Both the position numbers and the translations under genes were made by a program. A model generated the notes under the pieces. That model did no database searches, had not been told where the DNA came from, and saw nothing but the letters and a program-made list of their open reading frames with translations. Source: Escherichia coli O127:H6 str. E2348/69 (GTDB lineage: Bacteria > Pseudomonadota > Gammaproteobacteria > Enterobacterales > Enterobacteriaceae). Taken from it: a stretch of DNA of 64,000 nucleotides. Positions within the stretch are counted from its first letter, which is position 1; each line of letters opens with the position of its first letter. The stretch lies in assembly GCF_000026545.1 (NCBI RefSeq), contig NC_011601.1. The stretch is one strand, 5' to 3'. Below are positions 1 through 64,000 of the stretch, one piece after another.

Positions 1-162
1 TAGATAAGCCGTCTCTTCCAGCGAGTTGTATTCTTCGAGTGACATCAGAACACAAGCCTCTCCATTCTGACGAGTAATGAGGATCGGGGCATGATCTTCA
101 ACGGCTTTCATCATTGTTGCCGACAAATTCTGACGCGCTTCGCTGTAGCTAATTGTACGCAT
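1..162 (-). CDS. yefM: YefM antitoxin, N-terminal 54 codons (gene continues beyond window start)
   Basis: Reverse-strand ATG at 160-162; translation [54 protein letters not shown] recognised as YefM; sits beside the his operon as in E. coli. Confidence 0.85.
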
Positions 163-177
163 GTAAATCTCCTCTTT

Positions 178-195
178 TGTACAGTTCATTGTACA
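178..195. promoter_or_regulatory. Putative yefM-yoeB operator: two TGTACA core palindromes just upstream of yefM
   Basis: TGTACA at 178-183 and 190-195, about 16-30 bp upstream of the yefM start; YefM-YoeB is known to autoregulate via TGTACA-core palindromes. Confidence 0.5.
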
Positions 196-376
196 ATGAT
201 GGGTGTTAATTAACTATTTATTAATTAGTTTGTAGATCAAGACATTGTCAGCGAGACGAAAAATCAGGCTTTGCTCTTTTTGGTGCTGTCAAGTAAGAGG
301 ACAGTCCTCTTAGCCCCCTCCTTTCCCCGCTCATTCATTAAACAAATCCATCGCCATAAAATATATAAAAAACCCC

Positions 377-406
377 TTGCTTTCTAACGTGAAAGTGGTT
401 TAGGTT
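377..406 (+). promoter_or_regulatory. Probable his operon promoter (-35 TTGCTT, -10 TAGGTT-like)
   Basis: TTGCTT at 377-382 followed about 17-18 bp later by TAGGTTAAAA, roughly 40 bp upstream of hisL; position consistent with the classical his promoter. Confidence 0.45.
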
Positions 407-444
407 AAAAGACATCAGTTGAATAAACATTCACAGAGATTTTT

Positions 445-495
445 ATGACACGCGTTCAATTTAAACACCACCATCATCACCATCATCCTGACTAG
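445..495 (+). CDS. hisL: his operon leader peptide (16 aa, 7 consecutive His codons)
   Basis: ATG 445, TAG 493-495; translation MTRVQFKHHHHHHHPD; followed by attenuator hairpin. Confidence 0.93.
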   Translation: MTRVQFKHHHHHHHPD

Positions 496-557
496 TCTTT
501 CAGGCGATGTGTGCTGGAAGACATTCAGATCTTCCAGTGGTGCATGAACGCATGGGA

Positions 558-594
558 AAGCCCCCGGAAGATCACCTTCCGGGGGCTTTTTTAT
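558..594 (+). terminator. his attenuator, rho-independent terminator hairpin plus U-run
   Basis: GC-rich inverted repeat AAGCCCCCGGAAG...CTTCCGGGGGC followed by TTTTTTATT, between hisL and hisG. Confidence 0.88.
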
Positions 595-640
595 TGCGCG
601 GTTGTTAACGGTTCAGACAGGTTTAAAGAGGAATAAGAAA

Positions 641-1540
641 ATGACAGACAACACTCGTTTACGCATAGCTATGCAGAAATCCGGCCGTTTAAGTGATGAC
701 TCACGCGAATTACTGGCGCGCTGTGGCATTAAAATCAATCTTCACACCCAGCGCCTGATCGCGATGGCAGAAAACATGCCGATTGATATTCTGCGCGTGC
801 GTGACGATGACATTCCCGGTCTGGTGATGGACGGCGTGGTAGACCTTGGGATTATCGGCGAAAACGTGCTGGAAGAAGAGCTGCTTAACCGCCGCGCCCA
901 GGGTGAAGATCCGCGCTACTTTACCCTGCGTCGTCTGGATTTCGGCGGCTGCCGCCTTTCGCTGGCAACGCCGGTTGATGAAGCCTGGGATGGCCCGCTC
1001 TCCTTAAATGGTAAACGTATCGCCACCTCTTATCCTCACCTGCTCAAGCGTTATCTCGACCAGAAAGGTATCTCTTTTAAATCCTGCTTACTGAACGGTT
1101 CTGTCGAAGTTGCGCCGCGTGCCGGACTGGCGGATGCGATTTGCGATCTGGTTTCCACCGGTGCCACGCTGGAAGCTAATGGCCTGCGCGAAGTCGAAGT
1201 TATCTACCGCTCGAAAGCCTGCCTGATCCAGCGCGATGGCGAAATGGAAGAATCCAAACAGCAACTGATCGACAAACTGCTGACCCGTATTCAGGGTGTT
1301 ATCCAGGCGCGCGAATCAAAATACATCATGATGCACGCACCGACCGAACGCCTGGATGAAGTCATCGCCCTGCTGCCAGGTGCCGAACGCCCAACTATTC
1401 TACCGCTGGCGGGTGATCAACAGCGCGTAGCGATGCACATGGTCAGTAGCGAAACCCTGTTCTGGGAAACGATGGAAAAACTGAAAGCGCTGGGTGCCAG
1501 TTCAATCCTGGTCCTGCCGATTGAGAAGATGATGGAGTGA
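641..1540 (+). CDS. hisG: ATP phosphoribosyltransferase
   Basis: ORF track 602-1540; true ATG at 641 gives [17 protein letters not shown]...; first gene after attenuator. Confidence 0.95.
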
Positions 1541-1545
1541 TCGCT

Positions 1546-3916
<2,371 letters not shown>

Positions 3917-3917
<1 letters not shown>

Positions 3918-4983
3918 TGAGTCAGAAGTATCTTTTTATCGATCGCGATGGAACCCTGATTAGCGAACCGCCGAGTGATTTTCAGGTGGACCGTTTTGAC
4001 AAACTCGCCTTTGAACCTGGCGTGATCCCGGAGCTGCTGAGGCTGCAAAAAGCGGGCTACAAGCTGGTGATGATCACTAATCAGGATGGTCTTGGAACAC
4101 AAAGTTTCCCGCAGGCGGATTTCGAAGGCCCGCACAACCTGATGATGCAGATCTTCACCTCGCAAGGCGTGCTGTTTGATGAAGTGCTGATTTGTCCGCA
4201 CCTGCCCGCCGATGAGTGCGACTGCCGTAAGCCGAAAGTAAAACTGGTGGAGCGTTATCTGGCTGAACAAGCGATGGATCGCGCCAACAGTTATGTGATT
4301 GGCGATCGCGCGACCGACATTCAACTGGCGGAAAACATGGGCATTAATGGTTTACGCTACGACCGCGAAGCCCTGAACTGGCCGATGATTGGTGAGCAAC
4401 TCACTAAACGAGACCGTTACGCCCATGTAGTGCGCAACACCAAAGAGACGCAAATTGACGTCCAGGTGTGGCTGGATCGCGAGGGTGGCAGCAAGATTAA
4501 CACCGGCGTTGGCTTCTTTGATCACATGCTGGATCAGATCGCCACCCATGGCGGTTTCCGTATGGAAATCAACGTCAAAGGCGACCTCTATATCGACGAT
4601 CACCACACCGTCGAAGATACCGGCCTGGCGCTGGGCGAAGCGTTAAAAATTGCCCTTGGCGACAAACGCGGTATTTGCCGCTTTGGTTTTGTGCTGCCGA
4701 TGGACGAATGCCTTGCCCGCTGCGCGCTGGATATCTCTGGTCGCCCGCACCTGGAATATAAAGCTGAATTTACCTACCAGCGCGTGGGCGATCTCAGCAC
4801 CGAGATGATCGAGCACTTCTTCCGTTCGCTTTCATACACCATGGGCGTGACGCTACACCTGAAAACCAAAGGTAAAAACGATCACCACCGTGTAGAGAGC
4901 CTGTTCAAAGCGTTTGGCCGCACCCTGCGCCAGGCCATCCGCGTGGAAGGCGACACCCTGCCCTCGTCGAAAGGAGTGCTGTA

Positions 4984-4984
<1 letters not shown>
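3917..4984 (+). CDS. hisB: Bifunctional histidinol-phosphatase / imidazoleglycerol-phosphate dehydratase
   Basis: ATG at 3917 ([14 protein letters not shown]...); HAD-like N-terminus and IGPD C-terminus; overlaps hisC stop by 1 nt. Confidence 0.95.
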
Positions 4985-7062
<2,078 letters not shown>

Positions 7063-7069
<7 letters not shown>

Positions 7070-7674
7070 CAGAACAACAACGTCGCGAACTGGACTGGGA
7101 AAAAACCGACGGACTGATGCCGGTGATTGTGCAACACGCGGTATCTGGCGAAGTGCTAATGCTGGGCTATATGAACCCGGAAGCTCTGGACAAAACCATC
7201 GAAAGCGGCAAAGTCACCTTCTTCTCGCGCACTAAACAGCGACTGTGGACCAAAGGCGAAACGTCGGGTAATTTCCTCAACGTAGTAAATATTGCGCCGG
7301 ACTGCGACAACGACACGTTACTGGTGCTGGCGAATCCCATCGGGCCAACCTGCCACAAAGGCACCAGCAGCTGCTTCGGCGATACCGCTCACCAGTGGCT
7401 GTTCCTGTATCAACTGGAACAACTGCTCGCGGAACGTAAATCCGCCGACCCGGAAACCTCCTACACCGCCAAACTGTATGCCAGCGGCACCAAACGCATT
7501 GCGCAGAAAGTGGGTGAAGAAGGCGTTGAAACCGCACTGGCAGCAACGGTACATGACCGCTTTGAGCTGACCAACGAGGCATCTGACTTGATGTATCACC
7601 TGCTGGTGTTGTTGCAGGATCAGGATCTGGATTTAACAACGGTAATTGAGAACCTGCGTAAACGGCATCAGTGA
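7063..7674 (+). CDS. hisI: Bifunctional phosphoribosyl-AMP cyclohydrolase / phosphoribosyl-ATP pyrophosphatase
   Basis: 203 aa [24 protein letters not shown]...; last gene of his operon. Confidence 0.95.
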
Positions 7675-7743
7675 GTGGCGTGCTGAGCAGGTGTGATGTT
7701 GTTGCCACACCCGGAGCCATTGCCCGATGCGCAAGCTTATCGT

Positions 7744-7802
7744 GCCTACACATTATCTCAACACACGTAGGCCGGATAAGATGCGCCAGCATCGCATCCG
7801 GC
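7744..7802. repeat. REP (repetitive extragenic palindrome) element
   Basis: GCCTACA...GTAGGCCGGATAAGATGCGCCAGCATCGCATCCGGC, typical enterobacterial REP sequence between hisI and wzzB. Confidence 0.8.
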
Positions 7803-7839
7803 AAAAAAAACGGGCATGGTGTCACCACCCTGCCCGTTT
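7803..7839 (-). terminator. Rho-independent terminator for wzzB (possibly bidirectional with the his operon)
   Basis: Hairpin CGGGCA-14 nt-TGCCCG; on the minus strand it is followed by an 8-nt U-run (A8 at 7803-7810 on plus strand); lies between convergent hisI and wzzB. Confidence 0.75.
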
Positions 7840-7859
7840 CTCTTAAATGCACAATAATA

Positions 7860-8840
7860 TTATTTCGCGTTGTAATTACGCAGCGCGTTACGCCCAAGCA
7901 CAATCCCCGCGCCAACCATGCCGCCCAGCAGCACAGCCAGAATCAAGGTAATTGCTTTCTTCGGGCTATCGCGACGAATAGGTAACGTCGGTTTCATTAC
8001 ATAGCGGTAAGCATGAATATCAAGTTTATCAACGTCAAGATTGTCGATATCCAGCAGGTTTTGACGAGTCTGATAGTAGTTTGATGAGAACACCAACGGA
8101 CGGGTCGCTTCGTGCTTAATCATCGACTCCAGCGCTTCGCTCCCCAAAAGGAACATAGTATCCTGGGTTACGTCCTGTGTCTGTTGAATCTGCGGCTTTG
8201 TCACCTGCGCCTGATTCGCATACTGCAACGCTTCCTGAATCTGACGGATACGCAGATCTTTCTGTTCTTGAGCGACCACTTCCTGCGTCTTCAGAGAATC
8301 CTGCAAGTTTTTCATTTGCAGCGCGATGTTGTCTTTCAGGTCTTGTTCCAGTTCTTCATTTACCCAGTCGTCAACTTGCTGGATATACTTCGCCAGCTGC
8401 TTCTGCGCACCTTCAGGTGTTTTACCGACATAAGAAACCGCTAAAGGTAATGACTGATTTTTAACGGTAGGCTCAATGGTCAGTTTTTCAGGTTCTTCCT
8501 GATTATCCAGCGTTTCTGCTAATGCAGAAAATGTCGTGCTGAAACGACCAATTAACATCGACTGGATCTCAGACACTTTCGGCGCTGCCGAACCATAAAT
8601 CACATTTATGGCATTGTTATAACCAGCGATTTGTCCCACATCAGGTTGAGTAACGATAGCTGTTGAAGTCCACTTTTCTTTGGCAACGGCCAGATACCCT
8701 ATAGCCAGGGCAATAGCCACAATGACAGAAATGATGATAGTCATCTTGCCGCGCCATAGTTGGACCAGTAAATCAATCAAATCAATCTGTTCCGGATCAT
8801 GGTTTTGCCCAGAAACATTATTATTTTCTACTCTCATCAT
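7860..8840 (-). CDS. wzzB: O-antigen chain length determinant (polysaccharide co-polymerase)
   Basis: ORF track 7860-8894; recognised Wzz sequence begins M(M)RVENNNVSGQNHDPEQIDL..., start taken at tandem ATGs 8837/8840; two TM segments flanking a periplasmic coiled-coil region. Confidence 0.9.
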   Translation of the reverse strand: MMRVENNNVSGQNHDPEQIDLIDLLVQLWRGKMTIIISVIVAIALAIGYLAVAKEKWTSTAIVTQPDVGQIAGYNNAINVIYGSAAPKVSEIQSMLIGRFSTTFSALAETLDNQEEPEKLTIEPTVKNQSLPLAVSYVGKTPEGAQKQLAKYIQQVDDWVNEELEQDLKDNIALQMKNLQDSLKTQEVVAQEQKDLRIRQIQEALQYANQAQVTKPQIQQTQDVTQDTMFLLGSEALESMIKHEATRPLVFSSNYYQTRQNLLDIDNLDVDKLDIHAYRYVMKPTLPIRRDSPKKAITLILAVLLGGMVGAGIVLGRNALRNYNAK

Positions 8841-8983
8841 TACCCTAACGGACGAAATAATTTTAAGTCGCCATAGTTTAGCGATAATCGCCATGAATGC
8901 TATAGGATAAATGATAAAAACAATGAATTATTACAAAGGGAACATGAGAGAATCAGGGCGAAAATCGCCCTGATAACAGGATG

Positions 8984-10159
<1,176 letters not shown>

Positions 10160-10340
10160 TCAGAATTAACTTAACTGTGAATCATGATGTTTTTAGCATC
10201 CTGATAAGAGCTAAAAGTTTTAACGCTACGTTGTTCGATGGTCAACGCAACGAAAAACAATTCAGATTTTCTTTATAAGAATAGCTGATATTTATTAAGT
10301 TAATATTAAGCAGTGAAATTTAGTCTATAAGATAATTGGC

Positions 10341-10372
10341 AAAAAAAAGCCCGGTGCAATATACGCCGGGCC
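10341..10372 (-). terminator. Rho-independent terminator downstream of gnd
   Basis: Hairpin GCCCGGTGCAATATACGCCGGGC with an A8 run on the plus strand (U-run on minus strand), 27 nt downstream of the gnd stop. Confidence 0.75.
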
Positions 10373-10398
10373 TCAATTTTATTGTTGGTTAAATCAGA

Positions 10399-11805
10399 TT
10401 AATCCAGCCATTCAGTATGGAACACACCTTCTTTATCAATGCGCTTATAAGTATGCGCACCGAAATAGTCACGCTGTGCCTGGATCAGGTTCGCAGGCAG
10501 AACAGCGGCACGGTAGCTATCGTAATAGGCAACCGCAGCAGCGAAGGTCGGAACCGGGATACCGTTCTGTACTGCATAAGCAACGACATCACGCAGCGCC
10601 TGCTGGTAGTCATCGGCAATTTGCTTGAAGTACGGAGCCAGCAGCAGGTTAGCGATCTGCGGATTTTCGGCATAAGCATCGGTGATTTTCTGCAGGAACT
10701 GCGCACGGATAATGCAGCCAGCACGGAAAATCTTCGCGATTTCGCCGTAGTTCAGATCCCAGTTGTACTCTTCAGACGCCGCACGCAGCTGAGAGAAGCC
10801 CTGAGCGTAAGAAACGATTTTGCCCAGATACAGCGCACGACGAACTTTCTCGATGAACTCACCTTTGTCGCCAGCTGGCTGCGCTTGCGGGCCAGAGAGA
10901 ACTTTAGATGCGGCAACACGCTGCTCTTTCAGAGAAGAGATATAACGTGCAAACACAGACTCGGTAATCAGCGACAGCGGTTCGCCGAGATCCAGCGCGC
11001 TCTGGCTGGTCCATTTACCGGTACCTTTGTTAGCCGCTTCATCCAGGATCACATCAACCAGGTAGTTACCGTCTTCATCTTTTTTAGTGAAGATGTCTTT
11101 GGTGATGTCGATCAGGTAGCTGCTCAGTTCACCGTTATTCCACTCGGTAAAGGTCTGTGCCAGTTCTTCGTTAGAGAGATTCAGGCCACCTTTAAGCAGA
11201 GAATAGGCTTCAGCAATCAGCTGCATATCACCGTATTCAATACCGTTGTGAACCATCTTCACATAGTGACCTGCGCCATCGGCACCAATATAGGTAACGC
11301 ATGGCTCACCGTCTTCAGCTACTGCGGCGATTTTGGTCAGGATCGGAGCAACCAGTTCATAGGCTTCTTTCTGGCCACCAGGCATAATGGAAGGACCTTT
11401 CAGCGCGCCCTCTTCACCACCGGAAACACCGGTACCGATGAAGTTAAAGCCTTCGGCAGAAAGCTCACGGTTACGGCGAATGGTGTCCTGGAAGAATGTA
11501 TTACCACCATCAATGATGATGTCACCTTTATCGAGGTACGGCTTGATGGAATCAATAGCAGCATCCGTGCCAGCACCTGCTTTCACCATTAACAGGATGC
11601 GACGAGGCGTTTCCAGAGATTCAACAAACTCTTTCACCGTATAGTAAGGAACCAGTTTCTTGCCTGGATTTTCGGCAATCACTTCTTCCGTCTTTTCACG
11701 GGAACGGTTGAAAATAGAGACGGTATAACCACGGCTTTCGATGTTGAGCGCAAGGTTGCGCCCCATCACTGCCATACCGACTACGCCGATCTGTTGCTTT
11801 GACAT
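10399..11805 (-). CDS. gnd: 6-phosphogluconate dehydrogenase (decarboxylating)
   Basis: 468 aa [21 protein letters not shown]... Confidence 0.96.
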
Positions 11806-11925
11806 TGTTTACTCCTGTCAGGGGTGGTTACCGCCAAGTGTGCGGCTTGGATATGATGCAGATGTTAATATAAATACAGGTAAATCTCACATGTAATGTC
11901 AATGAGAATTGAAACAATGAAAACT

Positions 11926-12825
11926 CTACATTGCTATCCAGTTTTCATTTTTAAGAGAGCATTCATTTCCGGATATGTACCATTGTTTAGGCGCGATGAC
12001 TAGCTTATCTTCTGACCTGTTTAGCCATGCCCCCCACCAACTATATGTGCTGTTTGCAATAATATTATTATTACACAATGACATTAAATACATATCAATT
12101 ACACTAAATTTGTTTTCATCAGCATCAGCAACCAAGCAATTGCTATATTTTGAGAATTTTTCCTTTGCCCATATGACATCATCTGTAAAGATTATAAATG
12201 TCTGAGAGCCACATTCACTTTCAATGTATTCCATTGCACTAATATAATAATCCATACTTAGAGTGCCGTGAAATTTTGCAGCATGTTTATTATTTACATA
12301 ATCTCCACGTCGCACATGAATTGACGTTATATTCTTAGAGTCAGTAATTAAGGAATATATTTGTAGGTTATGACATAACACGCGAAGATCATCACGTATT
12401 TCAAAAAGGGGCAAAATTAAATCCCTATGTTCATTTAATAATTTAGAATCTTGGTAAAATGAGAATAGACACGCAACATCAATGTTTTTAATTGATTCCG
12501 GATTGTAATAAGAAGCATCATTTAATGAATATTTATTACACAGTTTAATTGCAGTGAACTGAAGAAAACTGTTAAGCAGTGGTATTTTTTTATGTTTCCT
12601 CAAACGATTTATTTTTACTTTTTCATCTTTAGAACTAAACCTATCAAAAATAATTTTAAATTGATCAAGCTCAAGATGTCGTATAGTATCTTTTTGAGGC
12701 TGGTTGAAATAATAACTATCATCAAGCACTAATATAGTATCAGGAAAATGTTGCTTAAGGATATAGGCTGCAGCATATTGGAACATTTGATTACCTAACC
12801 CACCGGATAGACAGCAATACATCAT
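11926..12825 (-). CDS. Alpha-1,2-fucosyltransferase (GT11 family); last gene of O-antigen cluster
   Basis: 299 aa; GT11 hallmarks GGLGNQMFQYA near N-terminus and HVRRGDY motif; very AT-rich DNA. Confidence 0.8.
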   Translation of the reverse strand: MMYCCLSGGLGNQMFQYAAAYILKQHFPDTILVLDDSYYFNQPQKDTIRHLELDQFKIIFDRFSSKDEKVKINRLRKHKKIPLLNSFLQFTAIKLCNKYSLNDASYYNPESIKNIDVACLFSFYQDSKLLNEHRDLILPLFEIRDDLRVLCHNLQIYSLITDSKNITSIHVRRGDYVNNKHAAKFHGTLSMDYYISAMEYIESECGSQTFIIFTDDVIWAKEKFSKYSNCLVADADENKFSVIDMYLMSLCNNNIIANSTYSWWGAWLNRSEDKLVIAPKQWYISGNECSLKNENWIAM

Positions 12826-12832
12826 TAAGTCC

Positions 12833-13570
12833 TTATTTAACTAATGCTTTAATAAAATGATATGTACAAGAAAGAAAACTCATTATACTTTTCTTTTTAA
12901 GAAATTCTCGCAAAGAATACCCAGCACATTCATAATATGCCAGTTTAGACTTCTGTGTTGAATTTGAGTGAACACGGTAATTTAACAAAGGCTCTTCCAT
13001 ATTATCCCAACGTGGTTTTAAGCTTCGCATTCTTAACCACAAATCATAATCTTCAGAGTTAAAACCACCATTATACCCTCTTGTTTTAAGAAACAAATCT
13101 TTTCTGAACATTATTGAAGGATGTGCGAAACAGTTTCGAAACATTATATATCTATTTATTAATTTTTGTCTGGGGTAAAGCCTTACACCTAAAAAACCAT
13201 CATTTTCATCAATTAGATTTATTGAGGTTCCAATTAAATCAAGTTCATTATCTATAAGATATTTAATTTGCTTTTGAAGTCGGTTAGGTAAGGCTATGTC
13301 ATCAGAATCCATCCTCGCGATGATATCATATTTAGCTTTGGATATTGCCAAATTTAAAGAAAAAGCCAATTGCCCTATATTGGTTTCAATAATATTAACA
13401 TTCTCTGTTTGTTTTATGTTATTTTTTAAGACACGGGCAATGTCACTGGCTTCATTGCCATTAGCAACAATTATTAACTCATATTTTTTATAAGTTTGAT
13501 TCAATATGCTATTTATCGCAGGCATTACATATGAATCATATTTATTTATACACATAATTACAGAAATCAT
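12833..13570 (-). CDS. GT2-family glycosyltransferase (O-unit)
   Basis: 245 aa; GT-A N-terminus and DSDD (DxD) motif; AT-rich. Confidence 0.75.
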   Translation of the reverse strand: MISVIMCINKYDSYVMPAINSILNQTYKKYELIIVANGNEASDIARVLKNNIKQTENVNIIETNIGQLAFSLNLAISKAKYDIIARMDSDDIALPNRLQKQIKYLIDNELDLIGTSINLIDENDGFLGVRLYPRQKLINRYIMFRNCFAHPSIMFRKDLFLKTRGYNGGFNSEDYDLWLRMRSLKPRWDNMEEPLLNYRVHSNSTQKSKLAYYECAGYSLREFLKKKSIMSFLSCTYHFIKALVK

Positions 13571-14737
13571 TTAAACATCTTCCTTTCTAGCGCATATAGT
13601 TTTTATAACCACTAAATATGAAAATATAAGCGGCAATATGAAAAATATCATATTTACAAAATTATTATACATCATCGCAAATATGCAGGCCATAATGACA
13701 AATGGTTGAAAAACAAATGCAAAAGGAGACGTATTTCGCTGTAAATATATTAATTGAATTATGAACCCAACCAAATAGGCATATATTACGCTGAATATAC
13801 CCAATGAAACATAAGCACTTCCTACAAAACCTATAGGTGAGGTAACATCTGGAAACTCCAAGCTAATTGGTGACGCTGGAATGATTTTTTGAGGTAAAAA
13901 CCAATTGAAGAAATAAAACACATCCTGTATATTATTTTGAATAACATAGTTAAAATTAACAACAGGTGAACCGAAATAAAAACCGCCAACAAATCTAAAT
14001 AAAAAATCAAAACTCAATGATAAATTTTGTTCAGGATTTCGAATTATGCGCGTAAATGAAAATAAAAAAATGACTACACCTCCTATTATAACTCCTTTAT
14101 TAATAGATATTCTCCGTCTGGAAAATAGCATCAAAGCTAATAAAACATATAATAAAGATTGCAATTTCGCATAACTAATAAATTTGATTATTATAACCAA
14201 TATACTTATAAAAACAATAGCTCGATTATCTTTTATCAAACGAGATATACCATACATAATAATACCAAAATAGCCCAACATTACAGATATTCCATGTATT
14301 CCCAGCGGAGATGAAGCAATCTGAGACTCTATTGTTTGAGCAGAGACACCACCGCTAATATATATATTATATATATTAGCTTCGTGCATGTAATACTGGG
14401 TTACAATTAAACTTATTACATTTGAATAAAAAACAAACTTTAATAACCCATTATAAAAAGAAAAGTTGTATAAGTAGTGGCTTCTATGGTTGCTATGTTT
14501 TTGATAATTAAATAAATACGCAAAAAAAGCCCCAAAAAGAAAAAACAAATAAAAAACTAAAGATATAAAAAACACCGTATAATCAGGTTTTTGATTAAAT
14601 ATAAAGAATGAATTCCATTCTTCTTCACTGGTATATAATTGAAAAAAAGTGTTTAAAACGATTGACATTAAAATTAATATAACGGGATTAAAGAAACGTC
14701 TAAAATCATTACTTTTTGGAATTGTTATCTGCATCAT
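13571..14737 (-). CDS. wzy: O-antigen polymerase
   Basis: 388 aa, highly hydrophobic multi-TM protein with no soluble-domain motifs; position between wzx and GT genes; AT-rich. Confidence 0.7.
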   Translation of the reverse strand: MMQITIPKSNDFRRFFNPVILILMSIVLNTFFQLYTSEEEWNSFFIFNQKPDYTVFFISLVFYLFFLFGAFFAYLFNYQKHSNHRSHYLYNFSFYNGLLKFVFYSNVISLIVTQYYMHEANIYNIYISGGVSAQTIESQIASSPLGIHGISVMLGYFGIIMYGISRLIKDNRAIVFISILVIIIKFISYAKLQSLLYVLLALMLFSRRRISINKGVIIGGVVIFLFSFTRIIRNPEQNLSLSFDFLFRFVGGFYFGSPVVNFNYVIQNNIQDVFYFFNWFLPQKIIPASPISLEFPDVTSPIGFVGSAYVSLGIFSVIYAYLVGFIIQLIYLQRNTSPFAFVFQPFVIMACIFAMMYNNFVNMIFFILPLIFSYLVVIKTICARKEDV

Positions 14738-14744
14738 CTTAATC

Positions 14745-15398
14745 TTATTCCGAGTCTGGATATTTAAATTCTGAAAGAATCAGTTCTAGTTCTTCATAAT
14801 CTTTTTCCCACCATTTCATTTTTTCCAACTTATTTCTTGTATCATCATTAAAACGATAATAAAGTACTTTACAAGGAACCCCTGCAGCAACAGCATAAGG
14901 AGGTATATTCTTAGTAACAACTGAGCCAGCCCCAATAATAGCGCCATTACCTACAGTTACTCCATCCAATATAACCGTATTCGCACCCAAACATACATCA
15001 TGACCAATCATAATTCTTTTGGTTTCTTCAAATGTATGCGAATCCGGAGGTGGACAGCTTTTAGAAAGCCAATGTATTGAATTTTTCCCATAACAGAATG
15101 GATGCGTCGATATATATTCCGACACAGGATGTTTACCTAATCCCATTTTCACACTTTCTGCAATAGAACAATACCGACCGATTGACGTGTTCAATATTGT
15201 ACAATTCCTCTGAATATAAGTATGACGTCCAATATTTGAATTATAAAGCAATGTATTGTTATACACTTTTATATTCTCCTCAAATGTTACATGCCTTATT
15301 CTCGCTCCGGGATAAACACTAACGCCTTGAAAACATAGAATAATGTTTTTAATTAAATAGCATATAGGTAACAGTATATATTCTTTTATTATATTCAT
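14745..15398 (-). CDS. Hexapeptide-repeat O-acetyltransferase
   Basis: Left-handed beta-helix repeats (IGHDVCLGANTVILDGVTVGNGAIIGAGSVV); ATG at 15398 overlaps wzx stop as ATGA; ORF track extends to a GTG at 15461. Confidence 0.7.
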   Translation of the reverse strand: MNIIKEYILLPICYLIKNIILCFQGVSVYPGARIRHVTFEENIKVYNNTLLYNSNIGRHTYIQRNCTILNTSIGRYCSIAESVKMGLGKHPVSEYISTHPFCYGKNSIHWLSKSCPPPDSHTFEETKRIMIGHDVCLGANTVILDGVTVGNGAIIGAGSVVTKNIPPYAVAAGVPCKVLYYRFNDDTRNKLEKMKWWEKDYEELELILSEFKYPDSE

Positions 15399-16666
15399 CT
15401 TGCTCTCATTAATAAAAATATTCCGCCAATTGAAAAAGATATACTTGCATATGCTATCCACATCATGCCGCCAATTGAAATAGAGTTATTTCCTTTCATG
15501 AAATGGAATAAAATAAACATGCTTAATGCAGAAATAATATTACTGAACAGTATAATTCCCCCTGCGTTTAATCGAACAAGGTTTGTATAGATAAATGTAT
15601 ATGGTATATTTATTAAAACTGAGAGGCAAATAAGAGCTAAAGCCCCCCCTCCATGATTAGCTATATAATGATTTCTTGTCCATAAATATAAAATATCAGA
15701 TGAAAATATTATTGTCAGACCAATAGGGAAAGCTAATACCAATAGCATAATTATCATTTTTTTTAACGATAGAACATTAAATATACTCTTTTCCCCTTGT
15801 GATGATAAAGCTGGTAACAATGACTTCATCAAAGGATATTGTAGCTGTAAAAAAGATAATCCCAGTTGTGCAACAATAACATATACTCCATATAACTGTG
15901 TTTCCACGTAGTGTGATAATAATATTTTATCTAACTGTGAAACAAACACACCAACAATCACACCAAATGAAAATATATAGTTCTCTTTAACCAAATCAAT
16001 TAATTGAATCAATATATTATTATCTATTAAGCCTTTAAGATCTATATTATTGCGAGTAATCCATAAAAAATTAAAAATAAATTCTATACAGGTAACCACT
16101 GCGAAGGAAACTATATATACTATAGGTTCTGGATTTACCATCAATGAAATCAGCGCGACACAATGTTTACATGAAAAAAAACACACTTGGCTTAAATTAG
16201 TATTAAATTGCTTTTGAGTACCATTCCAAAAACCTATATTGAGATTATTTGCAAATTGAAATAGGAATTGAATTGCAAGCAATCTTATACAAAACTCTAA
16301 CTCCCTACTGCTATGCCCTGCATTAAACCATCTAAATGCCAACCAACCAGCCGAACTGGTTAGAAAAACCGCCCCAACAAAAGCAACAGCAATATATATC
16401 CAAAAATATGCAAAAAATATGTTTTCTGGCGTATTCGTTTTAGCAATATCGCGAGGCATAATCTGCGAACACCCAGCATCCAGAATAAGTAACATAGCCT
16501 GGATACTTAAACAAGCAGAGACGATACCCCATCCATGGGGACCTAGTAGCTTGATATAAAAGGGTATAAGGACTATTATCCCCCCCCCCATCCAAATCAT
16601 ACCAATGTAATTAAACATTGTGTTTCGTAAGAATATATTATTTTTAAAAGAGGATATTATTGACAT
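15395..16666 (-). CDS. wzx: O-antigen flippase
   Basis: 423 aa polytopic membrane protein, position and hydrophobicity typical of Wzx; contains a G9 tract (plus-strand C9 at 16579-16587). Confidence 0.7.
   Translation of the reverse strand: MSIISSFKNNIFLRNTMFNYIGMIWMGGGIIVLIPFYIKLLGPHGWGIVSACLSIQAMLLILDAGCSQIMPRDIAKTNTPENIFFAYFWIYIAVAFVGAVFLTSSAGWLAFRWFNAGHSSRELEFCIRLLAIQFLFQFANNLNIGFWNGTQKQFNTNLSQVCFFSCKHCVALISLMVNPEPIVYIVSFAVVTCIEFIFNFLWITRNNIDLKGLIDNNILIQLIDLVKENYIFSFGVIVGVFVSQLDKILLSHYVETQLYGVYVIVAQLGLSFLQLQYPLMKSLLPALSSQGEKSIFNVLSLKKMIIMLLVLAFPIGLTIIFSSDILYLWTRNHYIANHGGGALALICLSVLINIPYTFIYTNLVRLNAGGIILFSNIISALSMFILFHFMKGNNSISIGGMMWIAYASISFSIGGIFLLMRAR
16579..16587. repeat. Homopolymeric C9/G9 tract inside wzx coding sequence
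   Basis: CCCCCCCCC on plus strand, encoding GGG (MIWMGGGIIVL) near the Wzx N-terminus. Confidence 0.9.
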
Positions 16667-16678
16667 ATAGATGTTTTT

Positions 16679-18052
16679 TTATTTTTCTTTTAATAAATTA
16701 ATAATAATTGCCGTATTATTTTCCATCACGAGCTGATCACCTCTTGATTCAACGTTCAAACGCACAACAGGTTCGGTGTTGGAGGAGCGCAGGTTAAAGC
16801 GCCAGTTGGCAAAGGCCATACTGATGCCATCGGTGCGATCCACCGCCAGCGCCTCACGGCTAAAATGCTGTTCCACGCGGTTAATCGCCTCAACGGGGTG
16901 CGTGAGTTTGCTGTTGATCTCACCACTTGCCGGAAAAGCCGCCATCCGGTCGCGCACCAGTTCGCCCAGCGTTTTCCCTTTCAGGCACACCAGTTCGGCG
17001 ACCAGCAGCCACGGGATCATGCCGCTGTCGCAGTAAGCGAAATCACGGAAGTAATGGTGGGCGCTCATTTCGCCACCGTAGATAGCGTCTTCCTTACGCA
17101 TACGTTCTTTAATAAAGGCGTGTCCGGTTTTCGACATTATTGGCGTACCGCCTGCGGCAGTCACCACATCAACGGTGTTCCAGGAGAGACGTGGATCGTG
17201 GATGATCTTCGCGCCGGGATTTTTTTCGAGGAACGCCTCTGCCAGCAAACCGACAATGTAGTAACCCTCAATAAACTGCCCTTTTTCGTCAAACAGGAAA
17301 CAGCGGTCAAAATCGCCATCAAAAGCAATGCCCATATCCGCGCCGTGTTTAATGACCGCATTGCGGGTGTCGTCGCGACATTCCGGCAGTAGCGGGTTAG
17401 GAATACCGTTGGGGAAATTGCCGTCCGGCGTGTTATGCACTTTGATTAACTCCACCGGTGCGCCGAGGGCTTTAAAGCGGGCTTCAATGGCGTCCACCAC
17501 CGGACCCGCCGCGCCGTTCCCGGAGTTAATCACCAGCTTGAGCGGCGTGAGGTTTTTGACGTTGATATAACCGAACAGGTGATCAACGTAAGCTTCACGC
17601 AGATTGATTTGCTGATAGCGACCGCGTTTGGTTTCATCGACGGGAGGGAAGTCGTTGGCTTCTGCCAGACGCTGGACATCGCGCAGTCCGGTATCACCGC
17701 TGATCGGGCGAGCCCCCTCGCGCACCAGCTTCATGCCGTTGTAATCCATCGGGTTATGGCTGGCAGTAACTTCGATGCCGCCATCCACGCCGAGATGGAA
17801 CGTAGCGAAATAGATCTCTTCGGTGCCGGACATGCCGATATCCAGCACATCGACGCCCGCATCCTGTAAACCTTTCGCCAGCGCCAGTTTTAAGGTTTCG
17901 CTGGTGAGGCGGACATCACCACCTAAAACAATAGTTTTCGGTTTGAGAAATTCGCCATAGGCACGCCCAATACGCCAGGCAATATCTTCATTCAGTTCTT
18001 CGCCTAATTTTCCGCGAATATCGTAGGCTTTAAAGCAGGTTAATTTTTTCAT
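16679..18052 (-). CDS. manB: Phosphomannomutase, O-antigen copy
   Basis: 457 aa [16 protein letters not shown]..., TASHNP active-site motif; near-identical to the colanic copy cpsG except for the last ~20 residues. Confidence 0.93.
16750..18052. repeat. manB direct repeat, copy A (O-antigen locus)
   Basis: Aligns with 33740-35042 at offset 16990, roughly 96 percent identity by eye; homology ends exactly at the ATG. Confidence 0.8.
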
Positions 18053-18055
18053 TTA

Positions 18056-19513
18056 TTAGTCATCTATTTTGTAACGTTCTTTTTGACGAACAATATCATC
18101 CTCACCTAAATAATCTCCTGAACTAACTTCAATAAGATTGAGAGGAATTATACCTGGATTTTCAAGGCTATAAGTAGCACCCAGAGGAATATAAACGGAT
18201 TCATTAGCAGTAACTAAGAAAGTTTTATTATTTAACGTTACTTTTGCTGTACCTGAAAGGACAATCCAATGCTCTGAACGATGATGATGCATACGTAAGG
18301 ATAGCCCTTCCCCTGGTTTAACGACAATCTTTTTGACCTTATATCGATCTCCCTGTTCTATAGCATCAAACTTTCCCCAAGGACGAAATTCCTCGCGATG
18401 TGATAGATATTCAGAACGTTCTTGCATTTTAAGCATTTGAACAATTTTCTTAACATCCTGAACTTCGGATTTTTTTGAAACTAGAATTGCATCTTTCGTC
18501 TGAACAATAACAATATCCTCCACACCTACAGCGGCTACTAAGGCTGACTCCGAATGAATATAATTATTTTTTGTATTATAAGTCAGGATATCACCTTTGC
18601 AAACGTCCCCTGTAGGAGTTTTATCACTAACGTCCCACAATGATTGCCAAGATCCAACATCGTTCCAACCAATATCAACGGGATAGACTATACAACGCTT
18701 TGTTTTTTCCATTACTGCAAAATCAATTGATTCCGATGGACAATTTTGAAAAACATCTTTCGAAAGTCGTATAAAATCAAGATCATGGTAGGACGAAGAA
18801 ACTGTTTTTTCACATATATCGTATATATCAGGTCTGTATTTTTTTAACTCCTCTAAATATACTGATGCTTTGAACATAAACATCCCACTATTCCAGAGAT
18901 ATTTACCTGAGGAGATATACTCTTCAGCCCTTGAGCGATTAGGTTTTTCAACAAATTGTTCCACGTGATAGAATGTATTACCAACTCCACGTTGTGATTC
19001 TTTAACTATACTCCCTTTTTCTATATAACCGTAACCAGTTTCTGCATAATCAGGAATAATACCAAATGTTAAAATATTTCCTTGTTCAACAATTGAAATG
19101 GAATTTTTAATAGCATTACAAAAAACATCTGTTTTGTTTATAACATGGTCAGCTGCAAGAACTAAAAGTATAGGATCTTGTTGTTCATTACGCTTTAAGG
19201 CTGTAAATGCTGAAAGTGCTATAGCTGGTGCAGTATTTCTTCCACATGGTTCAAGAATAATGTTATCGCTTAATTGGTTTATTTGACGCAATTGTTCTGC
19301 GACCACAAAACGATGCTGCTCGTTAGTTATTACTAATGGAGTTTCGCAAGAAAGCGGGGATAGTCGTAATAAAGTTGACTGTAATAAAGTATTCTCACCT
19401 GATAATTGCAGAAATTGCTTCGGATAGTGCTCTCTTGAGAGGGGCCAAAGACGGCTACCCGTACCACCAGCCATTACAACAGCAATCAACGGTACATCAG
19501 ACATTTTTGACAT
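18056..19513 (-). CDS. manC: Mannose-1-phosphate guanylyltransferase, O-antigen copy
   Basis: 485 aa; [11 protein letters not shown] motif; AT-rich and clearly diverged from the colanic copy cpsB. Confidence 0.9.
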
Positions 19514-20000
19514 CCTTTTTATCTAAACCAATAACAGCACTTGGATCATGATTAAAATAAGCTCGGCTGTTAGCGTGAACATTGTTACTGGCGAGCAGCG
19601 CGTCCGGCGTCAGCCAGCGGTAATCGTCATGCTGCTCATCCGGCAGTAACAGCTCTTCTTCCGCTACCCTGAAGCGAAAACCGAGCACCACATAGTGAGT
19701 GGTGAAATCCGTGCCGGAGAAGTTGTCGTCATAAAAGTGCTGCCAGACACCGTAAAACTGGCCTGCTGTTATCTGCAGACGCAGCCCCAGTTCCGCCATC
19801 GTCAGCCGCTCAAATGCGGCTTCCAGCGTTTCGTCTTTCTGCACGCGCCCTCCCGGCACAAACCAGTAACCCTGCGCCGGGCGGTTGGTTCTTTTGCCAA
19901 GCAGAAACTCGCCGCGACTGTTCTCGACAATAAAGTCGAGAGAGACAAGCGGAGTGGAGCGCACTACCGTGGCAAAGTCTTCCTGACGTAAAAACATCAT
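19497..20000 (-). CDS. gmm: GDP-mannose mannosyl hydrolase (Nudix), O-antigen copy
   Basis: 167 aa [13 protein letters not shown]...; Nudix box [23 protein letters not shown]; matches the colanic copy closely except for the C-terminal ~18 residues. Confidence 0.9.
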
Positions 20001-20965
20001 TACCCCCGAAAGCGGTCTTGATTCTCAAGGAACCACTGGTAAGTGCTGGCAAGCCCCGCTTCCAGTGAGATTTCGTGATACCAGCCAAGCTGATGCAGGC
20101 GCGTCACATCCAGCAGTTTGCGCGGCGTACCATCCGGTTTACTGGCATCAAAAACCACCCGACCTTTGTAACCCACCACTTTGGCGATGGTTTGCGCCAG
20201 TTCACGGATGGTGCAGTCAACGCCCGTGCCGACGTTAATGTGCGACAACATCGGCTGGGTGTTTTCCAGCCAGACTTCGTGCGCCAACTCCATCACATGA
20301 ATGCTTGCCGCCGCCATATCATCGACGTGCAGAAATTCGCGCATCGGTGTACCGCTGCCCCACACCACCACGTCCGGTGCATTCTGTGCCGTCGCCTCGT
20401 GGAAGCGACGCAGCAATGCAGGTATCACATGGGAGTTACTCGGGTGGAAGTTGTCATGCGGCCCGTACAGGTTGGTCGGCATGACTGAGCGGTAATCGCG
20501 TCCGTACTGGCGATTGTAAGATTCGCACAGTTTGATCCCGGCGATTTTGGCAATAGCATAAGGCTCGTTAGTCGGCTCCAGCGTGCCCTTCAACAGCTCG
20601 CTTTCTGCCATCGGCTGTTTTGCCAGTTTCGGGTAGATACAGGACGATCCAAGAAACAGCAGTTTGTTCACGTCGTTCTGATGCGCGGCGTGAATGATGT
20701 TGCTCTCAATCATCATGTTCTGGTAGATGAAATCCGCCGGATAGGTGTTGTTGGCAACAATGCCGCCCACTTTCGCCGCCGCCAGATAGACCTGGTCAAT
20801 GCGTTCGCTGGCAAAGAAATCATGCACCGCGCGGCTGTCCAGCAGGTTCAGCTCGTCGCGGGTGCGTAATACCAGTTCCACATCACCGCGCTGTTCGAGC
20901 TGCCGCCTGATGGCAGAACCGACCATTCCGCGATGGCCAGCGATAAAAATGCGTTGTCTACTCAT
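20000..20965 (-). CDS. fcl: GDP-L-fucose synthase, O-antigen copy
   Basis: 321 aa; protein identical to the colanic copy at 38376-39341. Confidence 0.95.
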
Positions 20966-20967
20966 GC

Positions 20968-22089
20968 TTATGACTCCAGCGCGATCGCCACGTCGTAGCC
21001 GTGAGATTTCAGCAGAGAGTGTTTTTTCGCCGCTTCGAGGTCATTAGCCACCATTTCAGACACCATCTCTCTGAGGGTGATTTCCGGTTTCCAGCCCAGT
21101 TTTTCGTGCGCTTTGGTCGGGTCGCCGAGCAGCGTTTCAACTTCAGCCGGACGGAAGTAGCGCGGATCAACCTTAACGATTACATCTCCAGGTTTAACTG
21201 CTGGAGCATCCTCACCATTAACAGAAACCACTATCCCCTTCTCATCTACACCTGTGCCTTCAAAACGCAGTTTGATTCCGACTCGCTCCGCCGCCATTTC
21301 CACGAACTGACGCACGGAGTACTGAACGCCGGTCGCGATGACGAAATCTTCCGGCTGTTCCTGTTGCAGCATCATCCACTGCATTTTTACGTAGTCTTTG
21401 GCATGGCCCCAGTCACGCAGGGAATCCATATTGCCGAGGTACAGGCACGATTCCAGCCCCTGGGCGATGTTTGCGATTGCGCGGGTGATTTTGCGGGTAA
21501 CGAAGGTTTCGCCGCGGCGCGGGGATTCATGGTTGAAGAGAATACCGTTACAGGCGTACATGCCGTAGGATTCGCGGTAGTTAACGGTGATCCAGTAGGC
21601 ATACAGTTTGGCGACCGCATACGGAGAGCGTGGGTAGAACGGCGTGGTTTCTTTCTGCGGAATTTCCTGCACCAGACCGTACAGTTCAGAAGTGGAAGCC
21701 TGATAAAAACGGGTTTTCTTTTCCAGACCGAGGAAGCGGATCGCCTCCAGCAGGCGCAGCGTACCCATCGCATCGACGTCAGCGGTATATTCCGGTGACT
21801 CAAAAGAAACCGCAACGTGACTCATTGCGCCCAGGTTGTACACTTCATCCGGCTGCACTTCACACAAAATGCGCGTCAGGTTGGAGGTATCTGTCAGATC
21901 GCCATAATGCAGATGGAATTTCGGGTTGCAGGTGTGCGGATCCTGATAAATGTGATCCACGCGCTCGGTGTTGAATGACGATGCACGACGCTTAATACCA
22001 TGCACCTCGTAACCTTTTTCCAGCAGAAACTCTGCCAGGTAAGAACCGTCTTGTCCGGTTATGCCAGTAATGAGAGCGACTTTAGCCAT
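20968..22089 (-). CDS. gmd: GDP-mannose 4,6-dehydratase, O-antigen copy
   Basis: ATG at 22089 gives [18 protein letters not shown]...; ORF track begins at an upstream TTG (22119). Confidence 0.93.
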
Positions 22090-22115
22090 TTTACATTTCC
22101 TGTTCTTAAAAATAC

Positions 22116-23132
22116 TCAACCTAAAATAATGCTTTTATATGCTGAAGCATAGTTCTCGATAACAAATTTCCCGGAGGCACGAATTGCCTGTTCCCGATAA
22201 TTTTCATAGTCATCGAATATTTTATCCAATTTATATCCAATGTCGTCTTCAGTATTTTCCACAAGTAACCCATTACCCTCAATTAATTCAAAACATCCGC
22301 CCACATCACTTAACAGGAGTGGTATTGCAGCTGTGTGAGCCTCAAGGCCTGACATAGGCAAACCTTCACTATCGGATATCAGTGAAAATAAATCATACTC
22401 ATGATAGTTATAAAAATTATTGACCTCACCCAAAAAATGAATATTTTCACATTCACTGAATTGTTTCTTCAATGATTCTAACCTTTCCCCCCCTCCTACG
22501 ATATGGAGGCTATACTGGGGCTTTTTCGATATTACATTCGCTAACAACTCGGGGCGCTTAGGGTGTGTTAACCTACCAACAAACAGAACCTTATACTGGA
22601 GTTGTTTATTATTACATCTCGGCATCTGAGGCACTGAATTCGATACTGTGATTATCTTTGGTTCTTTTATACCAATATTCTCAATTGCCTTTTTTTCATC
22701 ACTTTTGGAAACACACCATATAACATCAGTTAATAAAGAAAGGTATTTTTCCACAATGCAAAAAATTGATTTTAGGCGACCACCATTATATAAACAAGAC
22801 CATCCATGCGAAACATAAATACATTTAAAGTCGACTAGTAATCGAACTAACCTGGCATAAACTCCGGCATTAGCAGAACTTGCTATTAACGTTGAAATGT
22901 TATTTTCTTTTAAAATTTTTCTCAATTTAAACAATGTAAGGAAGTCAAAATATTTTTTAATACCTGGTATGACAAAAACTCCGGCAAAGACATCTTTATG
23001 TGTGAGCCATCCTTCTTCAGATGTAATAAGAAATATATTACATTCCTCTTTAATAAGGTTAGATATTTCATTTACCCATGTTTGTGCACCACCAATTTCT
23101 GATTTTGTAACAATAAAACCAACATTTTTCAT
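22116..23132 (-). CDS. GT4-family glycosyltransferase (O-unit)
   Basis: 338 aa; GT-B fold features and a C-terminal EX7E-like region; AT-rich. Confidence 0.7.
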
Positions 23133-23150
23133 ATATCAAAATTCCAAAAA

Positions 23151-24170
23151 TTATTTTTTATATCCATTTGGATTGTTTGTTTGCCAACGCCATACATCTT
23201 CGATCATTTCTTTCAATTTTTTTTCCGCTTTCCAGGAAAGCTTTTTATGTGCTAAATCAGCAGACGCCCATGACTCCGCAACATCCCCCTCACGTCTATT
23301 ACAAATAGCAACAGGTATACTCTTTTTAGTGACTATCTCAAACATTTTTACAATCTCTAAAACAGAATAACCTTGACCAGTGCCTAAATTAAAAGCTTCA
23401 TAATTGACATCATTTAAAAACATATATTCTAATGCTTTAACATGCCCTTTAGCCAAATCACAGACATGTATATAGTCTCTTACTCCTGTACCATCTTTAG
23501 TTGGATAATCGTTGCCATAAATATTTAATACAGGAAGTTGATTTTGTGCAACTTTAGATATATAAGGAACCAGATTATTAGGAATCCCGTTAGGATTTTC
23601 ACCAATCATCCCGGACTTATGTGCTCCGATTGGATTAAAGTAACGCAGTGCAATTACTGATTTATTATTATCACTATCACAATAATCACTCAAAATTATT
23701 TCTATTATAAATTTCGATGTCCCATATGGGTTTGTAGTTTCACCAATTCGTCTATCTTCCGTATGGGGAGGGATACTGTTATTCCCATAAACAGTAGCAG
23801 AAGAGCTAAATATCATTTTATTAATGTTATATCTCTTCATGCATTCAAGTAATACTAAAGTTCCACCAACATTATTAGAATAATACTCTAAGGGCTTTAA
23901 CTTAGACTCACCTACAGATTTTAACGATGCAAAGTGAATTACAGCATCGATATGGTGTCTTGAAAAAATCTCATCAAGTAGATTTTTATCACGGATATCA
24001 CCTTGATAAGAAATAATTTTCTTATTAGTTATTTGCTCTACTCTTTTTAATGATTCTATAGAGGAATTGACAAAATTATCTATCGAAACGACATCATGAC
24101 CATTATTAAGTAACTCAAGTATGGTATGGGATCCAATATATCCTGCACCGCCTGTTACGAAAATCACCAT
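23151..24170 (-). CDS. UDP-hexose 4-epimerase (GalE/Gne-like); first gene of O-antigen cluster
   Basis: ATG at 24170 gives MVIFVTGGAGYIGSH...; YGTSK catalytic motif; ORF track extends upstream to a TTG at 24239. Confidence 0.85.
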   Translation of the reverse strand: MVIFVTGGAGYIGSHTILELLNNGHDVVSIDNFVNSSIESLKRVEQITNKKIISYQGDIRDKNLLDEIFSRHHIDAVIHFASLKSVGESKLKPLEYYSNNVGGTLVLLECMKRYNINKMIFSSSATVYGNNSIPPHTEDRRIGETTNPYGTSKFIIEIILSDYCDSDNNKSVIALRYFNPIGAHKSGMIGENPNGIPNNLVPYISKVAQNQLPVLNIYGNDYPTKDGTGVRDYIHVCDLAKGHVKALEYMFLNDVNYEAFNLGTGQGYSVLEIVKMFEIVTKKSIPVAICNRREGDVAESWASADLAHKKLSWKAEKKLKEMIEDVWRWQTNNPNGYKK

Positions 24171-24199
24171 ATAAACCTCCTTTACCATGAGGATTGAGA

Positions 24200-24245
24200 G
24201 AAAAACACACGCTACCGCCCTTGGCTTAACAGTTACCAACTCACT
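24200..24245 (-). promoter_or_regulatory. JUMPstart region with ops element (RfaH-dependent antitermination) in O-antigen operon leader
   Basis: Plus-strand CACGCTACCGCC at 24208-24219 is the reverse complement of the ops consensus GGCGGTAGCGTG; lies between galF and the first O-antigen gene. Confidence 0.8.
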
Positions 24246-24479
24246 GAAAATGAATCATAGGTACTAAGCATTTAATACTTTTCACTATTTTCCAATTGTC
24301 TAACCAAACGAAGTCAGATACAAGGAAAATCTATGTCCGAGCGATACTTGCGGTAACTTATTGTTATTAAATACTTTAAATAAAAGACAGGAACATTCTT
24401 ATAATGTAAGCATCTCTGCTTTTGAATGTTCACTGCCGTTCTATTTTTATTCAATCCACCATATATGGATGATTAATTT

Positions 24480-25373
24480 TTATTCGCTTAACAGCTTCTC
24501 AATCCCTTTACGGAACTTCGCCCCTTCTTTCAGGTTGCGTAGTCCATACTTCACAAACGCCTGCATATAACCCATTTTTTTACCGCAGTCGTAGCTGTCG
24601 CCGGTCATCAGCATGGCATCAACGGACTGTTTTTTCGCCAGCTCGGCAATGGCATCAGTCAGCTGAATACGTCCCCATGCACCAGGCTGAGTACGTTCAA
24701 GTTCCGGCCAAATATCGGCAGAAAGCACATAGCGACCAACGGCCATGATGTCTGAGTCCAGCGTCTGCGGCTGATCCGGCTTTTCGATGAATTCAACAAT
24801 GCGGCTGACTTTACCTTCACGATCCAGTGGTTCTTTTGTCTGAATGACTGAGTATTCAGAGAGCTCACCCGGCATACGTTTTGCCAGCACCTGGCTGCGT
24901 CCCGTTTCATTGAAGCGCGCAATCATGGCAGCAAGGTTGTAGCGTAGCGGGTCGGCGCTGGCGTCGTCGATCACAACGTCTGGCAGCACCACGACAAATG
25001 GATTGTCACCAATGGCAGGTCGCGCACATAAAATGGAGTGGCCTAAACCTAAAGGTTCACCCTGACGCACGTTCATAATGGTCACGCCCGGCGGACAGAT
25101 AGATTGTACTTCCGCCAGTAGTTGACGCTTCACGCGCTGTTCAAGGAGAGATTCTAATTCATAAGAGGTGTCGAAGTGGTTTTCGACCGCGTTCTTGGAC
25201 GCATGAGTTACCAGGAGGATTTCTTTGATCCCTGCAGCCACAATCTCGTCAACAATGTACTGAATCATTGGCTTGTCGACGATCGGTAGCATCTCTTTGG
25301 GTATCGCCTTAGTGGCAGGCAACATATGCATCCCAAGACCCGCTACCGGTATAACTGCTTTTAAATTCGTCAT
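24480..25373 (-). CDS. galF: UTP-glucose-1-phosphate uridylyltransferase paralogue
   Basis: 297 aa [43 protein letters not shown]... Confidence 0.95.
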
Positions 25374-25615
25374 TATTTTCCTACCTCTAAGTGGCTGATA
25401 GTGCGTAAATTATTGCCATAGGTTAGCCAAACGGTATGGCTATATACCATAGCTTAGTTCCGCATAACTTTGATTAAACCTTACGATAACACTACACACC
25501 ATCAGCATCTGGGTTACTCGGATTACTCGGAAATCCACATACTGATAATTTAATCAGTACCTCTTTCCGAATAATCGTAGTCCAACCTGGTCCTTTTTTC
25601 TCTGACTCGTCTGCA

Positions 25616-26611
25616 TTACTCAGAAACAAACGTTATGTCGTCTTTTTTGGCATGAACGAATTCATACTGCAGAGTTCGATCCAGACCTTGCGACAGCGTA
25701 TACGGTGCCACAAAACCTGAAGAATGCACTTTCGTTGCGTCAAACTGTGTTGTTGCGCAGAATTTTTTCACGCGCACAGAGCTGACAGCGTATTTTTTGC
25801 CAGTAATTTTGCTCAGGATATCAAAGCAATATCCACCCAGCATTCCTAGTGGGTAAGGCAAGTGCATAGAAGGGATCTTTTTGTTTAGGCTTTGTTCAAC
25901 TTCAGCAACCAACTGGTTCATATTCAGGTCTGGCTTATCAACGTAGTTATAAACCTCGTAACCTGCGGCAACATTCTTCAGTTTGTACTTGATAAACTCA
26001 ACAATGTTTCCAACATAAGCCATGGACTTATAGTTAGTCCCTGCGCCCACCATCATAAACTTGCCGCCAGCGATCTGTTTCAGCAAGTTATAGACGTTAC
26101 CGCGGTTCCGTTCACCGAAGATAACGGTAGGACGGATGATGGTTAATGAACGTTCTGTTGGTGCTTTGTTATACCATTCACGCAGCACTTCCTCTGCCTG
26201 CCACTTACTTTTGCCGTAGTGGTTGAAAGGATCGTGTGGATGGTTTTCGTCAGGGTTGTGTTTGTTCAAACCATAAACAGCAACGGAACTGGTAAAGATG
26301 ATATTTTTAACGCCATTTTTTTCCATGGCCGCCAGCACATTGCGGGTACCCTGAACGTTGACATCATAATAGAGAGAAGTAGGGCTGACGTCATCGCGGT
26401 GTTCCGCTGCCAGTAGTACAACAGTGTCAAAACCGGCTAACGCCTGGTCGAGTGCCTGTTGATCACGAACATCGCCAATCTGTGTGATTTCTGGATAAAA
26501 GTGGCTCTGCTGTTTGTCCAGGTTCTTGATATTAAAGTCAGCAATTGCCGTTTCAAGTAGTCGGGTTCCTACGAATCCGGAAGCTCCTATGAGCAAAACG
26601 TTATCGTTCAT
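25616..26611 (-). CDS. gne: NAD-dependent epimerase (Gne / Z3206-like UDP-GlcNAc or GlcNAc-P-P-Und 4-epimerase)
   Basis: 331 aa MNDNVLLIGASGFVGTRLLE...; YGKSK motif; sits between wcaM and galF, where some E. coli lineages carry gne. Confidence 0.8.
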   Translation of the reverse strand: MNDNVLLIGASGFVGTRLLETAIADFNIKNLDKQQSHFYPEITQIGDVRDQQALDQALAGFDTVVLLAAEHRDDVSPTSLYYDVNVQGTRNVLAAMEKNGVKNIIFTSSVAVYGLNKHNPDENHPHDPFNHYGKSKWQAEEVLREWYNKAPTERSLTIIRPTVIFGERNRGNVYNLLKQIAGGKFMMVGAGTNYKSMAYVGNIVEFIKYKLKNVAAGYEVYNYVDKPDLNMNQLVAEVEQSLNKKIPSMHLPYPLGMLGGYCFDILSKITGKKYAVSSVRVKKFCATTQFDATKVHSSGFVAPYTLSQGLDRTLQYEFVHAKKDDITFVSE

Positions 26612-26768
26612 AAATCACTTTAGTCTGGTTGTTACGTAAGAAACACAAGATAAAGATGAGTACCTTCCCTGAGTAGTCAATGCTGCCCAGCCCCAGCTTT
26701 AACAGTTAGTGTGAGGATTATAATCTTTTAGAACATTATATCCAGTAAGTTTATGAATGGTCGCAAAT

Positions 26769-28163
26769 CTACTCCCTCCGTTCTGGCAATCTAAAGTTAA
26801 TCTTTTCCACATTAACAATGTGGTGATTAACTCTGTCGATATCGACGGAGCTTTGCCCTTTTTCATTCACCGCATGAACATTTGCAAGTGACAGCAGTGT
26901 TTCTTTTTTCGCCATAAAGACGCCGCGAACGTCTTTGCGCATGTCGAAGTTCATGCTCAATGCGGGTCCAACTGAGGATTCCTGCATCACCTTGATATTT
27001 CGCATAAAAAGATGTTGCGGTTTGTTGTGTAACTCCAGCGACGCACGCTTCATCTCAATGTTAGTCAGCGCCACAAAGGAGACAGCATTCCCGGCAGAGA
27101 TTTGGATACCGCGCAATTTATAAGCAAGATGGGTGTTATCCATTTGAATATTATTCACTCGGAAATTTTGCGGTATTGAGAGATATTTGCCTTTAATTAC
27201 CCCATAGCCGATTAACATCCCAGCGCTATTAATCATTTCAATATTATCAATCACGAAATTGTCACAACCGTAAATAGCAACTGTCGCGTTATCAATGCCT
27301 GCTTTCTTGCTGAAATCCGGCGTGATATTGCGGGCTTTGATATTACGAATAACAAAATGTTTACCATTTTCAACATGGATCAACTGCCGACAATCCGATC
27401 CCGTGATATTCGCCACGACAAAGTTTTTCACTGCCTGGTCTTCCGGGTAGTTATTATCGTAGGTACTTCCCGCAAGGCCTATGCCGATACCCCAGTTGAT
27501 TTTGCCGTTGGTACAGTTGATGCGCTCGATGACATGGTCAGATATCAAAATATCACGGTCGTTAATCGCCACGTTCCATTCAATGGCGTCGCCCTGTAAA
27601 TCACTAAATTTACAGTTGGTGATGTTGGCACCGATAATCTGGTTATGAAATCCCTGGCGTAAGATGGCGTAATTAGCGTGGCTAACGGTCAGGTTATCGA
27701 TGGAGAGGTTACGCATTACTCGTTTGTTTTTGCCGCCGATATAAATCTGCGTTACCGGACCAAAGCCGCTCATCGTCAGCCCTTTGATGGTGCAGTCAGA
27801 GCCACGCACATCCAGGGTGATGTTATGCATACTGCCACCCTCCTCCCCTGTCACCTGGCTGCTGTCCTGTAAGACAAATCGCCCTCTGCCGTTGCCGCGC
27901 AGGCTTCCAAGGATGTGTAACGTTTTACCTGCAGGAATGAAGATGCCGGTGTTGATATTGTCGCAAACCAATCCGGCAGGCACGACGACCGTTTGCCCTT
28001 CGCCGAAGGCTTGTTTAAATGAGGCGATCCAGTCGTGTGGGTTGTAGTCGTTAATGTTAACGCTTTGTCGGGCGGGAAGTGCACGGGCGAAAGGGGTATG
28101 GAGGAAGGCAAGCGCGGAGCTTGCCGTCAGGAAGGTGCGTCGGGAGAGTTTTTTAAATGGCAT
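26769..28163 (-). CDS. wcaM: Colanic acid biosynthesis protein WcaM
   Basis: 464 aa with twin-arginine signal ([15 protein letters not shown]); last gene of colanic operon. Confidence 0.9.
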
Positions 28164-28173
28164 ACGTTCTCCT

Positions 28174-29394
28174 CTATAAAGCCTGCAGCAAGCTGGCGAG
28201 TTCTCGATTAATCACCTGCTGGTTAAAATCGTGTTCGACTTTTTCGCGCGCACGTTTGACGACCGGAGCCAGTTCGTCGGTGTTCAGTTGGCTAAACGCC
28301 GCCAGTCGTTGCGCCAGTGCGCGAGCATCGTTCTCAGGCACCAGCCAGCCGGATTTATCGGCCTCCACCAGTTCTGGTATTCCGCTATGCAGAGTTGAAA
28401 CAACCGGAATGCCGACCGCCATCGCTTCCATTAGCGCCACCGGAATACCTTCCATATCGCCATCCGCACCCGTTATCGATGGCAACAGGAAGACATCCGC
28501 GTCGTCGAGCATCGCTTTCACTTCATGGCTCGGTTTAAAGCCCGGCATCTCTACCACATCTTCCAGTTGATATTGTTCGATGAGCGTGCGCAGGCGTCGT
28601 TCCCACGGGCCAATGCCGAGGATGCGATAGCGAAATGCCACGCCCTGCTCTTTCAACTGCCGGCAGGCTTCGATCGCCACATGCAGGCCTTTTTTCTCGG
28701 TTAAGCGTGCGACGGAGATGATTTCCAGCGGCGTTGCGGGCGCTTTCACCGGACGCGGGCTAAAGCGCGTCATGTCCACGCCCATACGCGATACGGCGAT
28801 TTTTTCCCTCGGACAGCCCATTTTTTGCAGCCTTCCGGCCCACAAATCGCTTATCGGTAACATCAGGTCGCCACGGCGAAACAGTTGTTGATATTCGGGA
28901 GTGTAGTGGTTGAGCACGTCCCGACTGGAGATATCAATACCGTGGAAGATAGTGGCAATTTTGCCGCGAATGACACCCAGTTCGCGTAGTTTTGCTGCGG
29001 TTACCCCCGCAGGGCCAAAATGAGCGATGAACACATCGGCGCGAAACGGTGTTGCGACCTGACCACAAATGGCAGACAAAATCAGGTTCCGCGACTCGGC
29101 GCCATAGCGTTTGAGGTTGAGCGCCTGCCAGGTATTTTTACGATGAATGCCGCGTAACGTCTGGCTGGCGCGGTGGCGCAGTTTCGCCACTTTGCCCGTA
29201 GGTTCGTCCTGTAACCAGCGGGTTCTGGCAGCAAGGTTGTATTTCGTCCATGCCGCGTGGGTGTTCTGGGTGTCGCCTTTTTGCAGCGCGACAATCTCCA
29301 CCTCAAAGCCCATATCAATAAACGCGGTAATTTGATTGAGGACGAAGGTTTCCGACGACAGCGGAAATTTCAGTAAAAAGAAGCCGACCTTCAT
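28174..29394 (-). CDS. wcaL: Colanic acid glycosyltransferase (GT4)
   Basis: 406 aa; position and family match. Confidence 0.9.
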
Positions 29395-30671
29395 TTCACC
29401 TCCCCGATGCGTTCAAGCACAGATTGCACCATCTGCATTCCTGTATGACGCTCACGACTGACAGCTTCGTTAAGTCGTGCGTTCAGCGCCGGAAGCTGGC
29501 CTAAGGTATCCGCAACCATCGCTTGCAGGCTGCCGTCCAGTAAATGACGGATATCAATTGCCATCTCTGGTAGCCCCAGTTGTTGCATAATCCCGGCGGA
29601 TTTATGTTCATAGTTGATGGCAATCGCCGGAGTAGCAAAGTTCATTGAGATAATGGCTGAGTGCAGGCGCGTACCGACGGTGAGTTCACAGGCACCGAGA
29701 ATTTTGCCCATTTCCAGATCGTTGAGTTCATCCATCACCACGTGGTAACGGGCAGGATCGCTGATGTGCTGGCGCAGGTTGAGCGCCACCATGCGGTCGT
29801 CTTTGTTATAGCTGTCGATGCCCGTACAGGTGGAGAGCGCAATAACCTGATAGCCTTCGTCGAGAATGCGATTGACCACCCCGGCAAAGGCTTTTTCATA
29901 CGCTTGTTGAGTGGTGCCGAGACGTTTGTCGAACGGTGCCAGTTCGCGCAGGGTAATTGCCACCGTTTTCTGTTGTGCGGCAACGTCCAGCCAATGTTGA
30001 ACGGCATAGCTGGCGGTGAAGTCTTCTGTGTGGTGATCGACCAGCCACGCGGTATCGACGCCATGTTCCACTTTTGCGGTGGTGATATTGCTGCGTTTCA
30101 TCAAATCAAGGCTGACCGATTCGCGCAGGATCAGCGCGTCACAGTGACCAAAAACGTAGTTCGCCAGTTGGTTAAATTGCTCATCCTGGAACGGGCCGAC
30201 GCTGTGACCAATCATAAACAGCGGCTTTTTCGCCATGAAAGTGCAAAGCGCATGTTCAAACTGCGGAACGCCATAGAGATCGACAAAAAACGATCCGCCG
30301 ACCTGAATAATGGCGTCGTAACCTGACAGCAGGCGCACGAAGTCGGTGAATCCCTGGGCGATGGCGATATTACGCAGCTTGCCAGTGTCGGTGACGCGTG
30401 AGAGCAATACCTGGTGCTGATAGCGGCGACGGAGGACTTTTTTAACGCGCCCGACAACGCCCGCCGCGCTGTTGTGTTGTTTCATTTGCAGGAACAGCGG
30501 ATCGCCCATTACCGGGCGGTTGAGCAGCCAGGAAGAACTGACCGGATAGCGGCTCATCACGTCCACTTCGGCATGTGGATTGAGGATGTTGATGGCATCA
30601 AGTAAGCCGCGCAAGATGGCGCTGTCGCCACGATTGCCGCAAGTGTGGTTGCCCAGAATAAGTAATTTCAT
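29391..30671 (-). CDS. wcaK: Colanic acid pyruvyl transferase
   Basis: 426 aa; position and family match. Confidence 0.9.
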   Translation of the reverse strand: MKLLILGNHTCGNRGDSAILRGLLDAINILNPHAEVDVMSRYPVSSSWLLNRPVMGDPLFLQMKQHNSAAGVVGRVKKVLRRRYQHQVLLSRVTDTGKLRNIAIAQGFTDFVRLLSGYDAIIQVGGSFFVDLYGVPQFEHALCTFMAKKPLFMIGHSVGPFQDEQFNQLANYVFGHCDALILRESVSLDLMKRSNITTAKVEHGVDTAWLVDHHTEDFTASYAVQHWLDVAAQQKTVAITLRELAPFDKRLGTTQQAYEKAFAGVVNRILDEGYQVIALSTCTGIDSYNKDDRMVALNLRQHISDPARYHVVMDELNDLEMGKILGACELTVGTRLHSAIISMNFATPAIAINYEHKSAGIMQQLGLPEMAIDIRHLLDGSLQAMVADTLGQLPALNARLNEAVSRERHTGMQMVQSVLERIGEVK

Positions 30672-30742
30672 TTTTTCCTCATAAATTTGGTGCCAGGTGA
30701 GGTTATGTTGTTGTTTTTATTGCCGGAGCCTAAAACAACCAT

Positions 30743-32221
30743 TCACCCCGCCCGTAAAAGCATTTTCATTTTTTCGCTGCGACAAAACTGACGCTTCACT
30801 TCCACCACCAACGAATGGCGCGACAGCACAATCATCACCACAAACGCCAGCACGCCCGCGGCTATTTGCACCGCCAGCAGCATCCCCAGCGCCAGTTGCC
30901 CTTTCAGCACAATGCCCAGTGCATAACTGACCACCAGCGTCGGCAGCGAGAGATAAAACGGCAGCCACAAACTCAGGATGTACTGGCGATAACTGGAACC
31001 AAGAACCGGTTTAATCATCACGAAGTAACTCAGAATGGTGTTGATAATCTGCACCAGCAGGAAACCGAGCGTGACGCCGATTGCGCCCGCCATCTGCCCA
31101 CCAATAACAATCGCCGGAATAAACAGAAATGTTTTGAATACGTTGAATTTAAAGCTGATATCGACCCGCGCTTTCGCCATCAGCAGCGAACCAATCGGGT
31201 TACCTACGGAGCGCAGCAGACCCACCACACACAGCAATTGCAGCACCGGAATAATGCTGTTCCACTTTTCGCCAAATACCAGCGGTACAAAGTTATTTGA
31301 CACCACCATCAGCCCGAGCAGCGCCGGAAAGTTGATAATCCCCACCACCGACAGCAGCTTGTAGAAGTTGACGCGCAGCTTTTCGGTATCGTCCTGAATT
31401 TTGGCGAATGCCGGAAACAACACACGGGTGATGATCGGGTTCAGCTTCATCGGCGGCACAACGGCCACGTTGTACGCCAGGTTGTATCCCCCTGCCACGC
31501 CCGCGCCGAGAATACGCGCCAGCACCAGCGTTGAAAGGTTGGTATTGAGATAGTTGATGATGCTGTCCGCCGTCAGCCAGGCACCAAAGCGTAAGTTCGG
31601 CGCAACAGACGCCAGCGAGAAATGCAGACCGGGGCGATAAATTTTCCGGCCAAAGTAGCCAAATAGCAGCGTTCTCACCGCACTATTGACCAGATAACCG
31701 AGGATCGCGGTCATCACCAGCGGCCAGAAATGGGCGCTAACCACTGTAAAAGTGAAGCCCGCCAGCACCGCGCTGGTTTCGATCATGCCGATTTTGTTGA
31801 ACTCCAGCTCCTTCTGCATCAACGCGCGGAACTGTTGCCCGTGGGGGATCACCACAAACGCCAGCGACAATGTTTTAATCAACGGTGCCAGGTCCGGGTT
31901 ATTCAGCACGTCGCCAATGGCATCACTCAACAAAAACACCGCCACGCACACCACAAGCCCCAGCCCGACGTTCAGCCAGTACAGCGTGGTGAGTTCCAGG
32001 TGGCTGATTTCTTTTCGCTGAATAATCGAGTTAGCGATACCGAAGTCAGAAAGCGTATCTGCCAGCGCGATGATCACCAGCGACACGGTAAGCAAACCGA
32101 ACTGGTGGTTGTCGATAATGCGCGCCAGCACGGTCATCTGCACCAGCCCGAGGCCGATGATGATCACCGTGGCAATCGCCGACCACTTCGCGCCGCTGAT
32201 GGTTTTTTCACGTAAGCTCAT
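30743..32221 (-). CDS. wzxC: Colanic acid repeat-unit flippase
   Basis: 492 aa polytopic membrane protein. Confidence 0.9.
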   Translation of the reverse strand: MSLREKTISGAKWSAIATVIIIGLGLVQMTVLARIIDNHQFGLLTVSLVIIALADTLSDFGIANSIIQRKEISHLELTTLYWLNVGLGLVVCVAVFLLSDAIGDVLNNPDLAPLIKTLSLAFVVIPHGQQFRALMQKELEFNKIGMIETSAVLAGFTFTVVSAHFWPLVMTAILGYLVNSAVRTLLFGYFGRKIYRPGLHFSLASVAPNLRFGAWLTADSIINYLNTNLSTLVLARILGAGVAGGYNLAYNVAVVPPMKLNPIITRVLFPAFAKIQDDTEKLRVNFYKLLSVVGIINFPALLGLMVVSNNFVPLVFGEKWNSIIPVLQLLCVVGLLRSVGNPIGSLLMAKARVDISFKFNVFKTFLFIPAIVIGGQMAGAIGVTLGFLLVQIINTILSYFVMIKPVLGSSYRQYILSLWLPFYLSLPTLVVSYALGIVLKGQLALGMLLAVQIAAGVLAFVVMIVLSRHSLVVEVKRQFCRSEKMKMLLRAG

Positions 32222-32222
32222 A

Positions 32223-33617
32223 TCAATATGCCGCTTTGTTAACGAAGCCTTTGAATACCGTCAGGAAAACGATTTTGATATCGAACCAGACGCTCCATTC
32301 GCGGATGTACTCAAGGTCGAACTCGACGCGTTTTTCCATTTTCTCCAGTGTGTCGGTTTCGCCGCGCCAGCCGTTAATCTGCGCCCAGCCGGTAATGCCC
32401 GGTTTCACCTTATGGCGCAGCATGTAGCCTTCAATGAGCTGTCGATACTGTTCGTTATGCGCCACCGCATGCGGACGCGGACCGACAATCGACATCCCGC
32501 CAGTCAGCACATTGATAAACTGCGGCAATTCGTCCAGCGAGGTGCGGCGCAGAAAGTTCCCCACTTTGGTGACGCGCGGATCGTTCTGCGTCGCCTGAGT
32601 CACCACTTTGTCGTTCTCCATCACTTTCATGGAACGGAACTTCCACACTTTGATCGGCTTGCCATCCATGCCATAGCGAGTCTGGCGGAAAATAACCGGC
32701 CCTGGCGAACTGAGTTTCACCGCCAGCGCAATACAGCACAGCACCGGGGAGATCAGCAGCAGAATAAGCGTCGCCAGCACAATGTCTTCCGCACGTTTGA
32801 GCAGGCGGTTAACCCCGGAAAGCGGCGTGTCGTAAAGCGGCACCACCGGAACGCCGTTCATCTCTTCGAGACGTGAATGGAGAATGTTGAAGGTAAAGAC
32901 GTCGGGGATCAGCAGCACCGAACAGGTGGTGTCCGCCAGTTGATGGACCAGTTTTTTCACTCGCGCGCCGTCGCACATTTGCATCGCGATATAGACGTTA
33001 TGAATCTTGCCCGCTTTCGCATCCTCGACCAGCTGTTGCAGATTGCCCGCCCAGTCGTTAGAAACGCCACCCGGTTTCGGGTCGTGGTAAACGCCCACCA
33101 CTTCAAACCCTAACCACGGCTGATTACGGAAGCTCTCCATCAGCATTTGTCCGGCGGCTAAATCTCCCGCTACGGCGACCATACGCTTGTTATAGCCATG
33201 ATTACGCAGCCAGCCCGCCCCAATGCGAATACATGAACGGCAAACCACCAGTCCGATACTGGTCAGCCCATACCACGCCAGCCAGATTTTCAGTTGCGTG
33301 TCGAAATCATTATTGAACGCCACCAGTCCGGCGCTGAAAATCACGCTTAAGGTCCAGTTTTGTAGCAACAGGGCAAATTCTGTCGCTGCCCGAACACCGC
33401 GCCATGAGCGATAAAAATCGGTGATGCCGCCCAGCATCTGGAACACCACCAGCGTAATCAACGCCACCAACAGGTGCATGTAGAGGAATGACAGTCCGCT
33501 CACTTCGCAAACCAGCCATAGTCCGGCAAACATGATGGTGATATCTGAAAAGCGTTGCACCATAGAGATTAACGATGCATTGGTTTTCGCTCGCTCGCGC
33601 TTTTTTAGATTTGTCAT
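32223..33617 (-). CDS. wcaJ: UDP-glucose:undecaprenyl-phosphate glucose-1-phosphate transferase
   Basis: 464 aa; N-terminal TM helices and C-terminal polyisoprenyl-phosphate hexose-1-P transferase domain. Confidence 0.92.
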   Translation of the reverse strand: MTNLKKRERAKTNASLISMVQRFSDITIMFAGLWLVCEVSGLSFLYMHLLVALITLVVFQMLGGITDFYRSWRGVRAATEFALLLQNWTLSVIFSAGLVAFNNDFDTQLKIWLAWYGLTSIGLVVCRSCIRIGAGWLRNHGYNKRMVAVAGDLAAGQMLMESFRNQPWLGFEVVGVYHDPKPGGVSNDWAGNLQQLVEDAKAGKIHNVYIAMQMCDGARVKKLVHQLADTTCSVLLIPDVFTFNILHSRLEEMNGVPVVPLYDTPLSGVNRLLKRAEDIVLATLILLLISPVLCCIALAVKLSSPGPVIFRQTRYGMDGKPIKVWKFRSMKVMENDKVVTQATQNDPRVTKVGNFLRRTSLDELPQFINVLTGGMSIVGPRPHAVAHNEQYRQLIEGYMLRHKVKPGITGWAQINGWRGETDTLEKMEKRVEFDLEYIREWSVWFDIKIVFLTVFKGFVNKAAY

Positions 33618-33671
33618 CGTTGTTCCTGTTATTAGCCCCTTACCCGCAGTGGGGTAAGGGAAGATCCGACA

Positions 33672-35042
33672 TTACTCATTCAGCAACGTCAGCAGAGTTC
33701 GCGTTCGCGCTTCCATCAGCGGCACATCACCGCGCGATTCCACATTCAACCGCACCACCGGTTCGGTGTTGGAGGTGCGCAGGTTAAAGCGCCAGTCGGC
33801 AAAGGTCATGCTGATGCCATCGGTACGATCCACCGCCAGCGCCTCACGGCTAAAATGCTGTTCGACGCGATTAATCGCCTCAACGGGTTGCGCCAGTTTG
33901 CTGTTGATCTCACCGCTTGCCGGAAACGCCGCCATCCGGTCGCGCACCAGTTCGCCCAGCGTTTTTCCTTTCAGGCACAACAGTTCGGCTACCAGCAGCC
34001 ACGGGATCATGCCGCTGTCGCAGTAAGCGAAATCACGGAAGTAATGGTGAGCGCTCATTTCGCCACCGTAGATGGCGTCTTCCTTGCGCATCCGTTCTTT
34101 AATAAAGGCGTGTCCGGTTTTCGACATTACCGGGGTGCCGCCTGCGGCAGTCACCACATCAATAGTGTTCCAGGAGAGACGCGGATCATGGATGATCTTC
34201 GCGCCGGGATTTTTTTCGAGGAACGCTTCTGCCAGCAGGCCGACAATGTAGTAGCCCTCGATAAACTGCCCTTTTTCGTCAAACAGAAAACAGCGGTCAA
34301 AATCGCCATCAAAGGCAATGCCCATATCCGCGCCGTGTTTGATGACCGCATTGCGGGTGTCGTCGCGACATTCCGGCAGCAGCGGGTTAGGAATACCGTT
34401 GGGGAAATTGCCGTCCGGTGTGTTGTGTACTTTGATTAATTCCACGGGCGCGCCGAGGGCTTTAAAGCGGGCTTCGATGGCGTCCACCACCGGACCCGCT
34501 GCGCCATTCCCGGAGTTAATCACCAGCTTGAGCGGCGTGAGGTTTTTGACGTTGATATAACCGAACAGGTGATCAACGTAAGCGTCACGCAGATTAATTT
34601 TCTGATAGTGACCGCGTTTGGATTCATCAACGGGAGGGAAGTCGTTGGCTTCTGCCAGGCGCTGGACGTCGCGCAGTCCGGTATCACCGCTGATCGGGCG
34701 AGCCCCTTCGCGCACCAGCTTCATGCCATTGTAATCCATCGGATTATGGCTGGCGGTAACTTCGATGCCGCCATCCACGCCGAGATGGAACGTGGCGAAA
34801 TAGATCTCTTCGGTGCCGGACATGCCAATATCCAGCACATCGACGCCCGCATCCTGTAAACCTTTCGCCAGCGCCAGTTTTAAGGTTTCGCTGGTGAGAC
34901 GAACATCACCGCCTAACACAATGGTTTTCGGTTTGAGAAATTCGCCATAGGCGCGACCAATGCGCCAGGCAATATCTTCATTCAGTTCTTCGCCTAATTT
35001 CCCGCGAATATCATAGGCTTTAAAGCAGGTTAATTTTTTCAT
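33672..35042 (-). CDS. cpsG: Phosphomannomutase, colanic acid copy
   Basis: ATG at 35042 gives [16 protein letters not shown]...; ORF track extends upstream to 35090. Confidence 0.95.
33740..35042. repeat. manB direct repeat, copy B (cpsG, colanic acid locus)
   Basis: See copy A. Confidence 0.8.
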
Positions 35043-35132
35043 GTCGTTACCCTTTTTCAGGCAATAGTTGGCCCTGACCGAAGCGGCCAATTTTGTTTTT
35101 GTCGTTATTTACACCGCGGTTTCGCATTCATT

Positions 35133-35233
<101 letters not shown>

Positions 35234-35234
35234 T

Positions 35235-36671
35235 TTACACCCGTCCGTAGCGATCCGCGAAGCGCACCACATCATCCTCTTCGAGATAAGAGCCGGAGCG
35301 CACTTCAATTAAATCGAGCGGAATTTTCCCCGGGTTTTCCAGGCAGTGCGTCGCCCCCAGCGGAATATAAATGGACTCGTTTTCACCAAGCAGTTTGATA
35401 TCACCGTCAATAGTGACTTTTGCCGTTCCCGCAACCACTACCCAGTGTTCCGCGCGGTGATGGTGCATCTGTACTGACAAGCCTTCGCCCGGTTTCACGG
35501 TGATGCGTTTCACCTGGTAGCGGTCGCCCGCGTCGATAGAGTCATATTTGCCCCACGGACGATACACTTCGCGATGTACCCGATGCTCATGACGACCATC
35601 GGCTTTGATCTGCTCGACCACTTTTTTCACATCCTGCACCGCGTTACGGTCGGCAATCAGCACCGCATCTTTGGTCTGCACCACTACCAGATCTTTCACC
35701 CCGACGGTGGTGACCAGGCCAGATTCGGCGTATACATAGCTGTTTTCAGTTTTGTGATTAATCACATCGCCGTGGCAAACGTTGCCCTCGGCGGTGTGGG
35801 CGCTGATCTCCCATAATGAAGACCAGGAACCGACATCGCTCCAGCCCGCATCCATCGGCACCACAACGGCATCTGCCGTACGTTCCATGACCGCGTAATC
35901 CACCGACTCTTCCGGGCAGGCCAGAAACGCTTCTTCATCCACGCGAATAAAATCGAGATCCGGATCGACGGCGCTCATCGCTTTTTCACAGGCGTCGAGA
36001 ATATCCGGGCGATATTTTTTCAGTTCTTCGAGATAGCGTCCGGCGCGGAACAGGAACATGCCGCTGTTCCAGTAATATTCGCCGCTTGCCACATAGGCCT
36101 GGGCGGTTTCCAGATTCGGTTTTTCGACAAACTGCGCCACTTCAAAGGCCACCGTATCCTGCTCACCCGCAGACACTTCACCGCGACGTATATAGCCATA
36201 ACCGGTTTCTGGTAGATCCGGCACAATGCCAAAGGTCACCAGCTTGCCCGCTTCGGCATACGGCATGGCATTACGCACGGCGGCACGGAACGCGTCTTCA
36301 TCGGCAATCACATGATCCGCCGCCAATACCAGCATTAACGGGTCGCTCTCCGGGCTATGACGTTTTGCCGCCAGCGCCGCCAGTGCAATGGCAGGTGCAG
36401 TGTTACGCCCTGCCGGTTCGAGAATAATGTTCTCGGTGAGTTTGTTCAGTTGACGCAGCTGTTCCGCGACAATAAAGCGGTGCTGCTCATTGCAAATCAC
36501 CACCGGGCTTTCGCACTCCACGCCGTTCAGGCGACAGATGGTGGTTTGCAGCATGGTGAGATCGCCTTTCAGGCATAAAAACTGCTTGGGGTAAAGTACG
36601 CGGGAAAGCGGCCATAAGCGGCTACCAGAGCCACCTGCCATCACAACTGGATAGAGTTTCGACTGCGCCAT
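35235..36671 (-). CDS. cpsB: Mannose-1-phosphate guanylyltransferase, colanic acid copy
   Basis: 478 aa [23 protein letters not shown]... Confidence 0.95.
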
Positions 36672-36673
36672 AA

Positions 36674-37897
36674 TTATCCCCGAATATCATTTATAAATTG
36701 ACGTAACACGTTCTCTTTATCGAGTGTGCGTTCGGCATATTCACGTGCCACCGTGTTGTGTTTGGGCAGCAGGAGCGCCTGACGGATCCCCGCCACCAGC
36801 GCCTCGACCGATTCCGGTTCTACGCAAACCGCAATGCCCGGAAAGGTTTCGCAAAGCTGCCCCAGTTCTGTGTGGGCCTCTGCGGTAATCACCGCGTTAC
36901 CGCCTACCGCCAGAATATTGGTCAGTTTCGACGGCAATACGGCATCTGCCGCGCCGCGTTTTTGCACCACCAGATGGCAATCGCCCATCTTCAGCAGTGC
37001 GGGTAAAGCGTCATACGATTGCAGCGGGAAAAATTGCATGTTGCGCAGTCCACGCTGCTGCGCCATTTTTTCCAGCCGCGCTTTGCCGCCGCCCTGCCCG
37101 ACAATGGCAAAAATCAGCGGTTCATCGCGCAGACGATCGGCAGCTTCAATAACGTTTTCCAGCCCCTGCTTTTCACCAATATTGCCGGAGTAAAGAATGA
37201 TTTTTTTGTTATCCGGCAGGTCAAGCTGGTTACGAAGGGCGTCAACATCGGCATCTGCAACATGCTGAAAACGGGCAATTTCCGACCAGTTGGGGAAGAA
37301 GATGACGTTTTCCGCCGCCACGCCTTTTTCGATGGCTTTATTCATCATCGAACGCGAAATCGTGGAGACGTTATCGACGTTATGCAGTCCGCTACGTTCG
37401 AACGCCGTTGCCAGCTGTGCCACTTTGCCGCCTTTGCCTTTTCCGGCAAGGCCCAGCCCCAGCATGGCGTCCACTTCGTAATCCTGAATATGCAGCACGG
37501 TACGCGCACCAGAGAGCTTCGCCAGCAGGCGCATTCCCGGCGTGCAAAACAGCGTTGGCACTACGCCGATAATGCGATCCGGCTTCCAGCGACGTTGCGC
37601 CATCAGTGGAAAGAAACTGCTGACGGCAAAACTGCCGAGATGCAACAAGCGTTTCAGGGTGCTCGGCTGTTTTGGCACGTACAGCGGGCAGCGCCACACC
37701 GTGGCGGCCCCCTCTTCTCGTTTGTAGCGCCAGGCGGAATAGTTCTCACCCACCTGCCATTGCGGGTAGTAAGGCGGTGCGGTAATGACCCGCACCTCAT
37801 GACCTTGTGCCGCCAGCCATTCCACCATCTCGCCGGTGTATTTGCCGATGCCGGTTAACTCCGGCGAGTAGTTAATGCCGTAGACCAGTATTTTCAT
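36674..37897 (-). CDS. wcaI: Colanic acid glycosyltransferase (GT4)
   Basis: 407 aa. Confidence 0.9.
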
Positions 37898-38376
37898 AAT
37901 CCGGGTACTCCGGCACGCTTCTCAGCGAGAAAATAGGCGCGGCTGTTAGCGTGAACATCGTTACTGGCGAGCAGCGCGTCCGGCGTCAGCCAGCGGTAAT
38001 CGTCATGCTGCTCATCCGGCATTAACAGCTCTTCTTCCGCTACCCTGAAGCGAAAACCGAGCACCACATAGTGAGTGGTGAAATCCGTGCCGGAGAAGTT
38101 GTCGTCATAAAAGTGCTGCCAGACACCGTAAAACTGGCCTGCTGTTATCTGCAGACGCAGCCCCAGTTCCGCCATCGTCAGCCGCTCAAATGCGGCTTCC
38201 AGCGTTTCGTCTTTCTGCACGCGCCCTCCCGGCACAAACCAGTAACCCTGCGCCGGGCGGTTGGTTCTTTTGCCAAGCAGAAACTCGCCGCGACTGTTCT
38301 CGACAATAAAGTCGAGAGAGACAAGCGGAGTGGAGCGCACTACCGTGGCAAAGTCTTCCTGACGTAAAAACATCAT
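37894..38376 (-). CDS. gmm: GDP-mannose mannosyl hydrolase (Nudix), colanic copy
   Basis: 160 aa (wcaH); Nudix box present; tandem ATGs at 38376/38373. Confidence 0.93.
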
Positions 38377-39341
38377 TACCCCCGAAAGCGGTCTTGATTC
38401 TCAAGGAACCACTGGTAAGTGCTGGCAAGCCCCGCTTCCAGTGAGATTTCGTGATACCAGCCAAGCTGATGCAGGCGCGTCACATCCAGCAGTTTGCGCG
38501 GCGTACCATCCGGTTTACTGGCATCAAAAACCACCCGACCTTTGTAACCCACCACTTTGGCGATGGTTTGCGCCAGTTCACGGATGGTGCAGTCAACGCC
38601 CGTGCCGACGTTAATGTGCGACAACATCGGCTGGGTGTTTTCCAGCCAGACTTCGTGCGCCAACTCCATCACATGAATGCTTGCCGCCGCCATATCATCG
38701 ACGTGCAGAAATTCGCGCATCGGTGTACCGCTGCCCCACACCACCACGTCCGGTGCATTCTGTGCCGTCGCCTCGTGGAAGCGACGCAGCAATGCAGGTA
38801 TCACATGGGAGTTACTCGGGTGGAAGTTGTCATGCGGCCCGTACAGGTTGGTCGGCATGACTGAGCGGTAATCGCGTCCGTACTGGCGATTGTAAGATTC
38901 GCACAGTTTGATCCCGGCGATTTTGGCAATAGCATAAGGCTCGTTAGTCGGCTCCAGCGTGCCCTTCAACAGCTCGCTTTCTGCCATCGGCTGTTTTGCC
39001 AGTTTCGGGTAGATACAGGACGATCCAAGAAACAGCAGTTTGTTCACGTCGTTCTGATGCGCGGCGTGAATGATGTTGCTCTCAATCATCATGTTCTGGT
39101 AGATGAAATCCGCCGGATAGGTGTTGTTGGCAACAATGCCGCCCACTTTCGCCGCCGCCAGATAGACCTGGTCAATGCGTTCGCTGGCAAAGAAATCATG
39201 CACCGCGCGGCTGTCCAGCAGGTTCAGCTCGTCGCGGGTGCGTAATACCAGTTCCACATCACCGCGCTGTTCGAGCTGCCGCCTGATGGCAGAACCGACC
39301 ATTCCGCGATGGCCAGCGATAAAAATGCGTTGTCTACTCAT
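38376..39341 (-). CDS. fcl: GDP-L-fucose synthase, colanic copy
   Basis: 321 aa (wcaG); identical protein to the O-antigen copy. Confidence 0.95.
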
Positions 39342-39343
39342 GC

Positions 39344-40465
39344 TTATGACTCCAGCGCGATCGCCACGTCGTAGCCGTGAGATTTCAGCAGAGAGTGTTT
39401 TTTCGCCGCTTCGAGGTCATTAGCCACCATTTCAGACACCATCTCTCTGAGGGTGATTTCCGGTTTCCAGCCCAGTTTTTCGTGCGCTTTGGTCGGGTCG
39501 CCGAGCAGCGTTTCAACTTCAGCCGGACGGAAGTAACGCGGATCAACGGCGATAATCACATCACCCGGTTTAACGCCCGGCGCGTCATGCCCGGTGACGG
39601 AAACCACAATGCCCTTCTCTTCAACGCCCGTGCCTTCAAAGCGCAGTTTGATGCCCAGCTGTGCTGCCGCCATTTCCACGAACTGACGCACGGAGTACTG
39701 AACGCCGGTCGCGATAACGAAATCTTCCGGCTGTTCCTGTTGCAGCATCATCCACTGCATTTTTACGTAGTCTTTGGCATGGCCCCAGTCACGCAGGGAA
39801 TCCATATTGCCGAGGTACAGGCACGACTCCAGCCCCTGGGCGATATTGGCGATTGCGCGGGTGATTTTGCGGGTAACGAAGGTTTCGCCGCGGCGCGGGG
39901 ATTCATGGTTGAAGAGAATACCGTTACAGGCGTACATGCCGTAGGATTCGCGGTAGTTAACGGTGATCCAGTAGGCGTACAGTTTGGCGACAGCATACGG
40001 AGAGCGTGGGTAGAACGGCGTGGTTTCTTTCTGCGGAATTTCCTGCACCAGACCATACAGTTCAGAGGTGGAAGCCTGATAGAAACGGGTTTTCTTTTCC
40101 AGACCGAGGAAGCGGATCGCCTCGAGCAGGCGCAGCGTACCCATCGCATCGACGTCTGCGGTATATTCCGGTGACTCAAAAGAAACCGCAACGTGGCTCA
40201 TTGCGCCCAGGTTGTACACTTCATCCGGCTGCACTTCACGCAAAATGCGTGTCAGGTTGGAGGTATCACTCAGGTCGCCATAATGCAGATGGAATTTCGG
40301 GTTGCAGGTGTGCGGATCCTGATAAATGTGATCCACGCGCTCGGTGTTGAATGACGATGCACGACGCTTAATACCATGCACCTCGTAACCTTTTTCCAGC
40401 AGAAACTCTGCCAGGTAAGAACCGTCTTGTCCGGTTACACCGGTGATGAGAGCGACTTTTGACAT
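39344..40465 (-). CDS. gmd: GDP-mannose 4,6-dehydratase, colanic copy
   Basis: 373 aa [18 protein letters not shown]... Confidence 0.95.
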
Positions 40466-40491
40466 GTCTTATTCCTCTGTATTTTTTGAAT

Positions 40492-41040
40492 TTATTCAGT
40501 TTCAACGCGTTCGCGTATCACCACTGCGGGATTCCCCCGGCAAACCACATTTGCCGGAAGCGTTTTAAAAACACTGCTTCGTGCACCCACGACGGTGCCG
40601 TCGCCAATCGTGACGCCAGGGGCAACAAAAACATCGGTTGCCAGCCAGCATTTCTCGCCAATCACAATAGGCGTAGCATTAATGGTGAAATGTTGACTTG
40701 CATGGTCGTGGCTACCGGTGCATAAATAACTTTTTTGCGATATCACCGAATGTGCGCCAATGGTTATTTCACCGAGGGTATATAAATTGACGTCATCGCC
40801 GACCCACGCGTAATCACCTAAGGTTAATTTCCACGGATAGGTAATTTTTACTGACGGACGAATAACTACGTTTTTTCCTATTTTTGCGCCGAATAAACGT
40901 AATAAAAATGCCCGCCAGCGATACAATACTTGTGGCGACCAGGCAAATATTGTTGCCTGTACTGCCCACCATAATTGCACTTTAATAGCGTTGCCGCCCC
41001 GGAACCCTTTCGGCACCGAGAAACCGCTTAAATCTTGCAT
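40492..41040 (-). CDS. wcaF: Colanic acid acetyltransferase (hexapeptide repeat)
   Basis: 182 aa. Confidence 0.9.
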   Translation of the reverse strand: MQDLSGFSVPKGFRGGNAIKVQLWWAVQATIFAWSPQVLYRWRAFLLRLFGAKIGKNVVIRPSVKITYPWKLTLGDYAWVGDDVNLYTLGEITIGAHSVISQKSYLCTGSHDHASQHFTINATPIVIGEKCWLATDVFVAPGVTIGDGTVVGARSSVFKTLPANVVCRGNPAVVIRERVETE

Positions 41041-41055
41041 TGGTTCTCCTTATAT

Positions 41056-41802
41056 TCAGACTTTGTTATATAAGGCTTTCGTCTTTGAGGTAGTACGTTG
41101 GCGTAAATGCCAGGATAATTCAGCCCAAAAGCCAGGTACATGTAATATTTGTCGTTGGACTTTTTTCGCGTCAGCACACAATTCCATATTATTGGTGGTA
41201 GATACCCCACCCATGGAAAATTCAGACACCAGGCCATTGAGTTTTTTAAATGCATAACCGGCTTTATACATTTTGGCTGCCAGCGCGTAGTCGGAAGAAA
41301 CTTTATATTCCAGGTCATAACGCCATTTTTTCAAGCCGGATACAGGGAAAAATATCGCCTGATGACTGGCGGGCAGGCTGTGATAAATATACCAGCCCGG
41401 TTTGGCGCTACGTTTAATTTTATGCCCGTCGCCAAAATCCAGCAGCGCATCGCCGGTGATCATCATGTTATCTTTTTGCATTTTTAACTTACGGACAAAA
41501 TTTGCGGCATCCTGATGAAAAATATCGCCCGAATTGAGAAACAACGCGAACTTGCCTTGTGCCATCGCAATGCCTTTGTTCATGGCGTCGTAGATACCGT
41601 TATCTGGCTCGCTGACAAAGCGTAGGTTATAGATACCATTGAGATTTTCCAGATACTCACGGGTGCCGTCATTGGAACCGCCATCGACAACAATCCATTC
41701 GAAGCTGATATCGTCCACCTGCGCCAGATGCGCCAGCGAGGCATGTGTTTTGACTATCCCTTCGAGGTTACGAAACGCGACAGTGATTATGCTAAGCAAC
41801 AT
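41056..41802 (-). CDS. wcaE: Colanic acid glycosyltransferase (GT2)
   Basis: 248 aa. Confidence 0.9.
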
Positions 41803-41812
41803 GTTCTTATTC

Positions 41813-43030
41813 TTACCTCGTAATATTTAACGCTTTTCGCAAAATAAACGGACAGACGATTAAAAATGCATATTCCGGGCTAAATATCGAACCGGTAAAA
41901 AACAGCGATACCGGAGTAAAAAGATATAATTGCACGCGAAAATTGCGGTTATCACCAAAAGCGTTGATCATCATTTTTATCACTTTCCCCATGTACCACA
42001 GCGATAAAAACACCGCGAACCAGGAAAAATAAATAATCAGCAGATACAAACCATTGTCTATGGTTTTTCCGACATCCGCACCGTTAAATATTCCGAATGA
42101 TGCGACATATTCATAAAGTGAGCCAAATCTGACTACACCGTCAATATGGGTCAAAGAATAACCGACCATCACCAGCGGACCGACAATACGATAATACGAT
42201 GACGATCCTTCCGTACCTAAATCGCCCAGACGGGTGGAAATATAAGGAAATGCAATTACCACACCAACCAGGAATACAGCCAGAGAAATCAATGCTAACG
42301 GTAACTTTTTCTTAATCGCCTCTTTATTCAGATATTGAAATGCCCACTCCAGCAAATAAAACAGGATAAAGGTCATAACCCCTGAAAACGATCCGGATAA
42401 TATTATCCCTGCGAGAATCATAGCATCGGTTTTAGGCGTTTTGATACCAAACTGTTTGATGCTGAGCCAAATTGAGATTAATGCCAGAGCGAAAAATGCC
42501 GGTTCGAAATAAAGTGCTGTCGTGCGCTTGCCGCCGAATTTAATGAAATTCAGCACATAGCTGTTGCTGTAAATCAGATATTTAGAAATCGACTCCATAA
42601 TACTGCTGCCGCCGGTGAGGATAATTTGCGCCATCTCCACCGCCGCCAGCGCCACCACCAGCCCGACCACCAGATAAAAGAAACGTAATATCTTGCGATG
42701 GTTGTGTGGCGAAATCGTTTTAAAGCGAATACTCCACACCATGCCAATAATGATCACAATATAGACAAACAGCATGGTTGAAGTGACGTATTTACTGGCA
42801 TCCAGCGACTGACCAAACAGATAGTTAAACGCCGTGAGTCCCGCACCAATCCCTAAGGCAATCATCAATTTTTTAACGCTGATGCGTTCTAAAAACAGCA
42901 GTAACAAGACAGGTAAAAAAGTGACGATAGTGATGGGGAAACTTTCACCAAGCTGGGCGATTTTGACGTTAACCAGCAGGTAGATCAGCGGCAGCAGCAG
43001 GTAGCTACAGATTCTGATAGAAGTTGACAT
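41813..43030 (-). CDS. wcaD: Colanic acid polymerase
   Basis: Start taken at ATG 43030 ([19 protein letters not shown]...); ORF track extends to 43102; multi-TM protein. Confidence 0.88.
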
Positions 43031-44222
43031 ACTCCTCCAGCATCTGTTGTCCACTGTAGGCGGCGCGGCTGCGCTGGCTGAACCCGGCCAACGTGGTACC
43101 AAATATCGCCTGCGCGATTTCCGGTTTGCTTAATTGCACCAGTTGCAGCACCTCTTCTTCGCTGACGGTTTTACCGCCGGATTTTTGCAACACTTCCCGC
43201 GCCGCGTCGCTATGGGTGGCAATCACCGGCACGCCAATCGATAGCGCCTCACACAAAATCAGCGGGTAGTTATCGACGCGAGAACTGAACACCAGCGCAT
43301 CCATCTGATTGAGCGCGCTCATCAACTTGCGCTTGTCAGTTTCAAAGCCGTGATTAACCACGTTGCCAGCGGTGAACGGCGAGAACTTACCAAAGGTATG
43401 CAGTTCGATTTTGTCGCCCAGCGCCATCATCTCGCGCACCAGTTGCTGGTTAGTTTTGCCGTCGTAACGCAGGTCATGCGCCACCACCGCGATTTTCGGC
43501 TTACCCTGGGTTTCGCGCACCGGAGGCAAGTCCGCCAGAATCGCTTCGGTTGCCATATCAATGCCATTATTGATAATCCGGCAACGCCCTGGCCCGTACA
43601 GACTATTGAAAGCATCAGCCACATGCTGGCTGGGGGAAATAAACTGACAGCCCAGTGCCAGCATCTCGCGGAATAACTGGCGTTTGCCCGCCACCAGTTG
43701 GTGTGCGCGATCAATCTTCACCGGCGGATAGTTATTTAAGGTCGGGCATTTCTGGCAGCCTGTTTTCCAGCCTTCGCAACCGTCGGTAAAGGCGCAGCGT
43801 CCGGTAACACTCCAGTGGTCGTGCAGCGTCCAGACCAGAGTGACGTCCGGTTTATGGTTTTTCACCTTTTCGCAAAAGCGCACCACGCTCTTAAGATTTA
43901 GCCAGTAGCTGTGCAGCACATGAAAATGCAGGACCACCGGACCCGGTGTGCGAGTAATGGTGCGATATAACTCATTGAAATTGCCGAACAGATCGCGATT
44001 AAACAGACGAAACAGGGCAATGTTCGCCATCGCGGTCATCCGCGGCGTATGTTTGATGACCTGCGGATAGTTTTGATGGCTGACGCTCTCTTTGCCGCCT
44101 TTGCCGTAGCCGTAGACAAAATGTGACGCCAGCCCCTGTTGCAGCGCACGCTGGTGGAGATCTAACGCCACACCTGCCGCTCCGCCTTCCGCCAGTCGCA
44201 CATTAAATTGCAGAATATTCAT
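43005..44222 (-). CDS. wcaC: Colanic acid glycosyltransferase (GT4)
   Basis: 405 aa. Confidence 0.9.
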   Translation of the reverse strand: MNILQFNVRLAEGGAAGVALDLHQRALQQGLASHFVYGYGKGGKESVSHQNYPQVIKHTPRMTAMANIALFRLFNRDLFGNFNELYRTITRTPGPVVLHFHVLHSYWLNLKSVVRFCEKVKNHKPDVTLVWTLHDHWSVTGRCAFTDGCEGWKTGCQKCPTLNNYPPVKIDRAHQLVAGKRQLFREMLALGCQFISPSQHVADAFNSLYGPGRCRIINNGIDMATEAILADLPPVRETQGKPKIAVVAHDLRYDGKTNQQLVREMMALGDKIELHTFGKFSPFTAGNVVNHGFETDKRKLMSALNQMDALVFSSRVDNYPLILCEALSIGVPVIATHSDAAREVLQKSGGKTVSEEEVLQLVQLSKPEIAQAIFGTTLAGFSQRSRAAYSGQQMLEEYVNFYQNL

Positions 44223-44707
44223 TTAATTACCTTCACTCGCGCTTTTTCTCCCACCACCAGCGCGTTGTCCGGGACAGAGTCGAGCACCACGCTGCCCGCG
44301 CCCACGGTGACGTTGTTACCAAGCGTGATATCACCAAGAATAATGACGTTGGCACCGAGTTCGACGCCGTTGCCAATGTGTGGACATGCCATGTTATCGG
44401 CACCACGATTGCCGATAGTGACGCCGTGGCGAATGGTAAAATCATCCCCCGCAACCACGTTTTTATTGATCACTACGGCGTAACCGTGATGGATAGTAAA
44501 GCGGCGGCCAATGGTTGCGGCTGCCTGGATTTCATAACCGAAAAAGCATTCGGTGATAATGCGATACAGCACCAGCAGCGGTGCCGCCCACAGATTGTTG
44601 AGGACGTTCTTTTTGCGCCACACCGAACAAAAATGAGCAACACGATAGGCAAGAACCATGCAGCACGGGCGTAAACTCCAGCTGTTGGCGCGCAGATCTT
44701 CCAGCAT
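44219..44707 (-). CDS. wcaB: Colanic acid acetyltransferase (serine acetyltransferase-like)
   Basis: 162 aa hexapeptide-repeat protein. Confidence 0.9.
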   Translation of the reverse strand: MLEDLRANSWSLRPCCMVLAYRVAHFCSVWRKKNVLNNLWAAPLLVLYRIITECFFGYEIQAAATIGRRFTIHHGYAVVINKNVVAGDDFTIRHGVTIGNRGADNMACPHIGNGVELGANVIILGDITLGNNVTVGAGSVVLDSVPDNALVVGEKARVKVIK

Positions 44708-44709
44708 CT

Positions 44710-45549
44710 TTAGCGCCCCCGAATACCATCAGCCAGACGTTTGCCGTTACGCACCGACAGCAGCGTCAACAAGGTGCGCCAGGTCATGCGTTTATTACGG
44801 ATCTGGTAGAGGGTAAACAGCTGATATTTTTTACTGGCCCGGTCGAATTTGTCTTTGTGCTTGCGGTAAAAGTGGAAGTATCCGGAGAATTTTTTCGGTG
44901 ACGAGGTGATCTGCATTTCACCGTGATTGATATGCAGGATCTGCGTCGCTTCTTCCACTTTCCACGGTTCGCCATACTCCACCACCATCCGCAGGAAGAT
45001 GTCGTAATCCTGTGCCGCTTTCAGTTCGGTATCGAACAAACACTCTTTGAAACGCCATGCCCAGGTAAAGACCTGATTGCCAATGATATTGCGTTTATAG
45101 AACAGGCGGCGTGAGTACGGCGATTTGGGATACAGTGGTAAGCTTGCCGGTTGGGAATAAACTTCTCCCTGGCATACGTAGTCGTTAGCGTACAAAAAGG
45201 CGTGAGTGACCAGTTGCTGTTTATGGGCGAGGAAGACGCTCAGACGGTTGGGTGTCCATTCGTCATCGTCATCGATCCCGGTAATGTATTCCCCTTGCGC
45301 CAGCATAATCGCCTGGTTACGTACCGCGCACGCCCCGCTGTTAATGTCGTTGTGAATGTAGGTAATACGCGGATCGTTGAGGGCGGTAACGTACTGTTGC
45401 AGTTGTTCCCAGGAGGTGGAGCAATCATCCACGATGATCATCTCCCAGTTGCTGTAGTCCTGGCGCAAAACCGATTTTATTGCCCGAATCGCCAGTTGTT
45501 GGCGGTTCCAGGTTGGCATATAGATTGAGATCAGCGGATTGTCTTTCAT
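44710..45549 (-). CDS. wcaA: Colanic acid glycosyltransferase (GT2)
   Basis: 279 aa; DDCS/DDD motifs. Confidence 0.9.
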   Translation of the reverse strand: MKDNPLISIYMPTWNRQQLAIRAIKSVLRQDYSNWEMIIVDDCSTSWEQLQQYVTALNDPRITYIHNDINSGACAVRNQAIMLAQGEYITGIDDDDEWTPNRLSVFLAHKQQLVTHAFLYANDYVCQGEVYSQPASLPLYPKSPYSRRLFYKRNIIGNQVFTWAWRFKECLFDTELKAAQDYDIFLRMVVEYGEPWKVEEATQILHINHGEMQITSSPKKFSGYFHFYRKHKDKFDRASKKYQLFTLYQIRNKRMTWRTLLTLLSVRNGKRLADGIRGR

Positions 45550-45612
45550 AGGTTGTACTCCCGGAGTGTCGAGATGTTCTGCCGGTTTATAAGCTTGTTT
45601 ACGGGTTCTGTT

Positions 45613-45716
45613 GCCGGATGCGGCGTGAGCGCCTTATCCGGCCTACGGAGCTGGTTTGCTTGCCGGATGCGGCGTGAAGGTAGGTCGGATAAGATGCGTC
45701 AGCATCGCATCCGACA
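45613..45716. repeat. BIME / REP cluster between wcaA and wzc
   Basis: GCCGGATGCGGCGTGAGCGCCTTATCCGGCCTAC followed by a second REP GTAGGTCGGATAAGATGCGTCAGCATCGCATCCGAC. Confidence 0.8.
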
Positions 45717-45726
45717 GCGGATGTCG

Positions 45727-47889
45727 TTATTTCGCATCCGACTTATATTCGTATTCGTAATAGCCATAATCCTGATACGCGCTGGCGCGGCGGAAGATGG
45801 AGTTCAGAATCACCCCTTTCACCGGAATACCGTTTTGCTCAAAGCGGCTCAGACTGGTTTCCACTTCTTTCAATGTGTTGACCGCATAGCGCGCCACCAT
45901 TAACGTGGTTCCGACATGACGACCAACAATTGCCGCATCGGTCACTGCCAGAATCGGCGGCGTATCAATCAACACCAGGTCATAGTTTTTACTCGCCCAG
46001 TTCACCAGTTCGGCAAAGCGTTCGCTCATCAACAGTTCAGAAGGATTTGGCGGTACCTGACCGCGCGGGATCAGGTCAAATTTGGCAATAGAGGTCGGTT
46101 TAGCTGCGGTAGTAATATCGCCCTGACCAATCAGAATTTCCGACAGGCCATTAACGTTATTGGTGCCCAACAGCTCGTGGGTGTAGCCTTTGCGCATATC
46201 GCAGTCGATCAACAACACGCGTTTATTGGTCTGGCTGATCACCGCCGCCAGGTTGGCGCAGACAAAGGTTTTACCGATTGACGGGCTAACCCCGGTCATC
46301 ATCAACACATTGTTCTGCGCCTGCATCATCGCGAAGTGCAGACTGGTACGCAGACTGCGGATGGCTTCAATCGCCAGATCGGTTGGATTCCCCACCGCCA
46401 GTAGCTGGCTCTGTTTATAGCGTTTAACTCCTTTGATGGTTTTGACGCTATCGCGCGCTTTCTGCCATTCCGACAACGGGATGCTGGCATAGACGCTGAT
46501 ACCTTGTTCTTCCAGCACCTGCGGGCTTTCGATGCCGCGATTAAACAACGAGCGCAGCAGCACACCCACGATAGAGAGCATCAGGCCGAGGATAATCGCC
46601 CCAAGGATAATCAGCCCTTTCTTCGGTTTTAGCACGCCAGGCTGGGTGATTGCCGGGTCAACAATGCGCACATCGCCGACGGTGCTGGCTTCGGTGATTT
46701 TCAGCTCCTGCTCTTTATTCAGCAGTTGCATATAGACCTGCTGACCAGACTCGACATCGCGGGTCAGACGGACAATTTCCTGCTGGGTTTTCGGCATCGC
46801 CGTTACGCGACCATTAAGTTTGGCTTTTTCGTCTTCCAGCGCCTGCCGTTTCTCCAGCAGCGTGCGGTACGCCGGGTGAACTTTGGTGTACAGCTTGGAG
46901 ATTTCCGCCTCTTTAAAGGTCAGTTCGTTCAACTGGGCGTCGATGTTCACCATCGAATCGAGCACCGCTTTCGCTTCCAGCGGCAGATCAACAGAATCTT
47001 TATCCTGACGGAAGGCATTCAGTTTGTTTTCGGCAACATCGAGGCGGCTACGTACTTCCGGTAACTGTTGCGCGAGGAAAGCGAGACTTTTCGACGCTTC
47101 CGCCGATTTGCGCTCAATATTTTGTTCCTGATAGTTACGGGCGATGCTGTTAAGAATGTCGCGGATCTGTTCGCGATCTTCACCGGTATAAGTCAGGCTC
47201 AGTACGCCTGCGTCTTTGCCGTTCTCCGTTACCGTCAGGCTGTTTTGCAGTTGATTGATCATCCCCAGCGTGGAGTATTTGGTGACGGTAAACTCACTGC
47301 CCGGGCGGGCGTGAATGGCTTCAACCATCAGCGTGACGCCTTCTTTTTTCAGCATCTGGCCCGCTTGCCCACGGGCGCTAAAGCCGCCATCACTGCTCAG
47401 GGTGTAGTTTTTATCGTCCAGCACATTAAGCGTAAACACCTGATCCGCCATCTCTTTCGGGCGGTTAAAGGTGGTCACTTTCACCGTTTCGTTCTGACGT
47501 CCCATCAGGCGATCCCAGCCCGCACCGAAAATCGGGAACGTGTTTTTGCTCACCGCAATATCGAGGTCGAGATCGTCCACCGTTTTACCAAGCACCAGGC
47601 GCGAACGAATCAACTGGATCTCGGCGTCCGATGCAGGCGGTTTGTTGGCTAACGCCGATCCGATATCCTGCACTAACGAATTGCCGCTGCTTTGCTCGAT
47701 TTGTACCAGTGCGTCGGCACTATAAATCGGCGTGGCGAAGAAGGTGTAAACCACGGCACAAAGGGCGAATACAGCGGTGATGCCAATCACCCACCAGCGC
47801 GCTTCAATGACGGTGCCGACCAGGCGACCAATATCGATTTCATCACTGCCCGTTACCGGAGCGGCATGTTGTTTTACTTTTTCTGTCAT
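45727..47889 (-). CDS. wzc: Tyrosine autokinase of capsule export (BY-kinase)
   Basis: ATG at 47889 gives MTEKVKQHAAPVTGSDEIDIGRLVG...; Walker A GVSPSIGKT; C-terminal Tyr cluster YQDYGYYEYEYKSDAK; ORF track extends to 47925. Confidence 0.95.
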   Translation of the reverse strand: MTEKVKQHAAPVTGSDEIDIGRLVGTVIEARWWVIGITAVFALCAVVYTFFATPIYSADALVQIEQSSGNSLVQDIGSALANKPPASDAEIQLIRSRLVLGKTVDDLDLDIAVSKNTFPIFGAGWDRLMGRQNETVKVTTFNRPKEMADQVFTLNVLDDKNYTLSSDGGFSARGQAGQMLKKEGVTLMVEAIHARPGSEFTVTKYSTLGMINQLQNSLTVTENGKDAGVLSLTYTGEDREQIRDILNSIARNYQEQNIERKSAEASKSLAFLAQQLPEVRSRLDVAENKLNAFRQDKDSVDLPLEAKAVLDSMVNIDAQLNELTFKEAEISKLYTKVHPAYRTLLEKRQALEDEKAKLNGRVTAMPKTQQEIVRLTRDVESGQQVYMQLLNKEQELKITEASTVGDVRIVDPAITQPGVLKPKKGLIILGAIILGLMLSIVGVLLRSLFNRGIESPQVLEEQGISVYASIPLSEWQKARDSVKTIKGVKRYKQSQLLAVGNPTDLAIEAIRSLRTSLHFAMMQAQNNVLMMTGVSPSIGKTFVCANLAAVISQTNKRVLLIDCDMRKGYTHELLGTNNVNGLSEILIGQGDITTAAKPTSIAKFDLIPRGQVPPNPSELLMSERFAELVNWASKNYDLVLIDTPPILAVTDAAIVGRHVGTTLMVARYAVNTLKEVETSLSRFEQNGIPVKGVILNSIFRRASAYQDYGYYEYEYKSDAK

Positions 47890-47891
47890 TC

Positions 47892-48335
47892 TTATACCTG
47901 CTCTGCGTTCAATGCCTGCGCCCACTGGCGGGCAGACCGTTCAAGTAATGTGTACACCGCTGCAAACGTTTCCCGGCTTTTGCGATACGGATCGGGGATT
48001 TCACATTCGTTATCCCAGTGACCAAACAGCATCACTTTGCCGCGCATCTCAGGTGCCATCTCGCATAAGCGTTCGATATGGCGCTTTTCCATGGTCAAAA
48101 TCAGGTCATAGTTGCGACACAGGCGGCGGCTGATTTGCCGTGCACAGTGACCTTCCAGAGACAGTTGATGTTCTGCGGCGACGCTGATAGCGGTAGGATC
48201 AGCGCCCTTACCGACCAGCGCGCCGAGTCCAGCGGACTCCACTTTCAGTTCCGGGTGATAACGTTGCAGTAAGCGTTCCGCCGTCGGGGAACGGCAAATA
48301 TTGCCGACACAGACAACTAAGATGTTGTTAAACAT
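47892..48335 (-). CDS. wzb: Low-molecular-weight protein-tyrosine phosphatase
   Basis: 147 aa; CVGNICRSP P-loop. Confidence 0.95.
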   Translation of the reverse strand: MFNNILVVCVGNICRSPTAERLLQRYHPELKVESAGLGALVGKGADPTAISVAAEHQLSLEGHCARQISRRLCRNYDLILTMEKRHIERLCEMAPEMRGKVMLFGHWDNECEIPDPYRKSRETFAAVYTLLERSARQWAQALNAEQV

Positions 48336-48340
48336 GACGA

Positions 48341-49480
48341 TTACCAGTTATGAATGTCGCTGGCTGTATCCGTCATGTAACGGACACCGCTAATAGTTGG
48401 CAGCAACTGATTGATCAGACGGTTCCAGCGGGAAACCGGGGCGGTGGTGACATACACCACGTCATAAGGTTGCAGGCGGAATTCTGTCGCCATCACCAGC
48501 GACGTCGCATCGGACATATCCAGCTGGTAGATATTGGCAATCTTGCCGTTACGCCCGCCCTCGCCTTTCAGCGGACGAATGACAAAGATGCCGCTGGCGT
48601 TGGAGGTGGTCATGTCGATACCTTCAGCATTACCCAGGGCTTCAGTCAGGGTCATGCCGCTAAAGTCCATTTTCAGGGTGCTCTGTTTCTTCACTTCACC
48701 CATCACAAACACTTTCAGATCATCATTACGCGGCACGTAGAGAATATCGCCGGGGTAAAGCAGTCGGTTCTGATTGAGGTCGCCGTTTTGCATCAGCGCC
48801 TGCAAAGAAATGCGTTCTTCACGACCATTGTGTGTTAGCACCACGTTGCGCCAGTCAGCGGTGTCGGTCAGGCCACCTGCGGCGTTGATGGCGTCGAGAA
48901 TGGTCAGTGGTACGTTGGTGATCGCCTGTTGACCGGATTTATTCACCTGACCGGAGATATAGGCTTTTTGTGAGCGGAAGGCGGCGATATTAACGTCCAC
49001 CTGCGGGTCAGCGATGTACGTCGCTAAGCGCCCGGTAATATCACTGCGGATTTCAGCGAGCGTTTTCCCGACTACGTGAACCTTGCCGATATACGGGTAA
49101 AACATAGTGCCGTCAGGCTGTACCCAGTTGCCGGTGTCGCTGGAGCTGCGGTACTGACCGGCTGGCGTGGTGAGTTCCGGGTGATCCCAGACGGTGACAT
49201 TAAGAACGTCCCCCGGCCCGACGCGATACTGGTAATTCGCGATCTCACTTTCCAACGTCATATTGGGGCGCGCTACATTCGGGCGTGGGCGTAATTGGTC
49301 AATCAGGCGCGGGGTCAGCGGATAAACATTCACCATTTTGTCGAGATCGAAATCAGCGTCCTGCTGTTTGATGACGTCTTTGCCCATCGTCGACATATTG
49401 CTGCCCGGAAGTACTGTGCAACCGCTTATCAAGGTTACTGACACCAATAATGGCATCAATTTCATTTTGGATTTCATCAT
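48341..49480 (-). CDS. wza: Outer-membrane polysaccharide export lipoprotein
   Basis: 379 aa; lipoprotein signal with LISGC lipobox. Confidence 0.95.
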
Positions 49481-49658
49481 TGTTTATTTATCACTTTGGC
49501 AGAGTAATTATCCTGTGCACTATTAATAGCAATGTCGCCATGCACATTTACCTTGCAGTTAATTGAATAAAAATTTAACTGGCATCAGTCCTAAAAAAAT
49601 TGATTTCATCCGCAGGCTATTGACAGAATAATTCAGACTGGTCTTTCAGGCATCCAGA

Positions 49659-49670
49659 CACGCTACCGCC
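49659..49670 (-). promoter_or_regulatory. ops element in the colanic acid (cps) operon leader
   Basis: Plus-strand CACGCTACCGCC is the reverse complement of GGCGGTAGCGTG; about 180 nt upstream of the wza start on the transcribed strand. Confidence 0.8.
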
Positions 49671-60662: not shown

Positions 60663-61511
60663 TCATGCTCCGTCTGGTTGCCAGCCATCCGTATACCAGA
60701 TATGCAACAACGCATAAGAACGCCAGGGTTTCCAGCGCTCGGCATAACGGCGGATTTGTGCCGGCGTCATTCCCGGAAATCGCTGTTTAATCAGATAATC
60801 ATCCGGCAGAAAAACATCTTTCGCCTGCCAGCCACGCAAAGCAAAATAATTTGCAGTCCAGCGCCCGATACCCGGAAAGGTTTGCAGCGTTTTCATCGCT
60901 TGTTCTACGTCGCCCGGTATTGTCATTGGTAAGGTGCCCTCCAGCGCCGCATTTGCCAGATGAATCAGCGCCTCTGCCCGTTTCAACGGCATACCTAACG
61001 CTTTTAATGCCTGCGGGTCGGCTACTGCCAGCCGCTGAGGCGTGGGGAAGCAGACATAATCCGGAAAATCATCCAGCCGTTCGCCATAAAGCTGTACCAC
61101 TTTGGCAGTCAATTTTGCCGCTATCGCCACGCTCACCAGTTGGCCTAAAATCGCCCGCACGCCCTGCTCAAAAGCGTCAACACAACCAGGTAAACGCAAT
61201 CCTGGCCGCGCCGCGCCTAACTTGCCCAACGCACCGTTAACAATCTGCGGGTTACATTGCAGATCAAACAGGCGGCTCATTTTCGCCAGACACTCTGCGG
61301 CAACGGGTTCTAAACCTGCACTTAAATTTATGTGCAGAGTATTGCGGGCTATATCCGGAATAGCAGTCACCACGCCGCGATATTCGCCCACCGTCAGACT
61401 ACGGGCATAATAATCGTCCGCAACCGTTTCAACACCGCTCACCGCACGGGCGGCGAGAAATCCCAACATCCACGACCAGTCATATGGCGGCTGCCAGTTC
61501 AGGGTATACAT
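60663..61511 (-). CDS. alkA: 3-methyladenine DNA glycosylase II
   Basis: 282 aa MYTLNWQPPYDWSWMLGFLAARAVSGVETV... Confidence 0.93.
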   Translation of the reverse strand: MYTLNWQPPYDWSWMLGFLAARAVSGVETVADDYYARSLTVGEYRGVVTAIPDIARNTLHINLSAGLEPVAAECLAKMSRLFDLQCNPQIVNGALGKLGAARPGLRLPGCVDAFEQGVRAILGQLVSVAIAAKLTAKVVQLYGERLDDFPDYVCFPTPQRLAVADPQALKALGMPLKRAEALIHLANAALEGTLPMTIPGDVEQAMKTLQTFPGIGRWTANYFALRGWQAKDVFLPDDYLIKQRFPGMTPAQIRRYAERWKPWRSYALLHIWYTDGWQPDGA

Positions 61512-61644
61512 CGCATCTCCTTTTTAATCCGCTTTCAGCATAAACGTTATTCAGACGCTACGCTTTGCTTTCATATTCCGGTTGTCGCGACGGCAACATT
61601 TCGCTAAAGTCTCGCCCCTTCTTCACCGGCATGGGGATTATTTC

Positions 61645-62997
61645 GTGTTTATTGGTTTTGATTACGGTACAGCAAACTGTTCAGTGGCGGTCATGCGCGA
61701 CGGTAAGCCGCAATTACTGAAAATGGAAAACGACAGCACGCTGCTGCCTTCAATGCTTTGCGCGCCAACGCGTGAAGCGGTAAGCGAATGGCTGTACCGC
61801 CATCATGACGTTCCGGCAGACGACGATGAAACGCAGGCGCTGTTACGACGGGCGATTCGTTATAACCGCGAAGAAGATATCGATGTTACGGCGAAAAGCG
61901 TGCAGTTCGGTCTTTCCTCACTGGCACAGTACATTGATGATCCAGAAGAAGTGTGGTTTGTGAAATCACCAAAATCGTTCCTCGGTGCCAGCGGCTTAAA
62001 ACCGCAGCAGGTAGCGCTGTTTGAGGATCTGGTCTGCGCAATGATGTTGCACATTCGCCAACAGGCGCAGGCGCAGCTGCCGGAGGCAATTACTCAGGCG
62101 GTGATTGGTCGCCCGATCAACTTCCAGGGGCTGGGCGGTGATGAAGCAAACACCCAGGCGCAAGGGATTCTGGAACGCGCGGCGAAGCGTGCCGGGTTTA
62201 AGGATGTGGTATTCCAGTACGAGCCGGTCGCGGCTGGGCTGGATTACGAAGCCACCTTGCAGGAAGAAAAACGAGTGCTGGTAGTGGATATCGGCGGTGG
62301 TACGACTGACTGTTCATTGCTGCTGATGGGGCCGCAATGGCGTTCGCGTCTCGATCGTGAAGCCAGCCTGCTGGGTCATAGTGGTTGCCGTATTGGTGGT
62401 AACGATCTGGATATCGCACTGGCGTTTAAGAACCTGATGCCGTTACTGGGCATGGGTGGCGAAACCGAAAAAGGCATCGCCCTGCCGATTCTGCCGTGGT
62501 GGAATGCGGTTGCGATCAACGACGTTCCTGCGCAGAGTGATTTCTACAGTAGTGCTAACGGTCGTCTGCTTAACGATCTGGTACGCGATGCCCGTGAACC
62601 GGAAAAAGTGGCCCTGTTACAGAAAGTCTGGCGTCAGCGTTTAAGCTATCGCCTGGTACGTAGCGCAGAAGAGAGCAAAATTGCGCTTTCAAGCGTAGCG
62701 GAAACCCGCGCCTCACTGCCGTTTATCAGCGATGAACTGGCTACGCTGATTAGCCAGCAAGGGCTGGAAAGCGCCCTCAGCCAGCCACTGGCGCGGATTC
62801 TGGAACAGGTGCAACTGGCGCTGGATAACGCCCAGGAAAAACCGGACGTTATCTATCTGACCGGCGGTAGCGCCCGTTCGCCGCTGATTAAAAAAGCGCT
62901 GGCAGAACAGTTGCCGGGCATTCCGATTGCAGGCGGCGATGACTTTAGCTCCGTCACCGCCGGGCTAGCACGCTGGGCGGAAGTGGTGTTTCGTTAA
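61645..62997 (+). CDS. yegD: Hsp70-family (actin-like ATPase) protein YegD
   Basis: Start taken at GTG 61645 (MFIGFDYGTANCSVAV...), no in-frame ATG upstream; ORF track starts at TTG 61582. Confidence 0.85.
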   Translation: MFIGFDYGTANCSVAVMRDGKPQLLKMENDSTLLPSMLCAPTREAVSEWLYRHHDVPADDDETQALLRRAIRYNREEDIDVTAKSVQFGLSSLAQYIDDPEEVWFVKSPKSFLGASGLKPQQVALFEDLVCAMMLHIRQQAQAQLPEAITQAVIGRPINFQGLGGDEANTQAQGILERAAKRAGFKDVVFQYEPVAAGLDYEATLQEEKRVLVVDIGGGTTDCSLLLMGPQWRSRLDREASLLGHSGCRIGGNDLDIALAFKNLMPLLGMGGETEKGIALPILPWWNAVAINDVPAQSDFYSSANGRLLNDLVRDAREPEKVALLQKVWRQRLSYRLVRSAEESKIALSSVAETRASLPFISDELATLISQQGLESALSQPLARILEQVQLALDNAQEKPDVIYLTGGSARSPLIKKALAEQLPGIPIAGGDDFSSVTAGLARWAEVVFR

Positions 62998-63009
62998 TTG
63001 AAAAATGGC

Positions 63010-64000
63010 TCAGCAACGGCTTAAATCTGCCTGCGCCTGAGCCAGTTTTTCTGCCGCCTGACGTAGCGGTTCCATCAACGGCATGGTCCGTGCTGGCGCA
63101 TGAAGGCGGAATCGCTGCAACTCTGTCGCACCGACAGTTAGCGCCGATTCCAGCCGATGTCGTTTGGCGGCTATTTTTGCCATTACCGCTTGTCTGTCTG
63201 CAGGCGTTATCGCTTCATTCGGCCTGAACACAAAACGGCGTTCACAGCTCGCTTTCCAGTCGATAACCGCCTGGGTCAGATGATCACCAAAACCTTTTAC
63301 TTGCTTAACGCTCCGTCGGGTAACATCCGCTGCTGTTTCAATACCAAAGGACCGTAACGCCGCTTTACGCGCAGGGCCAACGCCGGGAATAGAGGCAACA
63401 TCAATAAAAAATCCCTCCAGAAACTTCTGCTTCTGCCGTTCCCTTGCGATGTCGTGAAGTGCTGCCAGAGCGCGTTTCTCCTCTTCCGGTAACCCGAGAA
63501 TTTCGTCCTTCATTTTTTCGAGCATCGCCCGTTTGGCGATAAAACCTTCCAGCCCGCCCAACTGTTGGATCTGGCTGACTAAATGGTCATAGTCCATTTT
63601 CGCGCGATTAAATGCCTCACGGCGTTGCTGGATTTCTGCTTTATAAGCTTTGCTTGTCAGACTGCCAATAATCCAGATAGCCGCCAGCACAGGAACCAAA
63701 ATAATATAACGCGGTTCTGCCTGAAGGCCGCAAAGCAACAGCGATAACGCTGACAGTGCGATCTCAATCAGAATGATGTATTCACGCCTTAAAAGGCCTA
63801 AAGGAAGCGGCCTGCCAGTCGGTTGAAAATGATCGGGTAATGGCAGTTGCAATGCTGGTGGTGCTACTGACGCCATCACCATCGCCCAGACTTTCGCCAG
63901 CACAAAATTCCCGCCGGTGGTAATGACCTCTTCGCCGAGATCAATAAAATAGATAACGCCTTGATTATCCAGCGCACACCACGGGCAGTCGGTCAAATGA
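63010..64000 (-). CDS. yegI: YegI-like protein, C-terminal portion (gene start lies beyond window end)
   Basis: ORF open to the window edge; stop at 63010-63012; position after yegD as in E. coli; contains a hydrophobic segment and C-terminal helical region. Confidence 0.7.
   Translation of the reverse strand, partial: HLTDCPWCALDNQGVIYFIDLGEEVITTGGNFVLAKVWAMVMASVAPPALQLPLPDHFQPTGRPLPLGLLRREYIILIEIALSALSLLLCGLQAEPRYIILVPVLAAIWIIGSLTSKAYKAEIQQRREAFNRAKMDYDHLVSQIQQLGGLEGFIAKRAMLEKMKDEILGLPEEEKRALAALHDIARERQKQKFLEGFFIDVASIPGVGPARKAALRSFGIETAADVTRRSVKQVKGFGDHLTQAVIDWKASCERRFVFRPNEAITPADRQAVMAKIAAKRHRLESALTVGATELQRFRLHAPARTMPLMEPLRQAAEKLAQAQADLSRC

Follow-up and report, generated by a model that had tools for sequence, protein, structure and literature searches.

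The yefM-yoeB operon of Escherichia coli K-12 is the best described counterpart of the locus analysed here, and its operator has been characterized by primer extension, lacZ fusions, electrophoretic mobility shift assays (EMSA), DNase I footprinting and mutagenesis of the short (S) operator repeat (Kedzierska, Lian and Hayes 2007, PMC1802561). In K-12, YefM occupies positions -17 to -3 first and then -2 to +12, with an overall protected region from -21 to +12, and the YefM-YoeB complex yields the same footprint as YefM at an approximately 100-fold lower concentration (PMC1802561). The EMSA substrate was a 99-bp fragment that extended up to 74 bp upstream of the ATG and included the AT-rich element discussed below (PMC1802561). 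Mutation of the S repeat or alteration of the 12-bp spacing disrupts cooperative repression (PMC1802561; PMC3920265). The -10 and -35 hexamers of yefM-yoeB were assigned, and -35 swap experiments conducted, in PMC7730913. Furthermore, chromosomal type II modules have been described as horizontally moving promoter-plus-gene units in intergenic regions, including the hisL-yeeZ locus (PMC5120126).

We analysed a 64-kb stretch of DNA (64,000 nucleotides; hereafter the window) from E. coli E2348/69 (EPEC O127:H6), at the left edge of which an antitoxin gene borders the his operon. The locus is almost certainly the chromosomal yefM-yoeB type II toxin-antitoxin operon of E. coli, transcribed leftward and away from the his operon, with a promoter-operator region as in K-12. 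Publications from 2007 to 2020 on an identical sequence already describe the gene pair, its position next to hisL, the long (L) and short (S) operator repeats, the promoter boxes and the mechanism of repression; the value of the present analysis for these features is little beyond correct annotation. What it adds is a probable assignment of an AT-rich 'palindrome' to the yefM promoter, as a feature moving with the cassette and not shared by the yefM and his promoters, the limits of the transferable unit, and an updated count of the cassette among complete E. coli genomes.

Gene content and genomic context

An earlier note, made from the sequence alone, had placed a yefM-yoeB module next to the his operon, with the 5' half of yefM inside the window and yoeB just beyond its left edge. 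Reading leftward on the minus strand from position 162 to 1, the window contains an ATG-started frame without stops that translates into YefM residues 1-54, so that the N-terminal part of the protein is indeed present but amounts to about 65% of the gene (54 of 83 codons) and not half. This fragment matches the Pfam family PF02604 (PhdYeFM_antitox) over its whole length (E=1.6e-21), as does the full-length protein of 83 aa with a stronger score (E=6.1e-28), and the best match of YefM in the PDB is E. coli YefM itself (2A6Q chain A, E=1.8e-49). YefM of E2348/69 therefore possesses the N-terminal Phd/YefM DNA-binding and dimerization domain. The part encoded in the window includes R10 (codon 135-133) and R31 (codon 72-70), both of which are needed for operator binding according to a review (PMC4803016, citing Bailey and Hayes 2009).

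Three assemblies of E. coli E2348/69 (O127:H6) match positions 1-700 of the window with 100% identity, and positions 1-50000 align with NZ_LT827011.1 with 0 mismatches over 50 kb. In NZ_LT827011.1, the remaining 29 codons of yefM lie to the left of the window edge and are followed by yoeB, which starts 87 nt beyond window position 1, overlaps yefM by 4 nt (GTGA), and encodes a protein of 84 aa that matches PF06769 (E=2.8e-43); yeeZ is located 82 bp past yoeB. To the right of yefM, the plus strand carries hisL (445-495) and then hisG (from 641). The proposed module adjoining the his operon was thus borne out by the PF02604 and PF06769 matches and the his genes, and yoeB was found where it had been expected, downstream of yefM in the 100%-identical genome. 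YefM and YoeB of E2348/69 are both 100% identical to the K-12 proteins, and YoeB retains all four of E46, R65, H83 and Y84, which are reportedly its catalytic residues.

A permissive Rfam search of positions 1-700 returned the His leader only (Table 1), and the yefM-hisL spacer was without a match. E. coli 2013C-3342 carries a hisL allele (L087 745-795) with ATGATACGC in place of ATGACACGC, which changes Thr2 of the leader peptide to Ile, leaves the His run unaffected and is listed under another protein accession.

Table 1. Features of the yefM promoter-operator region and its flanks in E. coli E2348/69, in window coordinates.
Feature	Position	Strand	Basis
yefM codons 1-54 of 83 (antitoxin and repressor)	1-162	minus	Translation, PF02604, RefSeq annotation of identical genome
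Shine-Dalgarno AGGAG of yefM, 6 nt before ATG	169-173	minus	Sequence; RBS 6 bp from ATG in PMC1802561
Equivalent of K-12 DNase I footprint (YefM, YefM-YoeB; -21 to +12)	171-203		Limits from PMC1802561, mapped to the window
S (short) operator repeat, core TGTACA, over transcription start (+1 = 182, minus)	178-183		Sequence and K-12 literature
L (long) operator repeat TCATTGTACAATGA, core 190-195, primary YefM site, contains -10 box	186-199		Perfect 7+7 palindrome; same sequence named L repeat in PMC1802561
-10 hexamer TACAAT (-11 to -6) of yefM-yoeB promoter	188-193	minus	PMC7730913 and mapping
-35 hexamer TAGTTA, 17-bp spacer to -10	211-216	minus	PMC7730913 and mapping
AT-rich imperfect inverted repeat (-24 to -46 of yefM promoter)	206-228 (arms 207-213, 221-227)		Repeat search, chance test, mapping
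ATTAATT block (-38 to -44), candidate UP-like promoter element	220-226		Alignment of eight cassettes; putative function
His leader	471-594	plus	Rfam RF00514, 129.6 bits

The L/S operator

Two exact TGTACA cores with a 6-bp gap, their centres 12 bp apart, are located directly upstream of yefM, as the earlier note had reported. The downstream core (S) ends 15 nt from the yefM ATG, and the upstream core (L) is extended to a longer, perfect 14-bp palindrome, TCATTGTACAATGA. The suggested match to the known YefM-YoeB operator holds as well: the two cores are the published S and L repeats, window positions 166-201 are identical to K-12, and the interval equivalent to the K-12 footprint differs from K-12 at position 202 (-20, at the footprint edge) only. 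The transcription start was fixed at window position 182 from the K-12 data, which place the yefM ATG at +21 and an alternative ATG at -7 to -5. On this scale L covers -17 to -4 and S covers -1 to +5, so that the repeats overlap the -10 box and the transcription start.

Within the 64-kb window the TGTACA pair is unique, even at one mismatch, and shuffled sequences contained a mean of 0.10 pairs with up to one mismatch, with an analytic expectation of 0.004 exact pairs per 64 kb. Taken singly, TGTACA hexamers are about as frequent as chance predicts (10 observed versus 11.4 expected); the signal therefore resides in the pairing and position of the cores. A near-core, TGTACG, is located at 154-159 within yefM codons 2-3 (CGT ACA), exactly 24 bp, or two 12-bp steps, from the S core; it lies beyond the K-12 footprint end at +12 and is unprotected there.

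Homologous loci were compared in a YefM scan with one genome per species, which comprised 80 loci from Escherichia to Actinobacteria. The arrangement TGTACA-N6-TGTACA with at most one mismatch occurs within 120 bp upstream in 24 of these loci, and at least two GTAC cores spaced 11-13 bp apart occur within 100 bp upstream in 61 of the 80; distances of 11, 12 or 13 bp account for 101 of the 134 distances between neighbouring cores. This recurrent pairing in 61 of 80 loci indicates that the family has conserved the paired-core operator, a proposal already made in 2007 (PMC1802561). Many of the actinobacterial yefM homologues (L050-L085) have four GTAC cores, mostly GGTACC or CGTACC, with a spacing of 13-11-13 bp and located approximately 25-70 nt upstream, an array that corresponds to two operator pairs in tandem where proteobacteria have a single pair. 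Pectobacterium cassettes also have four GTAC cores, spaced by 12, 13-14 and 10 bp.

The TGTACA pair could in principle be promoter sequence combined with a chance second copy, with no repressor site in E2348/69, given that the L core overlaps the -10 hexamer (TACAAT happening to coincide with GTACAA) and that the window shows no excess of lone TGTACA hexamers. We regard this explanation as extremely unlikely: the expectation for an exact pair is far below one per window, K-12 has the same sequence at its footprinted operator, mutations of the S repeat abolish proper repression in K-12, and the 11-13 bp pairing of GTAC cores recurs across phyla with unrelated promoters. The published footprints and the comparative data together rule out a mere promoter with a chance copy.

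Promoter and autorepression

Except for the role of the AT-rich element, the mechanism of autorepression has been shown experimentally in K-12, and it can be carried over to E2348/69 through sequence identity. A sigma-70 promoter (-35 TAGTTA at 216-211, -10 TACAAT at 193-188, start at 182) would drive yefM-yoeB. A YefM dimer would bind the L palindrome over the -10 box first, and a second would bind at the S repeat, whose TGTACA core lies 12 bp away over the start site. YoeB, which has no DNA binding of its own, would function as corepressor, with YefM2-YoeB providing the approximately 100-fold higher affinity and cooperative binding to the two sites. The bound complex, with one YefM dimer per repeat, would sterically exclude RNA polymerase. 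Degradation of YefM by Lon would result in derepression and in the release of free YoeB, a ribosome-dependent RNase that cuts mRNA (PMC3920265, PMC4803016). An EMSA of the operator with YefM-YoeB, which the earlier note had proposed, has in effect already been published with the 99-bp K-12 substrate.

A simple scan of positions 1-700 for sigma-70 consensus promoters and terminators found nothing. The sigma-70 threshold was 9 of 12 matching positions, the known yefM promoter has 8 of 12, and the his hexamers are below the threshold, too; neither the proven yefM promoter nor the his promoter was picked up, which makes the scan uninformative here. A LexA box in the yefM promoter was considered and dropped; LexA has 0 occurrences in PMC1802561.

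The AT-rich element

In addition to the operator, the earlier note described an AT-rich palindrome at about 208-230, between the divergent yefM and his promoters. The window does contain TTAATTAACTATTTATTAATTAG to the letter, but the string begins 2 nt further left and is only partly palindromic: arms of 7 nt (TAATTAA and TTAATTA) flank a 7-nt spacer that lacks symmetry. A shorter string within this region, GTTAATTAAC at 205-214, is self-complementary. The placement between two promoters did not hold: the element is located inside the yefM promoter and contains its -35 box (Table 1).

Dinucleotide shuffling of the 282-bp intergenic region produced an inverted repeat of equal size in 22% of cases, and shuffling of the local 41-nt AT-rich segment did so in 3.9%. 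The inverted repeat alone is barely above chance. Its dyad symmetry is not maintained among related sequences; of the element, only the distal ATTAATT and the -35 box persist. E. coli LT883142 contains GTTGATTCAC in place of GTTAATTAAC without a compensating change, and UBA5654 likewise has an altered, uncompensated proximal arm, as do three of the four IncF-plasmid cassettes (those of Salmonella and E. marmotae), the Citrobacter plasmid being the only plasmid copy that keeps TAATTAA. The ATTAATT block is invariant in all eight aligned cassettes, including the IncF-plasmid copies, which have an overall identity of 81-86% and an S core that is degenerate or has been deleted. All eight, and the Pectobacterium cassettes as well, retain a -35 box of the form T(A/G)GTTA. 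Pectobacterium and more distant cassettes lack the ATTAATT tract, which is thus no universal part of the system. Within E. coli, the AT-rich segment and the operator segment have similar identity bands, and the idea of a stronger conservation of the AT-rich segment was rejected on this basis.

The element starts at 206, outside the interval equivalent to the K-12 footprint, which ends at -21 (203), and it is thus not protected by the repressor of the operon itself. The end of the footprint at 203, the broken symmetry and the retention of the -35 box and ATTAATT point to promoter sequence rather than a second operator. Based on these comparisons, the AT-rich element is most likely the upstream part of the yefM promoter, consisting of the -35 box and an A/T tract. 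Positions -38 to -46 (CTAATTAAT) form an A/T-rich tract upstream of the -35 box, which is possibly an UP-like promoter element. Its position and composition fit an UP element, an A/T-rich tract at about -38 to -59 whose contacts with the alpha subunit of RNA polymerase raise promoter activity; its match to the UP consensus is loose. A comparison by eye of the AT-rich element with the consensus motifs of IHF, Fis and H-NS yielded loose resemblance only.

Two other explanations of the AT-rich repeat bear on this assignment. It might represent a separate operator, bound by a second dimeric regulator or by additional YefM-YoeB and perhaps coupling the yefM and his promoters, as the complementary 7-nt arms, the scarcity of such repeats among local shuffles and the invariance of the distal arm ATTAATT in eight of eight cassettes would suggest. 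We consider a separate operator very unlikely, as protection by YefM or YefM-YoeB stops at -21 even with micromolar protein and on fragments that include the element, the dyad is unconserved in LT883142, UBA5654 and three of four plasmid copies, and the overlap with the -35 box already explains the constraint on part of it. Furthermore, a distance of approximately 150 bp separates the element from the his promoter region, and the element is missing, together with the cassette, from the approximately 22% of E. coli genomes that keep the his promoter.

Alternatively, the repeat could have arisen by chance in AT-rich intergenic DNA and have no role beyond holding the -35 hexamer. The frequency of equal repeats among shuffled intergenic regions is in line with such an origin, as is the self-complementarity of TTAATTAA-type strings, which makes apparent symmetry cheap, and among E. 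coli genomes, conservation of the segment does not exceed that of the operator segment. The invariance of ATTAATT at -38 to -44 in chromosomal and plasmid cassettes with a varying S core suggests some constraint upstream of the -35 box, however, and we regard pure chance as a less probable, if serious, explanation than promoter sequence upstream of and including the -35 box.

It is also conceivable that ATTAATT at -38 to -44, with or without TGTACG at 154-159, constitutes an additional, so far undescribed control site. It could either be contacted by a nucleoid protein or the alpha subunit of RNA polymerase and set basal expression, or act as a weak third YefM site resembling the GTAC arrays of Pectobacterium and actinobacteria. 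We consider such a site unlikely; if there were a contact with alpha or a nucleoid protein, the basal expression of the cassette would be set wherever the cassette lands.

Cassette distribution and junctions

Of 5,426 complete E. coli genomes, 4,217 carry the operator segment and 5,423 the his-proximal segment. The cassette represents a presence/absence polymorphism that corresponds to window positions 1-312 and, in its full extent, to L001 3649-4312. In cassette-free genomes such as O157:H7, yeeZ is followed by hisL, with an unrelated REP-like stretch of approximately 215 bp (an alignment estimate) between the same junctions. These junctions are located just past a hairpin downstream of yoeB and, on the right, at approximately window 303-312. 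A polymorphic cassette between fixed junctions agrees with the view of mobile toxin-antitoxin modules in PMC5120126.

Homology between the chromosomal and plasmid cassettes extends from the yoeB stop codon to approximately window 226-240. These alignments delimit the transferable unit: one end is the yoeB stop codon, and the other lies about 60 bp upstream of the transcription start. As cassette-free E. coli lack the AT-rich element, and the homology with plasmid cassettes reaches approximately 226-240, we read the element as cassette-borne.

The hairpin on the yoeB side, ATTCATTC-TAT-GAATGAAT, is located at L001 3638-3656 (approximately 345-363 nt left of window position 1), 3-4 nt past the yoeB stop codon; it marks the left cassette junction and is present in cassette-positive and cassette-free alleles. 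At the right junction between cassette-specific and shared sequence, a perfect 9-nt palindrome, TAAGAGGAC-A-GTCCTCTTA, spans 294-312. Its left arm is cassette-specific and its right arm is nearly present in cassette-free strains. Uncompensated changes in L3Cip3 and E. whittamii argue against a strict constraint on this palindrome as a functional junction site.

To judge from this distribution, the his promoter must be located in the segment at approximately 307-444 that is common to all E. coli. By eye, the hexamers TTGCTT (377-382) and TAGGTT (401-406), approximately 150 bp from the AT-rich element, are what we take to be the his promoter.

Repeats elsewhere in the window

The O127 O-antigen and colanic acid clusters share a 2.5-kb direct repeat (19554-22083 and 37930-40459) with 97.6% identity, which covers gmd-fcl and the beginning of the GDP-mannose mannosyl hydrolase gene; both fcl products are listed under one protein accession. 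A second direct repeat of 1.3 kb (16721-18052 and 33711-35042; 93.9% identity) comprises cpsG/manB. Both repeats are possible substrates for recombination or gene conversion.

Comparison with known systems

The yefM-yoeB operon of K-12 (b2017/b4539) shares with that of E2348/69 identical proteins, operator, spacer, -10 and -35 hexamers and transcription start site. The neighbours yeeZ and hisL are also the same, as is the yefM-hisL spacing of 282 bp; a longer intergenic region than in K-12 had been considered and was rejected, as it measures 282 bp in both strains. The two loci differ by scattered intergenic substitutions outside the operator only (165, 202, 204, 242-243 and others) and by the strain background.

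The yefM-yoeB cassettes on IncF plasmids of Citrobacter, Salmonella and Escherichia marmotae (L090-L093) exhibit 81-86% DNA identity to the chromosomal cassette from the yoeB stop codon to approximately -45 to -60 and share the L repeat, the -35 box T(A/G)GTTA and the ATTAATT tract. In contrast to the chromosomal locus, their S core is degenerate (TGTACT, TGTTCA) or deleted, and they have unrelated flanks (traT, a type III secretion chaperone gene) and no link to the his operon.

The homologous axe-txe pair of Enterococcus faecium plasmid pRUM also contains L and S repeats with a TGTACA core and has an identical -10 hexamer, TACAAT (PMC7730913). Contrastingly, its L repeat is located in the spacer between the -10 and -35 hexamers and its S repeat partly over the -10 hexamer (PMC7730913, PMC3920265). 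The axe-txe cassette further differs in its stronger -35 hexamer (TTGCTT), in having two further promoters, one upstream and one internal, and in that its repression is specific to the complex.

More distantly, phd-doc of phage P1 shares the N-terminal fold of the Phd/YefM antitoxins (PF02604), autorepression at palindromic sites and the use of the toxin as corepressor (PMC4803016). Its operator sequence is different, and Doc is a kinase with a Fic fold, whereas YoeB is a ribosome-dependent RNase with a RelE fold.

Follow-up and report, generated by a model that had tools for sequence, protein, structure and literature searches.

A native histidine-operon attenuator with seven consecutive histidine codons upstream of hisG in Escherichia coli O127:H6 strain E2348/69

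The element at positions 445 to 594 of the 64-kb stretch of DNA analyzed here (the whole stretch is referred to below as the window) is almost certainly the native attenuator through which ribosomes control transcription of the E. coli hisLGDCBHAFIE operon; the allele is that of strain E2348/69 (O127:H6). It is already known as the long-known control switch upstream of the histidine-synthesis genes, and the his leader is a textbook case of both ribosome-mediated attenuation and hairpin-dependent transcriptional pausing. The Rfam His_leader model (RF00514) matched positions 471 to 594 over its entire length (model positions 1 to 126 of 126) with a score of 129.6 bits (E = 3.5e-21; the gathering score of this model is 49 bits). 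Positions 300 to 700 of the window were 100% identical to three E. coli O127:H6/E2348/69 chromosomes, and the RefSeq annotation of the identical DNA lists hisL, a "His leader region," and hisG; the first of these is described there as "hisL: his operon leader peptide" (WP_001364200.1). The yefM-yoeB genes are located upstream of hisL and are divergent from it. The genes downstream of the leader, on the same (+) strand and extending to ~7.7 kb, are hisG, D, C, B, H, A, F, and IE; the terminator ends 49 nt before the hisG ATG (641). The coordinates of individual elements are given in Table 1.

The original prediction had delimited a native his attenuator at 445 to 594 and described it as a leader with seven consecutive histidine codons, followed by pairing segments and a GC-rich hairpin with a U-run. 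Translation of 445 to 495 bears out the codon run, the only such run in the window, and the repeat finder, folding, and the Rfam match all recover the segments and the hairpin downstream of hisL. The boundaries proved to be exact, the Rfam match likewise ending at 594. The assignment as a native attenuator is upheld by the Rfam match, the RefSeq annotation, the alignment with K-12, and the presence of every named element.

Table 1. Elements of the his leader region and other annotated features of the window.
Feature	Position	Strand	Description
Probable hisL promoter (hisLp)	377..406	+	-35 TTGCTT 377-382, 18-nt spacer, -10 TAGGTT 401-406
Inferred transcription start (+1)	414 (A)	+	Back-calculated from site positions in PMC10989985
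hisL leader peptide gene	445-495	+	16 codons; translation MTRVQFKHHHHHHHPD, followed by stop TAG 493-495
A:B pairing	478..513	+	Rfam consensus helix 1, MFE fold; -12.1 kcal/mol
his transcriptional pause signal	487..516	+	Hairpin CCUGA/CUAGUCUU/UCAGG 487-504, then 11-nt spacer
B:C pairing	495..522	+	GUCUUUCAGGC with GUGCUGGAAGAC; first helix of the antiterminated state; -12.3 kcal/mol
C:D pairing	514..537	+	CUGGAAGA/UCUUCCAG, 8-nt loop; Rfam, MFE fold, repeat finder; -9.9 kcal/mol
D:E pairing (antiterminator)	528..573	+	GAUCUUCC 528-535 with GGAAGAUC 566-573; -18.5 kcal/mol with interior
Single-base variant G555 (A in K-12)	555	+	D-E spacer, base of extended terminator stem
E:F attenuator, intrinsic terminator (predicted)	557..594	+	Stem 557-570/576-589, loop AUCAC 571-575, U-run 587-592
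hisG (ATP phosphoribosyltransferase)	641..1540	+	First structural gene downstream of the attenuator
JUMPstart elements (RF01707)	24208-24246, 49659-49697	-	Above Rfam gathering threshold
algC RNA motif (RF02929)	35047-35096	-	Above Rfam gathering threshold

The hisL gene reads ATG ACA CGC GTT CAA TTT AAA CAC CAC CAT CAT CAC CAT CAT CCT GAC TAG. Its regulatory codons are the seven consecutive histidine codons (CAY) at 466 to 486, in which CAC and CAT are mixed. When both strands of the 64-kb window were searched for runs of at least seven CAY codons, only this run was found; the next longest consisted of four codons, and the number of runs of at least seven expected by chance from the base composition was ~3.9e-6. 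A minus-strand open reading frame at 415 to 486 (MMVMMVVFKLNACHKNLCECLFN) was also considered and rejected as unsupported, being simply the reverse complement of the histidine codons.

A run of seven histidines has the superficial appearance of an engineered His-tag or of a cloning remnant from a vector, and this appearance is all that speaks for such an origin, which we regard as practically inconceivable. The hisL gene is a free-standing gene of 16 codons that is not fused to any protein, it is found in its native yefM/hisL/hisG context, and its flanks contain no vector sequence. The pattern of CAC and CAT codons is the same in K-12. Moreover, the his leader region was found in 5423 of the 5426 complete E. 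coli genomes, and hisL is present at 76 other loci in Enterobacteriaceae and related metagenome-assembled genomes (MAGs). The original prediction had warned against reading the run as an engineered tag, and both its native yefM-hisGDCBHAFIE surroundings and its spread in E. coli genomes confirm that warning. The existing annotation is correct, and there is no reason to mark the H7 run as anomalous or engineered.

Segment A consists of histidine codons 5 to 7 together with the proline and aspartate codons, segment B is formed by sequence past the stop codon, and the D:E pairing occupies the 5′ arm of the terminator. Two mutually exclusive sets of pairings (A:B, C:D, and E:F versus B:C and D:E) are present, with the histidine codons overlapping segment A. 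An independent repeat finder recovered C:D as a perfect 8-bp repeat (514-521/530-537) and D:E as a 13-nt repeat with 85% identity (528-540/561-573). The minimum free energy of the 445 to 600 fold was -67.5 kcal/mol, corresponding to z = -7.9 against 200 dinucleotide shuffles.

To mimic the ribosome, we masked the 5′ part of the leader and folded a nascent RNA ending at 575, so that segment F was not yet included. In the unmasked nascent RNA, A:B and C:D formed and E was left unpaired, so that it would be available to F, the configuration expected to lead to termination. A mask on the histidine codons (leader positions 1 to 45 or 1 to 48) gave B:C at 495 to 522 together with D:E, corresponding to read-through. 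With a mask reaching over the stop codon (leader positions 1 to 64), C:D re-formed and E was released, again corresponding to termination. The masked folds thus reproduce the classical switch in silico, and the alternative pairings are predicted to be energetically plausible for this sequence. Equilibrium folds are illustrative only; the informative ones are those of nascent RNA before segment F, yet their outcome changes with the mask and the allele chosen. In the equilibrium fold of the full transcript the terminator wins under every ribosome mask, and in the K-12 allele the minimum-energy nascent fold under the stop-codon mask is D:E, not C:D. The choice between the two states must therefore be kinetic and governed by the order in which the segments are transcribed, as the literature holds.

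The terminator stem recovered by the repeat finder is a perfect 14-bp stem with a 5-nt loop. Its G+C-rich core hairpin (560-586) has a predicted energy of -23.5 kcal/mol, and the extended hairpin reaches -31.4 kcal/mol. The published his terminator likewise has a 14-bp stem, a 5-nt loop, and a U-run (PMC10989985), and the geometry is the same here. The pause site corresponds to U515, with G516 at +1 and G506 at -10 of the G-10 Y-1 G+1 consensus. The features of the hisL pause described earlier (PMC9291695) agree with those seen at 487 to 516, and the pause hairpin and pause site appear intact in the E2348/69 allele, as judged from its sequence. The pause signal was invariant in all 57 distinct enterobacterial leaders that we aligned (see below).

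Attenuation at this locus has been described and tested experimentally in Salmonella and E. coli (PMC4046918, PMC9291695, PMC10989985), and read-through responding to charged tRNA-His has been shown for K-12 and Salmonella alleles (PMC4046918, PMC10989985). By analogy with the characterized locus, stalling, pausing, and termination in the present copy would proceed as follows. RNA polymerase would start at hisLp, at about position 414, transcribe hisL, and wait at U515, downstream of the pause hairpin, for a ribosome to load. When charged tRNA-His is scarce, the ribosome would stall on the seven histidine codons and cover segment A; B:C and D:E would then form, making E unavailable to F and allowing read-through into hisG. 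When tRNA-His is plentiful, the ribosome would reach the TAG codon and cover B, leaving C:D and E:F to form, and the 14-bp E:F hairpin with its U-run would terminate a leader transcript of ~180 nt. If the leader is not translated, A:B, C:D, and E:F would form, and termination would likewise be expected.

The TTGCTT and TAGGTT hexamers are taken by us to be the his promoter hexamers on the basis of established knowledge of the his promoter. They lie downstream of an A/T-rich tract at 356 to 372, and all bases of hisLp are identical to K-12. A consensus scan for promoters and terminators called neither at the his leader. The scanner required 4 of 6 matches per hexamer, and the promoter was missed because each of the hisLp hexamers matches the consensus at only 3 of 6 positions. 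The terminator was missed because extension of the stem through AAA:UUU and G.U pairs consumes the T-run. These misses look like limits of the rules rather than absence of a promoter or terminator. The start at 414 was obtained from the DnaA boxes of the his leader, reported at +46 to +56 and +126 to +134 (PMC10989985), since these intervals correspond to sites with two mismatches to the DnaA box consensus at 459 to 469 and 539 to 547. The same work gives the length of the leader RNA as 180 nt (PMC10989985); counted from 414, such an RNA would end at 593, inside the U-run.

Two further features were seen upstream. The yefM-hisL intergenic region contains an unannotated, perfect 19-bp palindrome, TAAGAGGAC-A-GTCCTCTTA, at 294 to 312. 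With its arms separated by only 1 nt, it resembles a site for protein binding more than a hairpin in RNA. Just upstream of yefM (- strand), TGTACA hexamers are found at 178 to 183 and 190 to 195, 12 bp apart from center to center; this arrangement matches the YefM-YoeB operator palindromes.

The DnaA boxes bear on a different view of the leader, which Yao et al. put forward in 2023 as a "DnaA-dependent riboswitch" (PMC10989985). According to it, DnaA together with tRNA-His binds "rDnaA boxes" in the leader and sets the choice between A:B/C:D/E:F and B:C/D:E, so that termination needs a protein. The proposal draws on dnaA mutants in which hisG expression was altered and on in vivo enrichment of the leader RNA in RIP (PMC10989985), and sites named in that paper are indeed present here, at 459 to 467, 461 to 469, and 539 to 547. 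Each of these boxes, however, has two mismatches to the 9-mer consensus, and such sites numbered 1199 in the window compared to 1127 expected from shuffles. Since two-mismatch sites thus occur about once per 53 bp in the 64-kb window, close to chance density, their presence in the leader is uninformative. The putative fourth box (600-608) is absent from the two-mismatch scan because T605 (A in K-12) takes it from two to three mismatches. The authors themselves did not find binding in vitro (PMC10989985), and the classical model accounts for attenuation without a protein factor (PMC4046918, PMC10989985). Nothing in our analysis supports a DnaA-dependent riboswitch, and we consider it very unlikely compared to the ribosome-mediated attenuator.

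For comparison with other species, genome contigs were scanned for seven histidine codons followed by Pro-Asp-stop. This yielded the 76 hisL loci mentioned above, which belong to Enterobacteriaceae and to a few MAG assemblies labeled only Proteobacteria; the genera named among them include Salmonella, Citrobacter, Enterobacter, Kluyvera, and Kosakonia, as well as Raoultella, Leclercia, Atlantibacter, Trabulsiella, and Mangrovibacter. The leader alignment, which included the window and K-12, contained 58 sequences, 57 of them distinct. Among the 57 distinct leaders, 98.6% of alignment cells were paired in the terminated state and 93.2% in the antiterminated state, compared to 34 to 57% in slid registers. 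For individual helices, the proportion of paired cells was 100% for A:B, B:C, and C:D and 99.1% for D:E.

A covariation test on the 57 distinct leaders gave no real support: one pair changed on both sides, and shuffles gave as many. The stems show almost no variation, in part because an exact hisL pattern had been used to gather the loci, so the test is uninformative, and the pairing of the stems across these leaders represents conservation only, not covariation. Variable positions were concentrated outside the helices: 12 of the 17 positions unpaired in both states varied, compared to 20 of the 80 that are paired in either (Fisher p = 5.6e-4). The only common stem polymorphism is A or G at 518, in segment C. 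Both partners present a U opposite it, so that the pair is A-U or G.U within C:D and U-A or U.G within B:C, the pattern that a doubly constrained segment should show.

The peptide is conserved as well. Its C-terminal part, VQFKHHHHHHHPD, hardly changes between genera, and residues 2 and 3 vary freely (TR, IS, KS, SR, NR, NS, and VR were observed). The near invariance from VQFK through H7PD could be taken to mean that HisL has a small-protein function of its own, for example, metal binding via the seven histidines, in addition to its role in cis. RNA constraint fully explains this conservation, however: the codons for histidines 5 to 7, proline, and aspartate are themselves segment A, and therefore a separate function of the peptide is not needed to account for it. 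The freedom of residues 2 and 3 also speaks against such a function, as does the finding that single-codon changes act through translation speed (PMC4046918). We consider a function of HisL beyond attenuation to be extremely unlikely. The length of the run is not fixed in every strain: in Trabulsiella odontotermitis TbOT1.10 (minus strand of L060, 1292-1350) hisL has ten consecutive histidine codons (MSVQFKHHHHHHHHHHPD), owing to a 9-nt in-frame duplication (CACCATCAT), and a second strain of this species (L062) has seven.

Several other features of the window were recorded in the course of the analysis. The gmd-fcl-gmm genes occur twice, as a 2.5-kb direct repeat (19554-22089 and 37930-40465; 97.5% identical), one copy belonging to the O127 O-antigen cluster and the other to the colanic acid cluster. 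The 15.8 kb between the repeats (22090-37929), which contain 5′ O-antigen genes, a JUMPstart, and distal colanic acid genes, are absent from the RefSeq E2348/69 chromosome NZ_CP059840.2, and NZ_LT903847.1 matches the window at 100% across the repeat region. The gap in NZ_CP059840.2 has the appearance of recombination between the two repeats, either as a deletion or as a collapse in the assembly. One JUMPstart element heads the O-antigen cluster and the other the colanic acid cluster. Immediately upstream of an open reading frame at 33672 to 35090 (- strand) is the algC motif; the DNA of this frame is 94% identical to a gene annotated as cpsG in NZ_CP059840.2. An ISEc13 (IS4-like) transposase gene is present twice, with the same protein accession, at ~46.9 to 48.3 kb and 56.1 to 57.6 kb, corresponding to 1904885-1906258 and 1915461-1916834 in NZ_CP059840.2; one of the copies splits a diguanylate cyclase/MASE1 gene into two pseudogene fragments.

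The closest well-studied relative of the attenuator is that of K-12 MG1655, whose hisL (b2018) occupies the same locus and has the same 16-residue peptide, codon choice, and segments A to F; the pause signal, the terminator, and the spacing to hisG are also the same as in E2348/69. The check named in the original prediction was to align the element with the leader of E. coli or Salmonella, and in the E. coli alignment 149 of the 150 bases within 445 to 594 were the same as in K-12 MG1655. The single difference is G555, which is A in K-12. Just outside this interval there are five further single-nucleotide differences, at 352, 373, 440, 605, and 637. The 5′ part of the leader (445-534) was found as an exact match in 4664 genomes, and the 3′ part (510-599) in only 4; G555 is therefore, in essence, near-private to the E2348/69 lineage. 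As a separate observation, a single complete E. coli genome can contain up to 6 copies of the 3′ half of the leader (510-599), which includes the terminator, and this half was found once on a plasmid.

The predicted consequences of G555 are small. It turns an A-U pair into G.U, giving an extended terminator stem of -31.4 kcal/mol versus -32.3 kcal/mol, and it adds a predicted GGG:CCC mini-helix in the interior of D-E; overall, predicted energies shift by 1 to 2 kcal/mol in both states. The corresponding alignment column varies freely between species, and the variant is probably neutral. It is quite improbable that G555 and T440, the latter 5 nt upstream of the hisL ATG, shift the basal set-point of his attenuation in this EPEC lineage, and the direction of any such shift would not be predictable. 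Beyond this one lineage-private base change, the E2348/69 copy adds nothing to what is known of the his leader.

The his leader of Salmonella enterica, the original model system (RF00514), has the same peptide, A to D segments, terminator core, and operon position, and differs by a few substitutions, which fall in the loops of C:D and E:F and in the D-E spacer. Its uninterrupted U-run is longer (TTTTTTTT, compared to TTTTTTATT in E. coli). In S. enterica subsp. arizonae and diarizonae the HisL peptide is the same, and the leaders differ by a few bases. The trpL, pheL, thrL, leuL, and ilvL leaders resemble the his leader in combining a short open reading frame rich in cognate codons with mutually exclusive hairpins, a pause, and an intrinsic terminator (PMC9291695, PMC10989985). 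Their regulatory codons are different, and their sequences are unrelated to the his leader. The his leader is described with six pairing segments (A to F), whereas the trp leader is usually given four.

Follow-up and report, generated by a model that had tools for sequence, protein, structure and literature searches.

The window analysed here is a stretch of 64,000 nucleotides from Escherichia coli O127:H6 str. E2348/69 (contig NC_011601.1), and it carries the end of the his operon together with wzzB, the gene for the O-antigen chain-length determinant (Table 1). hisIE and wzzB converge on a spacer of 185 bp (7675-7859), an arrangement that had been proposed in a reading of the letters alone (the sequence-only reading) and that is borne out by the RefSeq annotation of E2348/69. 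An Rfam scan of the window placed the His leader at 471-594 on the plus strand, and ugd and gnd follow downstream of wzzB in the E2348/69 record. The window also holds two JUMPstart (ops-containing) elements above the Rfam gathering score, at 24208-24246 and 49659-49697, both on the minus strand; these are presumed to lie upstream of the O-antigen and colanic acid clusters.

Table 1. Features at the junction of hisIE and wzzB in the E2348/69 window.
Feature	Position	Strand	Basis or remark
hisIE, last gene of the his operon	7063-7674	+	ORF list and RefSeq annotation of E2348/69; stop TGA 7672-7674
Diverged REP-like hairpin, GGTGTG-N10-CACACC	7690-7711	+	Sequence
Degenerate, shortened REP (GCCCGATGCG..CTTATCGTGCCTAC), left half of a BIME-like pair	7722-7749	+	Sequence, dispersed copies
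Canonical REP (GCCGGATGCGATGCTGGCGCATCTTATCCGGCCTAC on the minus strand), abutting A8	7767-7802	-	Consensus regex, second hairpin of naRNA4, multi-copy
A8 on the plus strand, U8 tract of the wzzB-direction terminator	7803-7810	-	Sequence
Terminator hairpin, common to both strands	7811-7836	both	Folding, shuffles, conservation
Interrupted T-rich tail TTTCTCTT, predicted weak U tract of the his-direction terminator	7837-7844	+	Sequence, tail and d scores, comparison with K-12
wzzB (O-antigen chain-length determinant)	7860-8837	-	Stop codon 7860-7862, 23 nt from the hairpin

Between the two genes, CGGGCA (7811-7816) pairs with TGCCCG (7831-7836), with A8 on one side and TTT (7837-7839), followed by CTCTT to 7844, on the other. 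Direct reading of the letters confirmed these coordinates exactly as first given. The sequence-only reading described the outer stem correctly, but it missed that the 14 nt between the arms (TGGTGTCACCACCC, 7817-7830) pair among themselves, GGTG (7818-7821) with CACC (7826-7829) around a TCAC loop (7822-7825). A 1x1 mismatch, T7817/C7830 (U·C), separates the outer from the inner stem, and the whole is a 10-bp interrupted stem. Folding of a 56-nt region gave -20.5 kcal/mol (z = -4.7) for the plus-strand RNA and -28.0 kcal/mol (z = -5.5) for the minus-strand RNA, where the A and U runs lengthen the stem. The hairpin at 7811-7836 was not listed by a consensus terminator scan because, on our own reading of the scan's rules, the 14-nt outer loop exceeds the limit of 3-8 and the inner stem, at 4 pairs, is too short. 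This miss is a limit of the scan and no evidence against the hairpin, and it is the only observation that would favor a chance palindrome with flanking runs and no function. Such a palindrome fits poorly with the folding, as none of 200 dinucleotide shuffles was as stable on either strand.

The design of the element recurs well beyond E. coli. A single HisIE scan of species-representative genomes returned 80 loci, Salmonella being absent among these, and in 14 of them, not counting an E. coli representative, hisIE is followed immediately by a wzzB homologue in convergent orientation. At all 14, each in a different species of Enterobacterales, a single GC hairpin lies at the same site, with an A run of 4-8 upstream of it and a T run of 4-7 downstream. 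The stem sequences are unrelated: CCGGGC/GCCCGG in Citrobacter, Pseudescherichia, and Pseudocitrobacter, GACCGGG/CCCGGTC in Enterobacter cloacae, GCCGCC/GGCGGC in Rahnella, and elsewhere GGCCGC/GCGGCC and GGGCCGG/CCGGCCC. It is therefore the architecture that is conserved and not the sequence, a pattern that selection for a two-way intrinsic terminator, as opposed to a particular sequence, would predict.

Within E. coli, a 55-mer around the hairpin was found in 4,555 of 5,426 complete genomes, and in 952 of them it was at least 99% identical to the E2348/69 form. Among 17 sampled E. coli sequences, the core GGGCA-N-GGTG-TNAC-CACC-C-TGCCC was invariant in 16, while the flanks varied. The exception, strain A37, has a rearranged inner part with an apparent 10-nt duplication (CACCACCCTG twice) and keeps the outer stem CGGGCA/TGCCCG. 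The A run beside the hairpin ranges from A6 to A9, giving a wzzB-side U tract of 6 to 9 U, variation of the kind expected from homopolymer slippage, and the stem is followed by G, T, or A. All sampled variants have an interrupted his-side tail (TTTTTCTTT, GTTTTCTTT, ATTTTCTTT, GCTTTCTTT, and GTTTCTCTT, the last being the type of E2348/69 and ST131). In five strains (CFIAFB20190172, 571, PS3Tanimalfeces2, A37, and C8), the gene annotated upstream of the hairpin and wzzB is a 117-126 nt 3' fragment of hisIE, annotated as a pseudogene missing its N-terminus, which suggests that recombination of the O-antigen region carries the terminator and a remnant of hisI along with wzzB.

The orthologous hairpin of K-12 MG1655, at about 2097267-2097306, reads A7-C-GGGCAaGGTGtcacCACCcTGCCC-TTTTTCTTT and is identical in its core save for the mismatch base (A in K-12, T in E2348/69). 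K-12 differs in having A7 and in lacking the C-G closing pair, with T in place of G7836. The G at this position provides an extra stem pair and sets the wzzB-side U8 against the stem at the cost of one U on the his side; in K-12, accordingly, the his-side tail is better (TTTTTCTTT) and the wzzB side, with a G spacer and U7, slightly poorer. We scored both directions with a d'Aubenton-Carafa-type d score, which, combining a formula after d'Aubenton Carafa et al. 1990 with modern energy parameters, is a rough guide only: for the wzzB side it was +42.7 in E2348/69 (T score 5.14) and +12.2 in K-12, and for the his side +3.1 in E2348/69 (T score 3.27, borderline) and +21.7 in K-12 (T score 4.55).

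Published K-12 data place the 3' end of wzzB within this element. The Term-seq tables list a minus-strand 3' end at 2097270 on both the LB OD 0.4 and the M63 sheets (Adams et al. 2021, PMC7815308); the strings in these tables comprise 50 nt upstream, the 3' end nucleotide, and 10 nt downstream, as checked on the thrL rows. In NC_000913.3 coordinates, the end at 2097270 falls on the fourth U of the U7 tract, 5 nt beyond the stem. SMRT-Cappable-seq reported a transcript spanning b2027 (wzzB) alone, from a TSS at 2098331 to a TTS at 2097269 (PMC6131387, supplementary file 3), and the two 3' ends correspond to positions 7807 (2097270) and 7806 (2097269) of the window. Termination in the wzzB direction is thus demonstrated for the K-12 orthologue. 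The sequence-only reading had called the hairpin a strong intrinsic terminator for wzzB and had named Term-seq as the way to check it; the 10-bp GC-rich stem with its U8 and the 3' ends inside the orthologous U tract, from two independent data sets, uphold that view. Termination on this side in E2348/69 should be at least as good as in K-12, because of the extra closing pair C7811-G7836 and a U8 that abuts the stem directly. Together with the recurrence of the architecture at the same site in other species and the invariance of the core between variable flanks, these mapped ends rule out a chance palindrome.

Some read-through of wzzB transcription is nonetheless suggested by a Rho-dependent (bicyclomycin-sensitive) termination region at 2096632 on the K-12 minus strand, antisense to the hisF/hisI junction (PMC7815308). 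This position corresponds to about 7081 in the window, some 640 nt past the shared terminator, and hints that some polymerases escape even on the wzzB side. Close by in E2348/69, at 7124-7105 on the minus strand, is a terminator-like hairpin that has a TTTTT tail, and the hairpin or the Rho region may serve as a backstop for such read-through. Also in the K-12 Term-seq tables are abundant 3' ends within the wzzB open reading frame, 58 and 12 nt from its start (2098243 and 2098289, about 8779 and 8825 in the window, minus strand). The first has a Rho score of 0.60 ("No") and an intrinsic terminator score of 1.9, and these ends could reflect premature termination or processing.

The his direction is less straightforward. 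The E2348/69 tail UUUCUCUU retains three proximal U and 6 U in 8, and it is poorer than the K-12 tail UUUUUCUUU. A tail of this composition behind a stable stem with an A tract on its 5' side falls within the range of working terminators. The earlier judgment that the hairpin is at best a weak terminator for hisI may be an overstatement. The asymmetry between the two directions is real at the level of the letters, and it is plausible that the his side of E2348/69 is weaker both than its wzzB side and than the K-12 his side; "weaker" is justified by a d score of about +3 as against +43 and +22, respectively.

How much of the his transcript ends at the hairpin bears on a rival reading, in which the hairpin terminates wzzB only, the his operon is without an effective intrinsic terminator, and his 3' ends arise from Rho action or polymerase collision in antisense wzzB and are then trimmed to the hairpin or the REPs. 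The interrupted tail and its low d score in E2348/69 would fit this reading, as would the interruption in all sampled E. coli variants, three others of which score below zero (the ETEC1701-type ATTTTCTTT, also found in L65 and GN06156, and the 571-type GCTTTCTTT), but most other species retain a full T run on the his side, and the E2348/69 tail itself is within the working range given above. No plus-strand (his) 3' end was called from hisL to beyond wzzB in the K-12 Term-seq and SMRT-Cappable-seq tables (PMC7815308, PMC6131387), although this may simply reflect peak-calling thresholds. For E. coli, it has been proposed that polymerase collision drives termination at hairpins that separate convergent genes (bioRxiv 10.1101/2022.10.23.513370). 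No Rho region antisense to wzzB is listed for K-12 (no wzzB entry in PMC7815308, supplementary file 2). On balance, we consider it unlikely, if not negligibly so, that the hairpin serves wzzB only. Based on sequence, on the comparative evidence, and on work from the 1980s, termination of his transcripts at the hairpin is predicted, and the hairpin with its A8 and T-rich runs is very probably a bidirectional (convergently functional) Rho-independent terminator common to the his operon and wzzB.

The spacer upstream of the hairpin also differs between strains. The K-12 spacer is shorter, at 95 bp, and lacks a BIME. K-12-type strains have only a single REP-like hairpin there: in E2348/69 the diverged GGTGTG-N10-CACACC lies where K-12, EC958, and other strains have CGGATGCG-N10-CGCATCCG, and by visual comparison it appears to be the counterpart of K-12's CGGATGCG...CGCATCCG. 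The pair at 7722-7802, formed by the degenerate and the canonical REP, is absent in K-12 and present in E. albertii. The sequence-only reading had placed a REP just upstream of the hairpin; 7767-7802 indeed matches the REP pattern (consensus halves, 2 substitutions allowed) on the minus strand, and the element is multi-copy, E. coli genomes having a median of 11 places homologous to 7721-7804, such as one at yahH. Its identity as a REP rests on consensus match and copy number since the NC_000913.3 annotation lists no REP features. The terminator hairpin itself is not a REP or BIME, as genomes generally carry its 55-mer at a single place (median 1, maximum 2). The full 185-bp spacer was present in 1,244 of the 5,426 genomes. 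Further canonical REPs lie in the window at 35133-35213, 45613-45715, 52114-52150, and 60571-60654, three of them as inverted (BIME-like) pairs, and one of these pairs is about 40 nt from an Rfam "algC RNA" match at 35047-35096 on the minus strand.

REP sequences are established stabilizers of upstream mRNA, and a contribution of the REP to his mRNA 3' ends, as raised in the sequence-only reading, is plausible. The E2348/69 arrangement resembles REP/BIME 3' stabilizers in having a canonical REP with a degenerate partner within the his 3' UTR, and differs in that a 3' structure is already supplied by the terminator hairpin downstream of the REPs, and in that K-12-type strains lack these REPs. 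The pair is a lineage-specific insertion into the his 3' UTR, and would most likely act only as an extra barrier to 3' exonucleases. The idea that the REP pair makes up for a weak his tail was set aside: in GN06156 the pair accompanies another tail, ATTTTCTTT, so the link is not strict, and it is confounded by phylogeny.

The proximity of REP and hairpin raises another possibility, namely that together they form a REP/BIME-derived RNA of the naRNA4 type and not primarily a terminator. The Rfam family naRNA4 (RF02564) is a REP-derived, nucleoid-associated noncoding RNA. Its full model matches 7770-7839 on the minus strand with both model hairpins filled, at 53.7 bits (E = 5e-8), which is below the gathering score of 59.5, and naRNA4 was accordingly absent from the gathering-threshold Rfam scan of the whole window. 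The alignment matches the REP half by sequence, whereas the terminator hairpin is matched by shape only (7 bp, internal loop, 4 bp, 4-nt loop). The hairpin's single place per genome as a rule, against multi-copy REPs, and its occurrence in K-12 and other species without this REP argue further against this reading. In addition, the mapped 3' end falls between the two hairpins, so they do not share one stable wzzB-side RNA. We rejected the assignment as a sub-threshold, REP-driven match to an essentially single-copy hairpin, and regard an naRNA4-type RNA here as highly improbable.

We can postulate how a terminator serving both genes would operate in E2348/69. On the minus strand, the 10-bp GC-rich hairpin followed by U8 would act as an efficient intrinsic terminator, and the short wzzB transcript would end about 50 nt past the stop codon. 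On the plus strand, RNA polymerase leaving hisIE would meet the same hairpin followed by UUUCUCUU and would still terminate, less efficiently than in K-12-type strains. Polymerases reading through from his would run antisense into wzzB, where Rho or oncoming polymerases may stop them, and the resulting RNA could be shortened as far as the hairpin and the REPs. A more specific proposal concerns the lineage of E2348/69 and ST131 (about 950 to 1,250 of the 5,426 genomes), where the his side may have decayed, through a T-to-G change giving an extra stem pair in favor of wzzB and an interrupted U tract, with his 3'-end formation moved to the inserted REP pair and Rho or collision acting downstream. 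If true, this would be a natural case of trading one direction of a bidirectional terminator against the other; we think it quite unlikely. More generally, the variation among strains (a stem base of G or T, an A run of A6 to A9, presence or absence of the REP pair) offers a possible natural allelic series for gauging how U-tract quality and stem length are traded between the two directions, which would be a small refinement and no new principle.

Several reviews of the his operon leave its distal terminator unmentioned, and the sequence-only reading did not recognize the hairpin as the classical bidirectional his terminator. A 1985 paper by Carlomagno, Riccio & Bruni (J Bacteriol 163:362) reportedly described the his terminator of Salmonella Typhimurium as a "Convergently functional, Rho-independent terminator." A second precedent is SEnd-seq, with which Ju et al. 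in 2019 are said to have found bidirectional terminators between convergent E. coli genes. Where they cite Carlomagno et al., later papers refer to the Salmonella element as bi-directional and use it as a strong terminator cassette. The E. coli element resembles it in locus, as both close the his operon opposite a convergent unit, and in design, one GC hairpin between an A run and a T run working in both directions; the likeness is one of locus and design. The E. coli element differs in its longer, interrupted stem and in a degraded T run on the his side. With the class defined by SEnd-seq and the collision model, the his/wzzB element shares a single hairpin between convergent genes, at which overlapping complementary 3' ends are expected. 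The collision-model class has been described as unlike intrinsic terminators (bioRxiv 10.1101/2022.10.23.513370), whereas the his/wzzB hairpin is a textbook intrinsic terminator at least toward wzzB. The shared terminator is thus already known in kind and at this locus, real but ordinary, and what is particular to E2348/69 is the predicted weaker his-side tail and the inserted REP pair. In an EPEC reference strain, it defines where two well-studied transcription units end, which means little beyond correct annotation, and it is also a clean example of a bidirectional intrinsic terminator whose predicted strengths in the two directions differ between E. coli lineages.

Follow-up and report, generated by a model that had tools for sequence, protein, structure and literature searches.

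The region between galF and gnd is the O-antigen operon of Escherichia coli O127:H6 E2348/69 and has a mosaic composition

Positions 11926-24170 of the 64,000-nucleotide stretch of DNA analysed here (the window) are almost certainly the Wzx/Wzy-dependent O-antigen operon of the enteropathogenic E. coli O127:H6 strain E2348/69. The minus strand of this segment is filled exactly by 12 closely spaced open reading frames (ORFs) in the order gne, GT4, gmd, fcl, gmm, manC, manB, wzx, O-acetyltransferase, wzy, GT2 and GT11, and the RefSeq annotation of the identical record concurs. An earlier note, made from the letters alone, had listed the same 12 genes, and the ORFs, the annotation and the family matches all bear this out. 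The cluster is flanked by galF and gnd. The features of the locus and its surroundings are as follows.

7860-8837, minus strand: wzzB, chain-length regulator, in the downstream flank (7860-11805 in total).
8984-10150, minus strand: ugd, downstream flank.
10399-11805, minus strand: gnd, downstream flank.
11926-12825, minus strand: GT11 gene for WbiQ, α-1,2-fucosyltransferase, 299 aa (PF01531 over residues 2-297, E 1.3e-25; RefSeq name).
12833-13570, minus strand: GT2 gene for WbiP, 245 aa (GT2-type NCBIfam matches; exact match to UniProt Q5J7C7).
13571-14737, minus strand: wzy, O90/O127-type O-antigen polymerase, 388 aa (RefSeq name; exact match to UniProt Q5J7C8).
14745-15398, minus strand: gene for WbiO, hexapeptide-repeat O-acetyltransferase related to CatB and Vat, 217 aa (RefSeq "CatB-related O-acetyltransferase").
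15395-16666, minus strand: wzx, O90/O127-type O-unit flippase, 423 aa (RefSeq "O90/O127 family O-antigen flippase"; 100% identical to E2348/69).
16679-18052, minus strand: manB, phosphomannomutase, 457 aa (93.8% nucleotide and 95% amino acid identity to cpsG).
18056-19504, minus strand: manC, mannose-1-phosphate guanylyltransferase/mannose-6-phosphate isomerase, 482 aa (TIGR01479, 759 bits; cut-off 373).
19497-19997, minus strand: gmm, GDP-mannose mannosyl hydrolase, 166 aa (NF011963, 315 bits; cut-off 146).
20000-20965, minus strand: fcl, GDP-L-fucose synthase, 321 aa (WP_000089908.1, annotated at O-antigen and colanic loci).
20968-22089, minus strand: gmd, GDP-mannose 4,6-dehydratase, 373 aa (RefSeq annotation).
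22116-23132, minus strand: GT4 gene, O127 counterpart of WbnH (337/338 identical to WbnH of E. coli O86:H2, PDB 4XYW).
23151-24170, minus strand: gne, GalE-clade UDP-hexose/UDP-GlcNAc 4-epimerase, 339 aa (TIGR01179, 425 bits; cut-off 262).
24212-24251, minus strand: JUMPstart-like sequence with ops GGCGGTAG (24219-24212), from sequence reading and an ops search.
24480-25373, minus strand: galF, conserved flank upstream of the O-antigen locus (RefSeq annotation).
25616-26611, minus strand: gnu, Und-PP-GlcNAc 4-epimerase, 331 aa (RefSeq product name), upstream of galF.
37930-40465, minus strand: colanic gmd-fcl-gmm paralog block, which appears to exchange sequence with the O-antigen block (zero-difference tract at 38023-39535).

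The O127 assignment follows from the identity of the whole window, all 64,000 bases, to NZ_LT827011.1 of the serotyped strain (E. coli O127:H6 E2348/69); wzx/wzy typing gives O90/O127. The block of wzx, the acetyltransferase gene and wzy matches E2348/69 and further O127:H6 records at 100% identity, and of the 5,426 complete E. coli genomes searched only 10 contain it, all annotated as O90/O127 family. The earlier guess that the gene order matches that of O127 was therefore right, and the best matches of wzx and wzy belong to the fucose-containing O90/O127 group, not to a serogroup without fucose. The cluster is already known and well studied, and the finding is ordinary, with nothing new in it; its value is that inspection of the letters alone arrived at the correct serogroup and mosaic composition. 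The prototype EPEC strain is serotyped by its O127 antigen, a mimic of the human blood-group structure H type 3, and WbiP, WbiQ and the WbnH homologue serve in glycan synthesis. The identity and order of the genes, the match in sequence to the O127 strain and the mosaic of composition were observed directly in this analysis; we took enzyme specificities and the sugar structure from the literature.

The genes of the Wzx/Wzy pathway (wzx, wzy and wzzB) are all annotated, and no wzm/wzt-like ORF for an ABC transporter was found between galF and gnd. Under a strict threshold, hydropathy analysis detected at least nine strongly hydrophobic segments in Wzx (members of the MOP superfamily have about 12 transmembrane segments); at least eight were detected in Wzy. 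Pfam scans of both proteins gave zero matches even at E ≤ 10, and NCBIfam likewise gave none; the roles of Wzx and Wzy rest on curated RefSeq names, position and hydrophobicity. At the upstream end, the JUMPstart/ops sequence lies about 40 nt before the start of gne, with an AAGGAGG ribosome-binding site after it. As in RfaH/ops-controlled polysaccharide operons, ops (24212-24219, minus strand) is present in the 5′ leader, here that of gne; the 64-kb window holds 5 ops matches versus 1.13 expected. The JUMPstart/ops sequence marks the start of an RfaH-dependent O-antigen operon, and we infer that 11926-24170 forms one transcription unit.

The GT4 protein corresponds to WbnH, which has been crystallised and is an α-1,3-GalNAc transferase acting on GalNAc-PP-undecaprenol (PMC4506291). 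WbiP bears a DxDD motif (DSDD at residues 88-91). WbiP of O127, tabulated in a review under the E2348/69 accession B7UT68 (PMC4202792), has been characterised as a β-1,3-galactosyltransferase on GalNAc-α-R, and the role of DxDD has been described (PMC4202792). Similarly, WbiQ, which carries an HxRRxD motif (HVRRGD at residue 170), has been characterised and is specific for the T antigen (PMC4202792). WbiO, whose ATG overlaps the wzx stop (ATGA), matches hexapeptide, Vat and CatB models with E values of about 3.8e-43 to 7.5e-24, all under the equivalog cut-offs. A review links WbiO to fucose acetylation (PMC7685785), and fucose is its probable target here.

The published O127 unit is ->2)Fuc(a1-2)Gal(b1-3)GalNAc(a1-3)GalNAc(a1->, with the fucose acetylated (PMC7685785), in agreement with the O-acetylated Fuc/Gal/GalNAc repeat that had been predicted. 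The unit had also been described as a tetrasaccharide with terminal α-1,2-fucose. It is a tetrasaccharide, but the fucose occupies a terminal position only while the O unit is lipid-linked; after polymerisation it forms part of the chain and is substituted at O-2. GalNAc had been deduced from a pair of epimerases, and the published unit does contain it, but the partner of gne is gnu, which lies outside 11926-24170. Gnu acts on Und-PP-GlcNAc to give the first GalNAc, and Gne gives UDP-GalNAc for the second (PMC3682973). GalE and Gne are not separable by sequence, and the role of Gne2 in O86 was deduced genetically (PMC3682973). The Gnu protein is 99.4% identical to the copy in an O86 strain.

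Synthesis of the unit would start with WecA, encoded elsewhere, which would transfer GlcNAc-P to undecaprenyl phosphate. This probable first step is consistent with the cluster, in which no initiating phosphoglycosyltransferase was found; wecA and waaL are absent from the 64-kb window. Gnu would epimerise the WecA product to Und-PP-GalNAc, Gne would produce UDP-GalNAc, and the WbnH-type GT4 would add α-1,3-GalNAc, followed by β-1,3-Gal from WbiP. ManB, ManC, Gmd and Fcl would supply GDP-fucose, Gmm would act as an accessory hydrolase, and WbiQ would add α-1,2-Fuc to complete an H-type-3-like tetrasaccharide, whose fucose WbiO would O-acetylate. The unit would then be flipped across the membrane by Wzx and polymerised by Wzy through GalNAc(a1->2)Fuc, with chain length set by WzzB.

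GC content per gene is strongly bimodal (window mean 0.494). The AT-rich genes are those for GT11 (0.318), GT2 (0.294), Wzy (0.278), the acetyltransferase (0.336), Wzx (0.318), ManC (0.361), GT4 (0.344) and Gne (0.330), and the GC-rich genes are manB (0.527), gmm (0.527), fcl (0.557) and gmd (0.529). The GC content is thus not uniform (0.28-0.36 versus 0.53-0.56), and these values agree with the earlier description of manC as AT-rich and of gmd-fcl-gmm and manB as GC-rich. The segments 11926-16666 and 22116-24170 had been called AT-rich and serotype-specific. Both are AT-rich, but 22116-24170 is not serotype-specific, because its two genes are shared with O86: the Gne protein is 99.7% identical to that of the first gene of an O86 cluster, and GT4 is 100% identical to that of an O86 strain. 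manC is the AT-rich, imported form (58.6% amino acid identity to cpsB), and its product is 100% identical to ManC of an O86 strain. Imported, AT-rich genes (gne, GT4, manC, and wzx to GT11) are interleaved with the GC-rich gmd-fcl-gmm and manB.

The GC-rich genes are colanic-like, as had been proposed. Positions 19554-22089 are 97.5% identical to the colanic gmd-fcl-gmm block, the copies lying 18.4 kb apart, and 16721-18052 is 93.8% identical to cpsG (33711-35042). At the nucleotide level, fcl is 100% identical to colanic fcl at 38376-39341 (966/966), gmm is 99.1% identical to its colanic counterpart over 19554-19997, and gmd is 94.65% identical to colanic gmd at 39344-40465, its differences falling in a cluster at 21160-21289. 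The 3′ end of gmm (19497-19553), which overlaps the manC start, is cluster-specific, and manB is colanic-like save for its final ~42 nt. A tract of 1,513 bp at 19647-21159, spanning all of fcl and the adjoining ends of gmm and gmd, contains no difference at all (simulated mean 183, maximum 481), indicating recent gene conversion between the copies. GC values, paralog identity and this tract together support the mosaic of imported and locally converted DNA claimed before, and repeated gene conversion probably keeps the GC-rich genes close to their paralogs 18.4 kb away.

We also considered whether gmd-fcl-gmm and manB stem from an old single duplication of the colanic genes, inherited vertically with no ongoing exchange. 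The O86 cluster has these GC-rich genes at 98.4% identity, indicating that the shared ancestor of the O86 and O127 clusters already carried them. However, the differences between the copies are very uneven, with 0 over 1,513 bp and then 28 in the next 100 bp. Moreover, both fcl copies of E2348/69 have 9 differences to the O-antigen fcl of O86 and 30-39 to the colanic fcl of other strains, indicating that the colanic copy was overwritten, and strain S1 presents the opposite direction, its O-antigen fcl having 10-19 differences to colanic fcl and 35-36 to other O-antigen fcl. Vertical inheritance with no exchange is therefore very unlikely.

The 1,513-bp tract is of O-antigen type, indicating that colanic sequence was overwritten by O-antigen DNA in the E2348/69 lineage. 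In another assembly of E2348/69, CP059840.2, the 18,376 bp separating the two gmd genes are missing. We tentatively propose that active recombination is under way between the two sets of GDP-fucose genes in E2348/69, with both the overwritten colanic locus and the loss in CP059840.2 as outcomes, a reading that we hold to be quite possible if somewhat short of probable. A repeat-mediated 18.4-kb deletion in CP059840.2 would take out GT4, gne, galF and gnu together with half of the colanic cluster, and would leave that stock O-antigen-defective and colanic-acid-negative. A literature search by the accession CP059840 found no mention, and one on the O-antigen/colanic-acid gmd of E2348 found nothing relevant. 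Should this loss be genuine and previously undescribed, rough variants may be among the E2348/69 stocks now in use. Those who work with E2348/69 could benefit from two of these observations, the recent conversion between O-antigen and colanic loci and the 18.4-kb deletion in one assembly.

The O90 serogroup has to be weighed against O127, because RefSeq labels wzx and wzy "O90/O127 family", the O90 and O127 clusters are reported to be 98-99.9% or "almost 100%" identical (PMC7685785, PMC4732683), and a second allele group exists among the complete genomes (Wzy A70V/I210V/I348T; acetyltransferase Y213C). An O90 cluster would specify the same four sugars with β-1->4 between units and a different fucose acetylation. 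O127 and O90 are not separable by wzx and wzy alone, and with the O90 cluster nearly identical, sequence by itself does not prove the α-1->2 polymer linkage or the acetylation pattern. However, over all 64 kb the sequence is that of E2348/69, the O127:H6 prototype defined by serology; Wzy is Q5J7C8 and the GT2 is the adjacent entry Q5J7C7, with O127 WbiP tabulated under the E2348/69 accession B7UT68. We therefore give O90 almost no weight. CM2010-0578/1, the one hit whose match is 10 bp shorter, was rejected as an O90 representative because the many frameshifts annotated in its wzx, wzy, galE and glycosyltransferase genes suggest assembly errors. No acetyltransferase longer than 217 aa (O90 WerU is reported to be longer) was found in the cluster look-up.

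An O86-type (blood-group-B-like) locus is excluded for practical purposes: many O86-family genomes align at about 96% to 74% of 7800-26700, and 16736-26700 is 98.4% identical at the nucleotide level to the O86 strain 88COLEC, but neither wzx nor wzy shows significant similarity to its O86 counterpart, identity to O86 is only 59% for the GT2 and 49% for the GT11, and the GT6 gene wbnI is absent, with the acetyltransferase gene in its place, so that direct comparison with an O86 strain already refutes this reading at the sequence level.

Compared with known systems, the locus is identical to the O127 cluster and has its upstream part in common with O86. The O127 cluster (E2348/69, and the O127:K63(B8) deposit with WbiO, WbiP and WbiQ) has the same sequence, gene order and flanks, with zero differences in the window from the E2348/69 record; in the O127:K63(B8) deposit, the acetyltransferase entry Q5J7C9 (133 aa) corresponds to the C-terminal portion of the intact 217-aa ORF here. 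The colanic (wca/cps) genes have a GC content (~0.53-0.56) similar to that of the O-antigen gmd, fcl, gmm and manB, from which they differ in the cluster-specific last codons of gmm and manB, whereas colanic cpsB has only 58.6% amino acid identity to manC (GC 0.55 versus 0.36). The O90 cluster, by published description, has the same four sugars and a nearly identical sequence (PMC7685785; PMC4732683), and differs in its inter-unit linkage (β-1->4 versus α-1->2), in the position of fucose acetylation, and by small differences in Wzy and the acetyltransferase. The O86 cluster (gne2, wbnH, gmd, fcl, gmm, manC, manB, wzx, wbnI, wzy, wbnJ, wbnK) follows the same order of functional classes as O127 and has in common with it the seven upstream genes, galF and gnu at 98.4% nucleotide identity, with GT4, ManC and Gmd 100% identical in amino acids. 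This homology stops at about 16736, so that the 3′ end of manB is the junction; downstream of it five genes differ, the acetyltransferase of O127 standing where O86 encodes the GT6 galactosyltransferase WbnI. O127/O90 is set apart from O86 by wzx to GT11 only.

The interval 11926-24170 is filled exactly by 12 close-set ORFs on the minus strand. When their families were checked independently, the gene order claimed in the earlier note was borne out. In transcription order, the genes are:

23151-24170, minus, gne, GalE-like epimerase, scoring above the curated NCBIfam cut-off
22116-23132, minus, GT4 transferase, identical at 337 of 338 residues to crystallised WbnH of E. coli O86:H2 (PDB 4XYW)
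20968-22089, minus, gmd
20000-20965, minus, fcl
19497-19997, minus, gmm, above the curated NCBIfam cut-off
18056-19504, minus, manC, above the curated NCBIfam cut-off
16679-18052, minus, manB
15395-16666, minus, wzx, curated RefSeq name
14745-15398, minus, O-acetyltransferase, matching hexapeptide, Vat and CatB models
13571-14737, minus, wzy, curated RefSeq name
12833-13570, minus, GT2 transferase, DSDD (DxDD) motif at residues 88-91
11926-12825, minus, GT11 fucosyltransferase, Pfam PF01531 over its full length (E 1.3e-25) and an HVRRGD motif

Wzx and Wzy are polytopic membrane proteins that matched none of the Pfam and NCBIfam models, and their names come from RefSeq curation. The gne gene is preceded, at a distance of about 40 nt, by a JUMPstart-like sequence that includes the ops element GGCGGTAG. 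Further upstream are galF and a second epimerase gene, gnu (25616-26611); gnd, ugd and wzzB follow downstream. The paired epimerases that had been proposed thus exist, with the partner of gne outside the interval assigned to the cluster. The exact octamer GGCGGTAG occurs five times in the window, against 1.13 expected. The four extra copies are at 49663-49670, 50250-50257 and 36904-36911 (minus) and 62863-62870 (plus); two precede wza, where the colanic-acid operon starts, and the others, one within wcaI and one close to yegD/yegI, may be chance matches. Elsewhere, positions 1-7674 hold the end of the yefM antitoxin gene, the his leader and hisGDCBHAFI in their ordinary arrangement, and ISEc13 (IS4-like; transposase at about 56261-57634) cuts a gene at 55678-60553 for a diguanylate cyclase with a MASE1-domain N-terminus, leaving two pseudogene fragments in E2348/69.

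Over the wzx-acetyltransferase-wzy block, E. coli E2348/69 and further O127:H6 records matched at 100% identity. Of 5,426 complete E. coli genomes, only 10 had the block, and each was annotated as 'O90/O127 family'. NZ_LT827011.1 (E. coli O127:H6 EPEC E2348/69) matched 7800-26700 in a single piece at 100% identity, and direct string comparison showed that it contains the entire 64-kb window. Wzy and GT2 exactly matched UniProt Q5J7C8 and Q5J7C7, respectively. These identities show that the match to O127 suggested in the earlier note was correct; the cluster is already known in its sequence, enzymology and chemistry. What the note observed is confirmed and its interpretation holds, subject to four corrections: on the specificity of gne and GT4, the location of the partner epimerase, the position of fucose, and the separation of O127 from O90. 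In cluster look-ups, Escherichia fergusonii records carried Wzx, alpha-1,2-fucosyltransferase and acetyltransferase of the O90/O127 family at at least 90% identity, indicating that this O-antigen type is also found outside E. coli.

Published comparisons describe the O90 and O127 clusters as nearly identical (PMC7685785, PMC4732683). wzx and wzy cannot tell the two apart, and O127 is preferred over O90 here because the sequence is identical to that of E2348/69, a serotyped strain. Five complete genomes form a second O90/O127 allele group (Wzy A70V, I210V and I348T; acetyltransferase Y213C). In strain S1, which has an O90/O127-type cluster, differences from 13571-18650 fell mainly in 5' manB (17648-18023) and manC, with none in wzx. 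An IS1 lies between wzzB and ugd in S1 and CM2010-0578/1. According to a review, O127 WbiO (the acetyltransferase) corresponds to no more than the 3' end of O90 WerU (PMC7685785). The ORF is intact here (217 aa), and the protein of an older O127 deposit, Q5J7C9 (133 aa), is exactly its C-terminal part, from Met85. The reported difference may stem from annotation or from a defect of the older deposit, and not be a trait of all O127 strains.

The published O127 repeat is ->2)Fuc(a1-2)Gal(b1-3)GalNAc(a1-3)GalNAc(a1-> (PMC7685785). In the proposed pathway, WecA, encoded outside the window, would place GlcNAc-P on undecaprenyl phosphate; Gnu would convert Und-PP-GlcNAc to Und-PP-GalNAc and Gne would supply UDP-GalNAc, following the scheme deduced for O86, whose first two sugars are the same (PMC3682973). 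The WbnH-like GT4 would add GalNAc alpha-1,3 (PMC4506291) and WbiP (GT2) Gal beta-1,3 (PMC4202792). With GDP-fucose made via ManB, ManC, Gmd and Fcl, WbiQ (GT11) would put Fuc alpha-1,2 on the T-antigen-like acceptor (PMC4202792), with WbiO as the candidate enzyme for acetylating the fucose (PMC7685785). Wzx would flip the unit, Wzy would join units via GalNAc(a1->2)Fuc, and WzzB would set chain length. Given this Wzy linkage, the terminal alpha-1,2-fucose of the earlier note holds for the O unit; in the polymer, fucose is a residue within the chain.

Per-gene GC was bimodal around a window mean of 0.494, as had been claimed: GT11, GT2, wzy, acetyltransferase, wzx, manC, GT4 and gne were AT-rich (0.278-0.361), whereas manB, gmm, fcl and gmd were GC-rich (0.527-0.557). 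All four GC-rich genes are near-duplicates of colanic-acid genes found elsewhere in the window: 37930-40465 is 97.5% identical to 19554-22089, and cpsG (33711-35042) is 93.8% identical to 16721-18052. By contrast, manC is distant from cpsB, sharing only 58.6% of amino acids. The homology begins precisely at the start codons of gmd and manB, and ends a few dozen bases short of the gmm and manB stops.

Differences between the two gmd-fcl-gmm copies were distributed very unevenly. None was found over 1,513 bp (19647-21159 versus 38023-39535), a stretch that spans the whole of fcl and the neighbouring ends of gmm and gmd, and 28 occurred in the next 100 bp. When the same number of differences was placed randomly in 2,000 trials, the longest identical run had a mean length of 183 bp and was at most 481 bp. 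An independent Korean isolate of the O127 type carries this tract too, which excludes an assembly artefact. Compared with the O-antigen fcl of an O86 strain, each of the two fcl copies in E2348/69 has 9 nt differences, as against 30-39 relative to the colanic fcl of other strains. The tract is of O-antigen type, which indicates that the colanic locus was the one converted, the O-antigen copy having overwritten colanic fcl. In S1, the O-antigen fcl resembles colanic fcl, indicating conversion in the opposite direction. Taken together, the difference pattern and these directions make the reading of the cluster as a patchwork of imported and locally converted DNA well supported.

In another E2348/69 assembly, NZ_CP059840.2, O-antigen gmd is joined straight to wcaF as a hybrid gmd, with the crossover between 21340 and 21451 by informative sites. 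The 18,376 bp between the two gmd genes (22090-40465) are absent, and with them GT4, gne, galF, gnu, wcaM to wcaI, cpsB, cpsG and colanic gmm and fcl. Either the stock is truly rough and colanic-negative, or the 2.5-kb repeat was collapsed during assembly; a real deletion would predict loss of both O antigen and colanic acid in that stock.

The O86 strain 88COLEC was 98.4% identical over 16736-26700 (manB through gnu). Its GT4, manC and gmd proteins were 100% identical and its gne product 99.7%, whereas wzx and wzy were unrelated, GT2 and GT11 were 59% and 49% identical, and the GT6 gene wbnI stood in place of the O127 acetyltransferase gene. The genes gne and GT4 are AT-rich, as the earlier note had it, but, being shared with O86, they are not serotype-specific. 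The comparison agrees with the published account, in which the first seven genes are common to the O86 and O127/O90 clusters and the last five differ through recombinational replacement (PMC7685785).

Follow-up and report, generated by a model that had tools for sequence, protein, structure and literature searches.

The O-acetyltransferase gene in the O-antigen cluster of Escherichia coli O127 very probably begins at an ATG overlapping the stop codon of wzx

The window analyzed here, a 64 000-nucleotide stretch of the chromosome of Escherichia coli O127:H6 str. E2348/69 (NC_011601.1), contains an O-antigen gene cluster for which RefSeq gives the order gmd, fcl, gmm, manC, manB (cpsG), wzx, acetyltransferase, wzy, family-2 glycosyltransferase, alpha-1,2-fucosyltransferase, gnd, ugd, and wzzB. 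The RefSeq names place both wzx and wzy in the O90/O127 family, identifying the locus as an O90/O127 O-antigen cluster. A stretch of ~1.1 kb (1101 bases) matched 10 of 5426 complete E. coli genomes: identity was 100% for three chromosome records of E. coli O127:H6 / E2348/69 and ≥99.5% for the seven others. On the minus strand, the open reading frame of the acetyltransferase runs from 15461 to 14745 (238 codons), opening with a GTG (15461–15459) within wzx and closing with a TAA (14747–14745). A second candidate start, an in-frame ATG (15398–15396), lies 63 nt (21 codons) 3′ of the GTG. The wzx frame (16666–15395) ends with a TGA (15397–15395) that combines with this ATG into an ATGA (15398–15395, sequence agATGAat), an overlap of 4 nt; use of the GTG would extend the overlap to 67 nt. 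The initial annotation had described this arrangement, and the sequence and the list of open reading frames bear it out: the open frame from the GTG, the ATGA, the 67-nt overlap, and an N-terminus that changes by 21 residues with the choice of start. Its gene identities (wzx and a hexapeptide O-acetyltransferase) also agree with the RefSeq names and with Pfam Hexapep. The features are listed in Table 1.

Table 1. Features at the junction of wzx and the O-acetyltransferase gene (positions in the window).
Feature	Coordinates	Strand	Basis or remark
O-acetyltransferase CDS, favored reading, 217 aa	14745..15398	-	RefSeq CDS WP_012578939.1; aligned orthologue Met
ATGA stop/start overlap, 4 nt	15395..15398	-	sequence; annotation of L001 (wzx 6035-7306, acetyltransferase 7303-7956)
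wzx, O90/O127-family O-antigen flippase, 423 aa	15395..16666	-	open reading frame and RefSeq
21-codon off-frame open stretch in the wzx 3′ end, outside the acetyltransferase	15399..15461	-	not covered by homologues
Candidate GTG	15459..15461	-	third base of a wzx Met codon plus first two of the adjoining Trp codon (atG TGg)
GAGAG, weak Shine-Dalgarno-like, 4 nt 5′ of ATG15398	15403..15407	-	duplex energy
A4 run, acetyltransferase codons 4-5	15384..15387	-	extra A in strain CM2010-0578/1
Internal ATG, Met85 of the 217-aa protein; start of 133-aa database entries	15144..15146	-	sequences of P0122 and P0125

The encoded protein belongs to the hexapeptide-repeat (left-handed β-helix) acyltransferases, with tandem repeats scoring above the gathering cut-offs of Pfam PF00132 (Hexapep, 49.6 bits, cut-off 27) and PF14602 (32.6 vs 27). 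His111 and Pro112 (238-aa numbering; His90 in the 217-aa protein) were invariant in a 22-sequence alignment, the His being a candidate counterpart of the catalytic His of CatB/Vat. Structural relatives include CatB, Vat, and ApmA-type enzymes (E ~1e-19, e.g. PDB 6pu9, 1khr, 3eev, 1xat); the likeness to CatB/Vat covers the hexapeptide-repeat domain and the C-terminal region, and RefSeq names the protein 'CatB-related O-acetyltransferase'. Scores far below the equivalog cut-offs of NCBIfam Vat (NF000311, 95.3 vs 300 bits) and CatB (NF000490, 83.9 vs 350 bits) mark it as related to the Vat/CatB antibiotic acetyltransferases but not a member. The WbbJ equivalog (NF007240) was rejected as well (71.1 vs 243 bits); the alignment with this LPS O-acetyltransferase spans nearly the full length. 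Unlike CatB/Vat, the O127 gene lies within an O-antigen cluster between wzx and wzy, it is predicted to act on L-fucose in the O unit rather than on an antibiotic (based on context and PMC7685785), and its product carries an extra hydrophobic N-terminal segment of ~25 residues, common only to polysaccharide-cluster homologues. A FEMS review of E. coli O antigens names the O127 gene wbiO and its product WbiO, and describes O-acetylated L-fucose in both the O127 and O90 units (PMC7685785). A literature search by name for WbiO or for WerU, the O90 homologue, yielded nothing beyond this review. Family membership and cluster context together point to an acetyl-CoA-dependent β-helix O-acetyltransferase that would modify the fucose of the O unit.

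Homologue alignment, one of the checks proposed in the initial annotation and the right one, clearly favored the ATG within the ATGA, leaving the start ambiguity raised in the initial annotation a nominal one. A search with the 238-aa form as query retrieved 1708 homologues, with a best query coverage of 91–92%, corresponding to the 217-aa part only. The two closest relatives (P0002 from Salmonella bongori and P0003 from L006; 71% identity) are both 217 aa long. Projected onto the 238-aa form, the N-termini of the 120 best homologues had their median at residue 22.5, with 66 of them within ±5 residues of Met22. Only four alignments reached upstream of residue 22, adding a few columns with scattered matches, and none of the 120 aligned convincingly with the 21-residue extension. 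A consistent alignment of homologues with the longer N-terminus, which the initial annotation had named as refuting its reading, did not emerge. Most called Met starts in the 22-sequence alignment share the Met22 column, protein conservation begins at this Met (MNIIKEY, MNIVKEY, and MNILKEY in O127 and its orthologues), and position 2 of the NCBIfam WbbJ profile (NF007240) is matched to residue 23 (238-aa numbering). The RefSeq CDS (654 nt, 217 aa, WP_012578939.1) begins 4 nt before the end of wzx, and the same ATG geometry is annotated in the other genomes inspected. The exact 217-aa sequence occurred in 306 contigs, including the original E2348/69 annotation (CAS09722.1 / UniProt B7UT70), and the 238-aa form was absent from a collection of ~15 billion proteins. 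A search of a paper library found no ribosome-profiling or N-terminal proteomic data on E2348/69.

The junctions of homologous wzx–acetyltransferase clusters provide a second line of comparison. Four of the five carry an in-frame stop 1, 1, 5, or 2 codons 5′ of the Met aligned to ATG15398, so that a longer N-terminus is impossible in these clusters. The wzx stop itself (TAG or TAA) occupies the acetyltransferase frame directly 5′ of the ATG in S. bongori (L003) and L006. L012 and L014 (45–47% identical) have their in-frame stops at a distance of 5 and 2 codons 5′ of the ATG, and none of the intervening codons is a start. The fifth, distant cluster (L010) has a GTG as the aligned codon, and its own start is uncertain: the gene caller's choice was an ATG situated 15 codons further upstream, which gives a 55-nt overlap with the flippase gene (L010:2700–2760), the GTG aligned to Met22 lies at 2745 with AAGGA before it, and another GTG, at 2751, forms a GTGA with the flippase stop. 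The equivalent junctions are tight in all five clusters (overlaps of 4 and 10 nt, abutting stop and start, or a 3-nt gap), which suggests that the feature maintained across them is close coupling and not the precise ATGA geometry.

The S. bongori (P0002) and L006 (P0003) orthologues resemble O127 in length, identity, and gene order, the shared synteny comprising wzx, acetyltransferase, wzy-like, GT2, GT11 fucosyltransferase, gnd, ugd, and wzz. They differ in a junction that is one base longer, with the stop in frame directly before the ATG and zero overlap. A three-way DNA alignment showed the O127 junction (ATGAGAGCA-AGATGAAT) to be one base shorter than those of the two orthologues (TTGAGAAAATAGATGAAT and ATGAGAAAATAAATGAAT). 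Owing to this one-base difference, wzx and the acetyltransferase are in different frames in O127; wzx consequently reads on to the TGA embedded in ATG-A(AT), whose final A is supplied by the second acetyltransferase codon (AAT), and the wzx-internal GTG falls in phase with the acetyltransferase. A single base turns the abutting TAG/TAA-ATG of the orthologues into the ATGA of O127, and the wzx C-terminus (WIAYASISFSIGGIFLLMRAR, followed by the stop) aligns to the orthologue ends WIMYASISFLIGGTFVLLRK and WIMYAGISFVIGGLFVLMRK, each likewise followed by its stop. The GTG arises from a Met-Trp pair of wzx (G-M-M-W-I) that is conserved in orthologous Wzx proteins; the orthologues possess the same GTG, but out of phase with the acetyltransferase. 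The peptide encoded in the extension frame is not conserved (VDSICKYIFFNWRNIFINESK in O127 vs VDNVRQYFIFDRWYICFVEKI and VDYVRGNIVCHWWFICLDEKI in the orthologues). The S. bongori cluster fits the relation between the Salmonella O13 antigen and E. coli O127 that is the subject of a paper in the review's reference list (PMC7685785).

Taken from these comparisons, the acetyltransferase is very probably translated from ATG15398 as a 217-aa hexapeptide-repeat O-acetyltransferase, with GTG15461 and the following 21 codons representing an alternative frame, open by chance, of the last transmembrane-like segment of wzx. The position of the start is indicated by comparative sequence evidence. The junction is an ordinary one, already known, and the RefSeq annotation already has the correct start.

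A protein starting at GTG15461 (238 aa, 67-nt wzx overlap) is highly improbable. No start codon of the open frame lies before the GTG, and it is preceded by GGCGG at a distance of 6 nt, with a slightly better anti-Shine-Dalgarno duplex (−4.8 kcal/mol) than the GAGAG before ATG15398 (−2.7 kcal/mol). Scored as duplexes with the 16S 3′ tail (background mean −2.8 kcal/mol), the Shine-Dalgarno check called for in the initial annotation therefore put the GTG nominally ahead, but failed to discriminate, since both sites are within background: 22–29% of random sites reach −4 to −5 kcal/mol, and the GAGAG value equals the background mean. An equally weak GAGAA precedes the ATG in the orthologues, and Shine-Dalgarno pairing is nearly absent in the low-GC O-antigen genes (wzx +0.2, manB 0.0, acetyltransferase −2.7, wzy −3.5 kcal/mol). 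Nor is the openness of the frame exceptional. The open stretch 5′ of the ATG comprises 30 codons, to an in-frame TAA (15488–15486), in DNA of 28–34% GC. At off-frame stop frequencies of 0.095 per codon (five low-GC O-antigen genes) or 0.059 (this wzx frame), the probability of 30 open codons is ~0.05 to 0.16, and 19 off-frame stop-free runs of ≥30 codons occur in the five genes, placing the open extension within chance; such a stretch holds an ATG, GTG, or TTG with a probability of ~0.86. Against the 238-aa form stand its extension without convincing homologue alignment, the orthologue stops directly before the equivalent ATG, and a GTG that is forced by the wzx Met-Trp codons and out of phase in the orthologues; no gene caller produced it. 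Among the E. coli genomes with this cluster that were compared (n = 10), the 63-nt stretch contained no SNPs and was hence uninformative. When E. coli genomes were searched for more distant DNA matches, no additional junctions came up; the only match, 102 nt long, was to hexapeptide repeats in unrelated acetyltransferases.

Use of both starts, with a major 217-aa form and a minor 238-aa isoform begun inside wzx, would be permitted by the sequence, as the frame is open in O127 and the GGCGG might allow occasional initiation at the GTG. We consider it very unlikely. The extension is limited to the O127/O90 lineage, was created by the 1-nt junction difference, and is unconserved, which indicates no selected function, and ribosomes generally initiate poorly within a region that is being translated in a different frame. 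It is very unlikely that, in O127/O90 only, the 1-nt change placed a conserved wzx-internal GTG in phase and so yielded a minor isoform of 238 aa whose N-terminus is newly extended by 21 residues. A true start further downstream, at the internal ATG 15146 (133 aa) or at a GTG giving a 173-aa form, is likewise most improbable. Database entries of 133 aa (P0122, P0125) and 173 aa (P0123) exist, and according to the review, O127 WbiO is identical to the O90 homologue's 3′ part (PMC7685785). However, where L016, L020, and L021 have 133-aa calls, their DNA retains an intact 217-codon frame from the ATGA, the remaining 133-aa calls derive from truncated contigs or a homopolymer-indel assembly, and residues 1–84 are conserved in the 71%-identical orthologues and hold part of the β-helix domain. 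Between the E. coli and E. fergusonii alleles, changes in codons 1–84 are, by reading of the alignment, mostly synonymous or conservative and leave the frame intact, consistent with translation that begins upstream of the internal Met.

Initiation at ATG15398 most likely requires ribosomes that have only just completed wzx. Such ribosomes would end at the wzx UGA and re-initiate one base upstream, tying synthesis of the acetyltransferase to that of the flippase within the O-antigen operon. We propose reinitiation because the ATG overlaps the wzx stop and the Shine-Dalgarno sequence is weak; the mechanism is most likely in view of the geometry and of general knowledge of 4-nt overlaps. An overlap of 4 nt is the commonest between bacterial genes, and termination-reinitiation at 4-nt ATGA overlaps is classical translational coupling. 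The O127 genes form such a pair, the downstream start overlapping the upstream stop on the same strand (15398–15395), and resemble other ATGA-overlap pairs in strand, operon, ATG/TGA overlap, and weak Shine-Dalgarno sequence, with no structural difference. In the orthologous clusters the exact geometry is not conserved: stop and start abut as TAG-ATG or TAA-ATG, overlap by 10 nt, or are separated by 3 nt. Indirect pointers to coupling are the weak Shine-Dalgarno sequence (−2.7 kcal/mol) and a junction RNA without unusual structure, local folding being no more stable than that of shuffled sequence (z = 0.48). The low-GC O-antigen genes lie close together, the distance from stop to start within the cluster ranging from −8 to +12 nt (starts including those at 16666–16690 and 18052–18075), and coupling along the operon seems to be what their expression relies on.

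The 133-aa entries correspond to residues 85–217 and fall in the 90%-identity cluster of the protein (P0122, UniProt Q5J7C9 'Putative O-acetyltransferase'; P0125, E. fergusonii). In a JGI metagenome contig (L016:1749–2405) and in E. fergusonii (L020:1749–2405 and L021), the frame is intact from the ATGA upstream of the 133-aa call, which identifies the call there as a mis-called start. The instances in L017–L019 lie on contigs that begin inside the gene. In strain CM2010-0578/1 (NZ_CP087564.1; L002 / L015), an extra A in the A4 run shifts the frame, leaving only a 133-aa C-terminal CDS annotated. This assembly contains 16 single-base or two-base indels in the 3.1 kb of wzx-wzy (equivalent to 13571–16666 of the window), many in T or G runs, and a few substitutions; as a result, wzx and wzy are frameshifted pseudogenes in RefSeq, and the acetyltransferase is truncated there. 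The pattern suggests homopolymer error of long reads and not decay of the O-antigen cluster. In every other E. coli genome examined, the 217-codon frame is intact. The review suggests that the difference in fucose acetylation between O127 and O90 stems from WbiO being a shortened version of the O90 homologue (PMC7685785). At least part of the basis for this view may be a difference in start site or annotation and not a real gene difference. For annotation, neither the 238-aa nor the public 133-aa reading should be used; the biological weight of the result is small, as the start is the annotated one and a 4-nt overlap is commonplace.

Several further observations were made at the locus and in related contigs. 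A module of wzx, acetyltransferase, and wzy-like genes recurs in several unrelated samples with 45–71% protein identity (L003–L005 of S. bongori, L006, L012/L013, L014, and L010/L011) and carries the GT11 fucosyltransferase and GT2 glycosyltransferase genes where contigs extend far enough. Two allele groups were distinguished among the genomes compared, one with Tyr213 (E2348/69, Z1323HEC0011) and one with Cys213 (S1, MB22, E. fergusonii); several linked substitutions in wzy (13571–14737) accompany the groups defined at the acetyltransferase codon 213 site (14745–14762). These groups might correspond to O127 and O90. The Logan contig L017 (L017:1–1873) joins the 3′ 730 bp of the locus (99.9%, from 15252) to unrelated Rnf, ferredoxin, and NusG_II genes on the opposite strand and is probably a chimeric metagenome assembly.

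The record NZ_CP059840.2 (E2348/69; L001:1–1250, compared with 21451–22083 and ~37930–41076 of the window) joins wcaE-wcaF of the colanic acid region (~41 kb) directly to a hybrid gmd, in which all 20 mismatches to the O-antigen gmd lie in the first ~620 bp and the remainder is identical. The direct join implies that this assembly lacks the ~19 kb that separate the two gmd copies in the window, the cause being recombinational deletion in that stock or else a collapse during assembly. A second phosphomannomutase copy (33711–35042) lies in the colanic acid region and is 92–94% identical to the O-antigen manB/cpsG (~16.7–18.0 kb); like the duplicated gmd-fcl, it offers a recombination substrate between the two clusters.

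Follow-up and report, generated by a model that had tools for sequence, protein, structure and literature searches.

Our analysis has shown that the O-antigen flippase gene wzx of Escherichia coli O127:H6 strain E2348/69 carries a run of ten consecutive G residues near its 5′ end. This tract is best read as a hot spot of mutation whose mechanics resemble those of phase variation, and not as an evolved contingency switch. We put at roughly 60% the probability that G10 is an accidental hypermutable homopolymer, located at a conserved triple-glycine motif, whose frameshifts are costly and whose length is kept at ten by selection.

The tract was read and counted directly and lies at positions 16580-16589 on the minus strand of the window, that is, the whole 64-kb stretch of DNA that was analysed. 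It is made up of the last G of the ATG codon of M26, at 16589, and of the three GGG codons of G27-G29, at 16580-16588. The coding (minus) strand reads TGG ATG GGG GGG GGG ATA ATA, corresponding to W25 M26 G27 G28 G29 I30 I31, and the plus strand around the tract reads TATTAT-CCCCCCCCCC-ATCCAAATC, in which the ten C's occupy 16580-16589. A sequence-only reading of this DNA had reported a G9 run at 16579-16587; the long homopolymer is indeed there, but its length and coordinates had to be corrected. That the run encodes Gly-Gly-Gly near the N-terminus of Wzx was stated correctly, since these residues are G27-G29 at the 5′ end of the gene. G10 is the longest homopolymer of the window. The runner-up among G/C runs is a G9 at 57649-57657, followed by a C7, and no other G/C run reaches eight or more. 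When the window was shuffled 100 times with dinucleotide composition preserved, a G10 was expected by chance at a mean of 0.02 runs per window, and at least one was seen in 2 of the 100 shuffles. The G+C content of wzx is 31.8%, and GGG is used for 7 of the 27 remaining Gly codons of the gene. Two further runs on the same strand are of relevance. A G7 run within wzx (15643-15649, in the sequence encoding HGGGA) served as an internal control. An A7 run at 16674-16680, which overlaps both the stop codon of manB and the 12 nt between manB and wzx, varies in length between A5, A7 and A8 and leaves the reading frame unaffected; A8 is found in EcPF16, KFu022 and one surveyed locus (L007), and A5 in E. 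fergusonii-type alleles.

The minus-strand ORF at 15395-16666 is the sole long ORF across the tract. It encodes a 423-aa O90/O127-type O-unit flippase, as judged from the ORF and from its RefSeq name, "O90/O127 family O-antigen flippase" (WP_001403120.1, nine complete genomes). A megablast search of 5,426 complete E. coli genomes detected the gene in 10, among which are E2348/69 and two O127:H6 genomes. It is flanked by a phosphomannomutase gene (manB) on one side and by a CatB-related O-acetyltransferase gene and wzy on the other. In the wider cluster, manC and manB lie upstream of wzx and the acetyltransferase gene, wzy, a GT2 gene and a GT11 fucosyltransferase gene lie downstream, followed by gnd, ugd and wzz. 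In keeping with the flippase of a Wzx/Wzy cluster, the 423-aa product is polytopic, has approximately 10-12 hydrophobic segments and is encoded inside an O-antigen cluster. No Pfam or NCBIfam model matched the window's Wzx protein at E ≤ 0.001, and no chain among the PDB sequences matched its profile. Because these direct searches were empty, the family assignment rests on homologues and on RefSeq naming. The protein aligns over its full length with 19 homologues at 31-67% identity, and among the aligned relatives MatE was matched in 13 of 20 and Polysacc_synt in 6 of 20. Hydropathy analysis places the first hydrophobic segment at approximately residues 16-42, with the Gly triplet inside this first transmembrane segment (TM1). 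In the alignment of 20 homologues, G27 and the residues N15, N19, Y20 and W25, which lie upstream of the tract, are nearly invariant. Because conserved residues precede it, the tract truly falls within the coding region and not 5′ of the real start.

The W-M-G-G-G motif is common to the closest relatives of this flippase, but the Gly codons differ. The three glycines are encoded by GGG GGG GGG in the E. coli O90/O127 alleles and in the 97%-identical E. fergusonii-type allele. They are encoded by GGT GGA GGG in the main Citrobacter allele (P0073, 67% identity, nine loci and a metagenome contig, 71+ contigs), by GGG GGA GGA in a second Citrobacter allele (P0074, six loci) and by GGA GGC GGG in Salmonella bongori. 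G10 is limited to the E. coli/E. fergusonii O90/O127 alleles and to one rare Citrobacter-type allele (L017, P0002), which also reads GGG GGG GGG and had no match among complete E. coli genomes. A scan of metagenomes for the flanks returned three loci only, two of E. coli type with G10 and one of Citrobacter type with an interrupted tract, and a degenerate flank pattern found nothing in the contigs of GTDB representative genomes. Judging from these codons, it is the protein motif that is constrained, and the run follows from which codons are used. In E. coli mutation accumulation studies, transient misalignment preferentially turned bases adjacent to a run into the run base (PMC13250602), and there would therefore be a neutral route from GGN GGN GGG to G10. 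The run in the rare Citrobacter-type allele is independent of that in E. coli. It might hint at a pressure that favours the run, an observation that counts against an accidental origin.

The consequences of slippage for the reading frame were derived in silico. Loss of one G gives ATG GGG GGG GGA TAA, and this in-silico G9 allele encodes a 29-aa peptide that ends at a TAA (16576-16578, minus strand) placed in frame right after the tract. A 75-aa peptide is predicted for G11 and a 74-aa peptide for G8. The claim that a slip of one base in either direction frameshifts wzx is thus borne out by the computed products of G9 and G11. Gene callers handle the G9 allele by using a TTG codon (16593-16595, minus strand) that opens a 399-aa ORF (MDGGGIIVL...). 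This start is 16 nt upstream of the new stop and has no convincing Shine-Dalgarno sequence before it. The next in-frame ATG would yield a 366-aa product. The TTG-initiated ORF was considered as a functional rescue of G9 and was rejected, as it is without N15, N19, Y20, W25, half of TM1 and a Shine-Dalgarno sequence. A role of the G run as an internal Shine-Dalgarno sequence was also rejected, there being no downstream start codon in range.

Tract length was then surveyed in public data. Protein products were predicted for alleles from G7 to G13 and looked up exactly in a collection of 15 billion proteins, after which the corresponding DNA was fetched. Among complete genomes, nine of the ten carriers have G10. 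The tenth, CM2010-0578/1, shows 12 differences across wzx, including seven deleted bases and one inserted base, and several of its neighbouring genes are also frameshifted; the assembly is error-ridden and hence uninformative on the tract. The tract is garbled in one nanopore-type complete genome (L004). The intact product (P0056) was found on 488 contigs and the same protein called from M17 (P0070) on 39. The 399-aa product of G9 (P0072) was found on six contigs, every one of which reads G9, and the 366-aa product (P0071) on 11. Among the loci that were fetched, the tract is G9 in L005, L006, L007, L008, L010, L011 and L015, G11 in L012 and G8 in L013. L009 has G10 and is short only through its gene call, and L014 and L016, which stop at the tract or past it, gave no reading. 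Overall, approximately 12 contigs are off-length (nine G9, two G11 and one G8) against approximately 534 with G10, or about 2% at the level of assemblies, where the totals include similar places beyond the fetched loci and strains may recur across sources, so that counts are not independent. Exact look-up returned no record of the N-terminal peptides of G8 and G11, of the G12 products or of the in-frame G7 and G13 products. The missing N-terminal peptides say little, because peptides this short probably escape gene calling. For the G7 control run of wzx, the predicted -1 and +1 products were found on 0 contigs.

An invariant tract, which the sequence-only reading had named as the outcome that would speak against its proposal, is not what these data contain: G8, G9 and G11 occur with the same wzx allele across at least five O-cluster haplotypes, as defined by comparison with the window. 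The tract is the sole length change in the off-length contigs, with the exception of an A7 to A8 change in the manB-wzx spacer of L007. We considered whether this extra A was the sign of a noisy sequencing platform and rejected the idea, because two complete genomes carry the same A8; it is a genuine polymorphism. One G9 locus, L010, belongs to an NCBI isolate assembly (GCA_052416775.1) and, the tract aside, matches the window perfectly along 7.1 kb. Over 15.6 kb, this assembly differs from the window at the tract, at one SNP in gmm and at SNPs that it has in common with a G10 strain, and no suppressor was visible across the 15.6 kb around its G9 allele.

The second-longest G run of the window offered a calibration for these numbers. 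As reported earlier, there is another G9 at 57649-57657 at the IS insertion site in dgcE, where it adjoins the end of ISEc13. The run is native sequence and no product of the insertion. The intact dgcE of AR437 reads CTG TTG GGG GGG GGT CTG, and ISEc13 entered the G run with an 8-bp duplication, GTTGGGGG. Among complete E. coli genomes, ISEc13 is present in dgcE only in E2348/69 and two O127:H6 genomes. In K-12, O157 and the majority of strains, dgcE is found in an interrupted form, GGGGGGTGTT. Complete genomes with the extended allele have exact lengths of G9 (n = 30), G8 (n = 5) and G10 (n at least 40), where identical 35-nt flanks were required and the counts, taken from BLAST identity bands, are approximate, as partial matches also enter the ≥99% band. 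The G10 class includes strain 042 in two independent records, and the G8 (2013C-3513) and G10 (042) records that were examined are annotated as "frameshifted". Near-identical genomes also differ at this site, with G8 in N73 and G9 in N137. Long G runs of E. coli therefore drift quickly when the gene is dispensable. The dgcE run resembles that of wzx in that it encodes Gly-Gly-Gly in a membrane segment, is polymorphic in length, with the examined frameshifted alleles annotated as pseudogenes, and was made by substitutions that extended a shorter G run, K-12 having the interrupted form. Unlike wzx, where off-length alleles amount to about 2%, dgcE has common off-length alleles and its loss is evidently tolerated. 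This contrast points to purifying selection on wzx.

Based on these observations, we propose that G10 would have arisen by synonymous change at the conserved Met-Gly-Gly-Gly of transmembrane helix 1. Replication slippage would then recurrently yield -1, +1 and -2 alleles, in which Wzx is predicted to be truncated to 29 aa (G9) or 74-75 aa (G8 and G11). Truncation would probably abolish or strongly lower the export of O units, and a second slip could restore G10. In E. coli K-12, G·C runs of 8 bp, found in leu tRNA genes, are the longest of their kind and outliers, and such runs were the dominant indel hot spots in mismatch repair-defective K-12 lines (PMC8510543). Loss of the flippase during O-unit synthesis is likely to be costly, with purifying selection holding the population at G10. 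In K-12 restored for O16, a different system from the O127 cluster that carries the tract, deletion of wzxB during O-unit synthesis sequesters undecaprenyl phosphate and is growth-inhibiting or lethal (PMC11813082). Off-length alleles would stay rare because of this probable cost. A population that is approximately 98% in frame fits the toxicity of wzx loss, which argues that off-length alleles are mostly deleterious. If wzx loss is strongly deleterious, an off-length share of about 2% exceeds a simple mutation-selection balance. It may therefore be that OFF alleles leak, that O127 tolerates them, that they are selected at times or that part of them are artefacts. The fallback offered by the sequence-only reading, that of a tolerated tract, came close to this, and we would in addition regard the tract as a genuine hot spot for mutation.

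Several other explanations were weighed against an accidental hot spot under selection. It is rather unlikely that the tract is inert at ordinary mutation frequencies and that the off-length contigs (G8, G9 and G11) reflect technical errors made in sequencing, PCR or assembly at a long poly-G run. Undercalls of -1 predominate, as would be the case with homopolymer errors, and most variant contigs are automated assemblies (Logan, ENA) that come without quality information. In addition, the lone off-length complete genome is the error-ridden one with 12 differences across wzx, and one contig (L014) stops in Nextera adapter sequence at the tract. Against this, the contigs with variant tracts are clean elsewhere along 4-15 kb, their A8, T8 and G7 runs included, the G7 control produced zero variants and a consensus of G9 needs most reads to be G9. 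The coexistence of G8, G9 and G10 at dgcE in complete genomes, among them the Sanger-era genome of 042, also speaks against a purely technical origin. That the contigs are clean, and that a consensus takes the agreement of most reads, speak for most off-length contigs being real, and a technical origin is possible for some. A further alternative is programmed recoding, in which production of Wzx or of another product would depend on slippage at the G run during transcription or translation. Long homopolymers can support slippage by polymerase or ribosome, and the frameshifted wbeL* of Vibrio cholerae is an instance of non-standard decoding (PMC3441752). However, wzx with the standard G10 is one uninterrupted ORF of 423 aa, collinear with all homologues, and orthologues without the run encode the same protein. 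The ORF in the +1 frame extends for only 51 aa, its product has no record and no alternative-frame ORF is conserved. We regard programmed recoding as vanishingly improbable and, for practical purposes, as excluded.

The sequence-only reading had raised the possibility of an O-antigen switch, and a genuine contingency locus is a further alternative. Reversible slippage by one base would toggle export of the O127/O90 O antigen, allowing escape from phage or antibody, and a leaky OFF state would avoid toxicity. Traits of such loci that are present here are a long homopolymer, its place in the 5′ coding region (codons 26-29 of 423) and a gene for a surface structure; the 5′ end of a surface-polysaccharide gene is a typical place, and a -1 slip leads immediately to a stop. 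Length polymorphism at about 2% in at least five haplotypes is comparable to the manA frameshift (manA*) in 2 of 37 V. cholerae strains, and V. cholerae wbeL*, which keeps partial function through non-standard decoding, sets an example of an OFF state that leaks (PMC3441752). The tract is present in both the O90 and O127 reference alleles and in the 97%-identical E. fergusonii-type allele, and the one Citrobacter-type allele acquired its G10 independently. In contrast, lengths are not balanced, with approximately 98% of assemblies ON. The trait that is absent is retention of the tract across orthologues: the main Citrobacter alleles and S. bongori break it yet keep Gly-Gly-Gly. The flippase is also the worst step of the pathway to block and thus a poor gene to switch OFF (PMC11813082). 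Our search of the literature for phase variation or frameshift of the O127 wzx found no description of the tract. Taken together, these points went against the proposed switch, which we consider improbable. Somewhat more doubtful still is its fullest form, in which G10 is a working contingency locus of EPEC O127/O90 and the first described slipped-strand switch of O-antigen export in E. coli. G9 cells would be viable and leaky, with partial rescue through slippage of the polymerase or the ribosome or through cross-flipping by WzxE. Phage or antibody specific for the O antigen would enrich them, and in the gut they would revert; the dgcE G9 would be a second such locus (c-di-GMP, curli).

The proposed costly hot spot, held at G10 by selection, can also be placed beside systems in which homopolymers alter surface glycans. 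Neisseria, Haemophilus, Campylobacter and Helicobacter carry G/C runs of approximately 8-14 bp in the 5′ coding regions of surface-glycan genes such as siaD, fucosyltransferase genes and LOS genes. These classical poly-G/poly-C loci switch ON and OFF by slippage of one base, show a wide spread of lengths, have conserved tracts, occur many times per genome and are viable when OFF. To our knowledge, E. coli genomes are almost without such G/C runs. The wzx tract is similar to the classical loci in being a G homopolymer in the 5′ coding region of a surface-glycan gene; it differs in that 98% of assemblies are ON and orthologues interrupt the tract.

Closer likenesses are found in V. cholerae O1 (Seed et al. 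2012, PMC3441752). There, escape from phage ICP1 is brought about by an A8 run at nt 108 of wbeL and by A9 runs in manA; all 37 O1 genomes keep these tracts, and two of the genomes carry a manA frameshift. As in wbeL and manA, the wzx homopolymer is close to the 5′ end of a gene for O-antigen biosynthesis, a -1 slip leads to a very short peptide (42 aa for wbeL and 29 aa for wzx) and a few percent of sequenced isolates are frameshifted (manA* in 2 of 37). In contrast, V. cholerae has A runs in genes for sugar synthesis, with 100% conservation in O1 strains, whereas the wzx run is a G10 in a flippase gene. Blocking the flippase step is expected to be toxic, and orthologues of wzx do without the run. 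Phage selection, the LPS phenotype and manA reversion are experimental findings in V. cholerae, whereas the wzx tract is known from sequences. In E. coli K96, the capsule is lost reversibly through an A7 to A6 frameshift in kpsC that is also seen repeatedly in natural genomes (mSphere 2026, PMC13410964), and the authors of that work favoured rare slipped-strand mispairing with no dedicated switch (PMC13410964). This case and wzx have in common the species, a surface polysaccharide and a homopolymer frameshift in natural genome sequences. For kpsC, the frameshift was also found in laboratory mutants and its reversion was shown experimentally, and, unlike in wzx, the tract is shorter and A-rich and the pathway is that of an ABC-transporter-dependent capsule and not a Wzx/Wzy pathway. 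The wzx G10 belongs with homopolymer frameshift hot spots in surface-polysaccharide genes, a kind that is already known, and the finding by itself establishes no new regulatory mechanism.

If the tract slips appreciably, E2348/69 and other O127/O90 stocks and isolates would be expected to throw variants with a frameshifted flippase. Such variants could confound serotyping, LPS-dependent phenotypes, phage susceptibility, in-silico O-typing and pseudogene calls. The wzx tract also illustrates how drift can turn a conserved Gly-Gly-Gly motif into a dangerous homopolymer, which selection then polices. Prediction of the ±1 products combined with exact look-up provides a cheap survey of tract length across public assemblies. 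Finally, the dgcE tract may be interesting in its own right; the only dgcE frameshift found in the literature is an unrelated one, 1456delC.

The second long G run of the window, the G9 run of dgcE at 57649-57657 (also 56088-56095; loci L040-L045), adjoins an ISEc13 end and belongs to the native dgcE sequence, CTG TTG GGG GGG GGT CTG, which encodes LLGGGL. Most E. coli, K-12 and O157 included, carry dgcE in the interrupted form GGGGGGTGTT. Exact tract lengths of the extended allele were counted in complete genomes, where G9 was found 30 times, G8 five times and G10 at least 40 times, with strain 042 among the G10 genomes. The tract also differs between near-identical genomes, N73 having G8 and N137 having G9. 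In both records examined, 2013C-3513 (G8) and 042 (G10), dgcE is annotated as a frameshifted pseudogene. The dgcE G tract thus looks truly hypermutable, with inactivation of a core diguanylate cyclase as the apparent result. No description of dgcE G-tract length variation was found in the literature searched.

The element inserted in dgcE is ISEc13, which is IS4-like and occupies 56096-57645, with its transposase ORF at 56261-57634. Its termini are similar to the outside and inside ends of IS50 (CTGTCTCTTATACACAA ... AGATCTGATCAAGAGACAG), and its insertion produced an 8-bp target duplication, GTTGGGGG, that lies within the dgcE G run. Of the complete genomes, E2348/69 and two of O127:H6 are the only ones with this insertion, and they carry 27-30 copies of ISEc13.

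Length variation was also seen directly upstream of wzx, where a run of seven A on the coding strand (16674-16680) overlaps both the stop codon of manB and the spacer of 12 nt that precedes the wzx start. The run is A8 in EcPF16, KFu022 and L007 (a contig with a G9 wzx tract) and A5 in E. fergusonii-type alleles. A change in its length alters the spacing immediately upstream of the wzx start codon and could affect translational coupling. A second contig with a G9 wzx tract, L015 (ENA ERZ761557, 3.9 kb), matches the window only over 17740-15244, from manB as far as the acetyltransferase gene. Because the flanking DNA is unrelated and contains a gene for a lambda-N-like peptide, this contig may be rearranged, prophage-adjacent or chimeric.

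Downstream of wzx, the CatB-related O-acetyltransferase gene (14745-15461; compare L004, a complete genome with a garbled wzx tract, L009, a G10 contig with wzx called short, and locus L020) has an annotated product of either 217 aa or 133 aa, depending on the genome. According to a review, WbiO of O127 is equivalent to the 3′ portion of WerU, its homologue in O90, which may account for the differing fucose acetylation of O90 and O127 (PMC7685785). A related O-antigen cluster is carried by one Citrobacter genome (L034, GCA_903684405.1), in which the wzy-like gene downstream of wzx has been cut to 164 aa by insertion of an IS encoding a DDE transposase. Such a disruption is a further way in which the O antigen can be inactivated in this cluster family.

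Follow-up and report, generated by a model that had tools for sequence, protein, structure and literature searches.

The O-antigen manB of Escherichia coli O127:H6 is a chimera of a colanic-type body and an AT-rich 3′ tail

Introduction

Colanic-like and chimeric manB genes, lying beside a manC that is not colanic-like, have reportedly been described in Salmonella enterica by Jensen and Reeves in 2001 (Microbiology 147:599). As in the E. coli gene analysed here, the Salmonella genes are said to be near-identical to the colanic-acid manB/cpsG, to stand next to a low-GC manC of non-colanic type and to have part of the gene at low GC; the features by which that type is recognised, namely a remaining low-GC segment homologous to manB and a sharp junction, are both present in E. 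coli O127. What sets the O127 case apart from the Salmonella one is the host, a junction located to nt 1268-1284 and a gene body divided into three segments of different origin.

In E. coli O157, the original manB is recorded as having been replaced by the colanic manB (Samuel 2004, as cited in PMC3158064), and Iguchi 2011 found the O157 manB to be more variable than its neighbours, which was ascribed to intragenomic gene conversion with cpsG (PMC3158064). O157 resembles O127 in that its manB, >95% identical to cpsG, stands in a GDP-sugar module of otherwise low GC, and in our panel this gene breaks at nt 1320 and has an AT-rich tail of its own. The two serogroups differ in the neighbouring genes: gmd, fcl and gmm of O157 are native (39% GC in the O-antigen gmd-fcl, with 71% identity to its colanic counterparts), whereas those of O127 and O86 are colanic-type too, which gives two direct repeats and not one. 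Closer still to our locus, the O86, O90 and O127 clusters share their first seven genes at >96%, while their downstream genes were replaced by recombination (Feng 2005, as summarised in PMC7685785); the alignment presented here puts the start of the O86-specific block inside manB.

Colanic overwriting of an O-antigen manB is already well documented in E. coli and Salmonella, and O127 is another, clean and well-resolved, instance. Our literature search found no paper on the junction or the mosaic of the O127 manB specifically. The case opens no new question, and its mapping is finer than before.

Results and discussion

Layout of the locus

We analysed a window of 64,000 nucleotides from contig NC_011601.1 of E. 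coli O127:H6 str. E2348/69 (RefSeq assembly GCF_000026545.1). Positions are those of the window, nt numbers count from the ATG of the gene, and all relevant genes of both polysaccharide clusters lie on the minus strand (Table 1). In the direction of transcription, the colanic-acid cluster includes gmd (39344-40465), fcl, gmm, wcaI, cpsB (35235-36671), cpsG and wcaJ, and runs on to wcaM. An epimerase gene and galF (24480-25373) lie between it and the O127 O-antigen cluster, which comprises, in order, a galE-like gene, a GT4 glycosyltransferase gene, gmd, fcl, gmm, manC, manB, wzx, an acetyltransferase gene, wzy and two glycosyltransferase genes, and is followed by gnd. The manB under study thus sits within the O-antigen cluster, between galF and gnd and beside a low-GC manC. 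The ATGs of manB and of the resident cpsG, at 18052 and 35042, are in direct orientation.

Table 1. Features of the O127 manB locus and its colanic-acid counterparts (window coordinates).
Feature	Position	Strand	Basis
O-antigen manB, phosphomannomutase, 457 aa, chimeric ORF	16679..18052	minus	ORF list and translation; NCBIfam NF011943 at full length
manB native 3′ tail, AT-rich, nt 1284-1374 with the stop, left over from a diverged manB	16679..16769	minus	Composition, tail alignments
manB 3′ recombination junction interval, nt 1268-1284	16769..16786	minus	Last pre-junction mismatch to resident cpsG at nt 1267; O127-private synonymous changes from nt 1284
manB body segment C, nt 783-1283, colanic-type, private to O127/O90	16770..17270	minus	5,426-genome comparison
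manB body segment B, nt 460-782, recent patch equal to the EC958 (ST131) cpsG allele	17271..17593	minus	0 mismatches; run-length permutation
manB body segment A, nt 1-459, colanic-type, common to O86 manB	17594..18052	minus	Mismatch counts
Native low-GC manC, unconverted, directly upstream of manB	18056..19513	minus	GC 0.36; weak partial alignment to cpsB
O90/O127 wzx, AT-rich serogroup-specific gene downstream of manB	15395..16666	minus	GC 0.318; RefSeq annotation
Resident colanic-acid cpsG, 456 aa, paralogous direct repeat, offset 16,990	33672..35042	minus	BLAST
cpsB-cpsG spacer, 192 nt, absent at the manC-manB junction	35043..35234	minus	Sequence
Sister colanic-type tract: gmd, fcl and 5′ part of gmm; direct repeat of 37930-40459	19554..22083	minus	97.6% over 2,532 aligned positions

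Region 11800-24500 matches two E. coli O127:H6 chromosomes, NZ_LT827011 and NZ_LT903847, at 100%, and another assembly of E2348/69, NZ_CP059840.2, at 99.8% over the 81% of the region that this assembly retains. The body of manB is identical in five independent complete assemblies and the tail junction is present in ten. An assembly artefact was considered as a source of the chimera and was ruled out, the locus being identical in five assemblies.

A sharp junction inside manB

Over nt 1-1283, manB differs from the resident cpsG at 69 positions (94.6% nucleotide identity), and residues 1-427 of the two proteins differ at 12 (97.2% amino-acid identity). The original prediction, made from the sequence before this analysis, had put the likeness at about 96%, a figure that matches neither measurement and falls between them. 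BLAST, which aligned 16721-18052 with 33711-35042, returned 93.9%. The longest perfect runs between the two genes are 77, 71 and 59 nt, and their composition is alike, with a GC of 0.543 in the manB body and 0.546 in cpsG.

A maximum chi-square scan of manB against cpsG set the break after nt 1307 (window 16745/16746), with 74 mismatches in the 1307 positions to the left and 29 in the 64 to the right, and 0 of 2000 permutations reached this value. The scan also served to look for a gradual decay of identity along the gene, which would have spoken against a breakpoint, and the break it found is sharp. Synonymous changes private to the O127 manB, relative to the eight cpsG alleles compared, occur at nt 1284, 1287, 1293, 1299 and 1302; since they start at nt 1284, the DNA junction lies between nt 1268 and 1284. 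This is ~10 codons ahead of the point at which the proteins diverge, after ...NVESRGD, and the protein junction appears later because the intervening 12-residue stretch is invariant. The break that had been expected near residue 435 is therefore inside the gene, as claimed, but in the DNA it lies earlier.

On the 5′ side, identity begins at the manB ATG, which is preceded by TAATAA (the manC stop), whereas cpsG has at this place the 192-nt spacer that follows cpsB and within which REP elements have been described (Iguchi 2011, PMC3158064). The prediction that homology stops exactly at the ATG agrees with this start and with the low-GC manC upstream. As nt 1-29 hold no site that differs between manB and cpsG, the 5′ junction can be placed only between the ATG and nt 29. 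The central claim, a colanic-type body joined within the gene to an AT-rich 3′ tail, with native AT-rich flanks, was upheld by the sharp break and by the fall in GC3 from 0.62 in the body to 0.26 in the tail.

The AT-rich tail

The tail (nt 1284-1374) has a GC of 0.297 and is AT-rich as predicted. It had also been called unrelated to cpsG, and this part of the claim falls: the tail is 61% identical to the cpsG tail at the nucleotide level and encodes a diverged but homologous ManB C-terminus, which aligns to the C-terminal residues of the Xanthomonas PGM/PMM chain 5kl0_A, including ...LLETRTQEISNLL. Its identity to the manB tails of O78 and SE11 is 78%. The CpsG tail, for its part, was invariant in all eight cpsG alleles that we translated.

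A full-length low-GC donor of the tail was sought in three ways. Searching E. coli DNA with the tail gave just 10 O127/O90 records and, at 78% similarity, the O78 and SE11 tails; the longer native 3′ part of the O86 manB, used as a query against E. coli DNA, matched only 80 O86-type records; and a search of the last 59 residues of ManB against 5.8 billion proteins returned short fragments only, with the O127 tail in one metagenome fragment only. Because no full-length low-GC donor was found in E. coli DNA or in the protein search, the original native manB is deduced from the relic alone. ManB C-terminal fragments from Salmonella, Citrobacter, Lelliottia and Iodobacter have a common 20-residue block, after which they diverge.

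Chimeric manB genes in other serogroups

All seven colanic-type O-antigen manB genes that we sampled (O127, O86, O157, O78, SE11, NCTC9066 and SX48) are chimeric, in a set of serogroups that was found through similarity of the tail and of manC and is not a random sample. Their private tails have a GC of 0.18-0.39, as against 0.56 in the cpsG tail. We placed the 3′ breaks by manB states found in none of the nine cpsG alleles of the final alignment; in cpsG numbering they lie at nt 1127 in O86, 1317 in O127 and O78, 1320 in O157, 1332 in SE11 and 1333 in NCTC9066 and SX48. Six of the seven thus lie in one zone of ~20 nt, nt 1317-1333, and together with the O86 break at nt 1127 this indicates that the junctions mark the last conserved block of the gene. 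At the other end, the manB genes of O157, O78 and NCTC9066 have kept their own first five codons.

The O86 gene retains ~250 nt of native 3′ sequence. The low-GC block specific to O86 starts inside manB, at ~nt 1127-1144, where the likeness of O86 to O127 ends, which makes manB the junction of the swap between the O86 and the O90/O127 clusters. In six of the seven clusters, among them O127, the adjacent manC has a GC of 0.36-0.38, and only a 110-nt stretch of the O127 manC aligns with cpsB, at 75%. In every sampled cluster manB has been overwritten, manC almost never. Of the 5,426 complete E. coli genomes, about 1,000 carry cpsG-type manB sequence at two or more places.

We hold it to be highly likely that the O127 manB is a native low-GC gene overwritten patchwise by E. 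coli cpsG sequence, with conversion between the paralogues the likely route. The gene would have been imported as a low-GC gene together with the low-GC manC, and its coding sequence would later have been overwritten by colanic-acid cpsG sequence in several separate patches. The process was likely homologous, non-reciprocal recombination (gene conversion) between the direct-repeat paralogues 17 kb apart, and probably also allelic replacement as the cluster moved between lineages. We infer that each tract has to end in sequence common to both copies, in which case the colanic-type part would spread no further than the last conserved blocks, and shared sequence would be what limits the junctions. 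Successive exchanges would push the colanic-type part outward to the last conserved block at each end, i.e. the gene start and the phosphate-loop block, and the O86 gene, with its longer native 3′ sequence, looks like an earlier stage. Of the native gene there would remain a private, AT-rich stretch, ~30 codons long, attached to the serogroup-specific wzx.

The invariance of the cpsG tail across eight alleles is consistent with an unchanged donor; allelic replacement during horizontal transfer of the cluster leaves the same pattern. The reverse direction, in which cpsG would be derived from manB, was rejected, as cpsG has the composition of the colanic cluster and an invariant tail.

A different account of the tails is that the private C-terminal segment and the AT-rich tail were kept by selection, for instance on wzx expression or on an interaction of ManB, in addition to any lack of shared sequence. 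Every sampled cluster has a private tail, and in O127 the manB stop is just 12 nt before wzx, both of which fit such selection. The tails, however, vary widely in sequence and in length (51-72 nt), the genes downstream of them differ (wzx, a wavE-family gene, a stealth-domain gene, gnd), no motif shared among them was seen, and the C-terminus is variable across genera generally, so that we regard selection on the tail as improbable. With similarly low probability, the clustered junctions and private tails together could reflect selection, either for expression signals of the downstream genes or for a barrier to conversion or deletion leaving manB, and the contrast between manB and manC might then be part of the same rule.

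A slightly less probable origin, and in our judgement an unlikely one, is capture, in which a single illegitimate event would have placed a duplicate of the whole colanic manB in the O-antigen cluster and joined it to the remaining end of an otherwise deleted native gene. Jensen and Reeves reportedly discussed capture of a colanic manB, which we count in its favour, as we do the start of identity exactly at the ATG with no shared sequence upstream. Against it, each of the seven serogroups has a fusion that keeps both the reading frame and the homologous register at either end, the first codons are still native in three of them, and O86 retains its native 3′ stretch; this graded series fits repeated homologous exchange better than it fits seven precise illegitimate fusions. 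Patchwise overwriting, the reading that we prefer, bears further on how the body itself is built.

Mosaic structure of the colanic-type body

The body of the gene is a mosaic. In a panel that set the O127 manB against eight other O-antigen manB genes and eight cpsG alleles, from nine other strains, the nearest relative changed along the gene. Segment A has 4 mismatches to the O86 manB (strain 88COLEC) and 21 to the otherwise near-identical O90-type manB (strain S1); outside the O127/O86 group, its best match among the matches listed in the sampled ranking of 5,426 genomes was 96.5%. Segment B (323 nt) has 0 mismatches to the cpsG of EC958 (ST131), 13 to the resident cpsG and 14 to the O86 manB. 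A run as long as this was obtained in 1 of 5000 permutations, and in 2 of 5000 when third positions only were used. For segment C, the 5,426 genomes yielded only 10 records, all O127/O90, with an identity of at least 99%, and the next best was at 96.6%.

Pairwise comparisons tell of the same structure. Between the O127 manB and the O90-type S1 manB, 21 of 22 differences fall within nt 30-405, and the O127 and O86 genes mismatch at 2 of the first 449 nt and at 37 of the 651 that follow, a distribution reached by 7 of 2000 permutations. A single-breakpoint maximum chi-square test of manB against the EC958 cpsG was not significant (167/2000), because the identical patch is internal; the longest-run test is the apt one for this comparison. 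Among the matches listed, E. coli copies outside the O127/O86/O90 group differ from segments A and C (nt 1-459 and nt 783-1283) by at least 3.4%, and no sampled cpsG matches either of them above ~96.5%; either the sampling missed their donors, then, or these tracts are old. A mosaic of tracts that differ in their nearest relatives and stay inside the region shared by the paralogues is a hallmark of gene conversion, and segments A, B and C display it. These patterns speak for several separate replacements, in part later than the divergence of the O86, O90 and O127 clusters.

Across the panel, the manB bodies and the cpsG alleles form one cloud, with pairwise identities of 92.6-97.6% and no separate manB clade, and the O127 manB is 93.0-97.1% identical to the other 14 panel sequences (cpsG and manB). 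The cpsG alleles are 2.5-4.5% apart among themselves (95.5-97.5% identity in the panel), and published data put them ~3% apart between lineages (PMC5359238). The major part of manB falls within this allelic range and has the GC of the colanic cluster.

The body had been predicted to be a single conversion tract, older than the one in gmd-fcl. Under this reading, which we now find very unlikely, one tract was copied from the resident cpsG and diverged in place. Divergence from the resident cpsG is indeed higher for manB (5.4%) than for gmd-fcl (2.4%), and the manB mismatches are evenly spread (the observed maximum chi-square was attained in 1956 of 2000 permutations). The identity of nt 460-782 to the EC958 allele, at a place where the resident cpsG differs, and the patchy differences from the O90-type and O86 genes speak against a single tract, and the 5.4% is close to the divergence of cpsG alleles among themselves. 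The nearest sampled cpsG is 97.1% identical to manB, which is also the identity of the O-antigen gmd-fcl tract to its nearest colanic copy; taken with the ordinary allelic divergence, this leaves a greater age for manB unsupported. With mismatches evenly spread and no perfect run longer than 77 nt, none of the segments came from the resident cpsG. Since donors come from a species-wide pool of alleles, divergence from the resident copy is useless for dating conversion events.

Ordinary paralogues held similar by purifying selection, or an error of assembly, can be dismissed with near certainty: ManB is a highly conserved enzyme, but third codon positions, which hold 58 of the 69 mismatches in the body, are still 86% identical, and protein-level selection alone cannot hold synonymous sites so similar, nor do a GC3 that switches within the gene, neighbouring genes only ~70% identical to their colanic counterparts or the agreement of independent assemblies fit either account.

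Function of the chimeric enzyme

The chimeric ManB scores 1039.1 bits on the NCBIfam profile NF011943 (CpsG subfamily; cut-off 801), with its residues 1-456 covering the 456-position profile, as compared with 1051.9 bits for the resident CpsG. The motifs TASHNP, DGDFDR, GEMSAHH and RSSNTEP are all present, and the protein aligns with 5kl0_A over residues 4-455. In this family these motifs are, respectively, the phosphoserine loop, the metal loop, the sugar loop and the phosphate loop. O127 strains make a fucose-containing O antigen (PMC7685785). Taken together, the intact motifs and this antigen suggest that the chimeric ManB is most likely a working phosphomannomutase.

Direct repeats and deletions

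That manB forms a direct repeat with the colanic locus at an offset of 16,990, able to recombine with it, was also foreseen, and both parts were borne out: the ATG-to-ATG distance is exactly this, and deletions of the same type have been published. The repeat comprises 1.28 kb at the identity given above. RecA-dependent exchange in E. coli has a minimum of roughly 25-30 nt, which the three longest perfect runs exceed. Recombination between manB and cpsG could delete 16,990 bp and leave a hybrid with the 5′ part of cpsG and the 3′ part of manB, as predicted from the order and orientation of the two genes. The genes lost would be manC and the O-antigen genes upstream of it, galF, the epimerase gene and wcaM to wcaJ.

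The window itself holds no manB-cpsG deletion. Such a deletion is recorded for the O14 type strain (Jensen and Reeves 2004, as cited in PMC7685785), and in a long-term evolution experiment 23-kb manB-cpsG deletions arose in 8 of 12 populations (bioRxiv 10.64898/2026.06.14.732165). Both involve the same pair of repeats as described here, with the intervening DNA lost and a cpsG 5′-manB 3′ hybrid left behind, whereas in E2348/69 a deletion used the gmd repeat instead. In NZ_CP059840.2, wcaF is followed by a hybrid gmd and then by the O-antigen fcl, gmm, manC and manB; a clean change of the informative sites from O-antigen to colanic type, located between window positions 21340 and 21451, corresponds to an 18,376-bp deletion via the gmd/fcl repeat. 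Two direct repeats link the O-antigen and colanic-acid clusters of E2348/69, and recombination at either would remove part of both in one step.

Two practical points concern sequence records. Draft assemblies probably break at the manB/cpsG repeat. In RefSeq, the O-antigen manB is named 'cpsG' and 'colanic acid biosynthesis phosphomannomutase CpsG', i.e. a gene of the O-antigen cluster carries a colanic-acid name.

Distribution of native and colanic-type genes

Across the seven O-antigen clusters compared (O127, O86, O157, O78, SE11, NCTC9066 and SX48), the phosphomannomutase gene manB was of the colanic type in every case, and manC was native, with a GC content of 0.36-0.38, in six, including O127. 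The sole intermediate among the seven was the manC of O78, which has a GC content of 0.495 and shares 86% identity with cpsB, its colanic counterpart. Comparison of the 3' ends of manB in O86 and O127 placed the switch from the block common to both serogroups to the serogroup-specific block within manB itself, at about nt 1127-1144, and the 3' part of the O86 gene is low in GC, with matches in 80 O86-type records only. On the other side of manC, the colanic-type gmd-fcl tract terminates inside gmm, near 19554, and the O-antigen gmm is therefore a further chimera, in which a colanic-type 5' part is joined to a 3' part that is low in GC and runs into the start of manC.

Coordinates of genes, compared segments, the crossover interval and IS elements (L numbers are fetched O-antigen loci)
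Feature	Position	Remark
O-antigen manB	window 16679-18052	minus strand
manB 3' end, O127	window 16679-16925	compared with O86
manB 3' end, O86	L001 3756-4005	compared with O127
Native manC	window 18056-19513	compared with manC in L001-L004, L008, L009
O-antigen gmm	window 19497-20000
gmd crossover interval	window 21340-21451	colanic counterpart near 39716-39827
Hybrid gmd region, NZ_CP059840.2	L010 17000-19900
ISAs1-family pseudogene, O157	L002 6114-7045	just downstream of phosphomannomutase gene
IS1B, EC61	L007 6117-6810	just downstream of phosphomannomutase gene
ISEc1, SE11	L014 1018-2363	between galF and wzx

Recombination between the two gmd copies

One genome deposited as E2348/69 (NZ_CP059840.2) has wcaF fused to a hybrid gmd, with fcl, gmm, manC and manB of the O-antigen cluster next in line. 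Here the O-antigen copy of gmd has recombined with the colanic copy, and the resulting deletion of 18,376 bp has taken out cpsB, cpsG, wcaJ to wcaM, galF and the initial two O-antigen genes; the stock is predicted to make neither O antigen nor colanic acid.

Database naming and IS elements

Because the O-antigen manB passes the CpsG model, RefSeq/PGAP names it and its equivalents "cpsG: colanic acid biosynthesis phosphomannomutase CpsG", and genomes with an O-antigen manB therefore seem to carry two cpsG genes. Phosphomannomutase fragments labelled "partial", 50-100 aa long and made up of the C-terminus only, also number in the hundreds in the protein database (as in hits P0001-P0120) and probably mark breaks in draft assemblies at the manB/cpsG repeat. 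Separately, IS elements or their remnants were seen within or at the edge of three fetched O-antigen clusters (O157, SE11 and EC61).

Follow-up and report, generated by a model that had tools for sequence, protein, structure and literature searches.

Duplicated gmd-fcl-gmm Genes in the O-Antigen and Colanic Acid Loci of Escherichia coli O127:H6 E2348/69: A Chimeric Identical Core and an 18,376-bp Deletion

Gene Content of the Two Loci

The window, i.e., the whole stretch of 64,000 nucleotides analyzed here, comes from Escherichia coli O127:H6 str. E2348/69. Its O-specific part (11900-16700), with annotated O90/O127 wzx and wzy, is 100% identical to E. coli O127:H6 assemblies, including that of E2348/69. 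All genes are on the minus strand, in the order gnd, the O127 genes, manB-manC-gmm-fcl-gmd, and genes for a wbnH-type glycosyltransferase and a galE-type epimerase, followed by the ops leader, galF, gnu/gne, wcaM to wcaI, another gmm-fcl-gmd set, and wcaF to wza. The gmd, fcl, and gmm genes belong to the GDP-L-fucose pathway, their products scoring above the curated NCBIfam cut-offs: 590.8 bits for Gmd (TIGR01472, cut-off 415), 551.9 bits for Fcl (NF047922, cut-off 500), and 315 and 323 bits for the GDP-mannose mannosyl hydrolase Gmm (NF011963, cut-off 146). The main features are as follows.

19554-22089, minus strand: O-locus repeat copy, with the 3'-terminal 447 nt of gmm (19497-20000), fcl (20000-20965), and gmd (20968-22089)
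37930-40465, minus strand: colanic acid (CA) locus repeat copy, with gmm (37894-38376), fcl (38376-39341), and gmd (39344-40465), by RefSeq annotation of identical DNA in Z1323HEC0011
22090-37929: DNA between the repeats, with the wbnH homologue, galE-type epimerase gene, O-operon leader, galF, gnu/gne, wcaM, wcaL, wcaK, wzxC, wcaJ, cpsG, cpsB, and wcaI, by annotation of identical DNA
22116-23132, minus strand: GT4 glycosyltransferase, near-identical to WbnH (PDB 4XYW, E=5.9e-229, 338/338 residues)
23151-24170, minus strand: galE-type epimerase of the GalE family, an O-antigen gene
24212-24219, minus strand: ops element GGCGGTAG in the galF-to-O-operon leader
16721-18052 and 33711-35042, minus strand: second, weaker direct repeat, manB versus cpsG, 93.8% identical, with the longest identical run of 77 bp

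The initial annotation had listed galF, gne, and the wca and cps genes between the repeats; all of these are there, and the list has to be extended by the two O-antigen genes at 23151-24170 and 22116-23132. A GlcNAc-PP-Und 4-epimerase is also encoded in this interval, according to the annotation of identical DNA. WbnH, an alpha-1,3-GalNAc transferase, attaches the second sugar in the O unit (PMC4506291), and the same GalNAc-alpha-1,3-GalNAc is present in the O127 unit (PMC7685785).

The GC content of the O cluster is ~0.30, and that of its gmd-fcl-gmm segment is 0.53-0.57; most of manB is GC-rich as well (0.53-0.55 over 17000-18000) and, like gmd-fcl-gmm, resembles the CA cluster. The respective GC3 values are 0.23-0.28 in manC, wzx, and two 5' O genes vs. 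0.59-0.67 in gmm, fcl, and gmd.

Repeat Architecture and the Identical Core

Ungapped comparison at offset 18,376 reveals a direct repeat of 2,536 bp with 64 mismatches (19554-22089 vs. 37930-40465), and the same spacing was obtained by repeat search, in agreement with the orientation and distance proposed earlier. Beyond these limits the identity is ~25%. On the gmm side, homology begins 57 nt within the 3' end of the O-locus gene, and on the other side it reaches as far as the annotated ATG of gmd (22089), so that its extent from the gmm 3' end to the gmd start codon is as previously described, and its start is corrected from 19560 to 19554.

19647-21159 (= 38023-39535): identical core, 1,513 bp, hereinafter haplotype X
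21160-21289, minus strand: divergent patch of the O-locus gmd, nine codons changed, the right-hand limit of the core

There are no mismatches over the 1,513 bp of the core, whose length (~1.5 kb) and coordinates are those given in the initial annotation, and pairwise alignment of the copies demonstrates a fully identical core with no scattered differences. To the left of it, four mismatches are found at 19560, 19563, 19583, and 19646, the last one alone setting the left limit of the core ~90 bp from the end of homology. To the right, 37 mismatches are concentrated in the 130-bp patch and 23 more are spread over the next 800 bp, so the tract of identity has discrete ends, as characteristic of gene conversion. 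The Fcl proteins of the two loci are identical, which bears out an earlier claim; Gmd copies differ in 13 residues, nine of them within the patch, and Gmm copies differ in residues 119 and 140 and then all along from residue 150. No Chi sites were found inside the repeat, the nearest one being at 19464 on the minus strand.

Comparison With Sister Genomes

In sister genomes with the same flanks, the two copies show 36-49 mostly silent differences in the 1,513-bp core, and, given these numbers, the chance of zero core differences is ~e^-36. The pre-conversion sequence with the same flanks is retained at the CA locus by strains MB30 and ET665, and at the O locus by 88COLEC; strains 504239 and S1-NGR-02-A provide the same kind of comparison for a second event. 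Hence, recent gene conversion between the loci, as suggested in the initial annotation, is supported by sister genomes that keep the unconverted state at each locus, with a history more complex than a single event.

One could assume that the copies are identical without any exchange, due either to purifying selection on Fcl or to a very recent duplication of the CA genes into the O cluster. The Fcl proteins are indeed the same, and these are conserved enzymes of the housekeeping type. However, the synonymous sites are identical too, while it is mostly silent sites that differ in the sisters; moreover, the locus-specific patch and ends of the O copy are common to the O86, O127, and O128 clusters, and thus the O copy is old. 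Sister-genome comparison refutes this explanation, and we assign it a negligible probability.

Another alternative is an artefact of assembly or polishing, such that the copies are not truly identical, or the duplication or the deletion described below is mis-assembled. The perfect repeat of 1.5 kb is longer than short reads, and ambiguous mapping of these genes has been noted in Salmonella (PMC8550085). On the other hand, LT827011.1, LT903847.1, and Z1323HEC0011 independently give both copies with 100% identity and the 18,376-bp spacing, so that the duplication, for which the initial annotation had considered an assembly artefact, is carried by three independent assemblies, and for the deletion there is confirmation from long and short reads as well as from PCR of the junction and Sanger sequencing (PMC8495745). 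We therefore consider an artefact highly improbable.

Sequence exchange between the copies being the preferred explanation, we compared the distribution of haplotype X. At >=99.9% identity it is present in 11 out of 5,426 complete E. coli genomes, all of which possess an O-locus copy. The O copy of CM2010-0578/1 is that of the window (one mismatch in 2,536 bp), and in the CA copy of this strain 36 core sites are different. In the O128 strain 504239, the CA copy matches that of the window (one core mismatch), and the O copy differs from that CA copy at 42 sites and from haplotype X at 43. Six O128 strains have X at the CA locus, and their O copies are unrelated to it. The second O127 lineage (MB22, EcPF16, KFu022, S1, 23AR0998) has 42-43 differences from the core of the window.

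The window itself is a mosaic of blocks common to other strains: 10000-17500 is common to the other O127 lineage, 17500-24500 to the O86 strain 88COLEC, and ~24000-40000 to the six O128 strains. Strain Z1323HEC0011 from South Korea, with a different genomic background, is identical to the window over 10000-40000, both identical copies included; since these copies lie within a block of at least 30 kb common to the two genomes, the conversion is older than the transfer of the block.

Direction of Transfer

Relatives of the CA block without an O-locus copy were found by a wcaI-cpsB search. Over 25500-40000, two of them, MB30 and ET665, show near identity to the window, the exception being 36 mismatches, all of them within 38044-38972 (19668-20596 in the O coordinates); thus, in the comparison with strains lacking the O-locus GDP-fucose genes, proposed in the initial annotation, CA-only strains differ from X at 36 sites. 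At 34 out of these 36 sites, the O copy of 88COLEC coincides with X. The same O copy differs from X at nine sites (20639-20958), and at all nine the CA copy of MB30 coincides with X. Taken together, the matches of X to the O-locus and CA-locus sisters are 34:0 to the left of 20597-20638, and 0:9 to the right (Fisher p=1.8e-9). Thus, the identical core is chimeric, of the O-locus type on the left and of the CA-locus type on the right, and sequence therefore moved both ways, in at least two steps.

19647-20596: core part of the O-locus lineage; in the CA copy (38023-38972), the proposed O-to-CA conversion tract
20597-20638: chimera junction, with no informative site inside
20639-21159: core part of the CA-locus lineage; in the O copy, the proposed CA-to-O conversion tract

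The exchange was non-reciprocal, as both copies bear the donor alleles (34/34 on the left and 9/9 on the right) and no swap is seen. We rejected unequal sister-chromatid exchange and a reciprocal double crossover as origins of the chimera, as these would yield a reciprocal hybrid or a swap, not identical copies.

The simplest history, in which the order of events is deduced from the present-day sequences, would start with an O-to-CA tract, the older one, at least 929 bp long (19668-20596), which would have been inherited also by the CA copies of the six O128 strains, and would continue with a younger CA-to-O tract, covering at least 20639-20958 and possibly the whole core, that would be common to E2348/69, Z1323HEC0011, and CM2010. 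The opposite tracts abutting at 20597-20638 may also be two trans-heteroduplex arms of one double-strand-break repair event.

A single one-way conversion would suffice if the CA block natively carried X, the O copy was overwritten once from CA to O, and the tract of MB30 and ET665 was an unrelated import. This agrees with X being at the CA locus of the six O128 strains with unrelated O copies, with the direction of the clear example in S1-NGR-02-A (CA to O; see below), and with the proximity of the middle, X-like part to the CA haplotype of many CA-only strains (2014C-3307 type, 99.0%). However, five out of five CA-only genomes with the wcaI-cpsB flank (MB30, ET665, EC488, IBS28, and, more loosely, 3036, with 30 flank mismatches) lack the left part of X, and X at >=99.9% is confined to genomes with an O-locus copy. 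Moreover, the MB30 tract ends on the right (20596) where the O copy of 88COLEC ceases to match X (20639), which is expected if the core is chimeric, and would be mere chance given an unrelated import. Hence, a one-way conversion seems improbable, and we prefer transfer in both directions.

The direction of the left tract hinges on MB30 and ET665 representing the ancestral CA block, as their tract could be a later import from another strain. No close CA-only relative of the E2348/69 CA 5' region was found for polarizing, the best match being 98.5%. At position 20596, both E2348/69 copies have G and the O128 CA copies have A, which requires one extra step under any order of events. We also considered the T at 38022 (= 19646) as a mutation that followed the conversion; this was ruled out, as MB30 and ET665 natively have T, and therefore 38022 marks the left edge of the O-to-CA tract of E2348/69.

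Recurrent Conversion in the Population

Between the O copies of the O128 strain S1-NGR-02-A and its sister 504239, there are differences at 23 contiguous sites (19784-20456), and at all of them (23/23) the O copy of S1-NGR-02-A coincides with the CA copy of the same genome. This is an independent, clean CA-to-O tract of 673-729 bp, and, as far as can be judged from the genomes compared, conversion between the O and CA copies is recurrent.

Among 11 O-locus and 19 CA-locus copies, 45 sites show fixed differences between the loci: two at the left end, 34 in the patch, and nine further to the right. There are no fixed differences between 19564 and 21171 among these 30 copies, and therefore, at the population level, the core undergoes concerted evolution. 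GC3 of the patch is 0.34 in the O copy vs. 0.59 in the CA copy, and the patch seems to be the last piece of an ancestral low-GC gmd at the O locus to have escaped conversion. The end of the identical tract at 21159 is likely due to the 28% divergence of the patch. A search for the origin of the patch with a codon-degenerate pattern, in which one genome per species was scanned, yielded no match.

Deletion in a Sequenced E2348/69 Stock

The initial annotation had predicted recombination between the copies to delete the 18.4 kb separating them, and such a deletion exists. The E2348/69 assembly NZ_CP059840.2 has a single repeat place, 99.1% identical to the O copy, in the annotated context manC-gmm-fcl-gmd-wcaF, and the genes between the repeats are absent. 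Aligned to the window at offsets 0 and 18,376, the flanks show 100% identity; exactly 18,376 bp, i.e., one repeat spacing, are lost, and one hybrid gmd is left.

21341-21450 (pairs with 39717-39826): crossover interval of the NZ_CP059840.2 deletion; O alleles through 21340, CA alleles from 21451

With one spacing lost, a hybrid repeat, and the junction within homology, this is a deletion by homologous recombination. The crossover occurred in a 110-bp identical run within ~97-99% identical DNA, outside the adjoining perfect tract of 1,513 bp; this location would not be expected from a simple length-proportional model.

With a length of 4,944,462, NZ_CP059840.2 equals the assembly that Tvedte et al. 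(2021; PMC8495745) obtained with Unicycler. They reported an ~18-kbp deletion relative to the published genome, which was validated by mapping of long and short reads, by PCR across the junction, and by Sanger sequencing; with the assembly length and the extent both matching, it is the same event. There, the lost genes were described solely as colanic acid genes and no mechanism was given, with neither "gmd" nor "recombination" present in the main text; the present analysis adds the repeat, the interval of the crossover, and the fact that O-antigen genes are lost. The junction lying outside the perfect repeat argues against collapse, so for E2348/69 an artefact is largely refuted.

Other Fused Genomes

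Further fusions were sought in complete genomes with a query spanning the fused junction. In addition to NZ_CP059840.2, three genomes have one fused place, compared to 200 with two places. They are isolate 3702594 (O86), E41 (O128, from pig), and OkiPb01675 (O128, bovine), all known from assemblies alone. In isolate 3702594, the switch occurs between 21341 and 21819, and the hybrid Gmd (WP_021519822.1) is the same as in E2348/69; in E41, the switch is directly before the patch, and in OkiPb01675, near the left end. Thus, the four fused genomes have at least three crossover intervals, with collapse possible in the three that are known only as assemblies. The fusions in one O86 and two O128 genomes apparently are independent of that in E2348/69, judging by these assemblies. 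The screen for the 18.4-kb deletion proposed in the initial annotation has therefore yielded the E2348/69 stock and three further fused assemblies. The fused share is ~2% of complete genomes with this architecture (4/~204, in three serogroups, three of the four coming from assemblies alone).

Discussion

It is highly probable that the two paralogous gmd-fcl-gmm sets recombine ectopically by homologous recombination, yielding both the conversion, seen as the chimeric core, and the 18,376-bp crossover deletion. Non-crossover exchange between the O and CA copies would make the 1,513 bp identical, and a crossover between them would remove one spacing and leave an in-frame hybrid gmd next to wcaF. 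The enzymology presumably is RecA-dependent.

As the deleted DNA holds the wbnH-type GalNAc transferase gene, two epimerase genes, galF, and the O-operon leader, we predict that the O antigen is lost too. The deleted stock is thus expected to lack colanic acid, the O127 antigen, and the O-antigen-based group 4 capsule, and the surviving O genes would be read from the colanic acid promoter. The deletion fuses the loci, as foreseen in the initial annotation, which expected colanic acid and UDP-sugar functions to be removed and understated the effect, as O-antigen genes and the O-operon leader are removed as well.

The phenomenon is known in kind, and this case is an additional, well documented one. 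In the O14 type strain, a deletion between the two clusters by manB-manB recombination is on record (Jensen and Reeves, 2004, cited in PMC7685785). According to that record, the same two loci are involved, direct repeats of duplicated GDP-sugar genes recombine, everything between them is lost, and normal O antigen is abolished, as predicted here. Unlike in O14, as described there, it is gmd-fcl-gmm and not manB that recombines here, the serogroups concerned are O127, O86, and O128, the 3' O-antigen genes are retained in fusion with the operon for colanic acid, and the manB/cpsG pair of the window is merely 93.8% identical. In O157 clusters, gene conversion of manB/cpsG has been described (Samuel et al.; Iguchi et al., 2011, PMC3158064). 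So far as these accounts go, it is likewise an intragenomic O/CA conversion of a GDP-mannose pathway gene deduced from mosaic sequence, whereas here the tract spans three genes, both directions can be demonstrated, and both pre-conversion states are extant in other genomes.

Concerted evolution by gene conversion is a feature of bacterial multigene families, e.g., rrn and tuf, and reportedly was the subject of a 2005 review by Santoyo and Romero (listed among the references of PMC3715488). These families share with the present case a homogenized core and divergent edges refractory to conversion. In contrast to them, the paralogues here belong to two polysaccharide operons that differ in regulation, one of them being horizontally mobile, and therefore conversion mixes the lineages of different strains.

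Our literature search, whose coverage was incomplete, found no prior report in which the E2348/69 deletion is traced to gmd-fcl-gmm as its substrate, and none on the two-way chimera or on recurrence in O86 and O128; nor did it find, beyond Tvedte et al. (2021), an earlier gmd-gmd deletion or a rough E2348/69 variant.

E2348/69 is the reference EPEC strain, and one of its sequenced stocks has lost 18.4 kb through the repeat. The loss of the O127 antigen and capsule, if true, would alter results on resistance to serum or defensin, on sensitivity to phages, and on access for type III secretion. Fucose-containing O clusters (O86, O127, O128) have a built-in substrate for deletion and for sequence exchange with the resident colanic acid genes, and this exchange explains why gmd, fcl, and gmm form GC-rich islands in low-GC O clusters.

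One may speculate that the duplicated gmd-fcl-gmm acts recurrently as an off switch operated in a single step, for which there would be repeated selection both in nature and in culture; we find this rather doubtful. If it were so, one crossover would abolish the O antigen, the O-antigen capsule, and colanic acid at once and would bring those O genes that are left under the colanic acid promoter, and a circulating stock of the reference EPEC strain would be rough.

The practical relevance is for users of E2348/69 and for the typing of fucose-containing O clusters, as exchange between the O and CA loci makes phylogenies of gmd, fcl, and gmm, and the short-read typing of these genes, less clear-cut. 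In Salmonella O13, short-read ambiguity has been reported for the same genes (PMC8550085), and a similar ambiguity from the 1.5-kb repeat is plausible in E. coli O127.

Crossover Positions and the Divergent gmd Patch

Most of the sites with fixed differences between the O-antigen-locus and colanic acid copies of the gmd-fcl-gmm repeat (34 out of 45) fall within one short segment of the O-locus gmd, which is present in each of the 11 copies compared from that locus (O86, O127, and O128).

21160-21289 (O-locus gmd) versus 39536-39665 (colanic acid copy): divergent patch, 130 bp, 37 mismatches

The GC3 of this patch is 0.34 in the O copy versus 0.59 in its colanic acid counterpart, and the patch looks like the final piece of an ancestral low-GC gmd to have escaped conversion. 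When one genome per species was scanned for it with a codon-degenerate pattern, no match was obtained. Mechanical ORF calling places the O-locus gmd at 20968-22119, with a TTG start at 22119 (383 aa). The RefSeq annotation and the homology to the colanic acid copy both favor the ATG at 22089 (373 aa).

In two fusions, the E2348/69 stock NZ_CP059840.2 (crossover at 21341-21450) and the O86 isolate 3702594 (L015), the crossover falls immediately beyond the right-hand end of the patch, where the DNA is roughly 97-99% identical, rather than within the extended stretch of perfect identity. These two apparently independent fusions share one hybrid Gmd, WP_021519822.1. The fused copy of the O128 strain OkiPb01675 has 30-37 differing sites relative to every other copy examined in the segment equivalent to 20651-21159, and a 2-bp gap close to the fcl-gmd junction.

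L017 10452-12985: fused copy of OkiPb01675, of the colanic acid type from 19563 onward (window numbering)

Mosaic Structure of the Region

The region 10000-45600 of the window is a mosaic, different blocks being common to different genomes.

Shared blocks and the genomes sharing them
10000-17500: other O127 lineage
17500-24500: O86 strain 88COLEC
24000-40000: O128 strains and the colanic acid-only strains MB30/ET665

For the 5' half of the colanic acid locus (40466-45600), the closest relative outside the E2348/69 lineage is 98.5% identical, with none nearer. At position 20596/38972, the two E2348/69 copies and the O copy of 88COLEC have G; the colanic acid copy of MB30 and the six O128 colanic acid copies otherwise having the same core have A. 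This pattern requires one additional step, whatever the order of events.

Other Repeats and Sequence Elements

The manB and cpsG genes form a second direct repeat (1,332 bp, 93.8% identity, longest identical run 77 bp), a substrate of the type that gave rise to the O14 deletion. Between manC and cpsB there is essentially no relationship in DNA sequence.

16721-18052 (manB) versus 33711-35042 (cpsG): direct repeat, offset 16,990

No Chi octamers were found within the gmd-fcl-gmm repeat, and one lies on the minus strand at 19464, 90 bp to its left. Two ops elements (GGCGGTAG) are present.

24212, minus strand: ops, O-operon leader, within the deleted interval
49663, minus strand: ops, upstream of wza

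Interrupted or Frameshifted O-Antigen Genes in Other Strains

In CM2010-0578/1 (L003), wzx, wzy, and galE are all frameshifted, due to either decay or assembly errors. In the O127 strain MB22 (L004 18035-19015), the wbnH homologue is interrupted by the IS5-like element ISKpn26, and this insertion is a further path to O-antigen loss.

Follow-up and report, generated by a model that had tools for sequence, protein, structure and literature searches.

Does the leader of the O127 O-antigen operon of Escherichia coli E2348/69 carry an ops/JUMPstart element, and would this element bring the operon under the control of RfaH? In this study, the question was investigated in a window of 64,000 nucleotides, which is the whole stretch of DNA that was analysed. 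The annotation was taken from RefSeq record NZ_LT827011.1 (EPEC O127:H6 E2348/69), which was 100% identical to the window between 7100 and 64000. The window contained the his operon on the plus strand, followed on the minus strand by wzzB, ugd, gnd, the O127 cluster, galF, a 4-epimerase gene, and the wca cluster up to wza; yegH, asmA, dcd, and udk lay beyond wza. A histidine operon leader/attenuator (RF00514, 129.6 bits) was found upstream of hisG at 471-594 (+). At about 55678-60553 (+), a diguanylate cyclase gene (yegE/dgcE homologue) was split by ISEc13 (IS4-like) and annotated as two pseudogene fragments.

The initial annotation had claimed a 12-nt ops element in the leader, and exact GGCGGTAGCGTG was present at the claimed position on the minus strand (Table 1). 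Read from 24219 to 24208, it was a full match to the 12-nt consensus GGCGGTAGnnTG, including core bases 3-8 and the T11-G12 pause dinucleotide. The region around it on the minus strand reads ...TTTTCAGTGAGTTGGTAACTGTTAAGCCAAGGGCGGTAGCGTGTGTTTTTCTCTCAATCCTCATGGTAAAGGAGGTTTATATGGTG... The motif was on the non-template strand, since its 5' to 3' direction is that of the minus strand, on which all 12 genes lie. The earlier wording "transcribed strand" was ambiguous and should read sense or non-template strand. The claimed distance of 38 nt upstream of the first gene was exact if the last base of ops and the A of the ATG are taken as end points, which leaves 37 nt between them. GGCGGTAGCGTG was the only ops-like site with at most two mismatches on the minus strand of the operon region, and no further site of this kind was found on the sense strand within the O-antigen operon.

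Table 1. Features of the O127 leader and operon and their positions in the window.
Feature	Coordinates	Strand	Description	Basis
ops element	24208..24219	(-)	GGCGGTAGCGTG; consensus pause site and RfaH recruitment site	exact match
JUMPstart, 39 nt	24208..24246	(-)	CAGTGAGTTGGTAACTGTTAAGCCAAGGGCGGTAGCGTG; ops is its 3' end	Rfam RF01707
Conserved 5-bp stem-loop	24221..24239	(-)	UUGGU / 9-nt loop / GCCAA; upstream half of JUMPstart	fits Rfam consensus structure
Candidate sigma-70 promoter	24295..24323	(-)	TTGTAT (24323-24318), 17-nt spacer, GACAAT (24300-24295)	inferred from conservation
Terminator-like long hairpin and U-run	24378..24446	(-)	just after galF stop codon	RNA fold, arm conservation
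Shine-Dalgarno AAGGAGG	24176..24182	(-)	5 nt before gne ATG	read from sequence
O127 O-antigen operon	11926..24170	(-)	12 genes, 12.2 kb, downstream of ops	RefSeq annotation

The upstream bound of E. coli O-antigen clusters is a conserved 39-bp JUMPstart downstream of galF (PMC4732683). The same arrangement was found here, with galF (25373-24480) followed by the JUMPstart, by gne and the rest of the 12-gene O127 cluster, and by gnd. The Rfam covariance model RF01707, which has a gathering score of 35, gave the 39-nt element 52.5 bits (E = 3.8e-9) over model positions 1-38 of 38.

The operon downstream of the element had been described as a long, AT-rich unit of 12 genes. Twelve co-directional genes were indeed present on the minus strand, and their spacing of -8 to 26 nt is compatible with a single transcription unit. 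The gene order was gne/galE, GT4, gmd, fcl, gmm, manC, manB, wzx, O-acetyltransferase, wzy, GT, and alpha-1,2-fucosyltransferase. The first gene, gne/galE, starts at ATG 24170 (-), and its protein begins MVIFVTGGAGYIGS. The term AT-rich was correct for eight genes with 28-36% GC (gne, GT4, manC, wzx, acetyltransferase, wzy, GT, and fucosyltransferase) but not for gmd, fcl, gmm, and manB, which have 53-56% GC and make up one third of the operon. The segments of 28-36% GC were 22116-24170, 18056-19504, and 11926-16666. An intrinsic terminator scan of the operon revealed no excess, with 11 found and 13.4 expected, and thus gave no sign of particular terminators within the operon for RfaH to override. 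Any polarity that is suppressed in the operon is therefore presumably due to Rho and H-NS.

The high-GC islands are present because gmd-fcl-gmm and manB are near-copies of colanic-acid genes, which lie as direct repeats 17-18.4 kb away. Between 19554-22083 and 37930-40459 the identity was 97.6%, with zero mismatches over about 1.5 kb (19654-21153); between 16721-18052 and 33711-35042 it was 93.9%. The Fcl protein was identical in the O-antigen and colanic-acid copies (WP_000089908.1). This near-identity looks like the result of recent gene conversion, and the repeats are a substrate for deletion by homologous recombination. In the colanic-acid cluster, the algC RNA motif of Rfam (RF02929, cut-off 33.8 bits) was found with 77.3 bits at 35047-35096 (-), in the 192-nt gap before cpsG (manB). 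This motif is missing from the O-antigen manB because the homology begins only at 18052. A gene for a Gnu-type GlcNAc-PP-undecaprenol 4-epimerase (WP_000999466.1; the same protein is found in O157:H7) was located between wcaM and galF at 25616-26611 (-). Since this gene is upstream of the JUMPstart, it is outside the ops-controlled unit. The enzyme probably serves GalNAc-initiated O-unit synthesis. A second epimerase of the strain, of the GalE/Gne type, is encoded by the first gene of the O-antigen operon.

The conservation of the element was investigated in 13 leaders, namely the galF-to-first-gene regions of 12 other E. coli genomes and that of O127. The sampled genomes included K-12 O16, O157:H7, O25b-ST131, O113, O28ac/O42, and a neuB-containing cluster. 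Exact GGCGGTAGCGTG was located at the 3' end of a 39-nt JUMPstart in all 13 leaders, at 18-92 nt from the first gene where that gene was intact. In an intergenic alignment of 10 sequences from 10 serogroups, mean column conservation was 100% for ops and 92% for the JUMPstart, against 53-64% for the flanks (55% immediately upstream and 53% downstream). The identification of the site as ops/JUMPstart was thus borne out by the exact 12-mer, the RF01707 score, the sense-strand position, and the conservation in all sampled leaders.

Some of the sampled leaders, and one further strain, had individual features. The leader of strain 2012C-4502 (L013, NZ_CP027440.1) was only 160 nt long and had two ops-type sites (1113-1124 and 1205-1243): GGCGGTAGTATG, and then a JUMPstart with GGCGGTAGCGTG 119 nt downstream. 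The annotated GTG start of the first glycosyltransferase of this strain overlapped the last ops bases, which suggests that the start was mis-called. In strain 1506 (L012, NZ_CP059288.1), an ISAs1-family transposase pseudogene, from 1740 onward, replaced the first O-antigen gene directly after the JUMPstart. In strain CH4796 (NZ_CM166348.1), IS1 interrupted an O127-type galE directly downstream of the JUMPstart.

The ops element was found upstream of the annotated ATG with its Shine-Dalgarno sequence and downstream of both a terminator-like hairpin after galF and a promoter-like block. Besides the JUMPstart, the only conserved blocks in the upstream region were the arms of this hairpin and a 38-nt block (24330-24293). 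The hairpin had a folding energy of -23.3 kcal/mol (z = -5.3), which was equalled by none of 200 shuffles, and its arms, ACGGCAG...CTGCCGT, were conserved in other serogroups. It is probably the galF terminator and would insulate the O-antigen operon from galF read-through. The 38-nt block contains TTGTAT-17-GACAAT and was 80% conserved across the 10 serogroups, compared with 55-64% in neighbouring sequence. It was read as the putative promoter of the O-antigen operon. The candidate matched 7 of 12 consensus positions, and a consensus sigma-70 scan of the galF-gne intergenic region gave no site with at least 9 of 12 matches; the assignment therefore rests on conservation across serogroups. With a promoter at 24323-24295, transcription would be expected to begin near 24288, and ops would lie at about +70. 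A longer mechanical open reading frame starting at TTG 24239, which would have ops inside the coding sequence, was rejected because the RefSeq start is ATG 24170. The TTG start was also disfavoured by AAGGAGG 5 nt before ATG 24170 and by the Rossmann motif VTGGAGYIG from residue 5.

The gene for RfaH itself (WP_001192400.1) is annotated at 4225150-4225638 in the E2348/69 record identical to the window, and rfaH was matched in 5425 of 5426 complete E. coli genomes. The 12-nt ops is present in the leader of all RfaH-controlled operons; recruitment of RfaH requires its bases 3-8, and pausing requires T11-G12 (PMC5995543). GGCGGTAGCGTG is the 'ops12' oligo of the structural work on RfaH:ops (PMC5995543). 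RNA polymerase (RNAP) pauses at U11, and a small hairpin is formed by the non-template strand, from which T6 is flipped out into a pocket in the N-terminal domain of RfaH (PMC5995543). The 12-mer folded as DNA in the present analysis gave a weak hairpin (-0.9 kcal/mol) in a register unlike that of the published crystal structure. This fold is uninformative, and the sequence is in any case identical to the crystallised consensus. Once loaded, RfaH stays on RNAP and excludes NusG, by which Rho-dependent termination is prevented, and its C-terminal domain, once refolded, binds ribosomal protein S10 (PMC5995543).

In uropathogenic E. coli CFT073, ChIP-seq detects RfaH from the leader ops of the O-antigen ('wzx') unit onward and throughout the unit (PMC9765446). 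In the CFT073 rfaH deletion mutant, RNAP occupancy 5.4 kb downstream drops to 0.1-0.34 or less of the wild type, and wzx, kps, and rfa have RfaH-dependent traveling ratios of 0.1-0.34 or lower (PMC9765446). All eight RfaH targets of CFT073, including wza-wcaM, are covered by H-NS/StpA filaments (PMC9765446). In current literature, RfaH is credited with counter-silencing of H-NS filaments in addition to antitermination. In K-12, RfaH is recruited at two operons (PMC9765446). In the literature searched, no RfaH experiment on E2348/69 or the O127 cluster was found, and RfaH loading and its effect on distal genes would be expected in O127 by homology with CFT073 and K-12.

The site is very probably the standard JUMPstart/ops leader element of an E. 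coli O-antigen cluster, here that of O127, acting via RfaH. By the same homology, RfaH-dependent antitermination and counter-silencing at the O127 operon appear well supported. Transcription would probably start at the operon's own promoter, for which TTGTAT-17-GACAAT is the candidate, downstream of the galF terminator hairpin. RNAP would transcribe about 70 nt and pause at U11 of ops, which is window position 24209. The exposed non-template GGCGGTAGCGTG would fold into a small hairpin and be read by autoinhibited RfaH, with T6 flipped out and G5 contacted. RfaH would then open and clamp onto RNAP for the remaining transcription unit, and with NusG excluded, Rho-dependent termination would be suppressed. 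Loaded RfaH would also reduce pausing, and its refolded KOW domain could recruit the ribosome. RNAP would thereby reach the distal wzx, wzy, and fucosyltransferase genes of the 12.2-kb operon, passing through the segments of 28-36% GC that are expected to carry H-NS/StpA filaments. Because the first gene has a canonical AAGGAGG, ribosome recruitment by RfaH may matter less here than in targets that lack such a sequence. Because one third of the operon has 53-56% GC, the picture of an AT-rich, H-NS-covered operon would apply only to parts of it.

The JUMPstart could also be explained at the RNA level. It is modelled in Rfam as an RNA with a 5-bp hairpin (PMC2864571), in which positions 8-12 pair with positions 22-26 of the 39-mer. 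Among 11 distinct JUMPstart sequences, the stem had standard pairs in all 55 cells, and all five O127 pairs were standard. The outer pair was C:G in eight sequences; the O127 type and strain 2012C-4502 had U:A instead, and the wca copy had U:G. The 27 nt on the 5' side of ops within the JUMPstart were about 87-92% conserved, yet RfaH contacts ops only (PMC5995543). These features would be expected if the upstream stem-loop were the main functional part, acting on mRNA stability or translation or through another factor, and ops were secondary. However, the hairpin was absent from the minimum-energy fold of the local RNA (z = +0.96 against shuffles), and the whole-leader RNA fold was no better than shuffles (z = +0.29). 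The covariation consisted of a single compensatory pair, the C:G to U:A change seen in the O127 outer pair, and 32 of 500 column shuffles scored equally. The highest conservation was in the ops bases, whose role at the DNA level is established. An element working mainly through its RNA is decidedly unlikely.

A stable RNA structure is not claimed, given RNA folds that did not surpass shuffles and a minimum-energy fold without the Rfam hairpin. The JUMPstart hairpin is regarded as a conserved feature of uncertain role, with weak structural support. A function of the 27 nt separate from RfaH:ops recognition was considered because this part is nearly as conserved as ops though RfaH contacts only ops; such a function is rather unlikely. 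This part might bind a further factor or might, as a structured stretch of nucleic acid, position the ops pause or make it last longer. If a separate function were true, the C:G to U:A stem change of the O127/O90 type would be evidence for selection on pairing.

The ops element fits the consensus pause, and RNAP pauses there without RfaH (PMC5995543). It might therefore be only a pause, for example one that synchronises gne translation, with no productive RfaH loading and with NusG-coupled ribosomes taking over at the strong Shine-Dalgarno sequence 25 nt downstream. The canonical AAGGAGG before gne agrees with such a pause, as does the finding that ops-like sites inside translated coding regions of CFT073 show no RfaH loading (PMC9765446). 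The O127 ops, however, precedes the annotated start, probably within an untranslated leader, and would be transcribed ahead of the Shine-Dalgarno sequence, and the equivalent leader sites of CFT073 and K-12 load RfaH (PMC9765446). Substitutions of G4, G5, A7, or G8 abolish RfaH recruitment but keep pausing (PMC5995543). These four bases, dispensable for the pause and essential for RfaH, were nevertheless invariant in 13 of 13 leaders, which argues for selection on RfaH recognition and not merely on pausing. A pause alone is thus a very improbable explanation.

The simple expectation for the exact 12-mer was about 0.008 per window. The looser pattern GGCGGTAGNNTG occurred twice in the window, compared with 0.11 expected from dinucleotide-preserving shuffles, and both occurrences were in leaders of polysaccharide operons on the sense strand. 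A chance match or functionless relic, for which nothing speaks but the shortness of the motif, is scarcely credible against this expectation and the Rfam E-value, and the perfectly conserved position of the site in serogroups with diverged flanks already refutes it.

The preferred reading, a standard JUMPstart/ops element acting via RfaH, adds nothing new on mechanism. The presence of JUMPstart/ops in front of E. coli O-antigen clusters became known in 1994, and its RfaH dependence in 1998. The JUMPstart was reportedly described by Hobbs and Reeves in 1994, and the ops core and the RfaH dependence of O-antigen expression are said to have been worked out by Nieto et al., Marolda and Valvano (1998), and Wang et al. 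in 1996-1998 (reference list of PMC2864571). The element routinely serves as the upstream limit of O-antigen clusters in PCR and annotation. The O127 element is already known in kind and has a textbook interpretation, with nothing unusual beyond small sequence variants. It is of use as an annotation aid, since ops/JUMPstart marks the 5' boundary and the strand of the O127 transcription unit, and the O127 ops can serve as a positive control in scans for RfaH-type regulons. It is also predicted that mutation of rfaH in EPEC E2348/69 would abolish the O127 O-antigen and, with it, the group 4 capsule, which is built from the same repeat unit.

The O127 element was compared with known systems. Like the JUMPstart of E. 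coli and Salmonella O-antigen (rfb/wb*) clusters (RF01707), it was 39 nt long and lay between galF and the first gene. The 12 nt at its 3' end were identical, the 5-bp stem-loop was the same, and 35 of 39 positions agreed with the majority consensus of 11 sequences. The O127/O90-type JUMPstart differed from the majority at four positions. A6 replaces C, A14 in the loop replaces G, and G7 stands at a position for which the majority shows no consensus; the outer stem pair is U:A and not C:G, the T8 and A26 substitutions being compensatory. The distance from ops to the start codon was 38 nt in O127 and 75-76 nt in rmlB-first clusters.

The O127 site also resembled the ops (operon polarity suppressor) sites of the RfaH regulon (rfb and rfa (waa) of K-12; wzx, kps, hly, rfa, and wza of CFT073) in its non-template strand, its probable leader position, and its single copy per transcription unit, and its 12-mer was identical to that of the K-12 rfb leader. 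RfaH targets are often described as lacking a Shine-Dalgarno sequence (PMC5995543), whereas the first gene of the O127 operon has a canonical one. A further comparison was with the window itself, where the colanic-acid (wza-wcaM) leader has a full JUMPstart at 49659-49697 (-) (57.3 bits) with the same ops 12-mer on the same strand. In CFT073, the wza-wcaM unit is a cryptic RfaH target, to which RfaH is bound only when hns and stpA are deleted (PMC9765446). The two JUMPstart copies differed in the loop, which was GCTAAAAA in the colanic-acid copy and ACTGTTAA in O127, and in the outer stem pair, which was U:G in the colanic-acid copy. The colanic-acid ops (49659-49670) was 179 nt upstream of wza, compared with 38 nt for the O127 operon.
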